Part shown: piece after piece, positions 1 to 64,000 of the stretch
Numbering within the stretch: position 1 is the stretch's first letter
Layout of the letters: every line of letters begins with the position of its first letter
Assembly: GCA_963790475.1 (NCBI GenBank)
Contig: CAWBOS010000012.1
Coordinates: forward strand, 928,001-992,000
Length of the DNA stretch: 64,000 nucleotides
Source: an uncultured delta proteobacterium
GTDB lineage: Bacteria; Desulfobacterota; RBG-13-43-22
Reading direction: 5' to 3'
Made by a program: the position numbers and the translations under genes
Notes under the pieces: generated by a model
What the model was told of the DNA's origin: nothing
The model's database searches: none
Seen by the model: the letters and a program-made list of their open reading frames with translations, nothing else

Positions 1-825
1 CTGGAAGAAATTCCGGAGATCAAGGAAAAGATCCGGGATATTTCTTTAGACTTCCTTCAGGATGGACTGCATTTTTTGGTTAATTCCGAAATGGAATTGC
101 GAAGGGCACCCCAACCCCGACTGGTCCTGGAGATGATTCTCCTCCGGACGGCCCGTTTCCGGGAATTAATTCCCATCGATACTATCCTGGAACGATTGGA
201 ACAGCTCCAGGGACAGGACTTCTCATCTCAGGCTCCTCCCGCTGTCGTTAGTGAGGCCCCCCTGGCGACACCGAAAAAAATACCGCCGTTGAAAGAGGCC
301 CGCCCGGCCTATGCCTCTCAAAGCCGGCCGGAAAAATCGGAAGAAGAGGGGTTGGAAAAAGAGTCTGTCCCCGCCCCTGCCTTGGAAACTCCGGTCGAGT
401 CCCCAATTCTGAAGGGAGATGAATTATTTTCCAAAGAAAGTCTACTGGAATTTATCCGTCAGCAACATCTCCCTCTGGCCACCTATTTGGCCCAAAGCGA
501 AGTCCGGTTTGTGGATGAAAACACCCTGGAATGGGATTTTAAAGAGAATGCCTTTCACCTGGAGTTGATGGAAAGCAACAGCAACAAAAAGAAATTAGAA
601 ACCATTTGCCAAGATTTTTTTAAACGAAAGATAAAGGTTCAGTTTCTTGGCCCGGAAAAGGAAAACCAAAAAGGCCGGCGGTCCGAGCCTGCCGGTCATG
701 GACGACCCAAAAGACTTTCCATCAAGGAAGCCGTGGTCCAGCCCCAGATAAAAGACCTGATCGACATCTTTCAAGCCGAGGTGGTGGATATCAAGATGCC
801 CCCGGAAAATGGAGAAGGGCTCTGA
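1..825 (+). CDS. dnaX: DNA polymerase III subunit gamma/tau, C-terminal part (5' end outside the window)
   Basis: Frame is open from base 1. EMELRRAPQPRLVLEMILLR matches the end of DnaX domain III, followed by a Pro/Glu-rich linker and a C-terminal domain ending in IDIFQAEVVDIK. Confidence 0.85.
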   Translation: MEEIPEIKEKIRDISLDFLQDGLHFLVNSEMELRRAPQPRLVLEMILLRTARFRELIPIDTILERLEQLQGQDFSSQAPPAVVSEAPLATPKKIPPLKEARPAYASQSRPEKSEEEGLEKESVPAPALETPVESPILKGDELFSKESLLEFIRQQHLPLATYLAQSEVRFVDENTLEWDFKENAFHLELMESNSNKKKLETICQDFFKRKIKVQFLGPEKENQKGRRSEPAGHGRPKRLSIKEAVVQPQIKDLIDIFQAEVVDIKMPPENGEGL

Positions 826-841
826 TTTGCCTAAAGCAATA

Positions 842-1534
842 CTAAAACCTTAGTTTGGCGACTTTCATGCCTGCTCGCCTTAATCGCTCACAATCTCTTT
901 CCAGACGTTTGGTGGCTACGGTCTTGACTTCCGACTGATATCCCTTCGAATCTTCGTAGGAGCCAAAACCATATAGTTTTTCAATAGTTGTCAGGCCTTC
1001 ATTTGTTTTGAATCCGAATTCCGCTACACAGGCAAACCCTTTTTTTTCAAGACCTTCTTGCGTAAGTTGGAGATCGGGAAACTTAAGGGTCAGATCAACG
1101 GATACCGGCACCCCCGCCCGGCAGAGTTGAATAAAGTCCTGAAGTCTCAAAGCCGGCCTTTTGATCGGGGCATCATCGGGTAGTTTTGCAAAGGAATTTT
1201 CCAGGGTGAAAAAATCCTCTTTTAGCATAATCCCCGCCTTTTTCAGCCTGTTGTAATCCAGTTGCAAGCGGTTATTGGCAATCAGAATACATTCCAGGGG
1301 ATGTCGAACCGAGTCTTCGGCGAACAAATAATTTTTTTTGATCTTAAAAGGTTTTCCGTCGACTTTGCCGCTGTATTCCACGGATAAAACATTGGTATCC
1401 ACAGGGCGGCCAATCCGTTCGACCGTAATGATTTCACTTAAGAACTTTGTTTTAATAGACACCTTTTTGCCAGAGGCGGCATCTTTTATCAATTCGGCCA
1501 GCATAGTTACCGATTGAGCTTGAGCACTTACCAT
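842..1534 (-). CDS. hypothetical protein made of two tandem homologous ~100-aa domains
   Basis: 230-aa ORF with AGGAGG RBS. The halves share a motif: KKNYLF..IANNRLQLDYNRLKKAGI versus EKLYGF..VATKRLERDCERLRRAGM. Confidence 0.8.
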   Translation of the reverse strand: MVSAQAQSVTMLAELIKDAASGKKVSIKTKFLSEIITVERIGRPVDTNVLSVEYSGKVDGKPFKIKKNYLFAEDSVRHPLECILIANNRLQLDYNRLKKAGIMLKEDFFTLENSFAKLPDDAPIKRPALRLQDFIQLCRAGVPVSVDLTLKFPDLQLTQEGLEKKGFACVAEFGFKTNEGLTTIEKLYGFGSYEDSKGYQSEVKTVATKRLERDCERLRRAGMKVAKLRF

Positions 1535-1617
1535 ATTTCTCCTCCTGTCCGCCCGCAGAGGGCCGGTTACAGAAACCCCTCAACCAATTTTTAACGCTAT
1601 TGTCCAAAAATTACTAT

Positions 1618-1633
1618 TGCAAATGATGAGCCA
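1618..1633 (-). promoter_or_regulatory. putative sigma-54 (-24/-12) promoter for the 842..1534 gene
   Basis: Minus strand reads TGGCTCATCATTTGCA, i.e. GG-N10-GC, about 85 nt upstream of the start codon. Confidence 0.65.
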
Positions 1634-1725
1634 AAAAACAAACGGCCCTATTTACTGTAACCTACTATAAATATTGCTTAATATTGTAGCGAGAAAATCG
1701 TCCTTCCTTGGTGAAGGTTTTTGTC

Positions 1726-1753
1726 TGTTGAATATTTTTACAAGTTGTAAAAA
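1726..1753. promoter_or_regulatory. putative upstream activator (bEBP) site / palindrome
   Basis: Perfect 9-1-9 palindrome TTTTTACAA-G-TTGTAAAAA (1735-1753) overlapping TGT-N11-ACA (1726-1742), about 100 nt upstream of the sigma-54 motif. Confidence 0.45.
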
Positions 1754-1807
1754 GACAATGCAACAGAAGGGCGGCCTTTGGTGATCTTCCACTAATCATA
1801 CTTTTGG

Positions 1808-2965
1808 TCAGTCAATTCCTCTCAGCCCATCGGCGATGCGGATGTTTACCGCCCGATAGACCGGGAAAAGGGCGGCTACAAAACCCACCACGGCCGAGAC
1901 CCCCAGGGCCATCCAAAGGGTACCCGGGTGAATCGTGAAAATCGGGAAAAAGTTTTCCAATTGTCCGGATACCAGCCGGACCACCGGGAAGGTAAGTCCT
2001 ATCCCTAAGACCCCGCCGGCCAGGGCAATAAGTAAAGATTCTCCGCAAATTATAAAAAAAATAGTCCAACCTCCGAAACCGAGGGTTTTTAAGGTGGCGT
2101 ATTCGGCCGCCCGTTCCCTGGCGGTCATGGCCATGGTATTGGCCAGGACAATCATGATGATAATAATGACCACAATGGAGATGACCTTTATTGAAACAAC
2201 AATGGCTCCGGTCATGGCAATAAAGCCGAGTTGGAAGGCCTTCTCGGTTTCGGTCAGGGTCTCGGCCAGAGAATTCTTGAAGGTTCGATCCACCGCTTGA
2301 GTAATCTCCGGGGCCTTGAATGGATCGGCCAGCCGGATTACGTACCAGCCCACCTGGTTGGCCCGGGTAGGGGCTACGCGTTTTACCTGTTCATTCAGAT
2401 AATCCCAATGGAAAAAGAATTGGGTCTCATCCACGCCTTGCCGGGTTCCGTGATAAATCCCTCTCAGGACAAATTCCCAGTTTCCGGGAAAGATGACCCC
2501 GCGCAGGGCAATGACTTCTCCGATCTTCCAGTGGTATTTGTTCACCAGCTTTCGCCCGGCGATACAGGCCTTTCTCTCCCGCAGGAAGGCCGCCTTCTGG
2601 TCTTCGGGGATACCGATTTCGGGGTAGAGGTTGAAAAAAGATTTGGCGTCTATGGCTATTTGAGGGAAAAAGTTTTTTTCGTCAATATAAACCCCTCCAA
2701 ACCAGTTGGCATAGGTGACATCCGTCACTTCGGGAATCTGCTTGATTTTAGTCAGATAGGAAAGGGGGAGGGGAAAGATCAGGGAAATGGCACTTCGGGT
2801 GATCAAGCGGTTGGCGGCCGAGGCCTCCACCCCGGCATACCAGGCATGAATCAAAGTCCGGAGCAGGCAAAAGGCGAGAACGGCCACGGCAATGCCGATA
2901 ATGGTCAGACCGGTGCGGAGTTTGTGTCGAAGGGTGTTATTAAAAACAATCTTGAAAAGTTTCAT
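1808..2965 (-). CDS. ABC transporter permease, MacB/FtsX family
   Basis: N-terminal TM after NTLRHKLRT, a periplasmic domain, and a C-terminal FtsX-like NTMAMTARERAAEYATLKTLGF with three TMs. Start taken at MKLF. Confidence 0.9.
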   Translation of the reverse strand: MKLFKIVFNNTLRHKLRTGLTIIGIAVAVLAFCLLRTLIHAWYAGVEASAANRLITRSAISLIFPLPLSYLTKIKQIPEVTDVTYANWFGGVYIDEKNFFPQIAIDAKSFFNLYPEIGIPEDQKAAFLRERKACIAGRKLVNKYHWKIGEVIALRGVIFPGNWEFVLRGIYHGTRQGVDETQFFFHWDYLNEQVKRVAPTRANQVGWYVIRLADPFKAPEITQAVDRTFKNSLAETLTETEKAFQLGFIAMTGAIVVSIKVISIVVIIIIMIVLANTMAMTARERAAEYATLKTLGFGGWTIFFIICGESLLIALAGGVLGIGLTFPVVRLVSGQLENFFPIFTIHPGTLWMALGVSAVVGFVAALFPVYRAVNIRIADGLRGID

Positions 2966-3145
2966 GAAAGTTGAGGGGCGATAAAGTTTTTTGGCATAGA
3001 GTCCACAGCGGGCACAGGTTTTAATTGTAAGCGGTGAGAGGCTATTTCCACTCACCCCACATCATCCGTCTTGCACTGGAAGGACATTTCCCTAAAGAAC
3101 AGGGGTGTTGGCCTTATTGGTCTTTCATAAAAAAATAAGGCTATT

Positions 3146-3328
3146 TTATTGAGACAAAATGCCTAACAGGCCATGGATGGTAGCGATGATGAACAACAAT
3201 ATTCCTGTTTTCCTATGGACCCCGAAACGCACCTTAATCCAGCGAAGCCCCGTGGCTAATTGAAAAAAAAGGAACAGGAAATTGATGATCCCCAGAATCA
3301 ATATGATGGATATTCCCCCGATAGCCAT
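3146..3328 (-). CDS. small two-TM membrane protein with His residues
   Basis: 60-aa hydrophobic ORF with GAGG RBS; His in VHRKTG and TIHG. Confidence 0.7.
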   Translation of the reverse strand: MAIGGISIILILGIINFLFLFFQLATGLRWIKVRFGVHRKTGILLFIIATIHGLLGILSQ

Positions 3329-3344
3329 AGGACCTCTTTCAATT

Positions 3345-3449
3345 TTGATAAGCTCGTAAAAAGTCAGAATGGGTGTCTGTCAGTCTTTCCGGCCAGGGTG
3401 ACGGGGAAGACAAAAATGGGCTTTCGGTGACTTTTCATGAGTCCTCCAT
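3345..3449. mobile_element. MITE-like element with ~21-bp imperfect terminal inverted repeats
   Basis: TTGATAAGCTCGTAAAAAGTC ... GACTTTTCATGAGTCCTCCA. Related ends occur at 19854, 29946, 35616-35750 and 45797-46067. Confidence 0.6.
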
Positions 3450-3685
3450 TATTCTTTAATTGTAATCTTCCAGTTAGCCGGGCCGGCGCTGCCGTGCCTA
3501 TTGCAGTTGGCCTCGGCGGTCAGTTCGATAGGCTCATTGACCGGAATCTTGACCTCTCGGCTGAAAACAGCCGCCTCAGGCCGATTGCCACTGGGAAAAT
3601 CCCAGCGGGAAAATTCCTTCCCGTTGACCTTCAAAGTCACCCAATTGGTATAATGAAAAAAGTTAGGATTCTTGGAAAAGATTCT
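3449..3685 (-). pseudogene. 5'-truncated desulfoferrodoxin/superoxide-reductase-like metal-binding domain
   Basis: Frame reads NFFHYTNWVTLKVNG...AEANCNRHGS (His plus CxxHG ligand pattern). No start codon or signal peptide upstream of HYTNW; the frame runs directly into the Yip1 stop codon. Confidence 0.6.
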
Positions 3686-4279
3686 CTACATCAAACCCCG
3701 GCCCATTCTTCCAAAACCGAATAAGGAATTGGATATCACGCCGATGAGGATGAAAACCACGATACTGACCAGGATGGTGACGATAAAATATCCAATGGCT
3801 TTGTCCCTTGGGGTCTCCATCAAAACGGGTAAACCCAGGTAAAAAAGATAAAGACTGTAAAGGGACAGGAGCACGGCGATAGGTGAAAGGGCCGGTATAA
3901 TCATCAGGATGCCGGCTATCCAGGAAGGGGTCCAGGAAAAGACAGCCACCTTCATGGCATTAACCTGATTTTTTTGAGAACCAAAACTAGGGGCCAACGC
4001 ATCGATTATTAAGCCAACGACATAGAGTCCCACCAGGGACAGAATATAGGAAACCACTGCATGGCTGATTCCCCATCCCAAAGGGACGCGGTAAGAAAAG
4101 GCCAGCACGGAAAAACCCAGCAGGGACAAGCCGATAAAGGAGGCTATGGGGGGGATAGCGGCCAAAAACACGGCATAAGAGGTATACAGCTCTTTGATGG
4201 TTACCTGTTCCGCCTTAATTTCGGCCCAGGTATCCGATGGTTTTAAGATGATGTCTTTTACCCTTTGAACGATGTTCAT
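3686..4279 (-). CDS. Yip1 family membrane protein
   Basis: MNIVQRVKDIILKPSDTWAEIKAE, IDALAPSFG and YSLYLFYLGLPVLM motifs, about five TMs, AAGGAGG RBS before ATG 4279. Confidence 0.9.
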   Translation of the reverse strand: MNIVQRVKDIILKPSDTWAEIKAEQVTIKELYTSYAVFLAAIPPIASFIGLSLLGFSVLAFSYRVPLGWGISHAVVSYILSLVGLYVVGLIIDALAPSFGSQKNQVNAMKVAVFSWTPSWIAGILMIIPALSPIAVLLSLYSLYLFYLGLPVLMETPRDKAIGYFIVTILVSIVVFILIGVISNSLFGFGRMGRGLM

Positions 4280-4572
4280 TGTCGGCCTCCTTGAGAAATT
4301 TAATTTACACCTTTTAATATGGTATCTTAAACTGCCGATCATGGTCAAATAAAAAAAACCGGTGGCCTTTGTCCGGGAGGGGGAAATTATTTTTCCTTAG
4401 CCAAAAGCATCTGTTTCTTGACAACAGGCTAAATATTAAGCTAAATTATGCTATCGCCCTCGTGCTGAATCCTCAGGATTCTGGCGGCTCCTAAGAATCA
4501 TATAAATGCTCTCGGCCCCCCCTTTGGAAAAGGGAAATTAAGGGGCAATTTTTGCAGTAAGGAAACGGACCA

Positions 4573-6003
4573 ATGTCTGACTTGGAAGCGGTTATCGGGT
4601 TGGAAATTCACGCCCAATTATTGACGGAAAGTAAAATCTTTTGCGGATGTTCCACCCGTTTCGGGGCGGAACCCAATACCCATACCTGTCCGGTCTGTCT
4701 GGGTCTGCCCGGTTCTCTGCCGGTCCTCAATAAAAAAGTGGTTGAATATACGCTGCGTATGGCCCTGGCCACCCATTGTTCCATCGCCCCTTACAGCCTT
4801 TCAGCCCGAAAAAATTATTTCTATCCCGACCTGCCCAAGGGATACCAGATTTCTCAATTTGAATTGCCGCTGGCCGAAAAGGGTTGGATTGATATTGAGG
4901 TGAACGGCCAGGCTAAAAGGATCGGCATCACCCGGATTCATATCGAAGAGGATGCCGGGAAACTGATCCATGATGAGGTTCGTCCGGTCAGTTACGTGGA
5001 CTTTAACAGGACAGGGGTTCCTTTGATGGAGATTGTCAGCGAGCCCGATCTGCGGACTCCGGAAGAAGCCGGTGAATATCTGAGACGGTTGAGGGAGATT
5101 TTACGTTACCTGGATATCTGCGACGGTAATATGGAAGAAGGCAGTTTTCGCTGTGATGCCAACATCTCCATGCGACCGATTGGTTCCCCCGGATTCGGGA
5201 CCAAGGCCGAATTAAAAAACATGAATTCTTTTAAGCATGTGGAAAAAGCCTTGGATTTTGAAATCAGACGACAGCGGGCCGTCCTGGAAGACGGCGGCGA
5301 GATCACCCAGGAAACCCGGCTCTGGGATACGGCCCGAGGGGTGACGCTGTCCATGCGGGGCAAGGAAGAAGCCCACGATTATCGCTACTTTCCCGACCCG
5401 GATTTGATCCCTTTGGAAATCAGCCGGGAATGGATCGAGTCGGTTCGGGAAAGTCTGCCTGAACTCCCGGAAGCCAAACGACAACGTTTCATCAGCCGGT
5501 ATGGGCTGCCGGAATATGATACCCAGGTTCTGACCTCTTCCAAGGCCCTGGCCAATTATTTTGAAGAATGTGTTCGGCTTCACCCCCAACCCAAAACGGT
5601 CAGCAACTGGATTATGGTGGAATTGGTTCGGGAATTAAAAAGAAAAGAACAAGACATTGAGCACTGCCCGGTATCAGCCGAAAATTTGGCCGCCCTTTTG
5701 GACCTGATTCAGGAAAGGGTAATCAGCGGTAAGATGGCCAAAGCTGTTTTTGAAGAGATGTTTGAAACGGGCCGATCCTCCAAAACCATCGTCCAGGACA
5801 GGGGGTTGATCCAGATGACCGATGCGGCTCAGATCCAGGCTGTTATTGAAGAAGTTTTTAAGAAAAATCCGGATAAGATCACGGCCTATAAAGAAGGAAA
5901 GACCAAGCTCTTCGGATATTTCGTCGGAGAAGTCATGAAAAAGACCCAGGGAAAGGCCAACCCGAAAATCGTTAATGAGATTCTAAAGAAAAGGTTGGAT
6001 TAG
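4573..6003 (+). CDS. gatB: Asp-tRNA(Asn)/Glu-tRNA(Gln) amidotransferase subunit B
   Basis: [59 protein letters not shown]. Confidence 0.99.
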
Positions 6004-6092
6004 CGGATTGTTGGTCCAGCTTAGCATCTAAAATAGAAATAGGCCAGCACCGACAAAAATAGGTCAGGCATCTTGCCGGATATGAGGTTTTT

Positions 6093-7133
6093 ATGATCAA
6101 AACCATTGAATGGAAAAACAACCGGGTGATTATGATCGATCAGCGGAAACTGCCCGGGCAGGAAACCTATGTGGTCTGTTCCGACTATCATCAGGTCATC
6201 AAAGCCATTAAGGAGATGGTTATCCGCGGGGCACCGGCAATAGGTGTTGCCGCAGCCATGGGAGTTGCTCTGGGTGCCGAAGCGATAAAGGCCGATACCC
6301 TGAAAAGTTTCCTGAACCGTTTTAATAAGATCTGTGAGGATATCACCCGAGCCAGACCCACGGCGGTCAATCTTTCTTGGGCCGTTGAACGGATGCGGAA
6401 TCTTGTTGATAACAGTGTTAATAAAAAAATAGAAGTCCTTAAGAAAGCCTTGATTCAAGAGGCCCGGCACATGCTGGTCGAGGACATTGCCATTAATAAG
6501 CGGCTTGGTTCCATGGGGCAAAAAGTAATCAAAAACCGGGCCACGGTCTTAACCCACTGCAATGCCGGGGCTTTGGCTACCGGAGGGTACGGAACGGCCC
6601 TGGGGGTCATCCGGGCGGCCAAGGAGGCCGGAAAACAAGTGCAAGTCATCGCCGATGAAACCCGTCCCTTTCTGCAAGGGACCCGGTTAACAGCCTGGGA
6701 ATTAGTCCGGGAACACATATCGGTGACATTGATTACCGACAATATGGCCGGTTATCTGATGAAGAAGGGCTTGATTGATGTAGTCATTGTCGGGGCCGAC
6801 CGGATAGCCGCCAATGGGGATACGGCCAACAAAATCGGGACCTATTCGGTAGCCGTTCTGGCTAAGGAGCATGGTATCCCTTTTTATGTAGCCGCCCCTC
6901 GTTCCACTGTTGACCGTCAGATCAAAACGGGTGAGGACATCCCCATAGAAGAACGAAATGAAAAAGAGGTGACTCATGTGGCCGGGAAGAGGATGGCTCC
7001 CCTGGGAATCTCGGTCCTCAACCCGGCCTTTGATGTGACCCCTCATTCTTATATTACAGGTATTATCACAGAAAAGGGGATAATAAAAGCCCCCTTTCAA
7101 CGAAATATCGCTAAGCTTTGGCAAAAAAAATAA
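6093..7133 (+). CDS. mtnA: S-methyl-5-thioribose-1-phosphate isomerase
   Basis: IRGAPAIG, RPTAVNL, LTHCNAGALAT, ETRPFLQG, GADRIAANGDTANKIGTY, NPAFDVTP. Confidence 0.97.
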   Translation: MIKTIEWKNNRVIMIDQRKLPGQETYVVCSDYHQVIKAIKEMVIRGAPAIGVAAAMGVALGAEAIKADTLKSFLNRFNKICEDITRARPTAVNLSWAVERMRNLVDNSVNKKIEVLKKALIQEARHMLVEDIAINKRLGSMGQKVIKNRATVLTHCNAGALATGGYGTALGVIRAAKEAGKQVQVIADETRPFLQGTRLTAWELVREHISVTLITDNMAGYLMKKGLIDVVIVGADRIAANGDTANKIGTYSVAVLAKEHGIPFYVAAPRSTVDRQIKTGEDIPIEERNEKEVTHVAGKRMAPLGISVLNPAFDVTPHSYITGIITEKGIIKAPFQRNIAKLWQKK

Positions 7134-7247
7134 ATTTAGTAAGAAAATACACGGTCAAAGTTCAAGGTTCGACGTTTGATAAAATCCGATTTCATGTTTC
7201 TTCGTGCCCGCCTTAAGCGAGCTTGAGGGAAACTTTTATTTAATGAG

Positions 7248-8270
7248 GTGGTTATGGTGTTACCCGGTTCTGAAGTTCAAGAAATGGTCAAGGCGATCCA
7301 GACCTTTCCCAATTACAAGGTGTTGGTTATTGGTGATATCATGATGGATGAATTTCTTTGGGGGGAAGTCTCCCGTATCTCCCCCGAGGCACCGGTTCCC
7401 ATAGTGAAAGTTGAAAGAGAGACCTTTATGTTGGGAGGGGCGGCCAATGTGCTCAATAATTTGTTGGGTCTTAAAGGCCGGGTTTTATTGGCCGGGGTTA
7501 TCGGGTCTGACGGAATGGGAAGGAGACTGCTCCGAAACCTCCAATCCTTAGGGACCACTTCCGAAGGAATCGTGGTCGAAGAAGGAAGGCCGACATCCAT
7601 CAAGACCCGGGTCATTGCCCATAACCAGCAGGTGGTTCGGGTGGACCGGGAAAAAGTGATGCCCATTCAACCGGAAAGCTTAAAAAGCATCCTGAATATC
7701 ATCAAGAGAAACATCGCTCAAATTCAGGGGATCGTCATCTCCGACTATGGGAAGGGGGTAGTTTCTCAGGAATTGATGATCGGATTAAAAAAGATCTTGG
7801 GCAAAAATCCCCTCCCCATCTTAGTGGATCCGAAACCCAAAAACATCCGCTGGTATGATCGGGTGACTTTGATCACCCCTAATCATGAGGAAGCTGAGGC
7901 GGCGGTTGGGAAAAAGATCGAATCCGAAGAAGATCTCCTTCGGGCGGGAACACAACTTCTGAAAAAGATAAAATGTGAATCGGTATTGATTACCCGGGGG
8001 CCGGAGGGCATGACCCTCTTTTTAAAAAATAAAAAGATTGAGCATATTCCCACCGTGGCCCAAAAGGTCTTTGATGTAAGCGGGGCAGGGGATACGGTGA
8101 TCGCCACATTGATTCTCTCCCTGGCTTCGGGAATGAATATGATTCAGGCCTGTAAGACGGCCAATTATGCCGCCGGAATTGTCATTGGAGAGGTGGGGAC
8201 CGCAGCCGTTCGGGTGGGGAAGTTGATAAAGGTTTTGATGGAAGCGGGGGAAAAAGCTCATAGCTCGTAG
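7248..8270 (+). CDS. rfaE1: D-glycero-beta-D-manno-heptose-7-phosphate kinase (stand-alone kinase domain of HldE)
   Basis: RISPEAPVP, GGAANV, SDYGKG, TPNHEEA, VFDVSGAGDTV; no adenylyltransferase domain. Confidence 0.93.
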   Translation: MVMVLPGSEVQEMVKAIQTFPNYKVLVIGDIMMDEFLWGEVSRISPEAPVPIVKVERETFMLGGAANVLNNLLGLKGRVLLAGVIGSDGMGRRLLRNLQSLGTTSEGIVVEEGRPTSIKTRVIAHNQQVVRVDREKVMPIQPESLKSILNIIKRNIAQIQGIVISDYGKGVVSQELMIGLKKILGKNPLPILVDPKPKNIRWYDRVTLITPNHEEAEAAVGKKIESEEDLLRAGTQLLKKIKCESVLITRGPEGMTLFLKNKKIEHIPTVAQKVFDVSGAGDTVIATLILSLASGMNMIQACKTANYAAGIVIGEVGTAAVRVGKLIKVLMEAGEKAHSS

Positions 8271-8337
8271 CTCGTAGCTCAAAGGAAAACCATCCCAGTT
8301 TGCATTGGGTTTTGTAGTTCCCTGCGCGCTATGAGCT
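8255..8337. repeat. inverted heptamer tandem repeat (TAGCTC(A/G))n ... GCTATGAGCT
   Basis: agctca tagctcg tagctcg tagctc overlaps the rfaE1 stop codon; reverse copy at 8328-8337. Confidence 0.6.
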
Positions 8338-8362
8338 TAACACTAAAGGCAAGGGATAATTT

Positions 8363-8587
8363 ATGGCCAATTACTTAGTTACTGGCGGGGCCGGATTTAT
8401 CGGGTCCCATATTGCAAAGCCCCTTTTAGAAGAAGGACATCGGGTGCGGATCCTGGACAACTTTTCAACGGGACGCAGAGAAAATGTGAAGGCCATTGAG
8501 ACCATCGTTCCTTTGAGCCTGGAAATTATCGAGGGTGATATTCGGACATTTTGGCTGATGACAAGACCGCAAAATTCTGTTAGGTAG
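8363..8587 (+). pseudogene. N-terminal stub of an NAD-dependent epimerase/dehydratase
   Basis: [25 protein letters not shown], then similarity ends and a stop follows after 74 aa; the YxxxK catalytic region is missing. Confidence 0.85.
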
Positions 8588-8625
8588 TGGAGCAGTCGAG
8601 AGTCGGAAATAGGGGGGGATTCAAA

Positions 8626-9936
8626 ATGAACATCTGTGTGATTGGGGTCGGTTATGTGGGATTGGTTACCGGGGCCTGTTTTGCCGAATTCGGGATCCGG
8701 GTCACTTGTGTGGACAATGACCATAAAAAAATCGACCGCCTCAAGCAGGGCAAGATCCCCATTTATGAGCCTGGTCTGGAAGAAATGGTGGCTAAAAATG
8801 TCAAAGAAAACCGCCTTTTTTTCACCGACAATCTGGAAGAAGGGATTAAGCATTCTCTGGTCATCTTCATTGCTGTGGGCACCCCTCCGGATCGACAGGG
8901 GAAAGCGGATCTAAGATATGTCAAAGAAGTGGCCCAGGCCATTGCCCATACCATGGACGGTTATAAATTGATTGTTACCAAGAGTACCGTCCCGGTGGGA
9001 ACCGGAAAGATCCTCCAAGAAATAATCCGCAAGAACCAAAAAGAAAAATTCCCTTTTGATATCGTCTCCAATCCCGAATTTTTAAGGGAAGGGTCGGCGA
9101 TTGAAGATTTTTTAAGGCCCAACCGGGTGGTGATCGGGGCTGAAAGCGATCAGGCCGTGGCCATCATGAAGGACCTCTATACCCCGCTTTATCTGATCGA
9201 GACCCCGTTCATAATCACCACAGTGGAAACGGCTGAAATGATCAAATACGCCTCCAATGCCTTCCTGGCTACCAAAATTTCCTTCATCAATGAAATGGCC
9301 AATCTTTGTGAAAAAGTGGGGGCTGATATCCATCAGGTCTCCAAGGGAATGGGTTTGGATAAGCGGATCGGTTCAAAATTTCTGCATCCCGGCCCCGGAT
9401 TCGGCGGGTCCTGTTTTCCCAAAGATACCTCTGCCCTGGTCCAATTAGCCGATTCCCTGGGCTATGATTTTGAGATCGTCAAATCGGTTATCCGTGTCAA
9501 TCAGCGTCAGAAGAAACGGATGGTCGAAAAGATCCTCAAGGCCATCGGTTCGGTTAAAGGAAAAACCCTGGGCGTGTTGGGCATTACCTTTAAACCCAAT
9601 ACCAATGATATTCGGGATGCCCCATCCCTGTTCATCATCAAAAAATTGGAATCCCTGGGGGCCAAGATCAAGGCCTACGATCCGGCAGGAATGGAAGAAG
9701 GCCGGAAGATGCTGAAAAAAGTTTTATTTCAGGGAAATATCTATGATGTCGGGAAAGGGGCGGAGGCCTTGATCTTAGTTACCGAATGGAACCCCTTTCG
9801 AACCATTGATTGGGCCAAAATGAAACCCCTGTTGAAACGTCCGCTGGTTATTGATTTGAAAAATATGTATGAGCCGGCCAAGATGCATCAATTAGGGATA
9901 AAATATTATTGTGTGGGCAGACCGGCCGTTGAGTAA
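8626..9936 (+). CDS. ugd: UDP-glucose 6-dehydrogenase
   Basis: GVGYVGLV, IAVGTP, KSTVPVGT, SNPEFLREG, GFGGSCFPKD, FKPNTND. Confidence 0.95.
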   Translation: MNICVIGVGYVGLVTGACFAEFGIRVTCVDNDHKKIDRLKQGKIPIYEPGLEEMVAKNVKENRLFFTDNLEEGIKHSLVIFIAVGTPPDRQGKADLRYVKEVAQAIAHTMDGYKLIVTKSTVPVGTGKILQEIIRKNQKEKFPFDIVSNPEFLREGSAIEDFLRPNRVVIGAESDQAVAIMKDLYTPLYLIETPFIITTVETAEMIKYASNAFLATKISFINEMANLCEKVGADIHQVSKGMGLDKRIGSKFLHPGPGFGGSCFPKDTSALVQLADSLGYDFEIVKSVIRVNQRQKKRMVEKILKAIGSVKGKTLGVLGITFKPNTNDIRDAPSLFIIKKLESLGAKIKAYDPAGMEEGRKMLKKVLFQGNIYDVGKGAEALILVTEWNPFRTIDWAKMKPLLKRPLVIDLKNMYEPAKMHQLGIKYYCVGRPAVE

Positions 9937-10471
9937 ACCCAAAGAACCCCTGCCGGCCAAACTGGGTATCGGTCTAATCTATAAGGAGAAGGCAGCCGCC
10001 CTGTCCGGCTGGCCGACCATAGAAAAAACCTGGGGGGCCATTGATTTTCTTTCCGAGGTGAGGCCCTTTGATTACACCGGCTACTATGAAGAAGAAATGG
10101 GCCGGCCCTTATATCGTCGATGGGCCTTCTTCCGGGAATTGGTCTCCCAAGACCGGTTGCCGGACATCAAATGGCAGGCCCTGGAGATAGAGAAACAATG
10201 GGCGGTCAATGAGAAGCGACGGTTGAACCTCGACCCGGGATTGATAACGGCCGAGAGACTGGTCCTGGCCACCGGGAAAAATTTCAGTCACCGGATTTAC
10301 CTGGGGAAGGGCATCTTCGCGGATTTGACCCTTATCTTTGTTAAAGGGACTTACCATCCTCTTCCCTGGACTTATCCGGATTATAAGGATGAATGGGCGA
10401 TAGAGATGTTTGATAAAGTAAGGGAAAAATATCTTAGGGACATTTCAGATCGATTTGGCTTTTTGAAATAA
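9929..10471 (+). CDS. DUF4416 family protein
   Basis: FDYTGYYEEEMG, RRLNLDPG, LATGKNFSHRIYLGKGI, LPWTYPDY. Probable TTG start overlapping the ugd stop. Confidence 0.85.
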   Translation: MSKPKEPLPAKLGIGLIYKEKAAALSGWPTIEKTWGAIDFLSEVRPFDYTGYYEEEMGRPLYRRWAFFRELVSQDRLPDIKWQALEIEKQWAVNEKRRLNLDPGLITAERLVLATGKNFSHRIYLGKGIFADLTLIFVKGTYHPLPWTYPDYKDEWAIEMFDKVREKYLRDISDRFGFLK

Positions 10472-10476
10472 CTGTT

Positions 10477-10666
10477 TTCACCGCAAAGCCGCAAAGGCCG
10501 CAAAGAAATACTTTTATCGATTGCCGGTGTGGGGACGGCAATCGATAACCTTCGCTACCCTCCGGGTAATTAGTTGGCCGGAGGCCAGAGCTTTTTTATT
10601 CAATCCCTCCTCTCATGGGATTGAATAATAATGATTTCCTCTGCTTCTTTGCGGCGTTGCGGTGAA
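10477..10666. repeat. 190-bp structured intergenic element (MITE-like) with CGCAAAG-based inverted ends and two internal hairpins
   Basis: Ends TTCACCGCAAAGCCGCAAAG ... CTTTGCGGCGTTGCGGTGAA. Inner stems TTATCGATTGCCG/CGGCAATCGATAA and TTATTCAATCCC/GGGATTGAATAA. Confidence 0.75.
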
Positions 10667-10730
10667 CAAAAACTTTTTTTTAAACACTAAGTGTTATGAG
10701 ATTTCAGATTCAGGATAATAAGGGAAATTT

Positions 10731-11612
10731 ATGATTAAAAGCATGACCGGCTTTGCGCAGACGGTGTTTTCGGATAAGAGCCTGCAAATAACGATTGCCG
10801 TCCGCACCTATAATAATCGCTTTTTAGATGTCAATTTGAGGCTGAATAATGCCTTTTTCCCTCTTGAGGACCGGATCAAGTCCTATATCGCTACACGAGT
10901 TCTTAGGGGGAGGGTGGAAATCGCCATCCAGTTAGCCTCCCAGGAGAAACTCCGGAATGGAAATATCGCCATCAATTGGGCCTTGGCCAAGACCTATTGC
11001 GGGTTATTGACCGAATTGAAAAATAATTTGAACCTTTCCGGTCCCCTGGTCTTAAGCGATCTTCTATCCTTAAAAGACCTCGTGGTCTATCAAGAGAGTA
11101 CCTTCCCCGAAGAAGTTCTTTGGCGAAAACTGGCCTCTCCTTTGAAAAAAGTTTTTGATGCCTTGCAAAAGATGCGGGCCGAAGAAGGTCGGAACTTAGC
11201 CCGGGATTTACTGGAACGTCTGAAAGGGATTCAGAAAGGGGTCGATTTGATCTCCCGGAGAATCTCCCAGGTAATCGAAGCCTACCAGGTCAGGTTGAAA
11301 GACCGAATTAAAAAAATATCGAAAGAGGTGGAAGTGGATCCTCTTCGCCTGGCCCAGGAGGTAGCGATTATGGCCGACCGATCGGATATTTCGGAAGAAC
11401 TGATTCGCTTGGGCAGTCACTTGAAACAATTTAAAGTCCTTTTTAGGGAGACTCAGACCGTAGGTAAAAAAATGGAGTTTCTTCTTCAGGAAATGAACCG
11501 GGAGGTCAACACCATCGGATCGAAAAGCATGGACAGCGCTATTTCCCATCAAGTGGTGTCGATCAAATCCGAATTGGAAAAATTGCGGGAACAAGTTCAG
11601 AATATAGAATAA
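10731..11612 (+). CDS. yicC: YicC/YloC family endoribonuclease
   Basis: MIKSMTGF, NNRFLD, DISEELIRLGSH, GKKMEFLLQEMNREVNTIGSK, REQVQNIE. Confidence 0.96.
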   Translation: MIKSMTGFAQTVFSDKSLQITIAVRTYNNRFLDVNLRLNNAFFPLEDRIKSYIATRVLRGRVEIAIQLASQEKLRNGNIAINWALAKTYCGLLTELKNNLNLSGPLVLSDLLSLKDLVVYQESTFPEEVLWRKLASPLKKVFDALQKMRAEEGRNLARDLLERLKGIQKGVDLISRRISQVIEAYQVRLKDRIKKISKEVEVDPLRLAQEVAIMADRSDISEELIRLGSHLKQFKVLFRETQTVGKKMEFLLQEMNREVNTIGSKSMDSAISHQVVSIKSELEKLREQVQNIE

Positions 11613-11621
11613 GGAGAACCT

Positions 11622-11900
11622 ATGGACCCTAAGTTACTCAAAATCGGTTTTGGAAACTCGGTGGTCTCGGACCGAGTGGTTGCCATTTTAACCCCCGCTT
11701 CTTCTCCCATGAAGCGACTAAGAGAGGAAGCGCGTGACGGGAAACGATTGATCGATGCCACCCAGGGTCGTAAAACCCTCTCCATCATACTGACCGACAG
11801 TAACCATGTGATCCTCTCCGCCTTTCAGGCCGAGACCTTAGCCCAGCGGTATATTTCCGACGGGACCGGGAAAGAGGATGATCCCAAAAATTCAAAATAA
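11622..11900 (+). CDS. remA: RemA/DUF370 family regulator
   Basis: [29 protein letters not shown]; lies between yicC and gmk. Confidence 0.9.
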
Positions 11901-12471
11901 GAACCGGGGGAATCTGATTGTCCTTTCCGGACCTTCCGGGGTGGGGAAGACTACCCTGAGGGAAGAGCTTCAAAAAAGAATTCCCAACCTCCGGTTTTCG
12001 GTTTCCTGGACTACTCGGCCTCATCGGCCGGGGGAAATCATGGGGCAGGATTACCGGTTTGTTTCCAAAAAACAATTTGAAGAAAAGATGAAGGCCGACG
12101 GATTCCTGGAATGGGCCCGGGTTCATAACGAATACTATGGAACACCCCAGGCCCCGATTCAGCGCTGGATGGGCAAGGGGGAAGACATCCTTCTGGATAT
12201 TGATATTCAGGGGGCAAGGCAGGTAAAAAAACAAATTCCTCAAGCTGTGGCTGTTTTTATCTTGCCGCCTTCACAAAAAGAATTAATGAAACGATTGCGA
12301 AGTCGTCAGACCGAACCCATGCAGAAAATCCGCATGCGGTTGAAAAATGCCGAAAACGAAATCCGATCGGTCCGGCAATTTGACTATGCGATTATTAATC
12401 GAGAGATCGCCGCCTCAGTCGATGCCTTGGAAATCATCCTTAAAGCCGCCCGCCTGCGAGTGAAAAAATAG
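11878..12471 (+). CDS. gmk: guanylate kinase
   Basis: [47 protein letters not shown]. Confidence 0.97.
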
Positions 12472-12524
12472 TAAAGAAAAATTCCCGCCAATCCCCCCCA
12501 TTAAAAATCCATTGAAATTTACCC

Positions 12525-12579
12525 TTGACTTTTGCCCTTGAGGCGTGTAAAAATTCAAAAAAAAGTGAACGAGCGCTCG
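12525..12579 (+). promoter_or_regulatory. putative sigma-70 promoter and palindromic TetR-type operator
   Basis: TTGACT-N17-TAAAAA, then the perfect palindrome CGAGCGCTCG (12570-12579) just before the TetR start codon. Confidence 0.5.
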
Positions 12580-12592
12580 GAAGTATAAAATA

Positions 12593-13219
12593 ATGGACGT
12601 TCAAACCAACATCAAAAATAAAGATCTGGTCTCCAAAAGACGCAAGCAGATTATCACCGCCGCCTCAAAGCTTTTTTTTGAAAAAGGCTTTGATCAAACG
12701 ACCATGCGGGAGATTTCCCGTGCCTCCGGTCTGACCATGGGTAGTCTATATGATTACGTCATGAGTAAAGATGATATTCTGGTCCTGGTCTATAAAGACG
12801 TTATCGAACGTTTCCGCTTAGGACTTGGCGGGAACGAACAAAGCGATCGGGATATGAATCCCGAAAACCTGGAAAATATCCTGCACCGAAGCATGAAGCA
12901 GATGTACAAGCTGTCCAAGGCTGTGCAGCTTCTCTATCGGGAATCCTGGTCCAGACGCAAGAATGTACATATACAAATGAGAGAGATTGAACGGGGACAT
13001 GTAGACAATTTTACTCAATTGCTTCAGCAAGGCCGGGAAAAGGGATTGTTCCAAGTGAAGAATCCCAAGGTCACTGCCGATCTGATCCTTTTGCTGGTTG
13101 CCCTTCCGGCCATCAGGGAATGGAGCTTATTGAACCTTGATCAGGAGGAAGTGATTGATACGGTGGCCAAGTTTATCCTGCGCGGTCTGTCCACGGACGA
13201 TCGGGCCCAGGCTTCGTAG
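12593..13219 (+). CDS. TetR/AcrR family transcriptional regulator
   Basis: RRKQIITAASKLFFEKGFDQTTMREISRASGLTMGSLYDY helix-turn-helix. Confidence 0.95.
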   Translation: MDVQTNIKNKDLVSKRRKQIITAASKLFFEKGFDQTTMREISRASGLTMGSLYDYVMSKDDILVLVYKDVIERFRLGLGGNEQSDRDMNPENLENILHRSMKQMYKLSKAVQLLYRESWSRRKNVHIQMREIERGHVDNFTQLLQQGREKGLFQVKNPKVTADLILLLVALPAIREWSLLNLDQEEVIDTVAKFILRGLSTDDRAQAS

Positions 13220-13232
13220 TGAACATAACTTA

Positions 13233-13261
13233 TTGACCCCGGATAAATTTCAGGATATAAA
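13233..13261 (+). promoter_or_regulatory. putative sigma-70 promoter for the radical SAM gene
   Basis: TTGACC-N17-TATAAA. Confidence 0.55.
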
Positions 13262-13334
13262 ACCTTTTCTTAAGAATTTCCGATTTCCCCCAAAAATGAC
13301 AGCCTTGAAAAAATGTCGGCGAAAGCCTGTTTCC

Positions 13335-13475
13335 GTCATTGCGGTGGAAACCGGATCTCAGATTTAATGGTCTGGTTCCCGGCTTCCGCCGGGAGGTGTC
13401 TGGACCCCGGCGTCTGCCCCGGACCCCGGATCAATTCCGGGGCAGGCTTCTGATCCGGGGTTCGTCGGGGTGACG
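13335..13475. repeat. REP-like palindromic element with nested palindromic insertions
   Basis: CGTCATTGCGGTGGAAACCGGATCTCAG...CTGGACCCCGGC[..CCCCGGATCAATTCCGGGGCAGGC..]TTCGTCGGGGTGACG. Confidence 0.7.
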
Positions 13476-13525
13476 ATCTTGAAGACTTGTTTCCAAATCA
13501 ACGAGAGTAATAACCGAGGATATCG

Positions 13526-15112
13526 ATGCGTTTTCTGTTGATTAATCCCTATTGTCCCATATCTGAGAATCCTTCCCCCCCTCTGGGCTTGGCTTTTCTG
13601 GCCGGTGCCCTTGAAGGGGCGGGTGTTGAGACCAGGGTGGTTGATTTTACCGTCTTTCCCTACAGTAAAATGATGCTGGAGTCGGTCCTGCGGGAATTTC
13701 AGCCGAACCTGGTGGGTGTCACCTCGGTAACGATGACCTATAACAACGCCGCTCAAGTTATTCAGGACGTCAAGGCCATCGATAGCCATATCCTGACGGT
13801 TATGGGCGGCCCGCATGTGACTTTCTGGGCCCAGGAGGCCATGGACAGCCTTCCGGAATTAGACCTCGTGGTCATTGGAGAAGGCGAACACACGATCATT
13901 GAATTGACCAGAGAAGCCGAGAAAGACGGCGAGTGGAGCAAGGTCAAAGGGATTGTCTATCGTCAGGGTTCTCAAGTTCTCAGTACCGGGCCAAGGGAAC
14001 AGATCATCGATCTGGATTCTCTCCCGATGCCGGCCAGACATTTATTCCCCTTGGGCCGCTACCGGGCCCTGGGCATGCCCATAACCATGACCACCAGCCG
14101 GGGTTGCCCCTATCAATGCATTTTTTGTGTGGGAAGAAGAATGGTGGGAGCCAAGGTTCGTTACCGGAACCCGGAAAAGGTTGTGGATGAACTGGCCGAT
14201 CTTCACCGGCTGGGTTTCAAACAGATCAACATCGTCGATGATCTCTTTACCGCCAGCAAAGACCACTGCCTGGCCGTCTGCCATGAAATACGAAAGAGGA
14301 ACCTGGAAGTAAGATGGACTTCTTTTTCGCGGGTCGATACCATTTCCAGGGAACTCTTGATAGAGATGAAGAAAGCCGGATGTTACGCCGTAAGCTTCGG
14401 AGTGGAGACTGGAAATCCGGATATATTAAAGACCATCAAGAAAAAGATCACCATCGAAAAGGTGATCGAGGCCGCCAACCTCTGCCGGGAAGTGGGGATG
14501 GACGTCCATTTCTCTTTCATTCTGGGGCTTCCCGGTGAGACTCCGGAGACTTTGCAGCAGACCGCTGCTTTCAGTGAAAAGCTGAGTGGTATTGTCGGAT
14601 CCTGTGGCTTTCATCTTTTGGCCCCCTTTCCGGGGACCGAGATCCGGGAAAAAAGCGTTGAATTGGGGATAAATATTCTAACCCAGGACTGGTCCGACTA
14701 TCATGCCAACCGGGCTATTGTGGAGACACCGGCGGTGAATAAAGCCATGCTGGATGACTTTGTTTCGGCCTGGGAGAAGACCTATTTGGATCAGCTTGGA
14801 TTAATAAAGCAAAAAAGGGCAAGCGGAGAGGCCACCGAAAGCGAAGCCTGGGACCTGACCAAACTGGAATATATCGTGGTCATCAACGCCCTGATGATGA
14901 GCAGGGCCGTTGAGGAAAAAGGATTCTGGCCAAACCGGGAAACTTTTAAAGAAGAGGACTCCTTGAGCCAGTTGGTGGACCGGGTATGGGGGTTGACCGG
15001 TTCCGAGAGAGAGTTGGTTCAAAAGACCTTGAAGTATGCCGTCGGGAAGGGGAGCCTGCTCTGTTCGGATCAGGACGGTGAGATCCGGTGGAGCTGGCGA
15101 GATTACATATAA
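13526..15112 (+). CDS. cobalamin-binding radical SAM protein
   Basis: N-terminal B12-binding domain (PPLGLAFLA, GGPHVT, GEGE), TSRGCPYQCIFC, GVETG, FILGLPGET, PFPGT. Confidence 0.93.
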   Translation: MRFLLINPYCPISENPSPPLGLAFLAGALEGAGVETRVVDFTVFPYSKMMLESVLREFQPNLVGVTSVTMTYNNAAQVIQDVKAIDSHILTVMGGPHVTFWAQEAMDSLPELDLVVIGEGEHTIIELTREAEKDGEWSKVKGIVYRQGSQVLSTGPREQIIDLDSLPMPARHLFPLGRYRALGMPITMTTSRGCPYQCIFCVGRRMVGAKVRYRNPEKVVDELADLHRLGFKQINIVDDLFTASKDHCLAVCHEIRKRNLEVRWTSFSRVDTISRELLIEMKKAGCYAVSFGVETGNPDILKTIKKKITIEKVIEAANLCREVGMDVHFSFILGLPGETPETLQQTAAFSEKLSGIVGSCGFHLLAPFPGTEIREKSVELGINILTQDWSDYHANRAIVETPAVNKAMLDDFVSAWEKTYLDQLGLIKQKRASGEATESEAWDLTKLEYIVVINALMMSRAVEEKGFWPNRETFKEEDSLSQLVDRVWGLTGSERELVQKTLKYAVGKGSLLCSDQDGEIRWSWRDYI

Positions 15113-15209
15113 AGGTTTCATGATTTTCTTTCCATGAACCTGGTGGTTTTTCATTAAATAATACCCCTGGTCCTTTTGGCAAAAATTGAACATTTTTGAG
15201 AGTTCATAA

Positions 15210-15833
15210 ATGGAAAAAGCAGATCTCCCCCTTGATTTGATCCAAGAGGTCAAGGGGTTTTTGGACGAGGAAGAAGGATTGTTTCTTTACCAGGCAGCGG
15301 AAACAGCAGCCCCCCTAGGTCCCTGTCTGGAGATCGGCAGTTACTGCGGTAAATCCAGCATCTATCTGGGGTTGGGGTGCAAAGCCCATCAGGGGGTCCT
15401 TTTTTCCATCGATCACCACCGGGGTTCAGAAGAACAGCAGCCGGGTGAGGAATATTTCGATCCGGCTTTGTTCGATCCGGAGAGCGGCCGCATAGATACC
15501 TTCCCTTTCTTTAGAAAGACCATTGAAAAAGCCGGTCTGGAAGACACGATTGTTCCTTTGGTCTGCCCCTCCCCTTTAGCCGCCCGTCAGTGGGCCACGC
15601 CGCTCAGTCTTGTTTTTATTGACGGCGGACACTCCTTTGAAGCGGCCAATCAGGACTACCGGAACTGGGGCAGGCATATCCTGCCGGGAGGCTATCTGCT
15701 GATACACGATATCTTCGAAGATCCCCAACAAGGCGGGCAGGCCCCTTTTCAGGTCTTTCGATTGGCCCTGGCCTCCGGCCATTTCCAGGAACTGCCCCGG
15801 GTAAAGACACTGGGGGTGCTTAAACGTCGATAA
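15210..15833 (+). CDS. class I SAM-dependent methyltransferase (Methyltransf_24-like)
   Basis: LEIGSYCGKS, IDHHRGSEEQQPG, FIDGGH, GGYLLIHD. Confidence 0.9.
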   Translation: MEKADLPLDLIQEVKGFLDEEEGLFLYQAAETAAPLGPCLEIGSYCGKSSIYLGLGCKAHQGVLFSIDHHRGSEEQQPGEEYFDPALFDPESGRIDTFPFFRKTIEKAGLEDTIVPLVCPSPLAARQWATPLSLVFIDGGHSFEAANQDYRNWGRHILPGGYLLIHDIFEDPQQGGQAPFQVFRLALASGHFQELPRVKTLGVLKRR

Positions 15834-15865
15834 GTACGGCTCAGGATTTCAAATATTTATTAAAT

Positions 15866-16651
15866 TCATTCCAAAGCAATAACCGTGGCAAACCGGCCGG
15901 TGATTTTTTCTTTTCGATACGAGAAAAAATCCTGGGTCCGGCAGGAAGTGCAGATGCCGGCAATCTCGATGTGGTTTTCCAAAACCCCGGCGGCTATCAA
16001 TTGATCACGGCTTAAACGCCGGAGATCAAAATAATAGGGCCGGGCCTGATAGGTCCAATATCTGGCCGGAATTTCTGTTCGATAATTAATGAACTGAGCG
16101 CAACAGGGACCCAGGGAAGGCCCGATCCCGGCCAAAATCTGGGAGGGGACGGTTTTATAAGCTGCCCTCATTCGTTTAACCGCTTCGCCGATGACGTTGT
16201 TTACATTTCCCCGCCAGCCGCAATGGATATTGGCAACGGCGTGGTGGCCGGGATCATAGAGCAGGATGGATTGGCAATCGGCCTGTTTGATCATCAGACC
16301 CTGTTTCGGTACCCGGGTCATCAGAATGTCTCCGGATCTGGATTCAGGAATAGGCTCTGAATCCCGGGATTGTTCTTCTTTAATGATCACCGTTTCTTTA
16401 CCATGCACCTGTTTGAGACAGCGGAGATTAGGTATTCCTAATGACTTAAGCACCAAGGCCCGGTTTTCCACCACGGTTTGTTGGTCATCTCCCACCGAAA
16501 AGCTTAAGTTAAGGCTGGCGTAAGCCCCTCGACTGCCCCCACCATGACGGGCAAAGATCCCGTGAGTCAATCCCGGTATGGATTGAAAAAGCTGGAACTG
16601 ATAGAAGGAAAGACCGTTTAATTTTTTAATAATTAATGATGAAGTTTCCAT
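15866..16651 (-). CDS. pgeF: PgeF/YfiH family purine nucleoside phosphorylase (laccase-like)
   Basis: SLNLSFSVGD, QVHG, ADCQSIL, HCGWRG, IGPSLGPCC, FFSYR. Confidence 0.93.
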   Translation of the reverse strand: METSSLIIKKLNGLSFYQFQLFQSIPGLTHGIFARHGGGSRGAYASLNLSFSVGDDQQTVVENRALVLKSLGIPNLRCLKQVHGKETVIIKEEQSRDSEPIPESRSGDILMTRVPKQGLMIKQADCQSILLYDPGHHAVANIHCGWRGNVNNVIGEAVKRMRAAYKTVPSQILAGIGPSLGPCCAQFINYRTEIPARYWTYQARPYYFDLRRLSRDQLIAAGVLENHIEIAGICTSCRTQDFFSYRKEKITGRFATVIALE

Positions 16652-16799
16652 TCGAAATTATAACTTACGGAAGTTATTCCGGCTATTATCCCCACGGCGC
16701 AAGCGGACTTTCGACGATTTATTCAGTGCCTGTGAACTAAAAATGTTTTAATTTTCAGATTTCGAAAACTGATTTTATTTCGGTTTTGATTTTTGGATT

Positions 16800-17726
16800 T
16801 CAGGAAATAAATGATCCTATCCAATCGGTTATCCTGGGGATTTTATTGGCGGAGAGAAATTTTTTTATCCCCTTTATAACTTCCAACGCCGTCGCCGGCT
16901 GAATGAAATTAGCGGTCCCGATTTGAACGGCCCTGGCCCCGATCAGGAGAAATTCCAGGGCATCCTCCGCAGTCCGGATGCCTCCTAACCCAATCACAGG
17001 TATGGAAACGGCCTGGACCACCCGATGGACCAAGCGCAGGGCCACGGGTTTGATCGCCGGCCCGGAGAGGCCTCCGTTTAAGCTGCCCAGTTTAGAAAGT
17101 CGGGACTCAATATCCACAGCCATGGCCGGGATGGTATTGATTAAGGAAACTGCGTCGGCCCCGGCACATTCTACGGCCCTGGCTATAGCGGCAATATCCG
17201 TGACCTGAGGTGTCAACTTGACCACCAGAGGCAGACGAGTCGTCTGGCGTACTTTGGAAATGACCTTGGCCGCCGTTCGCGGCTGGGCTCCGAAAGCCAT
17301 CCCACCCCGGGACACATTGGGACAGGAGATGTTGACCTCCAGGGCGGCAATCCCCGGCCGGTCACTCAGATGCCTGGCCACTTCCTGATATTCCCGAAGG
17401 GAATGACCTAAGATATTGACGATGACCGGGATACGGAGTTGGGAGAGAAAGGGAAGTTTGTCTTGAATAAATCCCTTCACGCCCACGTTTTGAAGACCGA
17501 TGGCATTGAGCATCCCGGAAGGGGTTTCACAGATCCGGGGAGGGGGATTGCCGGCCATGGGTTTCAAGGAAACCCCTTTGGTGATCAAGGCCCCCAATAG
17601 ATTCAGGTCTAATAGTTCGGCATATTCTTTTCCATAACCGAAAGTTCCGGAGGCGGTCATGACCGGATTCTGCATCCGCAGACCGCCGATGGTTACCGAT
17701 AGATCGGGATCTTTTGATTTAATCAT
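16800..17726 (-). CDS. pyrD: dihydroorotate dehydrogenase, class 1B catalytic subunit
   Basis: NPVMTASGTFGYG, GMLNAIGLQN, NISCPN, KLTP, GGLSGPAIKP. ATG 17726 overlaps the pyrK stop. Confidence 0.97.
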   Translation of the reverse strand: MIKSKDPDLSVTIGGLRMQNPVMTASGTFGYGKEYAELLDLNLLGALITKGVSLKPMAGNPPPRICETPSGMLNAIGLQNVGVKGFIQDKLPFLSQLRIPVIVNILGHSLREYQEVARHLSDRPGIAALEVNISCPNVSRGGMAFGAQPRTAAKVISKVRQTTRLPLVVKLTPQVTDIAAIARAVECAGADAVSLINTIPAMAVDIESRLSKLGSLNGGLSGPAIKPVALRLVHRVVQAVSIPVIGLGGIRTAEDALEFLLIGARAVQIGTANFIQPATALEVIKGIKKFLSANKIPRITDWIGSFIS

Positions 17727-18516
17727 CCCAGAGAACCTCCTGGGCTTCAAAGACCGGCCCTTCCTGACAGACATTGACATAAGCAATTTCTGTCCCCTTT
17801 TTTCTGGCCACCACACACCCCAGGCAGGCCCCCAGGCCGCAGGCCATGTGGGTCTCCAAAGACAACTGGCAGGGGATCCCTTTTTGAACGGCCCAGTCCC
17901 GGACCGCCTTCAACATCAGATTCGGCCCACAGACAAACAGGGTCTGATCGGGAGAAGGGTTTTTAACAGTCGCAGTCAATAATCGGGTCACTAATCCCTT
18001 CCGGCCATAGGAGCCATCTTCCGTGGCCGCGAGTATCTGCACCCCGGCCCCTTCAAATTCTTTCAGACAAAGGAGTTCGTCTTTACTCCGGGCGCCCAGA
18101 AAGAGCCGGAGAGCCCCTTTTTGATTTTTCACCCGGGACCGTTTCCAGGTTTCGGCCAAAAACAGGAGGGGGGCTACACCCATCCCGCCGGCCACCAAAA
18201 TCGGGTTCGGGTCTTCATCGAAATTAAAACCCCGTCCTAATGGCCCCCGGACCTCCAGGAGGTCGCCTTTCTTCAAGGCGGCCAAATGCCTGGTCCCCTG
18301 CCCGACCACCTTGAACAGGATTTCCACCAGATCTCCCCTAAGGCGATGGACAGAAAAAGGACGGGGAAGGAGGGGCTCTAAAAACTCGGTAGGGCGGACC
18401 ATGACGAACTGCCCGGGACAGGCTTGAGCGGCAATGGGACCACTGGTAAAGCGCAGAAGGTAGATATCCGGAGCTACGGGTTTAATATTTTGGATGGGGA
18501 TTTTCTGAAAAAACAT
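17719..18516 (-). CDS. pyrK: dihydroorotate dehydrogenase electron transfer subunit
   Basis: PGQFVM, LPRPFS, GPLGRGF, AGGMGVAP, CGP, MACGLGACLGC...VCQEGPVF. Confidence 0.96.
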   Translation of the reverse strand: MFFQKIPIQNIKPVAPDIYLLRFTSGPIAAQACPGQFVMVRPTEFLEPLLPRPFSVHRLRGDLVEILFKVVGQGTRHLAALKKGDLLEVRGPLGRGFNFDEDPNPILVAGGMGVAPLLFLAETWKRSRVKNQKGALRLFLGARSKDELLCLKEFEGAGVQILAATEDGSYGRKGLVTRLLTATVKNPSPDQTLFVCGPNLMLKAVRDWAVQKGIPCQLSLETHMACGLGACLGCVVARKKGTEIAYVNVCQEGPVFEAQEVLWDD

Positions 18517-18615
18517 ATATTTTATTTATAGTCAATTGAAGATCATTTTTTCATTGACCCATTAAGTTTATATATTGTACTTTATTGAAAAAAGTCAAAT
18601 CATTAATTTCCCTCT

Positions 18616-19689
18616 ATGCGCCCTCGGAAGAAAACAGACCCATCAGAACCCAAAAGCAGCCCGGAATTTCTCCAAATGAGTTTAGCGGCGGCCATGACCC
18701 TGGGATTGAAAGAAGGATTGTTTTTTCGGGATGCCCGCCTTTACTGCCTTAACCTTTTATTGACCTACCCGGAAGGCTGCCGGGCCAATTGTGCCTACTG
18801 CGGTCTGCAAAAATCAAGGGAAGGGGTGTTTGGAGAAAAAAGTTTTATCCGGGTGGCCTGGCCGACTTACGATTTGGAGACGATCATTCAAAAAACCAAA
18901 GAACAGAAAAATCGTCTTTTTCGGGTATGCATCTCCATGATCACCCATCCCCGGGCCGTTGAGGATACCCTTTATCTGACCGAACGATTTCAAAAGGAGG
19001 TGGGCCTGCCCATTTCCATCCTGATGAATCCTACCAGCATGACACCCTCTGATCTTCAAGATTTGAAAAAGAACGGGGCCCAGATGGCCGCTGTGGCCCT
19101 GGACCTGGCTAATGAAAAATTATTCGACTTGCACCGGGGTGAAAGTGTGGGTGGACCTCACCGGTTTGATCAATACTGGTCCATGCTGGCGGCCACGGCC
19201 GAAATTTTTGGAAAAAACAAGACCGGCTGCCACCTGATTGTCGGATTAGGAGAAAAAGAAGTTGAAATGGTTCAAAGGATCCAAAAAGTGAGGGACCTGG
19301 GGGCCCGGACCCATTTGTTTTCCTTTTATCCGGAAAAAGGCTCAAGGCTGGCTCGGGAAAAGCCCTGTCCGGTAGACCAATTCCGCCGGATCCAATTGGC
19401 CCGTTACCTGATTGATTTTGATCACAGCCGTGCGGAAGGTATGGATTTTGACGACCGGGGACGGATCATTTCCTTTGGCTTGAAGAAGGCTGGGGTCGAA
19501 CAATGGATTGATTCCGGGAAACCATTTATGACCAGCGGATGCCCGGGAGGAGGGATGGAAACGGCCTGTAACCGCCCTTATGGGGACGGCCCCCCCCGGG
19601 ACATTCGAAGTTTCCCCTTTCCACTGGAAGAAGAAGATATCGCCTTGGTAAAACAACAACTGAGATTTTATGACAGGGCATTTTCTTAA
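18616..19689 (+). CDS. radical SAM protein, biotin-synthase-like (resembles LipS1-type lipoate sulfur-insertion subunit)
   Basis: CRANCAYC, HLIVGLGE and C-terminal TSGCPG...CNRPY. The LipS1 resemblance is from recalled family motifs, not a search. Confidence 0.75.
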   Translation: MRPRKKTDPSEPKSSPEFLQMSLAAAMTLGLKEGLFFRDARLYCLNLLLTYPEGCRANCAYCGLQKSREGVFGEKSFIRVAWPTYDLETIIQKTKEQKNRLFRVCISMITHPRAVEDTLYLTERFQKEVGLPISILMNPTSMTPSDLQDLKKNGAQMAAVALDLANEKLFDLHRGESVGGPHRFDQYWSMLAATAEIFGKNKTGCHLIVGLGEKEVEMVQRIQKVRDLGARTHLFSFYPEKGSRLAREKPCPVDQFRRIQLARYLIDFDHSRAEGMDFDDRGRIISFGLKKAGVEQWIDSGKPFMTSGCPGGGMETACNRPYGDGPPRDIRSFPFPLEEEDIALVKQQLRFYDRAFS

Positions 19690-19787
19690 GGGCGGTCGAG
19701 ATAAAAAAATTACCACCATCGGAGGATTTAATAATGGAACAACAGCCATGGCATAAACATTATGATTACAATGTACCGACGACGATT

Positions 19788-19874
19788 CGTTACCCCCGTA
19801 TCCCGGTCCATGACTAGTTCTGGACCCGGCTTCCGTGGGGGTGGCGCCATTGAGACTTATTGGGAGTACATCAA
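19788..19874. repeat. degenerate REP-like element with MITE-type right end
   Basis: CGTTACCCCCG...CTGGACCCGGCTTCCGTGGGGGTGGCG, then GACTTATTGGGAGTACATCAA. Confidence 0.55.
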
Positions 19875-19904
19875 TGATGATGGATCCGTAAAAAGACCAT
19901 CATC

Positions 19905-20375
19905 TCAGAACCTCAGGGTGGCTTTAAACCGTAAAGGATTAAGCAAGAGGGTTAAGGCACTCATGGCGCTCCGGACATGGATGTCGGCGGCCATAATGGC
20001 CTCAACGGCACACCCTTCCTCTTCCGTGACGGCAATTCCGACCTTGGCTGATTTCAGCATTCGGCGGTCGTTGTTGCCGTTTCCCAGGGCAATCACTTTC
20101 TCCGGGCCGATTTTTTTTAGGTATTCCTCTTTTTGTACATCATGATCCGGACCGGTCAGAATTTGGATTTGGCAGGGAACCCCGGCCAGGGCTTCTCTGG
20201 CCCGGCCGAAGGTGTCGGCTGTCAGAATATGAATGGTCAATTTCTCCGATAGTCGGTTTAAACCGTCTTTAACTCCGGGCAGCAAATGTCCATCCACCGA
20301 AAGGGTTCCGGTGAAATCGGATACCAAATGGGACAAATGAATTGGTCCGAAACCCGGGATATCCATTTCGATCAT
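19905..20375 (-). CDS. HAD-superfamily hydrolase (soluble P-type ATPase-like)
   Basis: SDFTGTL, ILTADTFG, K, GNGNND motifs. The start overlaps the upstream gene stop (ATGA). Confidence 0.9.
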   Translation of the reverse strand: MIEMDIPGFGPIHLSHLVSDFTGTLSVDGHLLPGVKDGLNRLSEKLTIHILTADTFGRAREALAGVPCQIQILTGPDHDVQKEEYLKKIGPEKVIALGNGNNDRRMLKSAKVGIAVTEEEGCAVEAIMAADIHVRSAMSALTLLLNPLRFKATLRF

Positions 20376-22912
20376 AATGCTTCCTCTTTGGCATTCAAAT
20401 AGCCTTGAATTTCTTCACTCTCCGGATCCTGTTTGAGGGCTTCTATAAAACAATCCTGGGCTTCCTGGTGTTTATTCAAATTTCGGAAAGAAAGGCCCAA
20501 GAGCCGGTAAACCTCTCTCGATGGTCCCCCTTGCCCCAGGGCTTGCTGTAAGGCGTCCACGGCCCTTTTGGGGAAATCGTTCATCAGCAGGGCCCTCCCC
20601 AAATTTATCCAGTAGGCACTTTTGGTCGGTTCGATACGAGTGGCTTGCTGGCAAAGGGACAAAGCCACCTTGATGCTTTCACCCTGTTGAAGGTAAAGCC
20701 CCCCCAGGCGGGACAAACAAAAGGCATTCTGGGGATTGTCTTTTAAGGCCTTTTTATACCAGGCCATGGCCTCTTTCCCTTTACCCAAGGATTCTTCCGT
20801 TTCCCCCAGAACCCGGTAAATAAACCCTCTTTTATTCGGGGATTCTTCGGCCCTTTTGAACCAATGATAGGCCTGAGGGATGTTCCCTTGTTCCCGGTAG
20901 AGCCTTCCCAGATGATAGGCCAGATCAAAATCGACGCCATTTCTTCGGGCCAAGGTTTCCCAGGTTTCGATCGCTTCTTCATTCCTCCCCAGCCGGGCCA
21001 GGGCAAATCCCAGATTGAAAGAGGCCATAAAATCATCCTTCGATAGGGCCAGGACCTGATGAAAGGATTTAACGGCCTGTTTCAGTTGCCCTTGATCGGC
21101 ATAACAAACTCCCAGGCTGTTCAAGGCGTTGATATTTCCAGGATCAAGGATCAAGGCTTTTTCATATTCCCGGATGGCTTCAATGAGGTCTCCGCGTTGG
21201 TAAAGTTTGTCCCCGCTGATGTTGAGGCTGACGGAATCAAAAGCGATAAAGGAACCCGGGCCCAGGAAGGCCAGATGATCCAGGGCCTTTACCGTGTTTT
21301 CAAGAATCTCCCCCTTATGAAAGGGGGGACAAGGATAATCGGCCAGGGCAAAAGAAAGGGATAGATTAAGGGTTTGTTTGAATTGTTCCATTAAATTCCT
21401 GGCCCACACGCCCCCCTCTGCCTTATCCATTTCCGGGATAAAAAGGATAAAACCATCTCGGCCATAGGGACCAACCAAACCGCCGGCCGGCAGCCTTTCT
21501 TCCAGGCCGAGGTTCATTTCTTTTTGAATTTCTTTCAGGCTCCTTTCCCCCCAGAGCTTTAATCGGTTGGCGTAATCATCCATCCGCCCGATGAGCAGAG
21601 AAAATTTTTCAGTGACTTTAAGAGCCTCTCGAAATTTCTGCTGGAACATTTGAAAGGAGCGAAGCGGGAGGTTAGATAAAGGGGCTCCTTCTTTTAGGTC
21701 CCCCATTCTCTTACTTCCGGGGGAGGCCAGTCGAACCCAATCATCTTTTTGAATGCTCAATCCCGATTGCTGCAGATAGATGACTTCGGCAATACAGAGA
21801 TCTTCCTGTATCTCCAGCGGAATAGCCAATCCTTTCTCTTTTTCCGGGTCGCCGTCTTCCAGGATGGAAAATCGCATGAAAGGGCTGACCCCGGCTTTTT
21901 GTCCCAGGTTAATGACGATTCGATGACCGGGGAGAAGGTCCAAGACTCTGCCGGCTTGAAAAAGTATTTCATCATAAGCCAGGGCAGTATTTTCTCCCAA
22001 GTATTGAGCTGAAATAAAGGCGGTCCAGGCCTGTTCCCACCACAGGCTTACCCGATAATACTGGGAAGGTTTCCCTTGAATGGTTTCTTGGCTTCGGGGG
22101 TTAAACCCGGCCCATCCCAACTGATAAATAAACTTTGATTTCATCCCCGGGGTAACCTGAAAGAGGGGAAAAGGAGGATTCCTTCCTTCTTCCAGGGAGG
22201 GAACAACAAAACCGAGGATCAAAGGTTCGTGGTGGATCGTGGCCAGGATTGTCCCCTTAGGAAAGGAACCGGAAATTTCTTTAATCCAGGCCCGCGACTC
22301 GGCCTCCGGGGAAGTGGAGAAAAAACCTATCGGGGGATGTTTTGGTTTAAGAGAGAGAAATCCAAGGATCAAGGCCCGGGAAGACTGCCCCTCCGCCAGA
22401 CTTAACTTCTCTGGTTTTCGGTTTCCCTTTTTTTTGGTGAATTCCTTTAAAACCCGAATCAGGAATTTTCGGAAAGCCCCTTCATGATAAAGGCCGGTAA
22501 CAGGGTCCAACTGGACCTGCTTCCTTAAGGCGGTCATTTCCAGGGCGATGCCGGACAGTCTTTCCAACAGCATCCTTTCTCCGGCTTCAGGAACCTGAGG
22601 CAGACCGAAAAGGACCAGGAAGCCTATCGGTGCGCCGTGAAAGACCAAAGGCGAAAAAAGTCTTTTTCTCCCCGGGTCATAATACATTTCCTTTTGGGTG
22701 ACCCAGTTGCTGCCTACATATTCTTCCAGGTTCCCGCCCTCCTTCCAGGTCAGGGCCGATTGGGGACGTTCGGGAAAATAAAAATTGAGGGAATGGAAAG
22801 CAAAGAGCCCCTGGAAAATTTTGAAAAACAGGGTACGGGAAGCCAGCAGATCTTCAGGGGAAATATCCGGGGTGGTGGAAAAAGGCATCAGGGCATATCC
22901 TTTGTTGCTCAA
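20372..22912 (-). CDS. TPR-repeat protein with degenerate GGDEF-like domain(s)
   Basis: DPVTGLYHEGAFR; YGRDGFILF where GGDEF would be; many C-terminal TPRs (ALNSLGVCY, FNLGFAL, YWINLGRAL). Start may be ATG 22888. Confidence 0.85.
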   Translation of the reverse strand: MSNKGYALMPFSTTPDISPEDLLASRTLFFKIFQGLFAFHSLNFYFPERPQSALTWKEGGNLEEYVGSNWVTQKEMYYDPGRKRLFSPLVFHGAPIGFLVLFGLPQVPEAGERMLLERLSGIALEMTALRKQVQLDPVTGLYHEGAFRKFLIRVLKEFTKKKGNRKPEKLSLAEGQSSRALILGFLSLKPKHPPIGFFSTSPEAESRAWIKEISGSFPKGTILATIHHEPLILGFVVPSLEEGRNPPFPLFQVTPGMKSKFIYQLGWAGFNPRSQETIQGKPSQYYRVSLWWEQAWTAFISAQYLGENTALAYDEILFQAGRVLDLLPGHRIVINLGQKAGVSPFMRFSILEDGDPEKEKGLAIPLEIQEDLCIAEVIYLQQSGLSIQKDDWVRLASPGSKRMGDLKEGAPLSNLPLRSFQMFQQKFREALKVTEKFSLLIGRMDDYANRLKLWGERSLKEIQKEMNLGLEERLPAGGLVGPYGRDGFILFIPEMDKAEGGVWARNLMEQFKQTLNLSLSFALADYPCPPFHKGEILENTVKALDHLAFLGPGSFIAFDSVSLNISGDKLYQRGDLIEAIREYEKALILDPGNINALNSLGVCYADQGQLKQAVKSFHQVLALSKDDFMASFNLGFALARLGRNEEAIETWETLARRNGVDFDLAYHLGRLYREQGNIPQAYHWFKRAEESPNKRGFIYRVLGETEESLGKGKEAMAWYKKALKDNPQNAFCLSRLGGLYLQQGESIKVALSLCQQATRIEPTKSAYWINLGRALLMNDFPKRAVDALQQALGQGGPSREVYRLLGLSFRNLNKHQEAQDCFIEALKQDPESEEIQGYLNAKEEAL

Positions 22913-23035
22913 GAATTCTTCTTGGGAAAGATATACGGATGCCTGAATTTTGTCAACAAGCAGTTCCGGATATGATTTACAACTTGACAGAAAAGACGGC
23001 TATATTATAGATTTAAAAGATTAGGTTCATAACTT

Positions 23036-23953
23036 TTGGAGGTTAAATTCAACATGAATATCTATGTCCGGGCCATGCGTTTGCCCTTCCTCACCGGTTC
23101 CTTGGTCCCGGTCCTTCTGGCCGCCGGCCAGGCCTATCATCATGGCTCTTTCCGCATCCTCGAATTCTTCTTGATCATGATAGGCGTGGGGTCCCTTCAT
23201 CTGGCCGCTAACCTGATCAATGACTATTTCGATGCCCGAGGAAGCGATGTCCTCAACCTGCATCCCACTCCGTTCAGCGGTGGAAGCCGGGTCATCCAGG
23301 AGGAATCGTTAAGCGCCCGCCGGGTATTATTCCTGTCGATCTTCTTTTTCGCCCTGGCCATAATCACCGGCCTGCTCCTTTTGCTGATGGGCTATCCTTA
23401 TGTGGCCTTGGTCGGCCTTTTGGGCCTTCTGTCCGGATTGCTTTACTCCGTCGATCCGGTTAAGTTCATGTCTCGCGGCCTTGGCGAAATAACGATCTTT
23501 CTGGCCTTCGGACCTTTGATCACCTGGGGGACTTACTATGGCCTGACCGGTCAATTGACTTGGCCGGCTTTTTTCCTGGGGTTCCCTCTGGGATTCCTGA
23601 TCACCGCCGTTGTCTGGATCAACCAGTTTCCTGATTTTCAGGCTGATCGAGCCGCTCATAAAAACAACCTGGTGGTTCGACTGGGCCTCGAAAATTCCCG
23701 CTGGGTCTATCTGGTTTTGATGCTTCTCCCTTTTCCGTTTCTCTTTTTTTTATGGGGGACCCAGGAAATATCCTTTCTGGCCCTTCTGGCCTGGCTGGCC
23801 CTGCCCCTGGCCCTGAAAGCCGTTCGTATTTTCTGGGGCAGCTTTCAAACCTTTGAACAGATCATCCCGGCCCAGGCCCTGACCATTCAAACCAATATGG
23901 CTGTTGGGGTGCTTATGCTGGCCGGCATAATGATCGGGCATTTTATCTCTTAG
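23036..23953 (+). CDS. menA: 1,4-dihydroxy-2-naphthoate prenyltransferase (UbiA family)
   Basis: RLPFLTGS, NLINDYFD..GSD, FSGGSR, GLGE, NQFPDFQAD...K; multiple TMs. Confidence 0.85.
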   Translation: MEVKFNMNIYVRAMRLPFLTGSLVPVLLAAGQAYHHGSFRILEFFLIMIGVGSLHLAANLINDYFDARGSDVLNLHPTPFSGGSRVIQEESLSARRVLFLSIFFFALAIITGLLLLLMGYPYVALVGLLGLLSGLLYSVDPVKFMSRGLGEITIFLAFGPLITWGTYYGLTGQLTWPAFFLGFPLGFLITAVVWINQFPDFQADRAAHKNNLVVRLGLENSRWVYLVLMLLPFPFLFFLWGTQEISFLALLAWLALPLALKAVRIFWGSFQTFEQIIPAQALTIQTNMAVGVLMLAGIMIGHFIS

Positions 23954-24229
23954 TGGATCAGGGCTGAAATCAGCGGCCTGGTGGGGCTGCCGTGCACCTT
24001 CGTTATTTTTGACTTCAACCATTGATACGGGTTTAACCTGGCCGCCCTTCTACTGCCGCAATGGCCGAGATAATCGAGAAGTTTTTTAAGGTTATCCCAG
24101 GTCCTGTCTGAGACTGGGATCCATGACTCAATGGGGGCCGGACTATTCGCCTGGTTAAGAAACAATCTTCTTTAAAGGTCTTACCCTAGGCAATCAGAGC
24201 GGTCAGAGGGGTCTATTCTATTTCTTATC

Positions 24230-26272
24230 TTATTCTCTCCTTAGCAGTTCCAATGCCTTTTCCACCACCCGATCGGCTGTGAGACCGAACTTTTCATATA
24301 AAATCTTGTCGGGGGCCGAAGCACCGAAATGATCCAGGCCGATTACCAGGCCCTGGTCTCCCACATAGCGATGCCACCCTTGTGGGCTTCCGGCCTCGAT
24401 GGCCACCCGGGCCTTGACCTCTGGAGGCAATATCCGGTGGCGGTATTCTTTAGGTTGCTTCTCAAACAATTCCCAACTGGGCATACTGACCACCTGCGAA
24501 GGAATTCCCATGGCCAATAGTTTTTCCCCGGCTCCCAGGGCGATAGAAATTTCCGAACCCGTGGCCATCAGAATAAGCTTTGGTTGGGTTTCTTTGGACC
24601 CTGTAAGACCATAAGCACCGAAGGCTAAGTTATCGGCCGGTGGCATCAGGCTCCGATCCAGGGTGGGCAGATTTTGTCGGCTCAACACCAAAGCAGTCGG
24701 ACCATTCTTTGTTTTCAGGGCCATTCGCCAAGCCTGGGCCGTTTCATTGGCATCGGCCGGCCGGATGACCGTCAAATTGGGTATGGCCCGAAGGGCAGCT
24801 AATTGCTCGATGGGTTGATGGGTAGGGCCGTCTTCTCCCAGACCGATGCTGTCATGGGTGAAAACGTAAATGACCCGTAAGCCCATCATGGCCGCCAGCC
24901 TTATGGTCGGACGCATGTAATCGGAGAAGATCAGGAATGTTCCGCCGTAAGGGATGATGCCCCCGTGCAGGGCCATGCCGTTCATGAGGGATCCCATGCC
25001 GTGTTCCCGAACCCCGAATCGGACATTGCGCTGATCGTAGGTTCCGGCCTGAAAATCTTTGGAGCCTTTAATTTCCGTTTTGTTGGATGGGGCCAGATCG
25101 GCGGAGCCGCCGATCAGATTCGGAATCCTGGCGGCCAGGGCATTAAGCACTGATCCCGAGGCCGCCCGGGTGGCCATCCCCTTGGGATCGGCTGGAAAAA
25201 CGGGGATTCCCTGTTCCCACCCTTCAGGCAGGTCTCCGGCCGTAATCCGCTTCCATTCCCCGGCTAATTCGGGATAGGCTTTTTCATAGGCGGCCAACAG
25301 ATTGGTCCATTCCTTTTCTCTTTTTTCTCCATCCTTAACAGGCTTTCGCAATATCTTTTGAACTTCAGGCGGGATATAGAAGGTCGGCTCCAAAGGCCAG
25401 CCCAGATTTTCCTTGGTCAGTCGGACCTCTTCCGTTCCCAACGGCTCCCCATGACAACCGGCCGTATTCTGCTTGTTAGGGCTTCCCCACCCGATACAGG
25501 TGCGAACGGCGATTAGGGATGGTCGTTCGGTTTGGGCCTTGGCCTTCCGTATCGCTTTCCCAATGGCCTTAAGATCATTCCCCTCTTCAACCTGCTGGAC
25601 ATGCCAGCCGTAGGCCTTGAACCGGTCCAGCCGGTTCTCGGTAAAGGCAATGTCCGTGCTGCCCTCAATGGAAATGTGATTGTCATCGTACAGGTAAATC
25701 AGCTTGCCCAATTTCAGGTGACCGGCCAGGGATGCGGCCTCGTGAGAAACCCCTTCCATCAAATCCCCGTCGCTGACAATGGCATAAGTGTAATGATCCA
25801 CGATGGGAAAATTTGGGCGGTTAAAGCGGGCGGCCAAAAAGCTTTCGGCCATGGCCATACCCACCCCGTTGGCAAAGCCCTGTCCCAGGGGTCCGGTGGT
25901 GGTTTCCACTCCCGGAGTATGTTGGTATTCGGGATGGCCCGGGGTTTTACTTCCCCACTGCCTGAAGGCCTTCAGATCATCCAGCGTAAGGTCATAACCG
26001 GTGAGATGCAGCAAACTGTACAGCAGCATGGAGCCGTGCCCTGCGGAAAGAACAAACCGGTCCCGGTCCGGCCACTTCGGGTTCCGGGGGTTGTGTTTCA
26101 GGAAACGGGTCCAAAGGACATAAGCCATAGGGGCCGCGCCCATGGGCATGCCGGGATGCCCGGAATTGGCCTTTTGGACCGCATCTACGGCCAACATGCG
26201 GATGGTGTTGATACAAAGATTGTCCAAAGAATCAAGCCGGGAGGGGTTTATGGTCTGATTGGTTTCTTTCAT
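24230..26272 (-). CDS. tkt: transketolase
   Basis: [51 protein letters not shown]. Confidence 0.99.
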
Positions 26273-26678
26273 CGGGTTATCTCCAAATTAATAAGGGAAT
26301 GGTGTTCTTAAAAAACCAGCCCAATCTATTCCAAGAAGCCCCGCTTGTAAACCAATTTTTTCCCTTAAGCCTCTCCTTTTTTCCCCAACTCCGAACCCCT
26401 TTTTGTCGGTAAATCTTTTTTGGGCATCAGCTTTCAGCCCTTAAAGATTTTCTCCAAACTACCCATTCTTCATTCCCAGGTCCCTTTTTTAAGATCCTGG
26501 TGAAAGGTCGAAACCTTAATATCAATTTTTTGAATAAGATTTGACAATCATTAATTGATATTTATATATTTTAAATCAATAAGTTAAATCATAAGACCTT
26601 AAATCTTGATAAACAGGGCCGGGATTAAGAGAATAAAAATAGTCCTGTTTGTAAATCCAATTCAGTTTATTTATTTTC

Positions 26679-26707
26679 TTGACTTGCATTCTCTCTTTTG
26701 ATCTAAT
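26679..26707 (+). promoter_or_regulatory. putative sigma-70 promoter (extended -10) upstream of the double TetR gene
   Basis: TTGACT-N17-TCTAAT with TG one base upstream of the -10, in an AT-rich divergent spacer. A second TTGACA at 26541 abuts the near-palindrome ATCATTAATTGAT. Confidence 0.55.
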
Positions 26708-26829
26708 GTCCCCCAAGATTTGAAAATGGTCGGAAATAAGCCCTCCAGCTCTATTTCCCGTGGCCCCGTAATCGAGAGTGAAACGAACCTATAAGCTCAA
26801 TTTATCTGAGACCAGAGAAATAGAGAAAT

Positions 26830-28104
26830 ATGGAGAAAACTCTTTCAGTGTCAGGTGTCCAGGACCAAATTATAAATCCTTTTTCAACGCCCCTCCAAAA
26901 TCCAGGATCCGATAAAAAGCTCAAGATCCTGACCGCCGCCGAAGAAATCATATCCAACAAGGGTTTTAAAGAAGCGACCATTTCCGAAATAGCCTCTCAG
27001 GCCGGAATCAATGACTCGATCATCTACCGCTATTTCAAGGGGAAAGAAGATGTTCTTTTCTCCATTATAGAAGAAAGACTAAAAGAGGGACTGGCCCTTT
27101 TGGATAGGGATCTTCAAGGACTCATCGATCCTAAAAGCCAGCTTAGAAAGATGATGTGGGGAAATCTTTGGTACCAAAACGCTTATTCAGCTTATTCCCG
27201 AATCCTTTTGTTTGAGTGCCGTTCCTCCACCAGATTTTATTCATCGCCGGCTTATCTTCTCTTGCAAAAATATGTTGCCCGTCTTACGACCATTTTGGAA
27301 CAAGGGATAAAAGAAAGCATATTCCGTGGCGATGTAACCATATCCTTGATGCGTGATATGGTCTTTGGAGTATTAGACATGATCACCATCGGGTTTCACG
27401 AGTTGAAAGAGGTAGAGAACCCCATGTTCGATTTTGAGGATGCGGCGGCCCTGATGGAATTTATCCTGGCCCCCAGACAAGAGACGGAAAGGGCCATCCC
27501 CGATAAATCCTCTATTATTCTCGAATCGGCCGAGAAAGTATTTGCCCAAAAGGGATATGATAGGGCCAAAATGACCGAGATTGCTCAACTGGCGGGTGTA
27601 GCCGACGGGACCGTCTACGAATACTTCGAAAACAAGGAACTCCTCCTTTTCTCCATACCCAAGAGACGGTTTGAACAATATTTCAACGACCTGTCTGGGG
27701 TCATTCATCCTGAATTTGCGGTCAGCAAACTAAAGAAATTAATTATGTATCATTTTTCAACCTTCCTGGGCGATCCTGATTTTTCAAGGATTTTTGTTCT
27801 CAATCTTTTCTTAAATAAAGGATTTTACCACTCTGAGGCCTTTGAAGCCTTTCAAAATTATTACCGATTGCTGGAAGAAGTCCTCGAAGAGGGAAAGACG
27901 GAGGGGGTTTTTCGCTCCGAGGTGAATCCGAGAGTTTTTCGGAATATGCTATTAGGAACCTTCTGCCACATGGTGACGCGCTGGATCGCTGATCGTAAGA
28001 TGAATGAGGTAGGTATGATGAAGGAAGTGAATCAGATGGCCGATCTGATGGCGAATGCCGTTTTGGTGGCGAAGTTCCCAGACGGATCGGGAGCCAAAGA
28101 TTAG
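26830..28104 (+). CDS. tandem (two-domain) TetR family regulator
   Basis: Two complete HTH plus ligand-binding units: KGFKEATISEIASQAGINDSIIYRYFKGKEDVL and KGYDRAKMTEIAQLAGVADGTVYEYFENKELLL. Confidence 0.93.
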   Translation: MEKTLSVSGVQDQIINPFSTPLQNPGSDKKLKILTAAEEIISNKGFKEATISEIASQAGINDSIIYRYFKGKEDVLFSIIEERLKEGLALLDRDLQGLIDPKSQLRKMMWGNLWYQNAYSAYSRILLFECRSSTRFYSSPAYLLLQKYVARLTTILEQGIKESIFRGDVTISLMRDMVFGVLDMITIGFHELKEVENPMFDFEDAAALMEFILAPRQETERAIPDKSSIILESAEKVFAQKGYDRAKMTEIAQLAGVADGTVYEYFENKELLLFSIPKRRFEQYFNDLSGVIHPEFAVSKLKKLIMYHFSTFLGDPDFSRIFVLNLFLNKGFYHSEAFEAFQNYYRLLEEVLEEGKTEGVFRSEVNPRVFRNMLLGTFCHMVTRWIADRKMNEVGMMKEVNQMADLMANAVLVAKFPDGSGAKD

Positions 28105-28234
28105 TTTCTATTCGAGAGTAGGAGGTGGTGTGGATCGAGAAAAATGACTGGATATTAATTCGGTTAGGAAAATGAAACTGGCAATAAGATCTGTTTCTTT
28201 ATTAATTATTCAGATTATTAAAAGGAGAAACGAA

Positions 28235-28747
28235 ATGAAAAGAATTGCAACTTGTTTATGTGTTGTCCTGGCCTTAGCGCTGGGAATCACCTTAGTTCCC
28301 GTATTGACCTCGGCCGCGGAATTTTCTTATGACAGTCCGCCGGCCTTTACCGTGACCTATCCCGCCGGCAGTACGGACGAGGAAAAGACTGACCCTACGC
28401 AAATATGGAGAATCCAGTATCCGGGAGGATATTTCGCTGACGCTTCCGTTGCACCCATTCCCGAAGGTATTGCGCTGAAGGATTATGCGGAAAAAGCTTA
28501 CAAGCCGGGTCTCGAGAAAGACCAGAAAGCCACAGCCAGGATGAGCGACAACAAGGAGATCACCCTCTCGGATGGTACCAAGGCTTACTACTCCGAAATA
28601 AGCTGGACCCACCCACCCACCGGTACTCCTATTACCACAATGATTGTTTCGGCTTACAAGGACGGAAAGGTGATTACCATCGGAGCTCATCCCTATGGAA
28701 ATTATGGCCAATATGAGAAACTCGTCAAGAGCCTCAAGTTTAAATAA
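28235..28747 (+). CDS. exported protein, PsbP/DcrB-like fold suspected
   Basis: AAGGAG RBS, signal peptide (..VLTSA-A), FTVTYP and C-terminal EKLVKSLKFK pattern typical of PsbP-like proteins. Confidence 0.7.
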   Translation: MKRIATCLCVVLALALGITLVPVLTSAAEFSYDSPPAFTVTYPAGSTDEEKTDPTQIWRIQYPGGYFADASVAPIPEGIALKDYAEKAYKPGLEKDQKATARMSDNKEITLSDGTKAYYSEISWTHPPTGTPITTMIVSAYKDGKVITIGAHPYGNYGQYEKLVKSLKFK

Positions 28748-28889
28748 CTTCTATGGAAAGTCACCGTTTCGGTAACTTCATGCAAACAGATTGACCGAGC
28801 AGATCGAAGATAAACTAAAACAGATTCTTCGGTCGTTGATATTTGAAAAATAAATTTTGAAACGTTTCCTCTTCTCTTCCACAACAGAT

Positions 28890-28936
28890 GGATGATCGCT
28901 CTTGCCTCTTTAGACTGAAGGCCGGAGCGGTCATCC
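28890..28936 (+). terminator. stem-loop between the exported-protein gene and the ABC permease gene
   Basis: GGATGATCGCTC ... GAGCGGTCATCC inverted repeat followed by CTCTTGT; U-tract is weak. Confidence 0.35.
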
Positions 28937-28988
28937 CTCTTGTCTCGAGATTAGGTTGCCTATGAAGGAAAGTTAGAAAAAAAGGGCC

Positions 28989-29945
28989 ATGCGTAAATAC
29001 ATCCTTGAAAGACTCATATATACCGTAATTCTTTTATTCCTGGTCTCGATCCTTATCTTTACCCTGGTCAGGCTTCTACCCGGAGACCCGGTATCTTTTG
29101 CGGCCATGGCCAATTCGGATCTGGCCGACAAGACCATCATGGCCGAACTGCGGGCCCGGTATGGCCTGGATAAGCCGATCTATACCCAATACGTTATCTG
29201 GCTGAAGGACTTTGTTCAGGGACAATGGGGAAAATCAATAGGAAGTGGGGAACCCGTCATGGACATGTTCCTGAGCCGACTGCCTGTGACCGTGGAGCTC
29301 TTTTTAGGAGCAACCTTCTGGTCCTTTCTCATAGGCTTCCCGGTGGGGATCATAGGGGCCCTCAGGCGAAACTCACCCCTTGACGCCTTTCTGACAACAA
29401 GTTCTATTATCGGGGTTTCCATCCCGGCCTTTTGGGAAGGGATTGTCTTTATCTATCTCTTTGCCGTTATTTTTCCAATCTTTCCCCCCTCCGGATATGT
29501 TCCCTTTTTCGAGAGTCCCTGGGAGAATATGCTTTCGGTTCTCATGCCCACCTTTATTATGGGTACGGGGAGCGCCGGCCTGCTGGCCCGCTATGTGCGA
29601 TCCAGTTTCCTGGAGGTCATGGGTCAGGATTTTATCCGAACCGCGCGGGCCAAGGGAGTAAAAGGACCGGGGGTGATTCGTAAACATGCCTTTAAGCCGG
29701 CCATGTTACCTGTGGTCACGGTCATCGGTTTGAGCTGGGCTCAACTGGTGAGTGGAGCTTTTATTGTCGAATTTATGTTTGCTATTCCCGGTCTGGGCCG
29801 GATGGGGATCGATGCCGTCTTTGCCAGAGATTTTCCGGTGCTCCAGGTCGTACTGGTTATCGTAGCCTTAAATGTCTTACTAATGAATTTGTTCGTCGAT
29901 CTCTTATATGGCCTTCTGGATCCCAGGGTGCGAGTAAACAGATGA
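28989..29945 (+). CDS. peptide/nickel ABC transporter permease (DppB/OppB-like)
   Basis: LLPGDP, GLDKP, DFIRTARAKG EAA loop, FAIPGLG, LDPRV. Confidence 0.95.
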   Translation: MRKYILERLIYTVILLFLVSILIFTLVRLLPGDPVSFAAMANSDLADKTIMAELRARYGLDKPIYTQYVIWLKDFVQGQWGKSIGSGEPVMDMFLSRLPVTVELFLGATFWSFLIGFPVGIIGALRRNSPLDAFLTTSSIIGVSIPAFWEGIVFIYLFAVIFPIFPPSGYVPFFESPWENMLSVLMPTFIMGTGSAGLLARYVRSSFLEVMGQDFIRTARAKGVKGPGVIRKHAFKPAMLPVVTVIGLSWAQLVSGAFIVEFMFAIPGLGRMGIDAVFARDFPVLQVVLVIVALNVLLMNLFVDLLYGLLDPRVRVNR

Positions 29946-30108
29946 TTGATGGTCTCATGGAAAATCCCACCCACGTCACCCCGGCCAAAGTCGGGGTCCA
30001 GGCTATTCATGGGGGATTTAAATTCTGGATTCCCCCGGGTCTGGTCCGGGGCAGGCTTAGTCAAGCCCGGACGAGAACGGAATTTGAGAAATTTTTTCAA
30101 GTTCGTAA
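29946..30108. repeat. REP/MITE-like element between the two permease genes
   Basis: TTGATGGTCTCATGGAAAATC end, CGTCACCCCGGCCAAAGTCGGGGTCCAGG arm, nested CCCCGGGTCTGGTCCGGGGCAGGC. Confidence 0.65.
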
Positions 30109-30139
30109 GTTATTCGGTAATAAAAAGGAAAAGTAAATT

Positions 30140-31042
30140 ATGTCTGAAAAAATAGATGAACCAATCGAACCCCGGCGGATTTCCCGGATCGGGGCCAAGG
30201 CCATCATAAGAGGGATATTCAAACATAACCTTTCCCGGGCCGGGATAGTCATCATATTATTACTGATTTCTATGGCCATTTTTGCCCCTCTGCTGGCCCC
30301 TTACAATCCGAACACCCAGGACCTCTATCAAGTATTGACCGGTCCATCTGCCGCCCACTGGTTGGGGACCGATAATGTCGGCCGTGATCTTCTTTCCCGC
30401 ATTATTTACGGTTCTCGTGTTTCCATTACCGTAGGGGTTTTATCCACTTTTTTCTCGGCCTTCGTCGGGGTAGTCATCGGCCTGTTGGCCGGCTACCGGG
30501 GCGGGATCGTGGACATGATCGTCATGCGTATTGTCGATACCTTTATGTGCATTCCCTGGTTGCCCTTCGTCCTGGTTTTGGCCGCGGCCCTCGGACCGGG
30601 CTTGCAAAATATCGTGATCGCCCTCTCCTTTCTCGGTTGGACGGGTTTTTGCCGAATCATGCGCGGGCAGGTCCTCATGGTCCGGGAGCTGCCCTATGTG
30701 GAGGCCGCCAAGGCCGCCGGGGCCTCAAGCTTTCGGATCATGTTTAAACACCTTTTTCCGAACTGTCTGGCCCCCATTATCGTCGCCGTTACCATTACCC
30801 TGGGGGCTTTTATCATGGTTGAGAGCGCCATGGCCTTTTTCGGCCTGGGGGTTCAACCTCCCACAGCGAGTTGGGGGAAGGAGCTGAGGACCGGATATGC
30901 CTACTTGGAAACGGTCCCCTTCTTTTCCATTGCGCCCGGGATAATGATCACCCTGGCGGTTTTGGCATTCAACTTCCTCGGCGATGGTCTGAGGGATTCC
31001 CTTGATCCGCGTCTGCGCGGGGAAGGGAAAAAAATAAAATAA
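30140..31042 (+). CDS. peptide/nickel ABC transporter permease (DppC/OppC-like)
   Basis: HWLGTDNVGRDLLSRIIYG, YVEAAKAAGA, FLGDGLRDSLDPR. Confidence 0.95.
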   Translation: MSEKIDEPIEPRRISRIGAKAIIRGIFKHNLSRAGIVIILLLISMAIFAPLLAPYNPNTQDLYQVLTGPSAAHWLGTDNVGRDLLSRIIYGSRVSITVGVLSTFFSAFVGVVIGLLAGYRGGIVDMIVMRIVDTFMCIPWLPFVLVLAAALGPGLQNIVIALSFLGWTGFCRIMRGQVLMVRELPYVEAAKAAGASSFRIMFKHLFPNCLAPIIVAVTITLGAFIMVESAMAFFGLGVQPPTASWGKELRTGYAYLETVPFFSIAPGIMITLAVLAFNFLGDGLRDSLDPRLRGEGKKIK

Positions 31043-31051
31043 GACAAAAAA

Positions 31052-31137
31052 GGGTTCAAGGTTCAAGGTCCAAGGTTCACGGTTAAGGATTTTAGATTTG
31101 TGAAAAACCTTATACCGTATACCTTAGACCTCAAACC
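31052..31137. repeat. inverted heptamer tandem repeat (AGGTTCA)n/(ACCTTAT)n
   Basis: ggttcaa ggttcaa ggtccaa ggttcac ggtt ... aaccttat accgtat accttag acctcaa acc. Confidence 0.75.
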
Positions 31138-31154
31138 GGTAATTAGAGGCAATA

Positions 31155-32123
31155 ATGGCACCATTACTGGAAATTAAAAATCTGAGCACCCATTTTTTTA
31201 CCGATGACGGTTTGATCAAGGCCGTGGACCGGATTTCCTACGATATCCACGAGGGGGAGACCATCGGTTTGGTGGGGGAGAGCGGCTGCGGCAAGAGCGT
31301 CAGCGCCCTTTCGCTTCTCCGTCTGATCCCGAATCCTCCCGGAAAAATCGTAGAAGGTGAAATCCTTTTCCAGGGGCAGGACCTCCTCAAACTGACAGAA
31401 GATGAAATGTGCGAAATCCGCGGCAACAAGATGGCCATGATCTTTCAGGAACCCATGAATACCCTCAACCCGGTGAAGACCATCGGCTGGCAAATTTCAG
31501 AGCCCATGGAAATCCATCTGGGTATGAGCCGCGAAGAGGGTTTGAAAAAGTGCGTTCAGCTATTGACCGATGTCAAAATTCCGGAACCGGCGGCCCGGGT
31601 CAACGCTTATCCCCATCTTTTCAGCGGCGGGATGAGACAACGAACCGTGATCGCTATGGGATTGGGGTGCAATCCCAAGTTGATCATTGCCGATGAGCCG
31701 ACCACAGCCCTGGACGTAACTACCCAGGCCCAACTTCTCGAACTCATGAAAAACCTGACCCGAAATTACGGTACCGCCCTGCTCATCATCACTCATAATC
31801 TTGGGGTCGTGGCCCGCTATGCCGATCGGATTAACGTCATGTATGCCGGTCGTATTATTGAAAAAGGGACAGCTAGAGAAATTTTTAAGGACCCCCGTCA
31901 TCCCTACACCGAAGGACTGATGGCCTCCGTTCCCCGGTTGGATCTTGATATAAAGAAAAAACTGGTGCCCATCGAAGGTCAACCACCGGATTTTCTGCAT
32001 ATTCCATCGGGGTGTTCCTTTCATCCCCGTTGTCCTTATGCCTTTGAACGGTGCCGGGTTGAAACCCCGGAACTCATTTCCTTAGAAAAACTGCACGAGG
32101 CGGCCTGCTGGCGAAATGTCTAA
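31155..32123 (+). CDS. peptide ABC transporter ATP-binding protein (DppD/OppD-like)
   Basis: [28 protein letters not shown]-terminal [10 protein letters not shown] domain. Confidence 0.96.
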
Positions 32124-33111
32124 TAATAACGATAAAATTCTTCTTGATGTCCAGGATTTAAAAATGTATTTCCCCATTTCCGTGGGGTGGTTGCTTAAAA
32201 AGACAGTCGGTCATATTAAAGCCGTAGACGGCATCAGCTTTAAGATCGCCAAAGGGGAAACCTTGGGACTGGTCGGAGAAAGCGGCTGCGGCAAGACCAC
32301 CACCGGACGAACGATTCTCCAACTGGAGCGCCCGACTTCAGGCCGTATTTTCTTTGAAGGGGAAGATATCACCGGGATGGAAGAAAAAGCCCTGAGGACC
32401 CTTCGAAGGAAAATGCAGATGATTTTCCAGGACCCCTTTGGTTCCCTCAATCCCCGAATGACCGCCGGTGAAATCATCGGTGAACCGCTGCTGATTCACC
32501 GCCTGACTCACAGTAAGAAGGAATACCAAGATCAGGTCAAAGAATTGATGACCATCGTGGGCTTAAGTCCGACCACGATGGAAAGGTATCCTCATGAGTT
32601 CAGCGGGGGACAGAGGCAAAGGATCGGAGTGGCCAGGGCCCTTTCGGTCCGGCCCAATTTGATTGTTTGTGATGAACCGGTCTCGGCCCTGGATGTTTCC
32701 ATTCAGGCCCAGATCATCAACCTACTGGAAGAACTCCAGGAAAAGTTCGACCTCACTTATCTTTTCATCGCCCATGATCTGGCCGTGGTCAGACATATCA
32801 GCGACCGGATTGCCGTGATGTATCTAGGCGAAATCGTCGAAATAGCCACCAGGGGTGATTTATACCGGAACCCTATTCATCCTTATACCAGATCTCTCCT
32901 CTCGGCTATCCCGGTCCCGGATCCGATTGTGGAAGCGGAGCGGGAACATGTGCTTCTGGAAGGGGAGGTGCCCAGCCCGTTTAATCCGCCTTCAGGTTGC
33001 AAGTTTCATCCGCGATGTCCTACTGCCCAATTTCCTCGTTGCCGGGAGGAAAAACCCAAGCTGGTCGAAATCGAAGGCGGGCATCATTGGGTGTCTTGTT
33101 ATAGGGATTGA
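32116..33111 (+). CDS. peptide ABC transporter ATP-binding protein (DppF/OppF-like)
   Basis: [34 protein letters not shown]. Confidence 0.96.
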
Positions 33112-33235
33112 TCCGGTCTATTTGGTCTGTTTGGTGTGGTTGGAATTTAAGCATAATGTAATTGAAATAAAGATTTTAACCTTTAACCTCAAACTTTAAT
33201 ATTTGGGAACTTTTTTTTGAAAGGAGCAAAGTATC

Positions 33236-35146
33236 ATGTACCAAAGGAAAAGATTACTAAGTATTTTTGCAGGCCTGGTCTTTTTAATGTTTCTGACGGC
33301 CCTTATCCCCGCTGTGGGATCTGCCGCCAAGGCTAAACCGGCTTCCGCCAAATCAATCGCCGCGGCGCAACAACTTACTGCCGGGCAGGAATTTCCCGTT
33401 ACCGGAAAAGAATATCTGGAATGGGCGAAAAAAAGAGGAATGACTTGGGATACCAGCTACTGGCCGACCAAACCGGTACGGGGAGGGGTTTTTCAATCAG
33501 CGGCCCCCTTGTATATCGGGCTGATGAACCCCAACCACTGGCCGGTAAACGACTGGGTGACCATCAGTTATTTTTATGACGAACTTGTTTGGACGGATGG
33601 AAATTATAAACCCACCGTGCCCTTTCTGGCCGAATCCTGGAAATATCTGGACCCAAAAACCGTGGTCATGAAACTTCGGCAAGGGGTACAGTTTCATGAC
33701 GGGACGCCTTTTAATGCCGAAAGTGTTAAGTATCAGATGGAGTGGATCAAGGATCCCGCTAATGGGGCCTGGACCCGGGCCTGGCTTGAACCCCTGGAAT
33801 CGGTCGAAATCATCGATAACTACACGGTCAAGTTTCATTTTAGTAAACCCTGGGCCTCCTTCATTGGGGTCATGTCCAATGTTCCTGGAAAAATGATCTC
33901 AACCAAGGCCCTGAAAGCCGATGTAGCTTTAAGAGAATCTAAAAAATTGGCCGGCCAGGTGGAAAAGGAAAAGAAGAATGTGGCCGATACGGAGAAGGAA
34001 GTCGCCGCCGCCACCGGTGAAGCGGCTGAAAAGGCCAAGGCCAAGCTGGACGCGGCTAAGAAAAAATTAGCTCCCCTGGAGGAACAATACAAAAAGGCTG
34101 CTGCCCTGGCTGAAGGGGCCAAGCCATTGGACAACTTTCCGGTCGGCACAGGTGAATTTATGTTCGAGGAGGGCAGTCCGGGCAATTACCTAAAATTGAA
34201 AAGGAATCCTAACTGGTGGTGGGGAAAATTCATCGGAAAACCGGACATGCCTTACCTTGACGGACTCAATGTCAGTATCATCCCTGATCCATCGGTCCGA
34301 CTGGCCAATCTACGGGCCGGAAAACTTGATTATATGGTGATTGACCCTTCCCAGTACCCTATGGTCAAGAATGACAAGAGTTTGAACGTCTATGTCTATC
34401 CCCTAAACTGGGTGGTGGGCCTGCGTTTTAACCAGAAAGATGGACCCTGCAAAGACATTAGGGTCCGCAAAGCCATCTCCATTGCCCTGGATCGAAAGGC
34501 CCTGATTAACGGCGTGGCTTTCGGTTTGGGTGACCCGTCCAGTGGTCCTTTCCCCAACCAACACTGGGCCCATAATCCCAGTCTCAAGCCGCTGGCCTAT
34601 AACCCGGAACTTGCCAAGAAATTACTGGCCGAGGCCGGGTATAAAAACGGGTTGACCATAAAGGGATATATGTACAACGAATCCGGGTCCCAGACCATGG
34701 CCGAGGCGGTTAAAAATATGCTGGCCAAAGTAGGCATTAACTGGAAGGTGGAGTTGCTCGATCCGGCGGCTGCCGCTGAAAAGATGAGAAAGCTCGATTA
34801 CGATCTGGCCACCAATACCTGGACCTGGATCTATGACCCGGACCTCCTGCTCACCGGCTGGTACGATACGGATGGAGGGTTTAACTTCGGCAAGAGTAAC
34901 AATAAGAAAGTCATCTCCCTGATTGAGGCCGGGCGTGAAGAGGTGGACCTGGCCAAGAGGACCAAGATCTATTGGGAAATTGAAAAATTGCTCTACGACA
35001 ACTATGAGGACGTCTATTTATATTACCCCAGGACCGTAACCCTTTTTCGCAAGAACGTCCAGGGCTGGAACAATGACATGTACTGGAAGATGAAAGATAT
35101 ACAATGGTGGTCACACCCCCTGTGGTTTAAAAATGGAAAGCGGTAA
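33236..35146 (+). CDS. ABC transporter substrate-binding protein, family 5 (paralog 1)
   Basis: Signal peptide, LAESW, LRQGVQFHDGTPFNAESVK, PVGTG, DIRVRKAI..ALDR; carries a long Ala/Lys/Glu-rich insertion. Confidence 0.95.
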   Translation: MYQRKRLLSIFAGLVFLMFLTALIPAVGSAAKAKPASAKSIAAAQQLTAGQEFPVTGKEYLEWAKKRGMTWDTSYWPTKPVRGGVFQSAAPLYIGLMNPNHWPVNDWVTISYFYDELVWTDGNYKPTVPFLAESWKYLDPKTVVMKLRQGVQFHDGTPFNAESVKYQMEWIKDPANGAWTRAWLEPLESVEIIDNYTVKFHFSKPWASFIGVMSNVPGKMISTKALKADVALRESKKLAGQVEKEKKNVADTEKEVAAATGEAAEKAKAKLDAAKKKLAPLEEQYKKAAALAEGAKPLDNFPVGTGEFMFEEGSPGNYLKLKRNPNWWWGKFIGKPDMPYLDGLNVSIIPDPSVRLANLRAGKLDYMVIDPSQYPMVKNDKSLNVYVYPLNWVVGLRFNQKDGPCKDIRVRKAISIALDRKALINGVAFGLGDPSSGPFPNQHWAHNPSLKPLAYNPELAKKLLAEAGYKNGLTIKGYMYNESGSQTMAEAVKNMLAKVGINWKVELLDPAAAAEKMRKLDYDLATNTWTWIYDPDLLLTGWYDTDGGFNFGKSNNKKVISLIEAGREEVDLAKRTKIYWEIEKLLYDNYEDVYLYYPRTVTLFRKNVQGWNNDMYWKMKDIQWWSHPLWFKNGKR

Positions 35147-35270
35147 TTTAACGAAAAACAGGCTATAGGCAATAGGCACGAGGCCAAAGGAAGTAAGGGT
35201 TAGAAGGATCTATTAGTTTGACCCCTCTCGGGCTTGAGGCCTTTCGGATGGTAGCGATCAAAGTAACTAT

Positions 35271-35397
35271 TGAATTCGTAAATTAGCAGAAAGTCCCTTA
35301 CCGTCATCCCTTACCGTTATTCCGACGAAAGTCGGAATCCATCCCGCCTTTGGCGGGACCGGTTTTCACCGGGGTGACAATTTCTATAAAGTTTATG
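35271..35397. repeat. REP-like element with inserted palindrome
   Basis: CGTTATTCCGACGAAAGTCGGAATCCA [TCCCGCCTTTGGCGGGA] CCGGTTTTCACCGGGGTGAC. Confidence 0.65.
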
Positions 35398-35615
35398 ATC
35401 ACTAATATAGTGCTCATCGTGATTGAGCACGAGGGATAATAATCGGAAAACAGCCCCCTGAATCTCCCTTTTTAAGAGTTGGAGTTTTTTTAGGTTCCCT
35501 TCTCTAATAAGGGGGATGAGGGGGGTTTTTATTTTAGATTATAGAATAACGCTCTCGGATTAACTCCGAGGCCGGCTTGGTTACAGGGTAGAAGATTTTA
35601 TATGCCAAGCACTAT

Positions 35616-35750
35616 TAATGAATATCTAAAAAGTCGTCACCCCGGTAAAAACCGGGGTCCAGGCAACTTAGGGCTACTTAAAAACACTGGATTCCGGCTT
35701 TCACCGGAATGACAAAAATGGGATCTCGGCGACTTTTTATAGATCCATCA
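35616..35750. mobile_element. MITE-like element: terminal inverted repeats enclosing a REP pair
   Basis: TAATGAATATCTAAAAAGTC [GTCACCCCGGTAAAAACCGGGGTCCAGG..CTGGATTCCGGCTTTCACCGGAATGAC] GACTTTTTATAGATCCATCA. Confidence 0.75.
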
Positions 35751-35782
35751 GCATATTTTCGAATCCTTAAGGAGGAACGACT

Positions 35783-38185
35783 GTGAATAATCAGGTATCA
35801 AGAAATGAGATGTGGATCGACTCACCCCTGGGAAAGCGTTTACCGGATGCGGGGGGATCGCCGGTAGGTGTGGCCCGGCTTGATCCGGAAAAGGCTTATG
35901 CCGGAGTGGGTGAACTTCTTCAGCAGGTCATCAACGAATCCAGTCAAGAGGCCTGGAATAAGATCAAGGCCAAGATCGATTATACCTATGAAGGCCTGGA
36001 TTACGCATTGGGTCCTCTGAAGGAGGAGACTGGCTTTGAGAAAGAAATTAAAGCTCGATTGGACAAAGGGGAAAAATTCCTTTTTAAACCTAACCTGGTA
36101 GCGCCCTTTAATATTGACCCCCAGACCCATGGGCCTACCACGGCAAGTACAACCTGCACTGAATGGCCATTTGTGGCTGCCCTCATGCGTTGGTTTCATG
36201 ACCGATTGGGAGTTCGTTATCATCAAATGGCTGTGGGTGAAGCGGCTACAGCTATGTCGGCCGCCGCCGGATTTTTTTCCATGATTAATCCTGAAGGAAA
36301 AACGGTTACTACCGAAGCTGTTATTGAGGGCCGGTCGGGCAATTTTTATGGAGGTTGGGGGTTTTATTTTGTCCGGAAATATTTGGGCGAATGCCCTGGG
36401 GTTGAACATAATGATGATCCGATGCAAGGCTATGAGAGTAGTGTGGCCGGATTGTACACCCCTCCCGGGCGTGTGGATCATGAACTTAGGGCGTTCGATC
36501 TGAACCGGATTGATGATCCCCAAAAGGGCCGGGAGATTGAAGTGCCGGGTGGCATCAATTTTAAAACTTTAACTCTACACAAAGCCATTATAGGAGGCGA
36601 TCCGACGGAACCCCAGGATCGAAAGAATTATCCAGGATGCATCCTGGTCAACATACCCAAAATGAAAGTACATACCCAGGCCCTTTTCACCAACATCATT
36701 AAAAATTTGGGGATCGGCCTTTATCCGATGCAATTTTCCAAGGGAGGCGACTGTTGCTGGGAATACAGCAACCCCCAGTGTCCGGTTCCCGGGATGAAAG
36801 GTGGTGTTCCCCATGAAGTCTGGGTTCCGGAAATGGATTATGAGACCTGCCTTCCGGTAGTAGATCAGTCCGGAAAATTGAATTTGAAAAAGACCGGAGG
36901 CCTAACCGCGACCATGGTTGATATTGTTAAAGCGGTTCAAAACCAGGATATACTCATGATCCACATTGTTGATGCCATCCAAGCGATCAATGTGGACCAT
37001 ATGGGTTCGGATATGGCCAAAAGAGAGGCAGAAGGACTGGTTTTTGCCGGGCTGGACCCGGTGGCTGCCGATTTATTGTGCGCCAGGTACATGTTCAGCA
37101 ATGTGCCTTTAAGAGAAGCCCTGGAGGTGAAAATAGACGACGGTGTAGGAGGTTTCTTCCCTCAGGCCGTTCCCTTGCCGACCGTGGAAGGGAACAATAT
37201 CATCACCGGAAAAGGATATGATTGCCCCTTGGCACGCGATAACTGTTTTGAACAAGCCGAAGTGAGAGGTTTGGGCAAAAGGGCTTATCATGTATTGGGA
37301 TGGGACGCAGTCACTGACAGTCCGCTGGTATCCCTGGAGGGACATCTGGGCCGGGTGAAAGACGGAATTTTTATCGATGTCAATACCAAGTCCCTTTATT
37401 TTGGCTTCTTCAAATTTCCCTGGGATCTTCAGAAAACCGCCTTTGGCTACCTCTCGGCCGTCGATCAGTTAACCGGCTCATCTTGGAAGAAAGAATTTTT
37501 AGAAGCTTTCGACGAGAATGGCGATGGAATTATCAGCTATTGGGAAACAGGCAAAAAAGGGATAGAAGCCCTTTTTCTGCATCAAGGAGGATATTCGACT
37601 TCCTGCCTGGCTACAGAACCGCTGGGCTTTATTTCCGGACGGGTCAAAACCATGATGAAGACCATCAAACTCGCAGATCCCCGGAGAAACAGCCGTGGTT
37701 ATGATTTTCTCCGGGAATCTTCATTCGGTACGATCTGTCTGGTCGCTTTCAGAATGTCCCAAATCGAAATGGAAAGCCCGGACCTTTTTGTCCCTGGTAT
37801 GACTTGGGGCAAGGGGAAATGGCCCAGCTTTCAGACGGCCCAGTTTCTTTCCTTGGGCATGCAGCTTTATGGGCAGGGCTTTCCTTTCCAACCCGGTTTT
37901 CCCAGCCTCTATGGATCAGCCGTTTATTATGCCGATCTGACCCAAACGGGGGGTAAATATATAGGGCTCACCTCCGGCCGACAGCCGGACCCTGAAAAAC
38001 TCCAAGCCTATGTGGCCGGGGTCCAAAAAGGCCAGGATCAAGCTATGGATTTTGTCTTTTACGTACCTCCAGGTTATGAAAATCTTGGAGGATCCCCTCT
38101 GCCGAATGTGGAGGCCACCGATGATCCGGCCAAGGTCTTGACCATTCGGTTCAATGGGGGCCAGGAGATTTGGGGGGAGGTTTAG
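35783..38185 (+). CDS. large DUF362-like protein with a C-terminal extension containing an EF-hand-like loop
   Basis: FKPNLV, VNIPKMKVH, IKNLGIG and DPVAAD motifs of DUF362; DENGDGIISYWE loop; AAGGAGG RBS before GTG. Confidence 0.75.
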   Translation: MNNQVSRNEMWIDSPLGKRLPDAGGSPVGVARLDPEKAYAGVGELLQQVINESSQEAWNKIKAKIDYTYEGLDYALGPLKEETGFEKEIKARLDKGEKFLFKPNLVAPFNIDPQTHGPTTASTTCTEWPFVAALMRWFHDRLGVRYHQMAVGEAATAMSAAAGFFSMINPEGKTVTTEAVIEGRSGNFYGGWGFYFVRKYLGECPGVEHNDDPMQGYESSVAGLYTPPGRVDHELRAFDLNRIDDPQKGREIEVPGGINFKTLTLHKAIIGGDPTEPQDRKNYPGCILVNIPKMKVHTQALFTNIIKNLGIGLYPMQFSKGGDCCWEYSNPQCPVPGMKGGVPHEVWVPEMDYETCLPVVDQSGKLNLKKTGGLTATMVDIVKAVQNQDILMIHIVDAIQAINVDHMGSDMAKREAEGLVFAGLDPVAADLLCARYMFSNVPLREALEVKIDDGVGGFFPQAVPLPTVEGNNIITGKGYDCPLARDNCFEQAEVRGLGKRAYHVLGWDAVTDSPLVSLEGHLGRVKDGIFIDVNTKSLYFGFFKFPWDLQKTAFGYLSAVDQLTGSSWKKEFLEAFDENGDGIISYWETGKKGIEALFLHQGGYSTSCLATEPLGFISGRVKTMMKTIKLADPRRNSRGYDFLRESSFGTICLVAFRMSQIEMESPDLFVPGMTWGKGKWPSFQTAQFLSLGMQLYGQGFPFQPGFPSLYGSAVYYADLTQTGGKYIGLTSGRQPDPEKLQAYVAGVQKGQDQAMDFVFYVPPGYENLGGSPLPNVEATDDPAKVLTIRFNGGQEIWGEV

Positions 38186-38189
38186 TATC

Positions 38190-38262
38190 AAGTTTTGAGT
38201 TCGGAGTAATTAGTAATTGAAAAAAGGGTTCTCTCCGAACTCCGAACTAATCACTCCGAACT
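38190..38262. repeat. inverted heptamer repeat (GTTCGGA/TCCGAAC type)
   Basis: agttttg agttcgg agtaatt agtaatt ... ctccgaa ctccgaa ctaatca ctccgaa ct. The same type occurs at 61088-61174. Confidence 0.7.
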
Positions 38263-38295
38263 ATTACCGCAGAACTTAGAATTAGGAGGTAATTC

Positions 38296-39192
38296 ATGCC
38301 CTATTTTGAAAGAGGTCATGTCCGCATCTATTATGAAGATGTCGGAAAAGGAGAACCCATCATCGCCAATCACGGGTTGATGGAAGACTGCGGATACTGG
38401 AGCGAGACGGGGATAACGGCCAGGCTGGCAGAGCACTATCGGGTCATCTCCATGGATATGCGCGGTCATGGCCGCACGGTCGTCTCCGGGCAGCCTTATG
38501 GCTTTGATGTGGGGACCATGGCCAATGATTTTGGGGCCCTGGCCGATTCATTGGGCCTGGATAAGTTTCATATCCTAAGTCACGCTACCGGTGGAATGGT
38601 TGCCGTTCGCTACGCCATGACTACCTCCAAAAGACTTTTAAGCCTTATGTTGACTGATACCGGTTCGGCCACAGCCCCAGAAATGCCGGCGCCAGATGGG
38701 CAGGCGATGCTGGACCCGGAAGCGCGAAGAGAGGCCTTTACCTTGGGGGCCGAAGCGCGAAAAATCACGTCCGTTGAAGACTGGATGACCTATGCCAAGG
38801 CCAATCCCGGCCCCTTTCTCTTTAAGATGGCCGAACAACCTGAGGCAGAACGCATGTGGGGAATCTACGAAGGATTTCTTCGCCGGAGCGACCCGGTGGC
38901 CATTGGTAATTTCATGTTGAGTTTTTACGCCGATCCGGACCCGATGATTGAAGGGTTGAGGCAGATCGCCTGCCCGACTATGATTCTTCTTGGGGAATTC
39001 GACCTGGTGTTCCTGGGACCGAGCGAAATCCTCGCTCGAGAGATTCCTGATAACAGGCACGTGATTCTGAATAGTGTGGGACATATGACGGCCATCGAAG
39101 ACCCGGAACGAACGGTCAAGGAGATACTCGATTTTCTGAAGGCAGTGGGCGGCAACCGGAAAGGCAAAGAAGAAAGGTTGATGGTCCAGTAG
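38296..39192 (+). CDS. alpha/beta hydrolase fold protein with atypical nucleophile elbow
   Basis: NHGL, DMRGHG, SHATGG in place of GxSxG, GEFD, GH. Confidence 0.9.
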   Translation: MPYFERGHVRIYYEDVGKGEPIIANHGLMEDCGYWSETGITARLAEHYRVISMDMRGHGRTVVSGQPYGFDVGTMANDFGALADSLGLDKFHILSHATGGMVAVRYAMTTSKRLLSLMLTDTGSATAPEMPAPDGQAMLDPEARREAFTLGAEARKITSVEDWMTYAKANPGPFLFKMAEQPEAERMWGIYEGFLRRSDPVAIGNFMLSFYADPDPMIEGLRQIACPTMILLGEFDLVFLGPSEILAREIPDNRHVILNSVGHMTAIEDPERTVKEILDFLKAVGGNRKGKEERLMVQ

Positions 39193-39215
39193 ATATTCTC
39201 TGAAAGTCCAACAAA

Positions 39216-39314
39216 GTCATTCCGGCGACAGCCGGAATCCAGTGTTTGTAAATAGTTTTATGTAACCTGGACCCCGGCTTTCGCCGGGGTGACAACTTTT
39301 TAGGCAATTGTCAA
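39216..39314. repeat. REP-like inverted pair with partial MITE end
   Basis: GTCATTCCGGCGACAGCCGGAATCCAG ... CTGGACCCCGGCTTTCGCCGGGGTGAC, then AACTTTTTAGGCAATTGTCAA. Confidence 0.8.
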
Positions 39315-39350
39315 GTTTAACAACTTTCTAATCGAAAGGAGTTTAACATC

Positions 39351-41174
39351 ATGGTCGAAAGAAAAAGATTTTTAGGAATTCTGGCGAGCGTAACCTTTCT
39401 TTTGTTTCTACTCGGTTTACTTCCCGGTATGGGAATGACCGCACCTGCGGAAAAAACCTACATGGGAATGGAGTGGGGAACGAAATATTGGCCAACTAAA
39501 CCGGTACGAGGGGGAATTACTAATTCCGCCTCCCCATTGTATATCGGTTTGATGAATCCCCATCACTGGCCGGTAAACGACTGGGTGACCTTAGGATTCT
39601 TCTATGAAAAACTCATTTACACCGATGGGAAATTCAGACCCGCGGTACCCTGGCTGGCTGAGTCCTGGAAATACATCAACGACGTGACGGTGGTTATGAA
39701 GCTCCGTCAAGGCGTTCAGTTTCATGACGGCTCTCCCTTCAATGCTGAAAGTCTCAAGTATCAAATGGAATGGATCATGGACCCCAAAAACGGGGCCTGG
39801 ACCCGATCCTGGCTGGAACCAATCGCTTCCATTGAAGTGGTGGACCCCTACACGGTCAAGTGGCATTTCAAGAGACCCTGGGCCGGATTCCTGGGTATGA
39901 TGGCTTATACCCCGGGATATGTCATTTCAGCCAAAGCCCTGAAGGCCGACGTCGCCTTGAGGGAGTACCAAAAATTGGCCGGCCAGGTGGACAGAGAAAA
40001 GAAAAATGTGGAGCAGGCCGAGAAGGAGGCCGCCGCCGCTACTGGTGAAGCGGCTGAAAAGGCCAAGGCCAAGCTGGAAACGGCCAAGAAAAAATTGGTG
40101 AGTCTGGAAGAAGAATATAAAAAGACGGCTGCTCTGGCTGAAGGGGCCAAGGATTTGGATAATAATCCGGTAGGGACGGGACCCTATATGTTGGAGGAGG
40201 GGAATCCCGGCAATTACGTAAAGTTAAAAAGGAACCCCAACTGGTGGTTTGGAAAATTTATCGGACATCCGGAAATGCCTTACTTTGACGGGATCAAAGT
40301 CAGCGTTATCCCCGATCCCTCGGTCAGACTGGCTGCCCTCAGGGCCGGAAAACTTGATACCATGTATGTCGATCCATCCCAGTACCCTATGATCAAAAAT
40401 GACCGAAATTTACAGATCTTTACTTATCCCGGGACCCATCTGGTCGCCATGCGTTTTAACTTGAAAGATGGCCCCTGCAAGGACATCAGGGTCCGCAAGG
40501 CCATATCCCATGCCCTCGATCGAAAGGCCCTGATTGCCGGGGTCACCTTCGGATTGGGCCGACCGGCCAGTTGTATGTATCCTACTGATCACTGGGCGCA
40601 TAATCCTAATCTTAAACCGGTCAGTTATGACCCTGAGCTCTCCAAGAAGTTGCTGGCCCAGGCCGGCTATAAAAACGGATTGACCATAAAGGGAAATATG
40701 GCCAACACGGCTGGATCAACCACTTTAGCGGAAGCCATCAAGGCCATGCTGGCCAAGGTGGGTATTACCTGGAATGTGGAGTTGCTCGATCCGGCGGCCA
40801 TCAGCGAAAAGCTGAGAAAAGTCGATTATGATTTTGCCGGAGGGGGTTGGGCCTGGATCTTCGACCCGGATCAAATGGCCACCGGACTTTACCATCCGGA
40901 GGGAGGTTTTAATTATGGAAGGAGTAACAACCCTAAAGCGATCGCTTTGATCGAAGCCGCCCGCAAAGAGCTTGACATCGAAAAGAGGACCAAGCTTTAT
41001 TGGGAGTTGGAAAAGGTGATTTATGACAATTACGAAGATGCTTTTCTATGGTATCCCATGGACATAACGATTTATCGTAAAAACGTCCTGGGGTGGAACA
41101 TGGATATGTATCTTAAAATGAGAGAAGCACAATACTATTCCCACCCCATGTGGTTTAAAAACGGAAAACCGTAA
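39351..41174 (+). CDS. ABC transporter substrate-binding protein, family 5 (paralog 2)
   Basis: Closely similar to 33236..35146 along its length (YWPTKPVRGG, WPVNDWVT, same insertion, HP(L/M)WFKNGK). Confidence 0.95.
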   Translation: MVERKRFLGILASVTFLLFLLGLLPGMGMTAPAEKTYMGMEWGTKYWPTKPVRGGITNSASPLYIGLMNPHHWPVNDWVTLGFFYEKLIYTDGKFRPAVPWLAESWKYINDVTVVMKLRQGVQFHDGSPFNAESLKYQMEWIMDPKNGAWTRSWLEPIASIEVVDPYTVKWHFKRPWAGFLGMMAYTPGYVISAKALKADVALREYQKLAGQVDREKKNVEQAEKEAAAATGEAAEKAKAKLETAKKKLVSLEEEYKKTAALAEGAKDLDNNPVGTGPYMLEEGNPGNYVKLKRNPNWWFGKFIGHPEMPYFDGIKVSVIPDPSVRLAALRAGKLDTMYVDPSQYPMIKNDRNLQIFTYPGTHLVAMRFNLKDGPCKDIRVRKAISHALDRKALIAGVTFGLGRPASCMYPTDHWAHNPNLKPVSYDPELSKKLLAQAGYKNGLTIKGNMANTAGSTTLAEAIKAMLAKVGITWNVELLDPAAISEKLRKVDYDFAGGGWAWIFDPDQMATGLYHPEGGFNYGRSNNPKAIALIEAARKELDIEKRTKLYWELEKVIYDNYEDAFLWYPMDITIYRKNVLGWNMDMYLKMREAQYYSHPMWFKNGKP

Positions 41175-41178
41175 AAAA

Positions 41179-41323
41179 ACAGGCTATAGGCTATCGGAGC
41201 CTCTTGCCTAAAGAACATTATTAATTATGAAAAAGGGTTTAAGGGGTCAAGGAGTCAAGGGGCCAAGTCAAAGGCGTAAAGTTAAAAGCCTCGAACCCTT
41301 GAATCCTCGAACCCTTGAACCCT
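41179..41323. repeat. AACAGGCTATAGGC motif plus inverted 8-mer tandem repeat
   Basis: ggtttaag gggtcaag gagtcaag gggccaag ... cctcgaac ccttgaat cctcgaac ccttgaac cct. Confidence 0.7.
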
Positions 41324-41348
41324 AATCTGAAATAAAAAGGAGAGAAAA

Positions 41349-42569
41349 ATGGCTTACAGAGACTTGGATTTTAATCTAACCGATGAACAAAAAGCTCTAA
41401 GAGATACCATCAGAAAGTTCGGCGCCGAGGTGATGCGCCCGGCCGGAGAAAAACTGGATAAGATGGCTAACCCGGCGGAGGTTATCGCCAAGGGATCGCC
41501 CCTGTGGGATGTAATCAGGACCTATCGTGAACTGGGATTTCATAAGAGAGCCCTTCCCAAGGCCCTGGGCGGGATGCAGGAAGATATGGACCCTATGTCC
41601 AATCTGCTCATTGGTGAAGAGATGGGCTATGCCGACGCCGGTCTGGCCATCAGTTTGGGGGCGGGCGGTATGCCTTTCGCTTACGCGGCCCTGTTCCCGA
41701 ATCCGAAGCTCCAGGAACTGGCCCGGGCCTACGCCGAAGACACCAAAGGGGAACTGGTCGGCTGTTGGGCCATCACCGAACCGGACCACGGCGGGGACTG
41801 GTCACTGGGTGGTGAGAACCCCAAGTGCGGCCCTTCGGTTCGGGGCGTTCTCAAAGGAGACGAGTATATCGTCAATGGTCAAAAGGCGGCCTGGGTCAGC
41901 AATGGGACCGTCGCCACCCATGCTGTTTTTCATGTCGGGCTGGAGCCCGAAAAGGGGATGATGGGTCAGGGCTTGGCCATTATTCCTCTTGATCTTCCCG
42001 GCATTACCAAAGGTAAACCGCTGGATAAAATCGGGCAGCGCGCCTTGAACCAAGGGGAGATTTTTTTTGAAGATGCAAGAATACCCAAAGAATACATGGT
42101 CGTAACACCTGATTTGGGAGTCATGGAGAACATGGGAGAATTCATCCTGGCCGGGGCCAACGGCGGCATGGCCATTACCTTTGCCGGATTGGCCAAGGCG
42201 GCTTATGATGAAGCCTTTAAATATGCCAATGAACGGATTCAGGGTGGTGTTCCGATTATCCAGCATCAGAATATTCAATTGAAGATATTCAAGATGTTTA
42301 CCCTGGTCGAAGCGGCCAGGGCCGCAACCCGCAGGATGGCGATGTATAATGCCGTTAATATGCCCCCTTCCGGGGCTCATGCCGTGGCCGCCAAATGCTT
42401 TTCGACGGAAACGGCCTTTCAGGTTTCCAGCGAAGCCGTACAAATTTTTGGCGGAAACGGATTAAGTCGGGAATATCCGGTCGAGAAGATGTTCCGGGAT
42501 GCCCGTTCGGCTATGATCGAAGATGGGGTCAATGAAACATTGTCCTTGTCCGCGGTGCAGTATTTGTAA
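41349..42569 (+). CDS. acyl-CoA dehydrogenase
   Basis: CWAITEPDHG, NGQKAWVSNG, YANERIQGG, QIFGGNG, EKMFRDAR..IEDG. Confidence 0.95.
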   Translation: MAYRDLDFNLTDEQKALRDTIRKFGAEVMRPAGEKLDKMANPAEVIAKGSPLWDVIRTYRELGFHKRALPKALGGMQEDMDPMSNLLIGEEMGYADAGLAISLGAGGMPFAYAALFPNPKLQELARAYAEDTKGELVGCWAITEPDHGGDWSLGGENPKCGPSVRGVLKGDEYIVNGQKAAWVSNGTVATHAVFHVGLEPEKGMMGQGLAIIPLDLPGITKGKPLDKIGQRALNQGEIFFEDARIPKEYMVVTPDLGVMENMGEFILAGANGGMAITFAGLAKAAYDEAFKYANERIQGGVPIIQHQNIQLKIFKMFTLVEAARAATRRMAMYNAVNMPPSGAHAVAAKCFSTETAFQVSSEAVQIFGGNGLSREYPVEKMFRDARSAMIEDGVNETLSLSAVQYL

Positions 42570-42575
42570 TCTACC

Positions 42576-42738
42576 GTATTCCGGCGGAAGCCGGAATCCA
42601 GAATCTCAACTCCTCTGGACCCCGGCTTCCGCCGGGGTGACAATATAAAAAATAATTCATTTGTGTCATTTCGACCGAAGGGAGAAATATTAGTTTCTTC
42701 CACTTGTATAAGATCACTCCCTCTCGTTCGGGATGACA
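42576..42738. repeat. two adjacent REP-like elements of different families
   Basis: Type A: GTATTCCGGCGGAAGCCGGAATCCAG..CTGGACCCCGGCTTCCGCCGGGGTGAC (42576-42641). Type B: TGTCATTTCGACCGAAGGGAGAAAT..CGTTCGGGATGACA (42664-42738). Confidence 0.8.
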
Positions 42739-42777
42739 AAAGAGATTGGATCATTCATTAAAACCGGGAGAAATATT

Positions 42778-44736
42778 ATGGCTAAGATGCTTTTCGAGCC
42801 TTTAGAAATCGGCAGCATGAAATTGAAAAACAGGATTGGTCTGGCTCCGATGCTCAACATGCCGGATGTCTGGACAACCTTTACCATTACCGACAGGACT
42901 ATAAAGTGGTTTGAGGCCAGGGCCAAAGGGGGCGCCGGACTGATCATGACCGGAACGTTTGTTCTGGATTTACTGGGTGTTCCCGGGGCTCTGGATCAAT
43001 TTAATAAATTGGCCGATACTGTCCATGCCTATGGAGCCAAATTGGGTGTGCAGGTTGGGGCTGGTGGTGTTCTGGGCGGGATAGGACCATCCCCCATGCC
43101 CTATCCGGACAAGCGACATCCCAAACAATCTATCTTTGAATACATGACCGGTGAATTATCTTTCATGCCCGGCATAGAAACAATTGTGGAAATCAGCCAA
43201 GAAGAAATTGAACGTCTGAAAGGGGCTTTCCCGGCGGCGGCCAAGGCTCTTAAGGATGCCGGAGTGGATTGCGTGGAACTCCATTGCGCCCATGGCGGGG
43301 CCACCCTCTACTGTGCCTTCATTTCACCGTTCTACAACCGGCGCCAAGATGAGTACGGCGGGAGCTGGGAAAACAGGCTGCGCTTTCCGGTGGAAACTAT
43401 CAAGGGAATAAGGGCGGCCGTAGGACCGGATTATCCCATCCTGGCCAGGATCGATGCCGATGAGTTGTTGGGCCAAGAAGGGATCACGGTGGAGGATACG
43501 GTTAAGTTCACCGTCCCGGCTCTGGAGGGTGCAGGAGTGAGCTGTTTTGATGTGACCCAGGGATCTATTCTGCATTCCCCTGAAGGCATCACCATACCGC
43601 TTTATTATAAACGCGGATGCTATATTCAACACGCTGAGGCGGTTAAAAAGGCCAGCAAACTGCCGGTCATCGGGGTGGGAAGGATCGTCGATCTGGACAT
43701 GGCCGAAAAGTTTTTACAGGAGGGCAAGGCCGATGTTATCTACCTGGGCCGCCAACTGACTTCGGATCCGGAAACACCCAACAAATATGTCCAGGGCCGG
43801 ACGGATGAAATCAGGAAATGCATCGGCTGTCTTGAGGGTTGTGGGAATCCTTGCCCGGTCAATTATGATATTTTTCCTGATGCCATCCCTTTTATCCCGG
43901 CGGAAAAGAAAAAAAAGATCCTTATCATCGGCGGCGGCGTGGCCGGTATGGAGGCCGCCAGAATATGCGCCCTTCGTGGGCATCAGGTGGTATTGATGGA
44001 AAAGGAGGCTGCTTTGGGAGGGACCGTTGCCGCTCTGGCCCAAGACCCTCTTTCTGCAGAATTTAAAAATTTTGTGGAGTATCTAGGGACCCAGATGAGG
44101 AAGTTAAACATTGATGTGCGGGTCTGCCGGGAAGCCGATGCGTCGATTATTGAAGAAATAAAGCCGGAAGCAATTATCCTGGCAACAGGGGCTTCCTTGA
44201 GAATTCCGGATTTGGCTGAAAATAAACCCGGCGTACTGGACCATGTGGAAGCCCTGAAAAATCGCCCGGCCATAGGGCAGAAAGTGGTGGTCTGGGGATT
44301 GATGTATGGGGCTGAATTTGCCATATCCCTGGCCAGAGAAGGGAAAGAAGTCACCCTGATCGGGGAAGCCGGGGAAGATACCCTGGCCAGCCATGCCTCC
44401 ATGAACCGGAGATGGTGGATCGTCAGAAAGTTAGTTGATATCAGTGTTGTCAGGGCCAGCGCTGAGGCGCAAAAAGTGTCCAATCCCAAGGTGCTCTTCC
44501 ATATTAAAGTGGAGGACATCAACTCTGAAGGAATTGTGGTGACAGACAAGGAAGGGAAACGGAATATTTTACCTTTCGATACCTTGATTATTTCCAGAGG
44601 GCGGAAGAAAAACGACGAACTTTTTACGGAGATCGAACAAAAGGCCCCGGAAGTGTATAAGATCGGCGATTGCTCCGCTGCCGGGAATATTTTGGGGGCC
44701 GTCTGGAGTGCCAACGAGGTGGCGAGAAAAATTTAA
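42778..44736 (+). CDS. old yellow enzyme family flavin/Fe-S oxidoreductase (2,4-dienoyl-CoA reductase/BaiH-like architecture)
   Basis: LKNRIGLAPM, ARAKGGAGLI, NRRQDEYGGSWENRLRF, CIGCLEGC..CPVN, GGGVAGMEAA FAD domain. Confidence 0.92.
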   Translation: MAKMLFEPLEIGSMKLKNRIGLAPMLNMPDVWTTFTITDRTIKWFEARAKGGAGLIMTGTFVLDLLGVPGALDQFNKLADTVHAYGAKLGVQVGAGGVLGGIGPSPMPYPDKRHPKQSIFEYMTGELSFMPGIETIVEISQEEIERLKGAFPAAAKALKDAGVDCVELHCAHGGATLYCAFISPFYNRRQDEYGGSWENRLRFPVETIKGIRAAVGPDYPILARIDADELLGQEGITVEDTVKFTVPALEGAGVSCFDVTQGSILHSPEGITIPLYYKRGCYIQHAEAVKKASKLPVIGVGRIVDLDMAEKFLQEGKADVIYLGRQLTSDPETPNKYVQGRTDEIRKCIGCLEGCGNPCPVNYDIFPDAIPFIPAEKKKKILIIGGGVAGMEAARICALRGHQVVLMEKEAALGGTVAALAQDPLSAEFKNFVEYLGTQMRKLNIDVRVCREADASIIEEIKPEAIILATGASLRIPDLAENKPGVLDHVEALKNRPAIGQKVVVWGLMYGAEFAISLAREGKEVTLIGEAGEDTLASHASMNRRWWIVRKLVDISVVRASAEAQKVSNPKVLFHIKVEDINSEGIVVTDKEGKRNILPFDTLIISRGRKKNDELFTEIEQKAPEVYKIGDCSAAGNILGAVWSANEVARKI

Positions 44737-44798
44737 ATAAAACCGTTCGTCGTTCGGCGTTTATCGGAAATCAATTTTTTTACCAAAACCCAAAATTC

Positions 44799-44875
44799 GT
44801 CATTCCGGCGAAAGCCGGAATCCAGTGTTTTTGAAAAGTTGTTTCTTCCTGGACCCCGCCTTTCGCCGGGGTGAC
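44799..44875. repeat. REP-like inverted pair (type A)
   Basis: GTCATTCCGGCGAAAGCCGGAATCCAG ... CTGGACCCCGCCTTTCGCCGGGGTGAC. Confidence 0.85.
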
Positions 44876-44939
44876 AGCAAAAGAGTACTGGAATAATAAA
44901 ATAAACCTGATCATTTTAGGAAATCTCAAAGGAGTCCTT

Positions 44940-45782
44940 ATGGCTGAACTAAAATATTTTCAGATTGAAACAGATGGCCCGATCATCATCTGGAAGTTCC
45001 ACAATCCTCCCCAGAACCTGATGAACGTAGAGGCTATGACTGAGCTGGGAGAGCAGGTGGATGCCTTTGACCAGAACCCTGAGCTTCGTGTCGGGATCTA
45101 TACCAGTGCCACCCCCGGTCTTTTTGTCCAGCACTTCGATGTCTCCATTCTCAAAGACTGGGGTCAGGGCTTGAGCCAATTACCCAAAGAGGAGGTGGCC
45201 CAACAACTGGCCCTGCTTCCTCCCCCTCAAGGGCTTTCCGGTCATACCAAGAAGCCTATCATCTGTGCCATCAACGGTCCGGTGGAAGGGGGCGGTTGTG
45301 AAATGTCCCTGGGTTGTGATTTTCGTTTTATTTCACGAGACTCGTTTATGGCCCAACCGGAGGTCTATCTCGGCTTTCCTCCCGGCGGCGGGGGCACCCA
45401 GCGTCTGGCCAGACTTCTGGGATCGGCCAAGGCCCTGGAACTATGTCTCACCGGGCGTAGAATCTACGCCGACGAAGCGGAAAGACTCGGTCTGGTCACC
45501 AAGGCCTGTGATCCAAATGAACTCATGCCTGTGGTCCTGGCCTTTGCCCGAGAACTGGCGAACAAACCAATGGTGGGAGTCATAAATATTAAAAAGTGCA
45601 TTTACGAAGGTTTGGACGTGACTCTTCAGGAAGGTCTGCTTCTTGAACGTAGGATTTTTTTTGAATCCCTCCTGAATCCCGAGACTTTGGAACTTATGAA
45701 ACTCTACGTGGAAACAGGACAAGACAGAGAAAAGGCGCTTGAATTCCTGCAAGAGAAGCTACAGGCAGAGAAAGAAATATAA
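44940..45782 (+). CDS. enoyl-CoA hydratase/isomerase
   Basis: KPIICAINGPVEGGGCEMSLGCD and QPEV..G..PGGGGTQRL (both catalytic Glu present); AAGGAG RBS before ATG 44940. Confidence 0.93.
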   Translation: MAELKYFQIETDGPIIIWKFHNPPQNLMNVEAMTELGEQVDAFDQNPELRVGIYTSATPGLFVQHFDVSILKDWGQGLSQLPKEEVAQQLALLPPPQGLSGHTKKPIICAINGPVEGGGCEMSLGCDFRFISRDSFMAQPEVYLGFPPGGGGTQRLARLLGSAKALELCLTGRRIYADEAERLGLVTKACDPNELMPVVLAFARELANKPMVGVINIKKCIYEGLDVTLQEGLLLERRIFFESLLNPETLELMKLYVETGQDREKALEFLQEKLQAEKEI

Positions 45783-45796
45783 TGAGGGATCAGGAA

Positions 45797-46067
45797 TTGA
45801 CGAATTCGTGAATAATCGTCGCCCCGGCGAAAGCCGGGGTCCAGGCAATTAACATCAGTCAAAAATACTGGATTCCGGCTTTCGAGGCTGTGTCGCAATT
45901 ACTTTTTTTGTCATTTCGAAGCGAAGCGAGAAATCTTGGCCTTAATAAGTTCAACATGTTAAGATTCCTCTCACACCTTTGGGATGGCACTTATTTCAAT
46001 TGCGACACGGTCTCTTCGCCAGAGGAATGACGAATCCGGGCTCCGGCGACTTTTTACGAAGTTTCCA
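45797..46067. mobile_element. MITE/REP element interrupted by a second MITE
   Basis: Outer ends TTGACGAATTCGTGAATAATC / GACTTTTTACGAAGTTTCCA; the right arm of the type A REP is split at 45884-46014. Confidence 0.75.
45884..46014. mobile_element. 131-bp MITE with 17-bp terminal inverted repeats and 3-bp target duplication (TTC)
   Basis: ttc|GAGGCTGTGTCGCAATT ... AATTGCGACACGGTCTC|ttc. Removing it restores GGCTTTCGCC of the host REP. It carries a type B REP inside. Confidence 0.8.
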
Positions 46068-46109
46068 TTGATAAACATTGCTGGTTTATTCTTGAAGGAG
46101 ATAATAAAA

Positions 46110-47702
46110 ATGACCGAACAACAAATGTTGAATTACCTGCCCGATCTCATTGAGTATCAGGCCAAAACATTAGGTAATAAACCCTACATCCTCTGGGGAG
46201 AAGAAAAAATAAGTTTTGAAGAGTTCAATCGGGCAACCTGCCGTGCGGCTAATGGACTGGCGGCCTATGGGGCAAAAGAAGGGGATGGATTGGCCATCCT
46301 CATGGGAAATTGCCCGGAATTCCTTTATCTCTTCTACGGACTGCCCCGGGGAGGATTTTACACGGTCCCCGTCAATGTCTCTTTGAAAGGGGAAGGATTG
46401 AAATTCATCCTTACCCACTCGGAGGTAAAATTTCTGGCCGTGGATGATACCCTGTATCCCAAGGTCGCTGAACTCGGGACCCCCCTGGGGACCATCAAGA
46501 AGATCTTTGTTCACCGAACCACGGAGAATCCGCTCCCCGAAGGGACGATAGATCTTCAGGAATTATTAAAGGCTTCATCTGAAAAACCCAACTACCAGAT
46601 GAAGGAAGGGACCATGGCCTATCTGATGTATACCTCGGGAACAACAGGCTTTCCCAAAGGGGTGGTCAACCGGAACCGGGCCGGAGCGGCGGAGTGGTTC
46701 CGGTTTGTGGCCTCTCAGATGATCAATCCCGGGGAGGACATCCTCTATACCTGTCTGCCGTTATTTCACGCCAATGCCCTTATCCTGACCGCAGGATGGG
46801 CCATGGCCGGAGGAGTTTCCTTTGGATTGGACAAAAAATTCTCGGCTTCTCAATTTTGGGACCGAATCCGATTTTATGGCGCGACCCAATTTAATGGACT
46901 GGGGGCCATGATCCCTATCCTCATGAAGCAGCCGGAGAAACCCAATGACGCGGACAACCCGGTTCGTGTCGTCCACTCCGCCGCCTGCCCGGCCAACCTT
47001 TGGCAAGCCTTTGAAAAGCGATTTAACATCAAGCTCTGGGAGGGATACGGGGCTGTTGATGGAGGTGGGGTCACCATCTCCAATCAGGGTGATGCCCCGG
47101 TCGGCTCGGTCGGTAAACCACCCCCGCACATTATTTGGAAACTGGTCGATGAAAATGGAATTGAAGCGCCCCAGGGGGAACCGGGAGAATTGATCTCTCA
47201 GGTTTTGGATAGAAAGACCGGCGGCGTCGAATATTTCAAAAACCCCAAGGCCTCCGCTGAAAAGGTGGTAGGGGATTGGATCCATAGCGGCGATCTCTTT
47301 TATGCCGATAAGGACGGCTTCCTCTTCTTTTTAGATCGAAAGACGGATTCCATGCGTCGGCGGGGAGAAAATATTTCTTCCTTTGAGGTCGAAAATGTGG
47401 TGGAAAAATTTCCTGCCGTGGCCGAATGCGCGGCCTTTGGCGTCCCTTCAGAATTGGGTGAAGACGAAGTGATGATTTGGGTCAAGCCCAGAGAAGGCCT
47501 TCAGCTTGACCTCAAAGAACTGATTGGTTTTTGCGCTGAGAACATGGCCCATTTTATGGTCCCAAGGTTTGTGGATGTAGTGGAAGACATCCCCAGAACC
47601 AGCACTTTGCGGATCATCAAGGCCGATATGAAAAAAAGAGGGGTTTCTGATCGGACCTGGGACCGGGAGAAAGAGGCACCGGAACTGAAGATTAAAAAAT
47701 AG
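46110..47702 (+). CDS. ATP-dependent acyl-CoA synthetase (CaiC-like)
   Basis: MYTSGTTGFPKGV, LPLFHANA, EGYG, WIHSGDL, DRKTDSMRRRGENISSFEVE. Confidence 0.93.
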   Translation: MTEQQMLNYLPDLIEYQAKTLGNKPYILWGEEKISFEEFNRATCRAANGLAAYGAKEGDGLAILMGNCPEFLYLFYGLPRGGFYTVPVNVSLKGEGLKFILTHSEVKFLAVDDTLYPKVAELGTPLGTIKKIFVHRTTENPLPEGTIDLQELLKASSEKPNYQMKEGTMAYLMYTSGTTGFPKGVVNRNRAGAAEWFRFVASQMINPGEDILYTCLPLFHANALILTAGWAMAGGVSFGLDKKFSASQFWDRIRFYGATQFNGLGAMIPILMKQPEKPNDADNPVRVVHSAACPANLWQAFEKRFNIKLWEGYGAVDGGGVTISNQGDAPVGSVGKPPPHIIWKLVDENGIEAPQGEPGELISQVLDRKTGGVEYFKNPKASAEKVVGDWIHSGDLFYADKDGFLFFLDRKTDSMRRRGENISSFEVENVVEKFPAVAECAAFGVPSELGEDEVMIWVKPREGLQLDLKELIGFCAENMAHFMVPRFVDVVEDIPRTSTLRIIKADMKKRGVSDRTWDREKEAPELKIKK

Positions 47703-47812
47703 GTGTAAGGTTTAAGGTTCAAGGTTTAAGGCCAAAAACACAAAATCGAATACAAAGAATATTTATTGCCTTTGCCTTTGCCTTAACCTTATACCTTATA
47801 CCTTATACCTTT
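47701..47812. repeat. inverted heptamer tandem repeat (AGGTTTA)n/(ACCTTAT)n
   Basis: aggtgta aggttta aggttca aggttta agg ... accttat accttat accttat acctt. Confidence 0.8.
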
Positions 47813-47830
47813 TATTTATTGGAGGAACTT

Positions 47831-49111
47831 ATGAGTAACAAGGTTTATATTATCGGAGTAGGAATGACTAAATTCGGCAAGCATCTGGATCTGGGGATCA
47901 AACAATTGACTGGCCAAGCCCTTGATCTGGTATTGAAGGATGCTGGATTGGAGAGGAAGGATTTGGAGGCGGCCTGGTTTTCCAATACCGGCTGGGGGAT
48001 AAGTGCCTATCAGCATGGGATACGGGGCCAGGTGGCCCTTTCAGCCAATGGCTTGGACAAAATTGCCATGACCAATGTGGAAAATGCCTGTGCCAGCGGG
48101 AGTACGGCCTTTCATAACGGCTGGGCGGCCATCAAGGCCGGGATCTACGATTGCGTTCTGGCCATAGGGGCTGAAAAAATGTACTTTGTGTCGGCGGACC
48201 CGAAAGACCGGGCCAGGTCCTTTGAAGGGTTTATCTCCGGAACGGATGTGGAGGAAACCCGGGCCATGATGGAGAAGCAAAAAGAGGCCGCCAGGCTGAA
48301 AAAGGAACAGATGGAAAAGGAGGCCCGGGAAAAGGGCCTGGAAATAAAAAAGGAGGAGGGGTCCAAAGGGGGCCATTCCATTTTTATGGACTTTTATGGA
48401 GCCGGAGCCCGGAGGCACATGAAGGAATATGGGACCACTCAGCGTCAACTGGCGGTTATTGCCGCCAAGGCGCACAACAACTCGGTGCTGAATCCTCTGG
48501 CCCAATATACCTTTCCACAAACCGTGGAGCAGGTCATGCAGGACCGGGTAGTGTCCTTTCCTCTGACCAGGGCCATGTGCGCTCCTATCGGAGACGGTGC
48601 GGCGGCGGCCATTCTTTGCAGTGAAAATTTTCTAAAGAAACATTCCGCGGACCGGGTCGTTCTGGTCCGCGCCTCCGTCCTGAAATCGGGAACAAGAACA
48701 GGGCCCAACGATGTCACCGCTCGGGCCTGCAAGGCGGCCTATGAACAGGCCGGTCTCGGGCCGGAGGATATCCATGTGGTCGAAGTTCATGATGCTACCG
48801 CCTTTGGTGAGCTCGTCCAATCCGAGGAGATGGGCTTTTGTCCCAAGGGTGAGGGGGGACCCTTTGCCGAAAGCGGGGCCACGGCCCTTGACGGCCGGAT
48901 ACCGATCAACCCCAGTGGAGGACTCATCTCGCGCGGCCATCCCATCGGGGCTTCCGGCCTGGCCCAAATGTACGAGTTAGTGACCCATTTACGTGGGGAA
49001 GCGGGAAAGCGTCAGGTGAAAAATCCACGCATTGCCATGACCGAAAACGGCGGCGGAACCATCGGCAACGGCGAGGCGGCCATGACCATCCATATTTTGG
49101 AGAAGGTCTGA
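47831..49111 (+). CDS. SCP2/SCPx-type thiolase
   Basis: IGVGMTKFG, NVENACASG, EVHDA, INPSGGL..RGHPIGASG. Confidence 0.93.
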   Translation: MSNKVYIIGVGMTKFGKHLDLGIKQLTGQALDLVLKDAGLERKDLEAAWFSNTGWGISAYQHGIRGQVALSANGLDKIAMTNVENACASGSTAFHNGWAAIKAGIYDCVLAIGAEKMYFVSADPKDRARSFEGFISGTDVEETRAMMEKQKEAARLKKEQMEKEAREKGLEIKKEEGSKGGHSIFMDFYGAGARRHMKEYGTTQRQLAVIAAKAHNNSVLNPLAQYTFPQTVEQVMQDRVVSFPLTRAMCAPIGDGAAAAILCSENFLKKHSADRVVLVRASVLKSGTRTGPNDVTARACKAAYEQAGLGPEDIHVVEVHDATAFGELVQSEEMGFCPKGEGGPFAESGATALDGRIPINPSGGLISRGHPIGASGLAQMYELVTHLRGEAGKRQVKNPRIAMTENGGGTIGNGEAAMTIHILEKV

Positions 49112-49290
49112 TTGTCTGGTCTGTCTGGTCCATCTCGTCTATTTGGTCTATCTGGCCTGTTTTCTTCATTGGTTATATTTAGCCAGGGGCGTGAGCCTTG
49201 GGCGCAAAGAAAAAGGTTTTTTGCAATTCTTCATCAAGGAAAGCGCCCCTTATCCATATTTTTTCAACATTGAACATTGAACGTTGAACT
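49112..49290. repeat. 9-mer tandem repeat (TGGTCT(A/G)T(C/T)) and a (TTGAACA)n run
   Basis: tgtctggtc tgtctggtc catctcgtc tatttggtc tatctggcc. A related 9-mer occurs at 33113-33140; ttcaacattgaacattgaacgttgaac at 49263-49289. Confidence 0.6.
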
Positions 49291-49305
49291 TCCTTCGGAG
49301 GTTTT

Positions 49306-50106
49306 ATGTTTACCTTCAAGCCTGAGTCTTTTTACATGATGCCTTTTCATTTCGGCCCCCGGGCCCAGAAAGGCTCAGCCAAGTATGGTGATGTGACCAC
49401 CATTGCCGTGTCCTATCTGACCGATCGTAAGATGCTTTGTGATTACCTGCCCGAACCTTTTGAAGTAGGGGCGGAACCTCTGGTCTCAGTTTCTTTTTCC
49501 ATGAACCGGGAGGTCGCCTGGCTGGCCGGGGGAAGCTACAATATTATCGGGGTAAATGCTTCGGCCGTTTTCAAAGGTAAAGTCGATCACCTGGCCGGGA
49601 GTTATTGCCTGGTCTTATGGGAAAATCTCACCGATCCTATTCTTACGGGAAGAGAAATTCAGGGGATTCCCAAGATTTATGCTGATATTCCTGATCATAC
49701 CATCCTTGACGGAGTTTGGAGCACCTGTGCCAGCTATCGGGGACATAAGATCGTGGACCTGATGATCAAAGATCTCCAGCCCGTGACAGGTGATCAGTTA
49801 AAAGAAATTGAAAAAATGTCCCGGGATGGAAACTGGATGGGATGGAAATATATCCCCAAAACAGGGGGGCCGGGCGCGGAAGTGAGCCATGCCACCCTTT
49901 TTCCCACCAACCCCGCCTTTGATCTTATCTGGACCGGAAAGGGAGAAGTACAATGGAACCGTTTAACCTGGGAACAGAATCCGACCCAGTTTCATATTGT
50001 CAATGCCCTGGAAAAACTCCCGATCCTTGAATATCGTTCGGCATTGGTGATGAAAGGCAGTTCCGACCTTAGCGTGGCCTCAAAACCGGTAAGACCTCTT
50101 CGCTGA
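49306..50106 (+). CDS. acetoacetate decarboxylase family protein
   Basis: YMMPFHFGP, YLPEPFE, LWENLTDPILTGREIQGIPKIYA with the Schiff-base Lys. Confidence 0.9.
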   Translation: MFTFKPESFYMMPFHFGPRAQKGSAKYGDVTTIAVSYLTDRKMLCDYLPEPFEVGAEPLVSVSFSMNREVAWLAGGSYNIIGVNASAVFKGKVDHLAGSYCLVLWENLTDPILTGREIQGIPKIYADIPDHTILDGVWSTCASYRGHKIVDLMIKDLQPVTGDQLKEIEKMSRDGNWMGWKYIPKTGGPGAEVSHATLFPTNPAFDLIWTGKGEVQWNRLTWEQNPTQFHIVNALEKLPILEYRSALVMKGSSDLSVASKPVRPLR

Positions 50107-50140
50107 TCAACTGAAGCGGGATCATGAAAAGGTATCTCGA

Positions 50141-50242
50141 ATGACTGTCAAAGAAATAGAAAACGTCTGTTTCGTGGGCGGAGAATGGCTTCTCTCCACC
50201 AAGCGCATGATCCATATTGTGAGGCTGAAGCAGGTATGTTAA
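50141..50242 (+). pseudogene. possible remnant of a Rossmann-fold (3-hydroxyacyl-CoA dehydrogenase-like) N-terminus
   Basis: MTVKEIENVCFVGG resembles the beta1/GxG start of 3-hydroxyacyl-CoA dehydrogenases, then breaks down; stop after 33 codons. Confidence 0.4.
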
Positions 50243-50326
50243 CCTCAAGTACTCTGGGATATTCCTGACGGGGGAGAATTCAAGGCGGGTTCACTCCTGA
50301 ACTGAAAACCGGTGGAAAGGACAGCT

Positions 50327-51532
50327 ATGGAATTCAAATTTAACCCAAGAGAAGAAGCCTTCTGCCAGGAGGTAGAGTCTTTTTTAAATTCGGCGCTCCC
50401 TCCGGATTGGGCCGAAAAAAATATCAGCTGGCCCGGCGGCTACGCCTCTATTGGCTACAAGGGCGATGACGCCTTAGAGACGATTGCCCGTTACAGAAAG
50501 AAACTGATCGAAAAAGGTTGGAATACCATTTCCTGGCCTAAGGAATATGGGGGCCGTGAGTATTCCTACGTTGAGCAAGCTATTTTCGACGAGCGGACCA
50601 GTTATCATCGTGCTCCCATCTCCGACGTTATTGCCGGAGGCATGGTGGCTCCAACCATCCTCAAAGTCGGAACTGAGGAGCAAAAAAAGAAATGGATACC
50701 CAGGATCGCCTCGGGCGAAATAACTATGTGGTTAGGCTACAGCGAACCTAACGCCGGCTCCGACCTGGCCGGAATTCAAACCACGGCCGCCCTGGACGGC
50801 GACGAATACGTCATCAACGGGCAAAAGGTATGGAGCAGCGGAGCCCACCTGACTGATTACGCCTGGCTGATTGCCCGGACCGATCCCGAGGCCTCCAGGC
50901 ATAAAGGGGTCAGCTTTTTTATCGTCGATAATAAAAGTCCCGGTATCTCCATCCGTCCCTTGGTTAACATTTTAGGCGAGCGTCATTTCAACGAGGTCTT
51001 CTTCGATAATGTTCGTGTTCCCAAAGAAAACCTGGTCGGGCAAAAGAATATGGGTTTTTATCACCTGATGACCGCCCTGGATTTTGAACGGGTCATCCTG
51101 GTCGGTATCGGGGGCTTTAAACGGGTTTTCGAGGAACTGGTGACCTATGTGAAAAAAACCAAAGGGGACGGTGTGCCTTTGAGCAATCACCAGTCGGTGC
51201 GTCTCAAACTGGCCCGTATTGCCACGGAGATCGAGGCCGGATACCTGCTGGTCTGGCGCACGGCCGAAATGCTGGACAAGGGCTTATCTCCCACGGTCGA
51301 ATCCTCGGCCCTGAAACTGGTCGCCACTGAACTCAGCCGGAAGATGGCTGAGGTGGCCATGGACATTTTCGGCCCCTACAGCCTGATAGAAGAGGAGACC
51401 GCCTTCACGCCTTTTCGAGGCCTGGCCCCTCGCGGCTATCTCGACTGCATTTCTGCCACCATCGGGGCAGGGACCTCAGAAATACAGCGAAACATTATAG
51501 CTATCAGAGGCCTGGGTCTTCCCAGATCCTAA
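50327..51532 (+). CDS. acyl-CoA dehydrogenase, catalytic subunit of a FadE26/FadE29-like heteromeric pair
   Basis: SWPKEYGG, GYSEPNAGSDLA, NGQKVWSS, FNEVFFDNV, ALDFER, GAGTSEIQRNIIA.RGLGLP. Confidence 0.93.
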   Translation: MEFKFNPREEAFCQEVESFLNSALPPDWAEKNISWPGGYASIGYKGDDALETIARYRKKLIEKGWNTISWPKEYGGREYSYVEQAIFDERTSYHRAPISDVIAGGMVAPTILKVGTEEQKKKWIPRIASGEITMWLGYSEPNAGSDLAGIQTTAALDGDEYVINGQKVWSSGAHLTDYAWLIARTDPEASRHKGVSFFIVDNKSPGISIRPLVNILGERHFNEVFFDNVRVPKENLVGQKNMGFYHLMTALDFERVILVGIGGFKRVFEELVTYVKKTKGDGVPLSNHQSVRLKLARIATEIEAGYLLVWRTAEMLDKGLSPTVESSALKLVATELSRKMAEVAMDIFGPYSLIEEETAFTPFRGLAPRGYLDCISATIGAGTSEIQRNIIAIRGLGLPRS

Positions 51533-51560
51533 AGCGGCAGAGATCAAAAGGAGCAAGAAA

Positions 51561-52694
51561 ATGAACCTGGATTTTTCAGAAGATCAAAGAATCCTCAGGA
51601 AGGCGGCCAAGGATTTTTTTGTCAGGGAGTGTCCTCAACTGTTGATCCGGAGCATGAGAGAGCATGAGACCGGGCACGACGCCATACTCTGGGGGAAGAT
51701 GGCTGATCTGGGCTGGTTGGGAGTGATCGTACCCGAGGAATACGGCGGAACCGGTGGAACCTTCCTGGACCTGGCCGTCATTCTCGAGGCCATGGGCGAG
51801 GTCTGCTTACCGGGACCGTTTTTCTCAACAGCCGTACTCGGGGCGAATGCCATACTTCTGGCCGGGACCGAAGAACAGAAAAAAATCCTCCTTCCCCAAA
51901 TAGCCGAAGGCAGGCTGTTGCTGGCCCTGGCCCTGAACGATCCGGGAAATTGGGCAGGAGTCGAAAATAACAACACCCTTGCCAAAATAGACGGGTCGGG
52001 GTACATACTTGAAGGGATAAAACATTTTGTAGAAAACGCCCAGGTCGCGGACAAGATCATTTGCGCGGCCCAGGTGACAGACACGAGCGGCCGCCAGGAG
52101 GGAATGACCTTATTTGTGGTGGATGGGGACAGCCCGGGGATCGAGATCAGGCCCTTTCGAACGCTGGCTTACGAACGGCATTGTCAGGTGGTCTTCCAGG
52201 ACCTCCACTTAGATGAAAAGGCCATGTTAGGAGCGGCGGGTAAGGCCGGTCCGGCCCTCGAAACCCTTCTGCAAAGGGCTGCCGTAGCCAAATGTGCTGA
52301 GATGCTCGGTGCGGCCCAGGTGTCTCTCGACCTCACCCTGGCCTACGCCAAGGAGCGGGTACAGTTCGGCCGGCCCATAGGCAGTTTTCAGGCGGTTCAG
52401 CATCATCTGGCTAACATGGCCGTGGATGTCGACAGTATGAGGGATCTGACCTATCAGGCGGCCTGGAGAATATCCGAGGGATTACCCGCCGGCACCGAAG
52501 CGGCCATGGCTAAGGCCTTTTGCAGTGAGGCCGCGGCCAGGGTGACCCGTTTCAGCCATCAGGTACACGGGGCCATCGCCTTCTGCGATGAACACAATTT
52601 GCATTTCTACTATCGCAAGGTCAAGGCCGCGGGTCTGACTTTCGGGGACAGCGAATACCATCTGGAAAAAGTGGCTCGATCTTTAGGGTTGTGA
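51561..52694 (+). CDS. acyl-CoA dehydrogenase, short partner subunit (FadE27/FadE28-like)
   Basis: LGWLG..PEEYGG, PGPF, RVQFGRPIGSFQAVQH, HQVHGAI, truncated C-terminus FGDSEYH. Confidence 0.92.
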   Translation: MNLDFSEDQRILRKAAKDFFVRECPQLLIRSMREHETGHDAILWGKMADLGWLGVIVPEEYGGTGGTFLDLAVILEAMGEVCLPGPFFSTAVLGANAILLAGTEEQKKILLPQIAEGRLLLALALNDPGNWAGVENNNTLAKIDGSGYILEGIKHFVENAQVADKIICAAQVTDTSGRQEGMTLFVVDGDSPGIEIRPFRTLAYERHCQVVFQDLHLDEKAMLGAAGKAGPALETLLQRAAVAKCAEMLGAAQVSLDLTLAYAKERVQFGRPIGSFQAVQHHLANMAVDVDSMRDLTYQAAWRISEGLPAGTEAAMAKAFCSEAAARVTRFSHQVHGAIAFCDEHNLHFYYRKVKAAGLTFGDSEYHLEKVARSLGL

Positions 52695-52699
52695 ATAAA

Positions 52700-52796
52700 A
52701 GGTTCAAGGTTTAAAATTCAAAGTTTGGAGTTTAAAGTTCAAGGTTTGTAATTTGAAGTTTTAAATTTGCACTTTGCAATTTGAGATTTGACTTTT
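52700..52796. repeat. degenerate heptamer tandem repeats
   Basis: aggttca aggttta aaattca aagtttg gagttta aagttca aggttt ... aatttgc actttgc aatttga gatttga. Confidence 0.65.
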
Positions 52797-52867
52797 GGTT
52801 TACGTCATTTATTGAATCCTGGGAATCCTTTTCTCTAATTAAATTTATTATTTTAGGAGAAGGTTTA

Positions 52868-54022
52868 ATGGCCAAACGGACCCTGAGGACAAAACTGTGT
52901 GATTTGCTGAACATCGACTACCCGATCATCAGCGCCGGCATGGGGCCCAGTCTGGTGGGTGAAAAAACGGGCGCACCGAAAGAACTGGTGGTGGCGGTCT
53001 CTGAAGCCGGAGGGCTCGGCGTCCTGGGTGCGGCCGGATACACGGTGGAGGAACTGCGCCAGGAGGTTCGGGAGATCAAGAAAATGACCGATAAACCTTT
53101 CGGTGTGGACCTGCTGCTCCCCAGCCAGACGGTCAGCATGGGTGACCAGGAACTCCAGGGACCTTCTGAAGTTGCCTTAAGCGAGGTGATCAAAAACCTG
53201 CCCCAGGCCCACTATGAATGGATCATGAAGGTCAAAGAGGAAATGGGGCTCCCGGATATCGAGGCCAAAGTCCTGTCAGGATCTACCACCTCACGTCCCC
53301 ATGCCTCCATCAAGGTATGCATCGAAGAAGGTGTTCCCTTATTTTGCTCAGGCCTTGGAAATCCGGGTTTCATGGTTAAAGAAGCTCACGCGGCCGGAAT
53401 GAAGGTGCTGGGGATATCCGGGAATACCAAAAACGCCAGAAGGATTGCCCAGGGCGGGGCGGACCTGGTCGTGGCTCAAGGGCATGAGGGCGGCGGCCAC
53501 ACCGGGCGCATTGGCTCTATCGCTTTATGGCCTCAGGCGATTGACGCCTGTTCACCGACGCCGGTCCTGGCTGCCGGAGGCATCGGCGACGGCCGGGGAG
53601 TGGCTGCGGCCCTGGCTGTGGGCTGTGTCGGCGTCTGGGTGGGCACACGTTTCCTGGCCTCGGTTGAAGGAGGGGCCTTGCCCATACAGAAAGAAACCAT
53701 TCTCGAAGCTACGGATGAGGACACCAGGAGGTCCTATCTGTATACCGGTAAAACCTCCCGAACCATTTCTAACCGTTTTCATGATTTGTGGGAGAATTCA
53801 GGTTTGGAGCCTTTGCCCTTTCCTATCCAGGTCATTTTTGCCTCAGCCTTGGCCGAGATGTTCAACAAGGCGGAGATGAAGGAATATATGGGACCATTTT
53901 CCGGTCAGATCGCCGGGTTGATCACCGAGATTAAACCGGCGGCCCGGATAGTAGAAGAAATGGTAGAAGAAGCGGTTGATATCTTAACCAGGAGGCTGCC
54001 GGGATTTGTTATTGCAGAGTAG
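52868..54022 (+). CDS. nitronate monooxygenase family flavoprotein (FabK/IpdC-like enoyl-thioester reductase)
   Basis: YPIISAGMG, AVSEAGGLG, KPFGVDLL, AQGHEGGGHTG, LAAGGIGDGRG, GVWVGTRF. Confidence 0.9.
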   Translation: MAKRTLRTKLCDLLNIDYPIISAGMGPSLVGEKTGAPKELVVAVSEAGGLGVLGAAGYTVEELRQEVREIKKMTDKPFGVDLLLPSQTVSMGDQELQGPSEVALSEVIKNLPQAHYEWIMKVKEEMGLPDIEAKVLSGSTTSRPHASIKVCIEEGVPLFCSGLGNPGFMVKEAHAAGMKVLGISGNTKNARRIAQGGADLVVAQGHEGGGHTGRIGSIALWPQAIDACSPTPVLAAGGIGDGRGVAAALAVGCVGVWVGTRFLASVEGGALPIQKETILEATDEDTRRSYLYTGKTSRTISNRFHDLWENSGLEPLPFPIQVIFASALAEMFNKAEMKEYMGPFSGQIAGLITEIKPAARIVEEMVEEAVDILTRRLPGFVIAE

Positions 54023-54103
54023 AAAACAGGTTGTTAGGCTGAAGGCTGAAGACTGAAGGTTGAAGAAAATGAATTAAGTAAGGAATTAGGAGGTTCGTAC
54101 TAA

Positions 54104-54358
54104 ATGAGTGAACACGGGAAAAGAGTTGAAGTGAGGGCCCAGATGTCCGGGGTTTTCTATAGAAAATCCGGGCCGACGGAGCCTCCCTATGTCGAAGTGG
54201 GCGACCAGGTCAAGAAGAAACAGATCCTGGCCCTTTTGGAGACTATGAAGGTTTTTCAGAAGGTCAAATCCCCAGTCGAGGGGACAATCCTCGAGATTGT
54301 TGCTGAAAACGAGAAACCCCTGAAGGATGATGATCTGATGTTTGTGATCGAGGCATAA
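54104..54358 (+). CDS. stand-alone biotin carboxyl carrier protein
   Basis: GVFYR..P..PPYVEVGD and the ETMKV biotinylation motif; 84 aa; AGGAGG RBS. Confidence 0.93.
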   Translation: MSEHGKRVEVRAQMSGVFYRKSGPTEPPYVEVGDQVKKKQILALLETMKVFQKVKSPVEGTILEIVAENEKPLKDDDLMFVIEA

Positions 54359-54382
54359 CGAAAATAAAGATTCATGCTACAA

Positions 54383-54450
54383 GGCCTGCGGGCAGGCAGG
54401 AGGTGTACGGTCTACGGTTTTACCTTAAACCTCCTGCCTGCCCGCAGGCC
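54383..54450. repeat. perfect 22-bp inverted repeat within a heptamer-repeat spacer
   Basis: GGCCTGCGGGCAGGCAGGAGGT (54383-54404) / ACCTCCTGCCTGCCCGCAGGCC (54429-54450). Confidence 0.85.
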
Positions 54451-54528
54451 CTGAACCTTTGATTTTGAACCTATTTCCTTAACTGTGGCGCCCCACGGGG
54501 GCATTAGCTTAACAAGGAGAAAACGGAC

Positions 54529-56079
54529 ATGGGCGAGTGGATGGACAGCTACCTCAAAAGGCTTGTTAAAAACAGGGAAGAAAACCAAACCGGCGGAGGG
54601 AAAGAGCGCATCGAGGTCCAGCACGGCCTGGGCAAGCTCACGGCCCGTGAAAGGATCGAGCGGCTGGTGGATCCGGGTAGTTTTGAGGAATTCGGTTCAC
54701 TGGTCAGGGACCCTTACACCCGGTTTGCCAAGATTCCAAAGCCCAGCCCTTCTGACGGGGTGGTCATGGGCATGGCCAAAATAAAAAACCGGCCGGTCAT
54801 GATCTACTCCCTGGATTTTACGGTCATGTCCGGTTCGATCGGGGATCAGGGAGTCTGGAAGATCGCTGAACTGGTCCAGATGGCCGGACAGGAACAGACC
54901 CCCCTTATTGGTCTGATCGATTCGGCCGGTTCGAGGCTGACCTTCAAGGGCGGTTTCGCCGGGCTGTTTGGTTTGGGACGACTGCTCAGAAATTACTGTT
55001 TATATTCCGGGGTGATTCCTCAGATCACCCTGGTCCTGGGGCCCTGCACCGGGCCGATGGCCAAGGTAGCGGCTCTGTCCGACTTCCTGATCATGAACCG
55101 GAAGACGGGCTTTTTGTGGCTGGGAGGGGAGATCGAATCAGAAGATGCCGGCTCGGCAGAGTTTCACATGACCCGATCGGGCCAGTGCGACCTTATAGCC
55201 GACAGCGATGAAGAAGCCCTTGGTATGGTCGAACAGCTTTTGGATTTCATCCCTCAGAATTGCTGGGGCAAACCCGCCGCTGTCCAATCCACCGACGATC
55301 CGCAGAGGGTGGAGGAAGGGCTCCTGGAAGTGATGCCGAACAACCCCAAGTTTACCTACGATATGCACGAGGTCATCAACCTGATTACGGACCAGGGGGA
55401 ATTCTTTGAATTGAAAGATGGTTTCGCGCCCAACCTGATCATCGGTTTCGCCCGCTTCGACGGTATGGTCACCGGGATTGCCGCCAGTAATCCGGACGAA
55501 CTGAGTGGCATCATGGAACCCGATTCCTCCGATAAATATGACAAGTTCATGATGTTCCTGGACGCCTTTAACATCCCGCTTCTGACCATCTCCGACACCA
55601 CGGCCTACCCGCCCGGAGACAAATGGGAAAGGAAGGGCGTCATCCGGCACGGGGCTAAAAACCTGCACGGGTACAGCCATCTGACCAACCCCAAGGTCAC
55701 CCTGGTTTTGAGGCGGTCTTACGGCGGGTCGAATATCACCATGGGCTGCAGCAAAATGGGACCGGATTTCATCTTCGGCTGGCCGACCGTGGAGTTCGCC
55801 CCCACCGGACCTGAGTCCATCGTCCAGGCCGTCTTTCACAAAGAGCTGGCCAAGGCCAAGGAAGAGGGGAATTACGAGGAGGTTTACAACTCGTTGCTTA
55901 TACCGCTCAAAGAACAATTCAGCGTCATAAATATGGCCCGGGCCTTTACGACCTACTATACGGTCCATGAAGTGATTGATCCCAGGGAAACCCGTATCCA
56001 TATCATCAGGGCGCTTCATGCCTCGGAGGGAAAGATTGAGGAACTGCCGGACAAGAAACGATATATCAAGCCTGCTTAG
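54529..56079 (+). CDS. acyl-CoA carboxylase carboxyltransferase subunit (paralog A)
   Basis: GKLTARERI..LVDPGSF, DFTVMSGS, SGVIPQI, DAFNIPL, RRSYGGS, VIDPRETR. Confidence 0.95.
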   Translation: MGEWMDSYLKRLVKNREENQTGGGKERIEVQHGLGKLTARERIERLVDPGSFEEFGSLVRDPYTRFAKIPKPSPSDGVVMGMAKIKNRPVMIYSLDFTVMSGSIGDQGVWKIAELVQMAGQEQTPLIGLIDSAGSRLTFKGGFAGLFGLGRLLRNYCLYSGVIPQITLVLGPCTGPMAKVAALSDFLIMNRKTGFLWLGGEIESEDAGSAEFHMTRSGQCDLIADSDEEALGMVEQLLDFIPQNCWGKPAAVQSTDDPQRVEEGLLEVMPNNPKFTYDMHEVINLITDQGEFFELKDGFAPNLIIGFARFDGMVTGIAASNPDELSGIMEPDSSDKYDKFMMFLDAFNIPLLTISDTTAYPPGDKWERKGVIRHGAKNLHGYSHLTNPKVTLVLRRSYGGSNITMGCSKMGPDFIFGWPTVEFAPTGPESIVQAVFHKELAKAKEEGNYEEVYNSLLIPLKEQFSVINMARAFTTYYTVHEVIDPRETRIHIIRALHASEGKIEELPDKKRYIKPA

Positions 56080-56100
56080 CGCTGTCGAAGGGAGACTGAC

Positions 56101-57657
56101 ATGGGAAAACGTATGGAAGAGGCTATTAAACGCTATGAGGATATTCAACAGCAAAACCTTTTGGGCGGCGGCATCAAGGATATCGAACGGCAGCACGCCA
56201 GGGGCAAACTCACCGCCAGGGAACGCATCGATCTGTTTATCGACCCCGGTACCTTCAGCGAACTGGGGTCCAGCGTGGGCACGACGGGTATGCGCATGGA
56301 CGGCCGCATCCCCGTGGCCCCTTGTGACGGTGCCATAGTCGGAACGGCCAAAGTGCATGGCCGGCCGACCATGATCTATGCCTCCGATTTCACGGTGCTG
56401 GGAGGATCGACCGCGGCCCAGCACCTGATGAAATATGCTGAGACCCTGATCATGGCCGCCAATTGGGGCATCCCCCTGGTCAACCTGCTGGATTCTTCAG
56501 GCGGACGGCTCGGATATTCGGATGTCACCGGCGCCGGTATAGATTGGCATTTTCGACTCGAATCCCTGTATTCCGGTGTGATTCCCCAAATCACGGTCTT
56601 GATGGGACCTTGTATCGCCGGCGGGGCTTATTTGCCCACTCTGTGTGACTTCCTGCTCATGAGCCGGATCTCAGCCAATATGTGGCTCGGCGGCCCGAGA
56701 CAGACCGAGGCAGCCACATCGGAAAAATTCGACCGGAACGTGGGCGGCGCGGATTATCACATGCAGCTCAGCGGATCGGCCGACACGGTGGGGAAGGATG
56801 ACGCGGAAACTATCGCCCAGTGCCGAGAGCTGATCCGTTACCTGCCCCAGAACTTCAGGGAAAAGGCACCTGACTGGGAAAGAAAAGATGATCCGGGCAG
56901 GGAGGTCAAGGCCCTGGAAGAACTCATCCCTGACGATTTTGAGCAAACCTACGATATGCACGAGGTCATTAAGATACTGGTCGATGACAGAGATTTTTTC
57001 GAGATCAAGGACGAGTACGCTAAAAACCTGATCACCTGTTTCTGCAGGTTCCATGGGGAGGTGGTCGGGCTGGTAGCCAACAATCCGAGTCACCCCGGCA
57101 GCATTCTGGAAGTGAACGCTTGTGATAAATATTACCGTTTTCTGCAAGTTCTGGATGCTTACAACATCCCCCTGATCAACCTGGTGGACACTCCCCCTTT
57201 GGTGCCGGGAGAGTCGGAGGAGACCAGGGGTCTGCTGAGACATATCGGAAAAATCGTGGATGTTTATACCACCGCTACCGTGCCCAAAATAAGCGTCGTC
57301 CTGCGGGAAGCTTATGCCGACACGGGGAGTATGATTATGGGGGTCCCCAAGAGCATGGGTGCCGATCTGGTCTATGCCTGGCCTCTCACCCGGTTTGCCG
57401 TGGAAGCCTCTGAAATAGACTATCGCCGGGTTTACGGTAAAGGAATCGAGGAGGATGCCTATGAGGCTTATTTGAACCGTTCGCGGGAAAAGGTCGAGGC
57501 CTTCGAAGCCGGCCTGACCTGGACCGCCCAGGTGGTTGATGAGATCATTAGGCCCAAAGACACACGGAGGAAAATCATCGAGGCTTTGGAAGTCACCCGG
57601 AACAGACGCGAAAAACTTCCGCGGCGAGCCAAAATGCACACCTCGCCTCCGACGTAA
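56101..57657 (+). CDS. acyl-CoA carboxylase carboxyltransferase subunit (paralog B)
   Basis: GKLTARERI, DFTVLGGS, DSSGGR, GPCIAGGAY, DAYNIPL, DEIIRPKDTR. Confidence 0.95.
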   Translation: MGKRMEEAIKRYEDIQQQNLLGGGIKDIERQHARGKLTARERIDLFIDPGTFSELGSSVGTTGMRMDGRIPVAPCDGAIVGTAKVHGRPTMIYASDFTVLGGSTAAQHLMKYAETLIMAANWGIPLVNLLDSSGGRLGYSDVTGAGIDWHFRLESLYSGVIPQITVLMGPCIAGGAYLPTLCDFLLMSRISANMWLGGPRQTEAATSEKFDRNVGGADYHMQLSGSADTVGKDDAETIAQCRELIRYLPQNFREKAPDWERKDDPGREVKALEELIPDDFEQTYDMHEVIKILVDDRDFFEIKDEYAKNLITCFCRFHGEVVGLVANNPSHPGSILEVNACDKYYRFLQVLDAYNIPLINLVDTPPLVPGESEETRGLLRHIGKIVDVYTTATVPKISVVLREAYADTGSMIMGVPKSMGADLVYAWPLTRFAVEASEIDYRRVYGKGIEEDAYEAYLNRSREKVEAFEAGLTWTAQVVDEIIRPKDTRRKIIEALEVTRNRREKLPRRAKMHTSPPT

Positions 57658-57660
57658 GCA

Positions 57661-57749
57661 AACAGGCTATAGGCGATAGGCAATGGGCAATAGGTGACGA
57701 CTTCTATGTATTGGTTTTCCCTATCGCCTATAGCCCCTTGTCCATAGCC
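57661..57749. repeat. inverted heptamer tandem repeat (AGGC(T/G/A)AT)n/(CCTAT(C/A)G)n
   Basis: aacaggctat aggcgat aggcaat gggcaat agg ... cctatcg cctatag cc. The same leading motif occurs at 35157 and 41179. Confidence 0.75.
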
Positions 57750-57786
57750 AAATTCTTATTTTCGAACTTATTTAGGGAGGATCATT

Positions 57787-58659
57787 ATGAGTGACAAAGC
57801 CATCATTTCCTGTGCCTTGACCGGTGTTCTGACCAATCCGGCCGTTTTCGACGTTCCGGTGACACCTGAGCAGATGGCCGACGCCGCCGAACAGGCCTGG
57901 AACGAGGGTGCGGTCATTGTCCACTGCCATTTCCGGGATCAGCGGGAGGGGATGGGGTTTCTGCCCACCTGGGACGTGGGGTGGGTCAGTGCCATTATTT
58001 CCGCCATCAAGGAGCGGATACCGGGCATGATTATCAACCAGAGTACGGGCGTCAACGGACCGGATATCTCCGGTCCGGTCGCCTGTCTCGAAGCCCTCAA
58101 ACCCGAAATGGCCGCCTGCAATGCCGGGACACTCAACTACCTCAAACTCAAGAGCGAAGGGACCTGGGCCTGGCCGCCCATGATTTTCGACAACCCGGTG
58201 GAAAAGGTTCAGCGGTTTCTCGAGGTCATGAATGCTAACACCATCATCCCCGAGTTCGAGTGTTTTGATACCGGTATCGTCAGGAGCGTGGCCATGTACA
58301 AAAAGGCCGGCCTGTTCGAGGGAGACCCGCACATTTCGCTGGTTATGGGCGTGGCCAGCGGCCAGGCCGCCAGGCCTGAGTGGTTGCCCCTGCTCAAGGA
58401 CGAGATGCTCCCCGGAACACACTGGCAGGTGATCGCCATAGGCCGGGAAGAGGTTTGGCCCCTGCATCGTCGGGCCCTGGAACTGGGAGGAAATGTTCGA
58501 ACCGGTCTGGAAGACACTTTTTATCTGCCCGATGGACGGAAGGCCAGGAACAACGGAGACCTAGTCAAAGCCCTGGCCGACATGGTGCGGGAGGTGGGCC
58601 GGGATATCGCCGGGGCCGAGGAGGCTCGTCGAATCCTGGGTATCAAGAACAGGACCTGA
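57787..58659 (+). CDS. beta-keto acid cleavage enzyme (Kce/DUF849 family)
   Basis: AIISCALTG, PVTPEQ, GAVIVHCHFRD (HxH metal motif), NQSTG, PEFECFD, GGNVRTGLED. Confidence 0.93.
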   Translation: MSDKAIISCALTGVLTNPAVFDVPVTPEQMADAAEQAWNEGAVIVHCHFRDQREGMGFLPTWDVGWVSAIISAIKERIPGMIINQSTGVNGPDISGPVACLEALKPEMAACNAGTLNYLKLKSEGTWAWPPMIFDNPVEKVQRFLEVMNANTIIPEFECFDTGIVRSVAMYKKAGLFEGDPHISLVMGVASGQAARPEWLPLLKDEMLPGTHWQVIAIGREEVWPLHRRALELGGNVRTGLEDTFYLPDGRKARNNGDLVKALADMVREVGRDIAGAEEARRILGIKNRT

Positions 58660-58733
58660 TAGCTTGGAAAAGGGCAGGGTGAAGCACAGAGGCCTTCCTG
58701 ATTTTATGGCCAGTAAGGAGGGGGGGGATTCCG

Positions 58734-59525
58734 GTGAAAAAGATCTGTAAAGACCTGGAGGATGAATACGAGGCCCTGGATGCCATTGTATCGGGACTGG
58801 ATGAGGCAGGCTGGGAAACCAAAACTTCTTTTTTTGAATGGACGGTGAAAGACGAGATCGCCCATATTGCCTTCTTCGACGGCACGGCGAGATTGTCGAC
58901 CACCGATCCTGAGGCATTCAATGAACATGTCAAAGCCCTTTTCGGCGGCAAGGTCGAAGCTTTCGACCAGCTGAACACCTTGAAGAAAATGGCCTATCCC
59001 GATCTGCTCCAATACTGGCGCGAAGAAAGGACCGCCCTGGTCAACGCCCTGTCGCGCCTGGGTCAGAAGGACCGGCTGCCCTGGTACGGGCCGTCCATGT
59101 CCGCCGTATCCTTTGCCACCGCCCGCCTGATGGAAGCGTGGGCCCACGGTCAGGATGTGGCGGACGCCCTTGGTGTAAGCCGGCCGGCCACGGACCGACT
59201 CTATCACATCGCCCACCTCGGTAATATCACCTATAGCTGGAGCTTCACCAATCGTCAGATGGAGGCCCCCCGGGTCCCGGTCCGTGTCGAACTTACCAGC
59301 CCTTCCGGTGAGCTGTGGATCCGGGGACCCGAAGAAGCGCGGGACATTATCCGGGGCAGCGTGTTAGGTTTCTGTCTTGTGGTGACCCAACGCCGGCACT
59401 TCGCGGATACCGACTTGGTCATAACCGGGGATGCTGCGGAAAAATGGATGTCCGTGGCTCAATGCTTTGCCGGTCCTCCGGAGACGGGACCGGAACCCGG
59501 GAAATTTCCCAAAATGGGCGCCTGA
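58734..59525 (+). CDS. TIGR03084-like metal-binding protein (MDMPI/DinB-like superfamily)
   Basis: WTVKDEIAH, PWYGPSMS..SFATARLMEAWAHGQD, FCLVVTQRRH, AQCFAGPP. Confidence 0.88.
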   Translation: MKKICKDLEDEYEALDAIVSGLDEAGWETKTSFFEWTVKDEIAHIAFFDGTARLSTTDPEAFNEHVKALFGGKVEAFDQLNTLKKMAYPDLLQYWREERTALVNALSRLGQKDRLPWYGPSMSAVSFATARLMEAWAHGQDVADALGVSRPATDRLYHIAHLGNITYSWSFTNRQMEAPRVPVRVELTSPSGELWIRGPEEARDIIRGSVLGFCLVVTQRRHFADTDLVITGDAAEKWMSVAQCFAGPPETGPEPGKFPKMGA

Positions 59526-59584
59526 ACCACATTATTTTAGCAGGAAGCACTATGGCGTAAATATTTTGCTCCTATGCCTTCAAA

Positions 59585-59680
59585 CGTCATTCCGGCAGGT
59601 TTTAAGCCGGAATCCAGTGACTTTGATTTCCTATTTCTTTGAAAAACCCGGATTCCCGATAAAGACATTCGGGAATGACG
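59585..59680. repeat. REP-like inverted pair
   Basis: CGTCATTCCGGCAGGTTTTAAGCCGGAATCCAG ... CCGGATTCCCGATAAAGACATTCGGGAATGACG. Confidence 0.75.
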
Positions 59681-59713
59681 AAAAAAGTGTTGCTATAGTA
59701 ATAAGGAAATTTC

Positions 59714-61081
59714 ATGTTTAAAAAAATCCTAGTGGCCAACAGGGGAGAGATCGCCCTCAGGGTCATCCGCGCCTGCAAGGAGCTGGGCATTTCCTGCGTC
59801 GCCGTGTACTCGGAGGCCGACGCCTCGTCCCTCCATACCCGGTTGGCCGATGAGCGGGTATTGATCGGACCTCCCCAAAACGCCAAGAGCTATCTGAGCA
59901 TTGAAAACATTCTGGCTGCGGCCAGGGAAACGGGCGCGGACGCCATCCATCCCGGCTATGGCTACCTGGCCGAAAACGAGGAATTCGCTCTGGCCTGTGA
60001 AGCCCAGGGCCTTGTATTTATCGGGCCGACCCCCGAAAACCTGCGAATGGCCGGGGATAAGATCGCCGGGAAATTAATTATGCGCCAGGCAGGTGTGCCG
60101 GTCATTCCCGGCGGTGACGGCTTGGTGAAAAATATCGATGAAGCGCTTCGTATCAGCCTGGAAGTGGGATACCCGGTGGTGATCAAGGCGGCCGGGGGAG
60201 GTGGAGGACGGGGGATTCGCATTTGCGCCACGGAAGAGACTCTGGCCGAAGAATTCCCGGTGGCCGGGATGGAAGCAGGGGCCGCTTTTGGAAACAAGGG
60301 GCTATACATCGAAAAATTCATCGTCCAGCCCCGGCATATTGAGTTCCAGATCTTGGCCGATTCCTTCGGAAACATCTGTCATCTCGGTGAGCGCGAATGC
60401 AGCATTCAACGCCGCTTTCAGAAACTCATCGAGGAATCCCCTTCGCCCAGACTGACTTCGAAACTCCGGAAGGTTATGGGTGAAGCGGCCATAACCGCGG
60501 CCAGGGCCATCAACTATGTCAACGCCGGGACCGTGGAGTTCCTGGTGGACCATGAGGACCACTTTTATTTCATGGAAATCAACGCCCGTATTCAGGTCGA
60601 GCATCCGGTGACCGAACTGACCACCGGCATCGATCTGGTCAAGGAGCAAATAAGAATCGCTTCCGGTGAGCGGCTGGATTATTCCTTTGAGGATCTCAAC
60701 CTCAGGGGCTGGGCCATCGAGTGCCGGATCAATGCCGAGGACCCGGACCGGGGTTTCCTGCCTTCTCCGGGCACAGTCGAACGATACCAACCTCCTGGAG
60801 GATACGGGGTCCGTCTGGATACCCATCTTTACCAGGGCTATGAGCTGCCTATCTATTACGATTCGCTGATTGCCAAACTCGTTACCTTTGATGCCACCAG
60901 GAGCGGTGCGATTCAGGTGATGAAAAGGGCCCTGGAGGAGTTCAAGATCGAACCGCTTAAGACCACAATCCCCCTTTACCGTCGAATCATGGAGGACGCT
61001 GATTTCCAGCGAGGTGAATTCACCACCGATTATATCAAAAAGTTCGTTCCTGATAATGAGGATGATGAGGATGAGGACTAA
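59714..61081 (+). CDS. accC: biotin carboxylase
   Basis: KKILVANRGEIALR, IHPGYGYLAEN, KAAGGGGGRG, RECSIQRR, EINARIQVEHPVTE, RINAED, YDSLIAKL. Confidence 0.96.
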   Translation: MFKKILVANRGEIALRVIRACKELGISCVAVYSEADASSLHTRLADERVLIGPPQNAKSYLSIENILAAARETGADAIHPGYGYLAENEEFALACEAQGLVFIGPTPENLRMAGDKIAGKLIMRQAGVPVIPGGDGLVKNIDEALRISLEVGYPVVIKAAGGGGGRGIRICATEETLAEEFPVAGMEAGAAFGNKGLYIEKFIVQPRHIEFQILADSFGNICHLGERECSIQRRFQKLIEESPSPRLTSKLRKVMGEAAITAARAINYVNAGTVEFLVDHEDHFYFMEINARIQVEHPVTELTTGIDLVKEQIRIASGERLDYSFEDLNLRGWAIECRINAEDPDRGFLPSPGTVERYQPPGGYGVRLDTHLYQGYELPIYYDSLIAKLVTFDATRSGAIQVMKRALEEFKIEPLKTTIPLYRRIMEDADFQRGEFTTDYIKKFVPDNEDDEDED

Positions 61082-61087
61082 AAACCA

Positions 61088-61174
61088 AGTTCGGAGTCCT
61101 GAGTTCGGTGTTCGGAGTTAAGGGAAAAATGTTCAAGTCTTGTTATTTTGCTCCGAACTAATTACTCCGAACTC
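61088..61174. repeat. inverted heptamer repeat (GTTCGGA/TCCGAAC type)
   Basis: agttcgg agtcctg agttcgg tgttcgg agtt ... ctccgaa ctaatta ctccgaa ctc. Confidence 0.7.
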
Positions 61175-61249
61175 TAAGCTTGAGTCACAACTCTAAGCCC
61201 ATGAAACCTCGAAACCTTGAACCTACTTTTAAACTTATGGAGAAAAGTT

Positions 61250-62038
61250 ATGGCTGAGACTAAGGAAGTCTTATATGAAGTCAAGGACCGCATTGCCACT
61301 ATCACCCTCAACCGGCCCGATAAGCGTAATTCGATCAACGCCGGTATCACAGTCGGCGTGACCTTGGGTCTTGATCAAGCCGACCAGGACCCTGCTGTGT
61401 CGGCCGTCATCCTGAACGGAGCCGGCGGTCATTTCTGCTCCGGGGCCGATCTCGGCGGAGGCGGCTTTTCAGGCCAGCAATCCTTCCTGGAAGTGCACGA
61501 GGGCCGGGGGCAATTCACTCAATTGCTTCTGAAAATGAACCAGTGCCGAAAGCCCATTCTGGCCGCTGTCGAGGGCTATTGCCTGGCCGGTGGTATGGGC
61601 CTGTGCCTGTCGAGCGATATCGTTATCGCCAGCGAAGACGCCCAATTCGGCACTCCTGAAATCAAGCGCGGCCTGTGGCCCTACATGGTCACCGCGGTCT
61701 TGATTCGTAATCTGGGCCGAAAAAAAGCCTTAGAGCTGTGTATGACGGGGGATAGAATACCTGCGGCGGAGGCCGAACGTATCGGTATGATCAATTATGT
61801 CGTTCCTAAGGCCGAATTCAAGGACAGAGTAGGCCAAATGGCCAAAAAACTGGCCTCCTTCAGCCCCGCGGTTATGGGACTGGGCAAACGGTCTTTTTAC
61901 CAGATGGCCGACATGACCGTCGAAGATGCCTTGGAATATTTGAAATGCCAGCTCACCATCAATGCTCAAACCGAGGATATCATGGAAGGGGTGCGCGCTT
62001 TTCTGGAAAAACGGGATCCCCAGTGGAAGGGGAGGTAA
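61250..62038 (+). CDS. enoyl-CoA hydratase/isomerase (single-Glu type, LiuC/AtuE-like pattern)
   Basis: ITLNRPDKRNS, FCSGADL, LAGGMGL (first Glu absent), FGTPE, EGVRAFLEKR. Confidence 0.92.
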   Translation: MAETKEVLYEVKDRIATITLNRPDKRNSINAGITVGVTLGLDQADQDPAVSAVILNGAGGHFCSGADLGGGGFSGQQSFLEVHEGRGQFTQLLLKMNQCRKPILAAVEGYCLAGGMGLCLSSDIVIASEDAQFGTPEIKRGLWPYMVTAVLIRNLGRKKALELCMTGDRIPAAEAERIGMINYVVPKAEFKDRVGQMAKKLASFSPAVMGLGKRSFYQMADMTVEDALEYLKCQLTINAQTEDIMEGVRAFLEKRDPQWKGR

Positions 62039-62211
62039 AATTCAGCGTTCAGCGTTCGGCGTTCGGTGAAAACCCATTTTCAGTATTTCACTTTCATGCA
62101 ATTTCAGGGGACTACGAAGCATGAAAAATCCCCCCCTCCCTAACCCCCTCCGAGGGGTCTGCGGGGCGGCAGGGGCAGGGGTGGCTTTTTTCGTATTAAA
62201 GGAGGACTAAC

Positions 62212-62970
62212 ATGGAAAATGAAATAAAAGAATTTGAAACCATCATCTATGAGAAGAAGGGAAAGATAGCCAGTATTACCCTGAACCGGCCGGAGAAGCA
62301 TAACGCCCTCAGTTATCAGCTGCTTGATGACCTTGATGCCTCCCTGGATTATGCCGAAGCGGATGAAAGCACCAATGTTCTGATTTTGAAGGCCAACGGT
62401 AAAAGTTTCTGCTCCGGTTTTGATTTAAAGGGGAGTTATTATCTTACTCCCCCCGAAGGCGGATGGAAGTATAGAAGTTCCTATAATATCCTGAATAAAA
62501 AAATTTATGCCAAGTACACCAGAATCTTTAACTTTCCGAGGGTCACTATTGCCCAGGTCCATGCCCGCTGTACCGATGCCGGTTGCTACCTCCAACTCTC
62601 CTGCGATATTACCATCGCCGCTGAGGATGCCGTGTTCGGTCACCCGGCGCAACGCTGGGGCGGTTCCCAATCTACCCCTCTATGGCAGCTTTATCTCGGC
62701 GCTAAAAAGGCCCGCTATCTGTTGATGTCCGGCCGTCTGATCAACGGAAAACAAGCCGCCGACATGGGATTGGTCAGCCTGAGTGTCCCGGGTGATAAAC
62801 TCGAGGAAGAGGTTAACACCCTGGCGGCAGAGATCGCTGCCATTCCCCGTGACGGGGCCCTGCACAACAAAATCGCCATGAACACCGACCTTAAAATTTT
62901 GGGGGTGGATGCCCTTTTCGACTATTACGGTCAGATGAATCGCTACACCCGGTTCATAAATAAAGAGTGA
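62212..62970 (+). CDS. crotonase-family protein lacking the usual catalytic glutamates
   Basis: ITLNRPEKHNAL, FCSGFDL, CTDAGCYL..SCD, FGHPAQRWGG. Confidence 0.9.
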   Translation: MENEIKEFETIIYEKKGKIASITLNRPEKHNALSYQLLDDLDASLDYAEADESTNVLILKANGKSFCSGFDLKGSYYLTPPEGGWKYRSSYNILNKKIYAKYTRIFNFPRVTIAQVHARCTDAGCYLQLSCDITIAAEDAVFGHPAQRWGGSQSTPLWQLYLGAKKARYLLMSGRLINGKQAADMGLVSLSVPGDKLEEEVNTLAAEIAAIPRDGALHNKIAMNTDLKILGVDALFDYYGQMNRYTRFINKE

Positions 62971-63114
62971 TCGGAAGATAGGGTTTGAAATTCCAGGATT
63001 CGAGGGTTCAAGGGTTTTCACGCCTTTCGACAATCCCATATTTTTATAGATCAGCAGGATCGAGGGGACCGGCTATTTTTGTACTAAGCCAGCTTGTTTG
63101 AAAAGGAGTTGAAA

Positions 63115-64000
63115 ATGACTATCACCTCGAGGTTTATTTTAGTTTTGTTGCTAACGCTATCTTTTTTTAACGGATTCGGTATCCCGACTTCTTCAAATCC
63201 CCTCTTAGGATTCACTTTGGCCGCGCAGAAAGACGGAGTTCTGGGTCAAGGGGAATACACGGGTAAATACTGGCCGACCAAGGAATGGAGAGAGTGCCGG
63301 CCTGAAGCCGTTGGTCTGAATTCGGAAAAACTGCGTCAGGCCATTGAATATGCGGCCACATCCGCTTTCAATACGGATGGACTGGTCATTATCCGCAAGG
63401 GATACATCGTCGGTGAGGCCTATTTCGGTAACTTTAAAATCGATTCGCGACATGTCAGCCACTCGATGGCCAAAAGTTTTACCGGCACCCTGGTGGGCAT
63501 CGCCATTGATAAAGGACTAATTAAGGATATCGATGAAAAAATCTGCCAATATTACAAGGAATGGGATTGTAACAAAAAGGACGATTTTCGAAGCCGGATT
63601 ACCATTCGCCACGCCATGACCCTGACTTCGGGACTCGAATGGCAGGAGAACTGGTCCAGATGGGATCCGGCCACCAACGATGCCTTGAAAATGGGCCAAA
63701 GCGGGCATTACCTGAAATATATGGCCCAAAGGAAAGGGCTTTATGAACCCGGTCAGCGGTTTTATTATTCCACGGGTGATCCCATGCTCCTGTCCCGGGT
63801 TATCCAGGAAGCCACCGGAATGACGGCCTTTGAATTCGCTCGAAAAAATCTTTTTTCGCCTTTAAATATGACCAATATCAACTGGGAAAAAGACCAAGAC
63901 GGTTACACGGCAACGGCCTGGGGACTGCAAACCACTGTGCGGGACTTTGCCAAATTCGGTTTCCTGTTTCTCAATAAAGGCCGCTGGGAGGACAAACAAA
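63115..64000 (+). CDS. exported serine hydrolase, beta-lactamase family (3' end outside the window; not in the ORF track)
   Basis: AAGGAG RBS, ATG 63115, hydrophobic N-terminus, SMAKS (SxxK), ITIRHAMTLTSG, PGQRFYYST; frame open to the window end. Confidence 0.9.
   Translation, partial: MTITSRFILVLLLTLSFFNGFGIPTSSNPLLGFTLAAQKDGVLGQGEYTGKYWPTKEWRECRPEAVGLNSEKLRQAIEYAATSAFNTDGLVIIRKGYIVGEAYFGNFKIDSRHVSHSMAKSFTGTLVGIAIDKGLIKDIDEKICQYYKEWDCNKKDDFRSRITIRHAMTLTSGLEWQENWSRWDPATNDALKMGQSGHYLKYMAQRKGLYEPGQRFYYSTGDPMLLSRVIQEATGMTAFEFARKNLFSPLNMTNINWEKDQDGYTATAWGLQTTVRDFAKFGFLFLNKGRWEDKQ

What the first reader, a model, noticed from the sequence alone, without database searches (positions are those of the whole stretch)
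54104..61081. Biotin-dependent carboxylase with two full-length carboxyltransferases carrying complementary half active sites
Seen: paralog A has a degenerate N-domain oxyanion motif (GPCTGPMAK, about 55039-55065) but an intact C-domain one (RRSYGGS, about 55711-55731). Paralog B is the reverse: intact GPCIAGGAY (about 56605-56631) and degenerate REAYADTG (about 57304-57327). Known: in PCC/MCC-type beta subunits the active site forms between the N-domain of one chain (acyl-CoA enolate hole) and the C-domain of its neighbour (biotin hole). Inferred: neither chain works alone. An obligate A/B heteromer would have one live site (B-N plus A-C) and one dead or repurposed site per pair, served by a minimal 84-aa BCCP and a separate biotin carboxylase. 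I know of no described carboxylase with this reciprocal degeneration.
Basis: partly seen in the sequence, partly recalled or inferred. Interest (0 to 1): 0.85.

Follow-up and report, generated by a model that had tools for sequence, protein, structure and literature searches.

The report
Two-paralog carboxyltransferase with complementary half-sites
A widespread operon of anaerobic bacteria encodes a biotin carboxylase whose two sister carboxyltransferase subunits each keep only one half of the usual active site, so they probably work only as a mixed pair, an arrangement not yet described for this enzyme class.

Summary
CT-A (54529-56079) has GPCTGPMAK where PCC-type enzymes have GPCAGGAVY, and it keeps RRSYGGS. 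CT-B (56101-57657) keeps GPCIAGGAY, but a 2-residue insertion remodels its C-domain loop to REAYADTGS.

The pattern is conserved, not drift:
- In 71 complete A/B pairs from public genomes, A has G-P in 66 and YGG in 71. B has GPCIAG.AY in 71 and Y.D.G in 69.
- B lies directly downstream of A in 74 of 80 loci. The other 6 end at a contig edge.
- In 301 genomes of the phylum, all 25 with either gene carry both.
- A and B are sister clades beside canonical PCC/MMD enzymes.

In a predicted canonical A/B dimer (ipSAE 0.74, best control 0.00; likeness to solved homodimers may explain the pass), the two intact halves face each other and so do the two altered halves. The intact site is more conserved: 0.94/0.89 against 0.80/0.80.

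The best reading is an obligate A/B heteromeric carboxyltransferase, served by one BCCP and one BC, inside a conserved ACAD-ECH-BKACE catabolic module of unknown substrate. My literature searches found no precedent. The mycobacterial AccD4/AccD5 complex uses homodimeric sites with both oxyanion holes intact. Biochemistry is untested.

The parts
50312..51532 (+). Acyl-CoA dehydrogenase, PimC-like large subunit of a probable heteromeric ACAD
   Evidence: Pfam Acyl-CoA_dh N/M/C domains and TIGR03204 at 4.7e-68, below its cutoff. Orthologues at 43% identity or more lie beside A/B in 7 of 30 full-flank loci.
51561..52694 (+). Acyl-CoA dehydrogenase, PimD/IpdE2-like small subunit
   Evidence: Pfam ACAD domains, TIGR03203 at 6.1e-53 and IpdE2 at 5.3e-44, both below cutoff.
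52781..54022 (+). NMO/FabK-like FMN oxidoreductase (possible enoyl-CoA reductase)
   Evidence: Pfam NMO 1.4e-59. It recurs in related operons, for example L112 15681-16664, and in 5 of 30 full-flank loci at 60% identity or more.
54104..54358 (+). Minimal 84-aa biotin carboxyl carrier protein
   Evidence: Pfam Biotin_lipoyl 8e-17, with E-T-M-K in the sequence. It was the only BCCP found in the genome with this query.
54529..56079 (+). Carboxyltransferase paralog A: altered N domain, canonical C domain
   Evidence: Pfam Carboxyl_trans 1.8e-112 and 1vrg 8.2e-122. Family-wide motif conservation is shown.
55039..55065 (+). A N-domain motif GPCTGPMAK (oxyanion hole 1 position, G-P instead of G-G)
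   Evidence: Aligned to GPCAGGAVY of 1vrg. G-P is present in 66 of 71 pairs. It lies in the predicted dimer interface, residues 174-176.
55711..55731 (+). A C-domain motif RRSYGGS (oxyanion hole 2 position, canonical form)
   Evidence: Aligned to RKAYGGA of 1vrg. YGG[SAG]N is present in 71 of 71 pairs. Interface residues 399-400 are invariant.
56101..57657 (+). Carboxyltransferase paralog B: intact N domain (MCC-like motif), remodelled C domain
   Evidence: Pfam Carboxyl_trans 4.6e-106 and 1vrg 6.6e-104. It is 39% identical to A and is A's sister clade.
56605..56631 (+). B N-domain motif GPCIAGGAY (oxyanion hole 1 position intact)
   Evidence: Ungapped alignment to solved CTs. It is closest in form to CTAGGAYVP of 9tps_A. 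It is present in 71 of 71 pairs as GPCIAG[GQSA]AY.
57304..57327 (+). B C-domain motif REAYADTG (oxyanion hole 2 loop with a 2-residue insertion)
   Evidence: There is a 2-residue gap in 1x0u, 1on3, 1vrg and 7w5u opposite this loop. Y[AGS]D[AST]G is present in 69 of 71 pairs, and D407 is invariant.
57787..58659 (+). [quoted passage not shown]
   Evidence: Pfam BKACE 4.3e-81. It aligns to Kce 2y7d at 6.2e-37 with the H-x-H and R-x-G-x-E-D stretches aligned. It lies beside A/B in 21 of 30 full-flank loci.
58734..59525 (+). TIGR03084 family DinB-like metal-binding protein (accessory, not core)
   Evidence: TIGR03084 scores 318 bits, above its cutoff of 247.95. It is present in only 8 of 30 full-flank loci.
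59714..61081 (+). Biotin carboxylase (stand-alone, no BCCP or BT domain)
   Evidence: accC equivalog 678.7 bits, above its cutoff of 626.5. It is one of only two BC genes in the genome.
61217..62038 (+). Enoyl-CoA hydratase/isomerase family protein
   Evidence: Pfam ECH_1 6.3e-59. Orthologues at 50% identity or more lie beside A/B in 13 of 30 full-flank loci.

Best explanation
The cluster encodes an ATP- and biotin-dependent acyl-CoA carboxylase made of four separate polypeptides: BC, an 84-aa BCCP, CT-A and CT-B. Its carboxyltransferase is an obligate heteromer of two sister paralogs, most likely an A3B3 hexamer built from three A/B dimers.

In each A/B dimer, the N domain of B and the C domain of A form one canonical active site. 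B's N domain supplies the acyl-CoA side with oxyanion hole 1. A's C domain supplies the carboxybiotin side with oxyanion hole 2. The opposite pseudo-symmetric site (A-N plus B-C) has lost the canonical features on both sides and does not carry out ordinary carboxyl transfer.

Shown here:
- the motifs and their reciprocal conservation;
- gene adjacency and co-occurrence;
- the sister-paralog origin;
- the conservation asymmetry between the two predicted sites.

Inferred:
- heteromer formation;
- the stoichiometry;
- inactivity of either homomer.

Inferred with lower confidence (about 0.35): the enzyme works in a Liu/Atu-like route for branched or unsaturated acyl-CoAs. In that route the ACAD makes an enoyl-CoA, the carboxylase adds CO2, the ECH hydrates (and perhaps cleaves), and the BKACE converts a resulting beta-keto acid plus acetyl-CoA into an acyl-CoA plus acetoacetate.
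For: The role of the two holes in PccB, AccD4 and AccD5 is taken from bioRxiv 10.64898/2026.02.06.704326, section 16.

Reciprocal conservation in 71 pairs: A has G-P in 66 and YGG in 71; B has the intact N motif in 71 and the Y.D.G loop in 69. A also has S-G instead of G-G after DFTV in 66 of 72 pairs, against G-G in 72 of 72 B and 26 of 27 canonical sequences.

Glycines invariant in 27 canonical enzymes are lost uniquely as follows:
- A N domain: G101, G123, G176, G209.
- A C domain: none.
- B C domain: G327, G375, G399, G427, G470.
- B N domain: G128, G175.

Identity to canonical enzymes is A-N 0.389 and A-C 0.429, against B-N 0.393 and B-C 0.359.

Gene linkage:
- Adjacency in 74 of 80 loci; the remaining 6 are cut by contig ends.
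- Co-occurrence in 25 of 25 genomes among 301 sampled.
- A-B pairwise-identity correlation 0.85.

Phylogeny: clade A has support 1.0, clade B 1.0 and A+B 0.996, sister to the canonical clade.

Complex prediction gave score 0.74 with a best control of 0.00 among 3 controls. That mark was reached by 58 of 80 solved complexes and 2 of 110 mismatched pairs. The runs agree in at least 97% of contacts and the partner pLDDT is at least 82. Because CT homodimers are solved, the pass may reflect likeness only. The interface contains A 174-176 with B 406-407, and A 399-400 with B 173-174.

Interface conservation: site 1 is 0.94 (A-C) and 0.89 (B-N), against domain backgrounds of 0.87 and 0.81. Site 2 is 0.80 (A-N) and 0.80 (B-C), against backgrounds of 0.78 and 0.83.

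The cluster has one BCCP and one BC, and the genome has two BC genes for 15 CT paralogs.

A metatranscriptome contig of a relative (251 nt, 18 differences) bridges the A-B junction. This is a weak hint of co-transcription, since DNA carry-over is not excluded.

Pathway context:
- The same module occurs in another arrangement in L112.
- No HMG-CoA lyase scores above cutoff in this genome; the best hit is 52 bits against a cutoff of 246.
- B's N motif is of the MCC/GCC-like form.
Against: - Oxyanion holes use backbone amides, so side-chain changes need not kill a site. AccD4 has G-A at hole 1.
- Pro is replaced by Leu or Thr in 5 of 71 pairs and by Leu or Val in 4 of 20 loci at 63-66% identity. 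Those orthologues keep a backbone NH there.
- Most of the other 13 CT paralogs of this genome also have non-glycine residues at these positions. Motif deviation is therefore common in the family and does not by itself prove inactivity.
- Counted over all 188 canonical-invariant columns, domain-level loss is only mildly reciprocal: N domain A 45 and B 42 of 103; C domain A 32 and B 40 of 85.
- B's C domain is as conserved within the family as its N domain (0.75 against 0.74). That fits a constrained or repurposed site better than a dead one.
- Seven full-flank loci show A/B without a nearby BCCP, and 11 show them without a nearby BC.
- The interface residue lists come from a predicted model, not from a structure.
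- A+B groups with alpha-carboxylating PCC-type enzymes (PDB E-values). This does not fit easily with an MCC-like gamma-carboxylation.
Confidence: 0.62

Rival explanations
1. A and B do not form mixed active sites. They assemble as separate homohexamers, or as an LCC-like hexamer built from A/A and B/B homodimers. They share the one BC and BCCP, and each carboxylates a different acyl-CoA through a non-canonical but functional site.
For: The mycobacterial complex has exactly this logic: an AccD4 homodimer plus two AccD5 homodimers, with six sites at homodimer interfaces. Backbone-based oxyanion holes tolerate side-chain change; AccD4 has G-A. G-L, G-V and G-T variants of A exist. Many paralogs in the same genome deviate at both motifs. 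Both altered motifs are strongly conserved.
Against: In a homodimer every site of A would pair G-P, the S-G change and the 10-residue deletion with an intact biotin half. Every site of B would pair an intact acyl-CoA half with the inserted Y-A-D-T-G-S loop and the lost glycines. The losses are complementary rather than parallel. The conservation asymmetry follows the heterodimer geometry. No genome of the 25 has one gene without the other. Proline has no backbone NH (established chemistry).
Confidence: 0.18
2. The heteromer forms, but the A-N/B-C site is not dead. It has been repurposed as a second catalytic site or a ligand-binding site. Possibilities include a crotonase-type reaction on the carboxylated product, a regulatory acyl-CoA site, or a docking site for BCCP or BC.
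For: The altered motifs are under strong purifying selection. B's C domain has invariant or near-invariant polar residues that canonical enzymes lack: D407 at 1.00, E435 at 1.00, D440 at 1.00 and Y441 at 0.83-0.99. B's C domain is not faster-evolving than its N domain. CT domains have the crotonase fold, according to the LCC preprint, section 8.
Against: Interface residues of this site are no more conserved than the domain background (0.80 against 0.78 and 0.83), unlike the canonical site. A's N domain is the fastest-evolving of the four domains (0.70). No ligand, activity or structural evidence exists. Conserved residues may simply keep the fold and the interface.
Confidence: 0.17
3. The pair is an ATP-independent acyl-CoA:acyl-CoA transcarboxylase or a decarboxylase. 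One site takes CO2 from an alkylmalonyl-CoA and the other gives it to a second acyl-CoA, for example in anaerobic alkane degradation. The nearby BC would be unrelated or auxiliary.
For: The family occurs in alkane-degrading lineages (Desulfatibacillum alkenivorans, Smithellaceae, Desulfosarcinaceae). Some loci show A/B without BC or BCCP within 9 kb. The genome has many more CT genes than BC genes.
Against: A transcarboxylase needs two complete sites, each with both oxyanion holes. Here only one complete set exists per A/B pair. BCCP is present in 23 and BC in 19 of 30 full-flank loci, usually in the same operon.
Confidence: 0.03

Closest known systems
Propionyl-CoA carboxylase / methylmalonyl-CoA decarboxylase beta-type carboxyltransferases (e.g. 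PDB 1vrg, 1x0u, 1on3, 1xny)
   Same: Same Pfam domain and length. These are the best PDB matches (A 8.2e-122 and B 6.6e-104 to 1vrg). They form the sister clade. A two-domain chain is expected to form its sites between the N domain of one chain and the C domain of its dimer partner.
   Different: The known enzymes are homohexamers in which every chain carries both oxyanion holes. Here the two holes are split between two paralogs: A keeps only the C-domain hole and B only the N-domain hole.
[quoted passage not shown]
   Same: A biotin carboxylase whose CT core contains two paralogous full-length CT subunits served by a shared BC and BCCP (abstract and sections 8 and 16 of bioRxiv 10.64898/2026.02.06.704326).
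   Different: There, the sites lie at AccD4/AccD4 and AccD5/AccD5 homodimer interfaces. Both holes are intact in both paralogs, all six sites are considered active, and an AccE5 subunit organises the complex. Here the retention is reciprocal, a mixed site is expected, and I did not look for an AccE-like gene.
Bacterial multi-subunit acetyl-CoA carboxylase carboxyltransferase (AccA/AccD, alpha2beta2)
   Same: The active site is built from two different polypeptides, one giving the acyl-CoA half and one the biotin half. Pfam ACCA matches the C domains of A and B, and NCBIfam accD matches A's N domain.
   Different: AccA and AccD are single-domain half-size proteins (recalled knowledge). Here both partners are full-length two-domain chains, each retaining a second, altered domain, so a pseudo-site remains.
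3-methylcrotonyl-CoA / geranyl-CoA carboxylase pathways (Liu/Atu)
   Same: The gene context is an acyl-CoA dehydrogenase, a biotin carboxylase and an enoyl-CoA hydratase. B's N motif, CIAGGAYLP...LGGP, has the form seen in the MCC/GCC-like chain 9tps_A.
   Different: A and B match PCC-type chains far better than MCC or GCC chains: 3u9r at 4.9e-44 and 1e-48, 5ikl at 8.3e-47 and 9.1e-53. A BKACE stands where an HMG-CoA lyase would be, and no HMG-CoA lyase scores above cutoff in the genome. The substrate is unknown.

Membership tests
Biotin-dependent acyl-CoA carboxylase with crotonase-fold carboxyltransferase (PCC/ACC type) | Carboxyl_trans (PF01039) two-domain CT subunit | tested here: met
   A scores 1.8e-112 and B 4.6e-106, both over nearly the full profile.
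Biotin-dependent acyl-CoA carboxylase with crotonase-fold carboxyltransferase (PCC/ACC type) | Biotin carboxylase (ATP-grasp) and a biotinyl carrier with the M-K biotinylation motif encoded with the CT | tested here: met
   The BC accC equivalog scores above its cutoff. The BCCP matches Biotin_lipoyl at 8e-17 and contains E-T-M-K. Reading the motif as the biotinylation site is recalled knowledge.
Biotin-dependent acyl-CoA carboxylase with crotonase-fold carboxyltransferase (PCC/ACC type) | Both glycine-based oxyanion holes present in each CT chain | tested here: not met
   A lacks the canonical hole 1 (G-P, plus S-G and a deletion). B lacks the canonical hole 2 (an inserted Y-A-D-T-G-S loop). 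One complete set exists only across the A/B pair.
Biotin-dependent acyl-CoA carboxylase with crotonase-fold carboxyltransferase (PCC/ACC type) | ATP- and bicarbonate-dependent carboxylation of an acyl-CoA | not testable with these tools
   This needs an enzyme assay.
LCC-type heterohexameric CT (AccD4/AccD5) | Two paralogous CT subunits in one complex | tested here: inconclusive
   There are two adjacent, co-occurring paralogs and a predicted A/B dimer. No physical evidence of a complex exists.
LCC-type heterohexameric CT (AccD4/AccD5) | Active sites at homodimer interfaces, both holes intact in both paralogs | tested here: not met
   The loss of hole motifs is reciprocal. The LCC features come from sections 8 and 16 of the preprint.
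LCC-type heterohexameric CT (AccD4/AccD5) | AccE-type epsilon subunit | not tested
   No search for an AccE-like gene was made. None of the annotated neighbours resembles one by Pfam.
MCC/GCC-type carboxylase (Liu/Atu) | Beta subunit of the MCC/GCC clade | tested here: not met
   PDB matches to MCC and GCC chains are 50-70 orders of magnitude weaker than those to PCC-type chains. Only B's N motif is MCC-like. No MCC sequence was included in the tree.
BKACE (PF05853) for the neighbouring gene | Full-length match and alignment of the H-x-H and E-D stretches with Kce | tested here: met
   Pfam 4.3e-81. The 2y7d alignment shows vHcH against iHlH and RtGlED against RcGfED. That these residues bind zinc is recalled knowledge.

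The most novel reading that the evidence does not exclude
The A/B carboxyltransferase is a bifunctional machine. Duplication freed the second pseudo-symmetric crotonase-fold site (A-N plus B-C). That site has invariant D407, E435, D440 and Y441 in B and a remodelled G-P loop in A. It would have acquired a new catalytic or sensing role on the pathway intermediate. Together with the BKACE and ECH, the enzyme would define a previously unrecognised, HMG-CoA-lyase-independent route by which anaerobes remove beta-branches from isoprenoid-like or alicyclic acyl-CoAs.
Probability: 0.15. Interest if true: 0.88.

Novelty: new variant of a known kind. Interest (0 to 1): 0.68.

Why it matters
Biotin-dependent carboxylases are a textbook family, and their carboxyltransferase cores are described as homo-oligomers. 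The one recent exception is a hetero-hexamer built from homodimers.

A large, conserved family would be a new architecture for this class if its catalytic site can only be assembled across two paralogs and a pseudo-site is left behind. The genome scan found 182 relatives, spread over Desulfobacterota and several other phyla. It would also be a clean natural example of duplication followed by complementary loss.

It is directly testable, because one carrier, Desulfatibacillum alkenivorans DSM 16219, is a named strain. I recall it as cultured.

The enzyme also marks an uncharacterised catabolic module (ACAD, ECH, BKACE, NMO) in sediment anaerobes. These genes are currently annotated as 'propionyl-CoA carboxylase', which is probably misleading for carbon-cycle models.

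Tried and rejected
1. Global domain decay. I expected A's N domain and B's C domain to have lost far more canonical-invariant positions overall. The totals are only mildly asymmetric: N domain 45 against 42, C domain 32 against 40. The reciprocity lies in glycines and active-site loops, not in bulk divergence.

2. A 'drifting' B C domain. It is as conserved as B's N domain, so I dropped the word 'degenerate' for it.

3. B as an MCC-type chain. Only the N motif is MCC-like. The C-domain segment matches PCC/MMD chains best.

4. Canonical leucine pathway. Desulfococcus multivorans is reported to use Mcc plus HmgL for isovalerate (PMC5109826, passages only). The text does not say whether its Mcc has two CT genes. 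Its Table S1 is a supplement and was not seen.

5. BKACE literature. The NetSyn preprint (passages) does not contain the words carboxylase, carboxyl or biotin. A search for BKACE + carboxylase + sulfate-reducing found 0 papers.

6. AccD1/AccD2 of mycobacteria. The passages read describe separate AccD1-AccA1 and AccD2-AccA2 complexes and no mixed CT.

7. Sequencing runs. All runs are contigs. The parts of the stretch without RNA cover say nothing. Small-share runs were not used for habitat claims.

8. A regex for the canonical deletion length and WP motif failed. Those canonical counts were not used.

9. I did not run the search of protein representatives, the protein-atlas search, structure prediction or fold search. 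The fold and family are not in doubt, and no tool returns coordinates for pocket analysis.

10. Homodimer (A/A, B/B) predictions could not be compared with A/B, because the cap is one complex job.

11. Papers recalled but not seen: Diacovich 2004 (PccB), Huang 2012 (MCC), Bellinzoni 2011 and Bastard 2014 (BKACE), Stieb and Schink 1986.

12. Papers seen only as search listings: PMC13012033 and 10.1101/2025.11.15.688623.

Full report
WHAT IS THERE

The stretch 54104-61081 on the + strand holds six genes:
- an 84-aa biotin carrier (BCCP);
- two full-length carboxyltransferases, CT-A (516 aa) and CT-B (518 aa, 39% identical to A);
- a TIGR03084 DinB-like metal-binding protein;
- a stand-alone biotin carboxylase (BC).

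Pfam and NCBIfam confirm each assignment.

Directly upstream lie a PimC/PimD-like pair of acyl-CoA dehydrogenases (ACAD) and an NMO/FabK-like flavoprotein. Downstream lie two enoyl-CoA hydratase (ECH) family genes. Further upstream are an acetoacetate-decarboxylase-family protein, an SCP-x-type thiolase, an acyl-CoA ligase, another hydratase, an OYE/FadH-like reductase, another ACAD and a solute-binding protein. The whole region looks like a catabolic island for CoA-activated acids.

CT-A, against solved PCC/MMD beta subunits:
- It reads GPCTGPMAK opposite GPCAGGAVY.
- It carries a 10-residue deletion in the following conserved stretch.
- It keeps RRSYGGS opposite RKAYGGA.

CT-B:
- It reads GPCIAGGAY without gaps.
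- In four independent pairwise alignments, its C-domain loop Y-A-D-T-G-S has two extra residues where the solved enzymes have Y-G-G-A.

The LCC preprint states the role of these positions (section 16). Hole 1, in the N domain, stabilises the substrate enolate. Hole 2, in the C domain, stabilises carboxybiotin. Section 8 states that the sites form between the N and C domains of adjacent protomers.

THE PATTERN IS CONSERVED AND RECIPROCAL

Closest homologues in the 5.8-billion-protein collection:
- A: G-P in at least 114 of 121, and RRSYGG[SA]N in 121 of 121.
- B: GPCIAGGAY in 118 of 120, and the Y-x-D-x-G loop in all listed variants. 117 of 120 matched the pattern.

A scan of GTDB representative genomes found 182 relatives, of which 80 were kept. 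In those 80 loci:
- B follows A directly in 74. The other six contigs end at or just after A.
- 71 pairs are complete. A has G-P in 66, G-L in 4 and G-T in 1, and YGG in 71.
- B has the intact N motif in 71 and the remodelled C loop in 69.
- A has S-G for G-G in the DFTV.GGS motif in 66 of 72 pairs. B keeps G-G in 72 of 72.

I compared 21 A and 18 B sequences with 27 canonical PCC/MMD-type sequences from the same phylum. A uniquely loses four canonical-invariant glycines, all in its N domain. B uniquely loses five in its C domain and two in its N domain.

Taken over all 188 invariant columns, the asymmetry is mild. The reciprocity lies in the loops that build the site rather than in bulk divergence.

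ORIGIN AND LINKAGE

In a maximum-likelihood tree of 55 sequences, A and B are each monophyletic (support 1.0) and are sisters (0.996). Together they are sister to the canonical clade. The pair therefore arose by duplication of a PCC-type gene.

In one even sample of 301 genomes of the phylum, A was found in 23 and B in 24. The union is 25 genomes and all 25 have both. One has B split into two ORFs, and two have A cut by a contig end. Pairwise identities of A and B across genomes correlate at 0.85.

The family is mostly in Desulfobacterota: Desulfosarcinaceae, Desulfobacteraceae, Desulfarculaceae, Smithellaceae, Desulfatibacillum alkenivorans DSM 16219 and an Olavius symbiont. It is also in MAGs labelled Pseudomonadales, Anaerolineaceae, Dehalococcoidia, Holophagae, Poribacteria and Bacillota.

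GEOMETRY

A complex prediction of A (residues 10-508) with B (residues 10-508) gave ipSAE 0.74 in three runs, with a best control of 0.00 among three controls. That mark was reached by 58 of 80 solved complexes and 2 of 110 mismatched pairs. The runs agree in at least 97% of contacts and the partner pLDDT is at least 82.

Because homodimers of this family are solved, the pass shows likeness to them. It does not show that this pair binds.

Its use here is geometric. The interface puts A's T-G-P (174-176) against B's A-D (406-407), and A's G-G (399-400) against B's A-G (173-174). The two intact halves meet in one site, and the two altered halves meet in the other.

Mean column conservation over 72 pairs, using those residue lists:

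| Site | Half | Interface | Domain background |
|---|---|---|---|
| Intact (site 1) | A-C | 0.94 | 0.87 |
| Intact (site 1) | B-N | 0.89 | 0.81 |
| Altered (site 2) | A-N | 0.80 | 0.78 |
| Altered (site 2) | B-C | 0.80 | 0.83 |

An active site is normally more conserved than its domain. Only site 1 behaves that way.

Within the families, A's N domain is the fastest-evolving of the four domains (0.70, against 0.83 for A's C domain). Canonical enzymes show no such difference (0.725 against 0.711).

BEST EXPLANATION

The carboxyltransferase is an obligate A/B heteromer with one canonical site per A/B dimer, made of B-N plus A-C. It is served by the single BCCP and BC of the operon. The genome has only two BC genes for 15 CT-family genes. 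I put this at about 0.62.

The main rival, at about 0.18, is an LCC-like arrangement with homodimeric sites that work despite their odd loops. In its favour:
- Oxyanion holes use backbone amides.
- Some orthologues have Leu, Val or Thr instead of Pro.
- Many other CT paralogs in this genome deviate too.

A further reading is compatible with the heteromer: the altered site has been repurposed rather than lost. Its motifs are strongly conserved, and B's C domain carries invariant acidic and aromatic residues that canonical enzymes lack.

PATHWAY

This part is inference, at about 0.35.

Among 30 loci with full flanks, the following lie within about 9 kb of A/B:
- BCCP in 23;
- BKACE in 21;
- BC in 19;
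- ECH in 13;
- TIGR03084 in 8;
- ACADa in 7 and ACADb in 6;
- NMO in 5.

A differently arranged operon, L112, has ECH-ACAD-ACAD-TetR-A-B-BCCP-BC-ECH-BKACE-NMO.

A dehydrogenase, a carboxylase and a hydratase together follow the logic of leucine and acyclic-terpene catabolism. Three further points bear on this:
- B's N motif has the MCC/GCC-like form.
- The genome has no HMG-CoA lyase above cutoff.
- The BKACE aligns with Kce over the H-x-H and E-D stretches.

I therefore propose carboxylation of a branched or unsaturated acyl-CoA, then hydration (perhaps with cleavage), then BKACE-mediated conversion of a beta-keto acid plus acetyl-CoA to an acyl-CoA plus acetoacetate. The BKACE chemistry is recalled from the literature, not read here.

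Against this proposal, A and B are PCC-type overall, and the substrate is unknown.

EXPRESSION

In one metatranscriptome run, a 251-nt contig about 93% identical to the window bridges the A stop and the B start. Another contig about 99% identical lies within B. These are contigs, and DNA carry-over is possible, so this is only a weak hint.

COMPARISON WITH WHAT IS KNOWN

Four full-text searches returned only two kinds of paper: those on the mycobacterial LCC, and those on AccA/AccD-type enzymes. The searches covered AccD4/AccD5 cryo-EM, heterohexamer, oxyanion hole with heterodimer and paralog, and phrases for two or inactive carboxyltransferase subunits.

In LCC the sites are at homodimer interfaces and both holes are intact in both paralogs. 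AccA/AccD enzymes also build a site from two polypeptides, but from single-domain halves (recalled). I found no description of reciprocal half-site retention between full-length CT paralogs in the library searched. Subscription journals are largely outside it.

VERDICT

It is a new variant of a known kind of enzyme. Interest is 0.68.

Noticed in passing
G000 whole genome: The genome carries 15 full-length Carboxyl_trans genes. Only two BC genes and one BCCP were detectable with this cluster's proteins as queries. Only two of the 15 CT genes have fully canonical motifs (C10:991580-993040 and C6:752747-754201). The rest carry other residues at both oxyanion-hole positions and have no obvious BC partner.
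   Followed up: partly
L171 5279-10082 (G000:C10:1771278-1776081, minus strand): This is a second pair of divergent CT paralogs, from two different clades of the tree. They flank an AMP-dependent acyl-CoA ligase, and no BC or BCCP lies in the 15 kb examined. It may be another heteromeric or biotin-independent CT system.
   Followed up: partly
window 49306-50106 (+): An acetoacetate-decarboxylase-family protein (PF06314, 1.2e-33) lies just upstream of the ACAD pair. This is notable because acetoacetate is the expected BKACE product. It was not found as a conserved neighbour in other loci.
   Followed up: no
window 42733-44736 (+) and 35783-38185 (+): The first is an OYE plus pyridine-nucleotide-disulphide oxidoreductase fusion of 667 aa, of the 2,4-dienoyl-CoA-reductase or enoate-reductase type. 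The second is an 800-aa protein whose only Pfam match is DUF362. Both lie in the same catabolic island.
   Followed up: no
L040 3720-5275 (G229:C117): In this same-genus genome CT-B is split into two overlapping ORFs of 291 and 278 aa. The cause is either a frameshift or an assembly error.
   Followed up: no
L169 (G225:C17) about 5009-6178: About 1.1 kb separates the end of A from the start of B, and the open frame containing B is 700 aa long. The usual A-B spacing in other loci is 14-400 nt.
   Followed up: no
G000 whole genome: No HMG-CoA lyase (NF004283) scores above cutoff. The best match is 52 bits against a cutoff of 246, at C10:459517-460347.
   Followed up: partly
L054-L057 (G195, G142, G199 second copy, G258 second copy): A deeper A/B subclade (63-66% identity) has G-L or G-V in A, GPCIAGQAY in B and more glycine-rich B C loops (for example YGDGGG). 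Two genomes of the window's own genus, G199 and G258, carry both subclades.
   Followed up: partly
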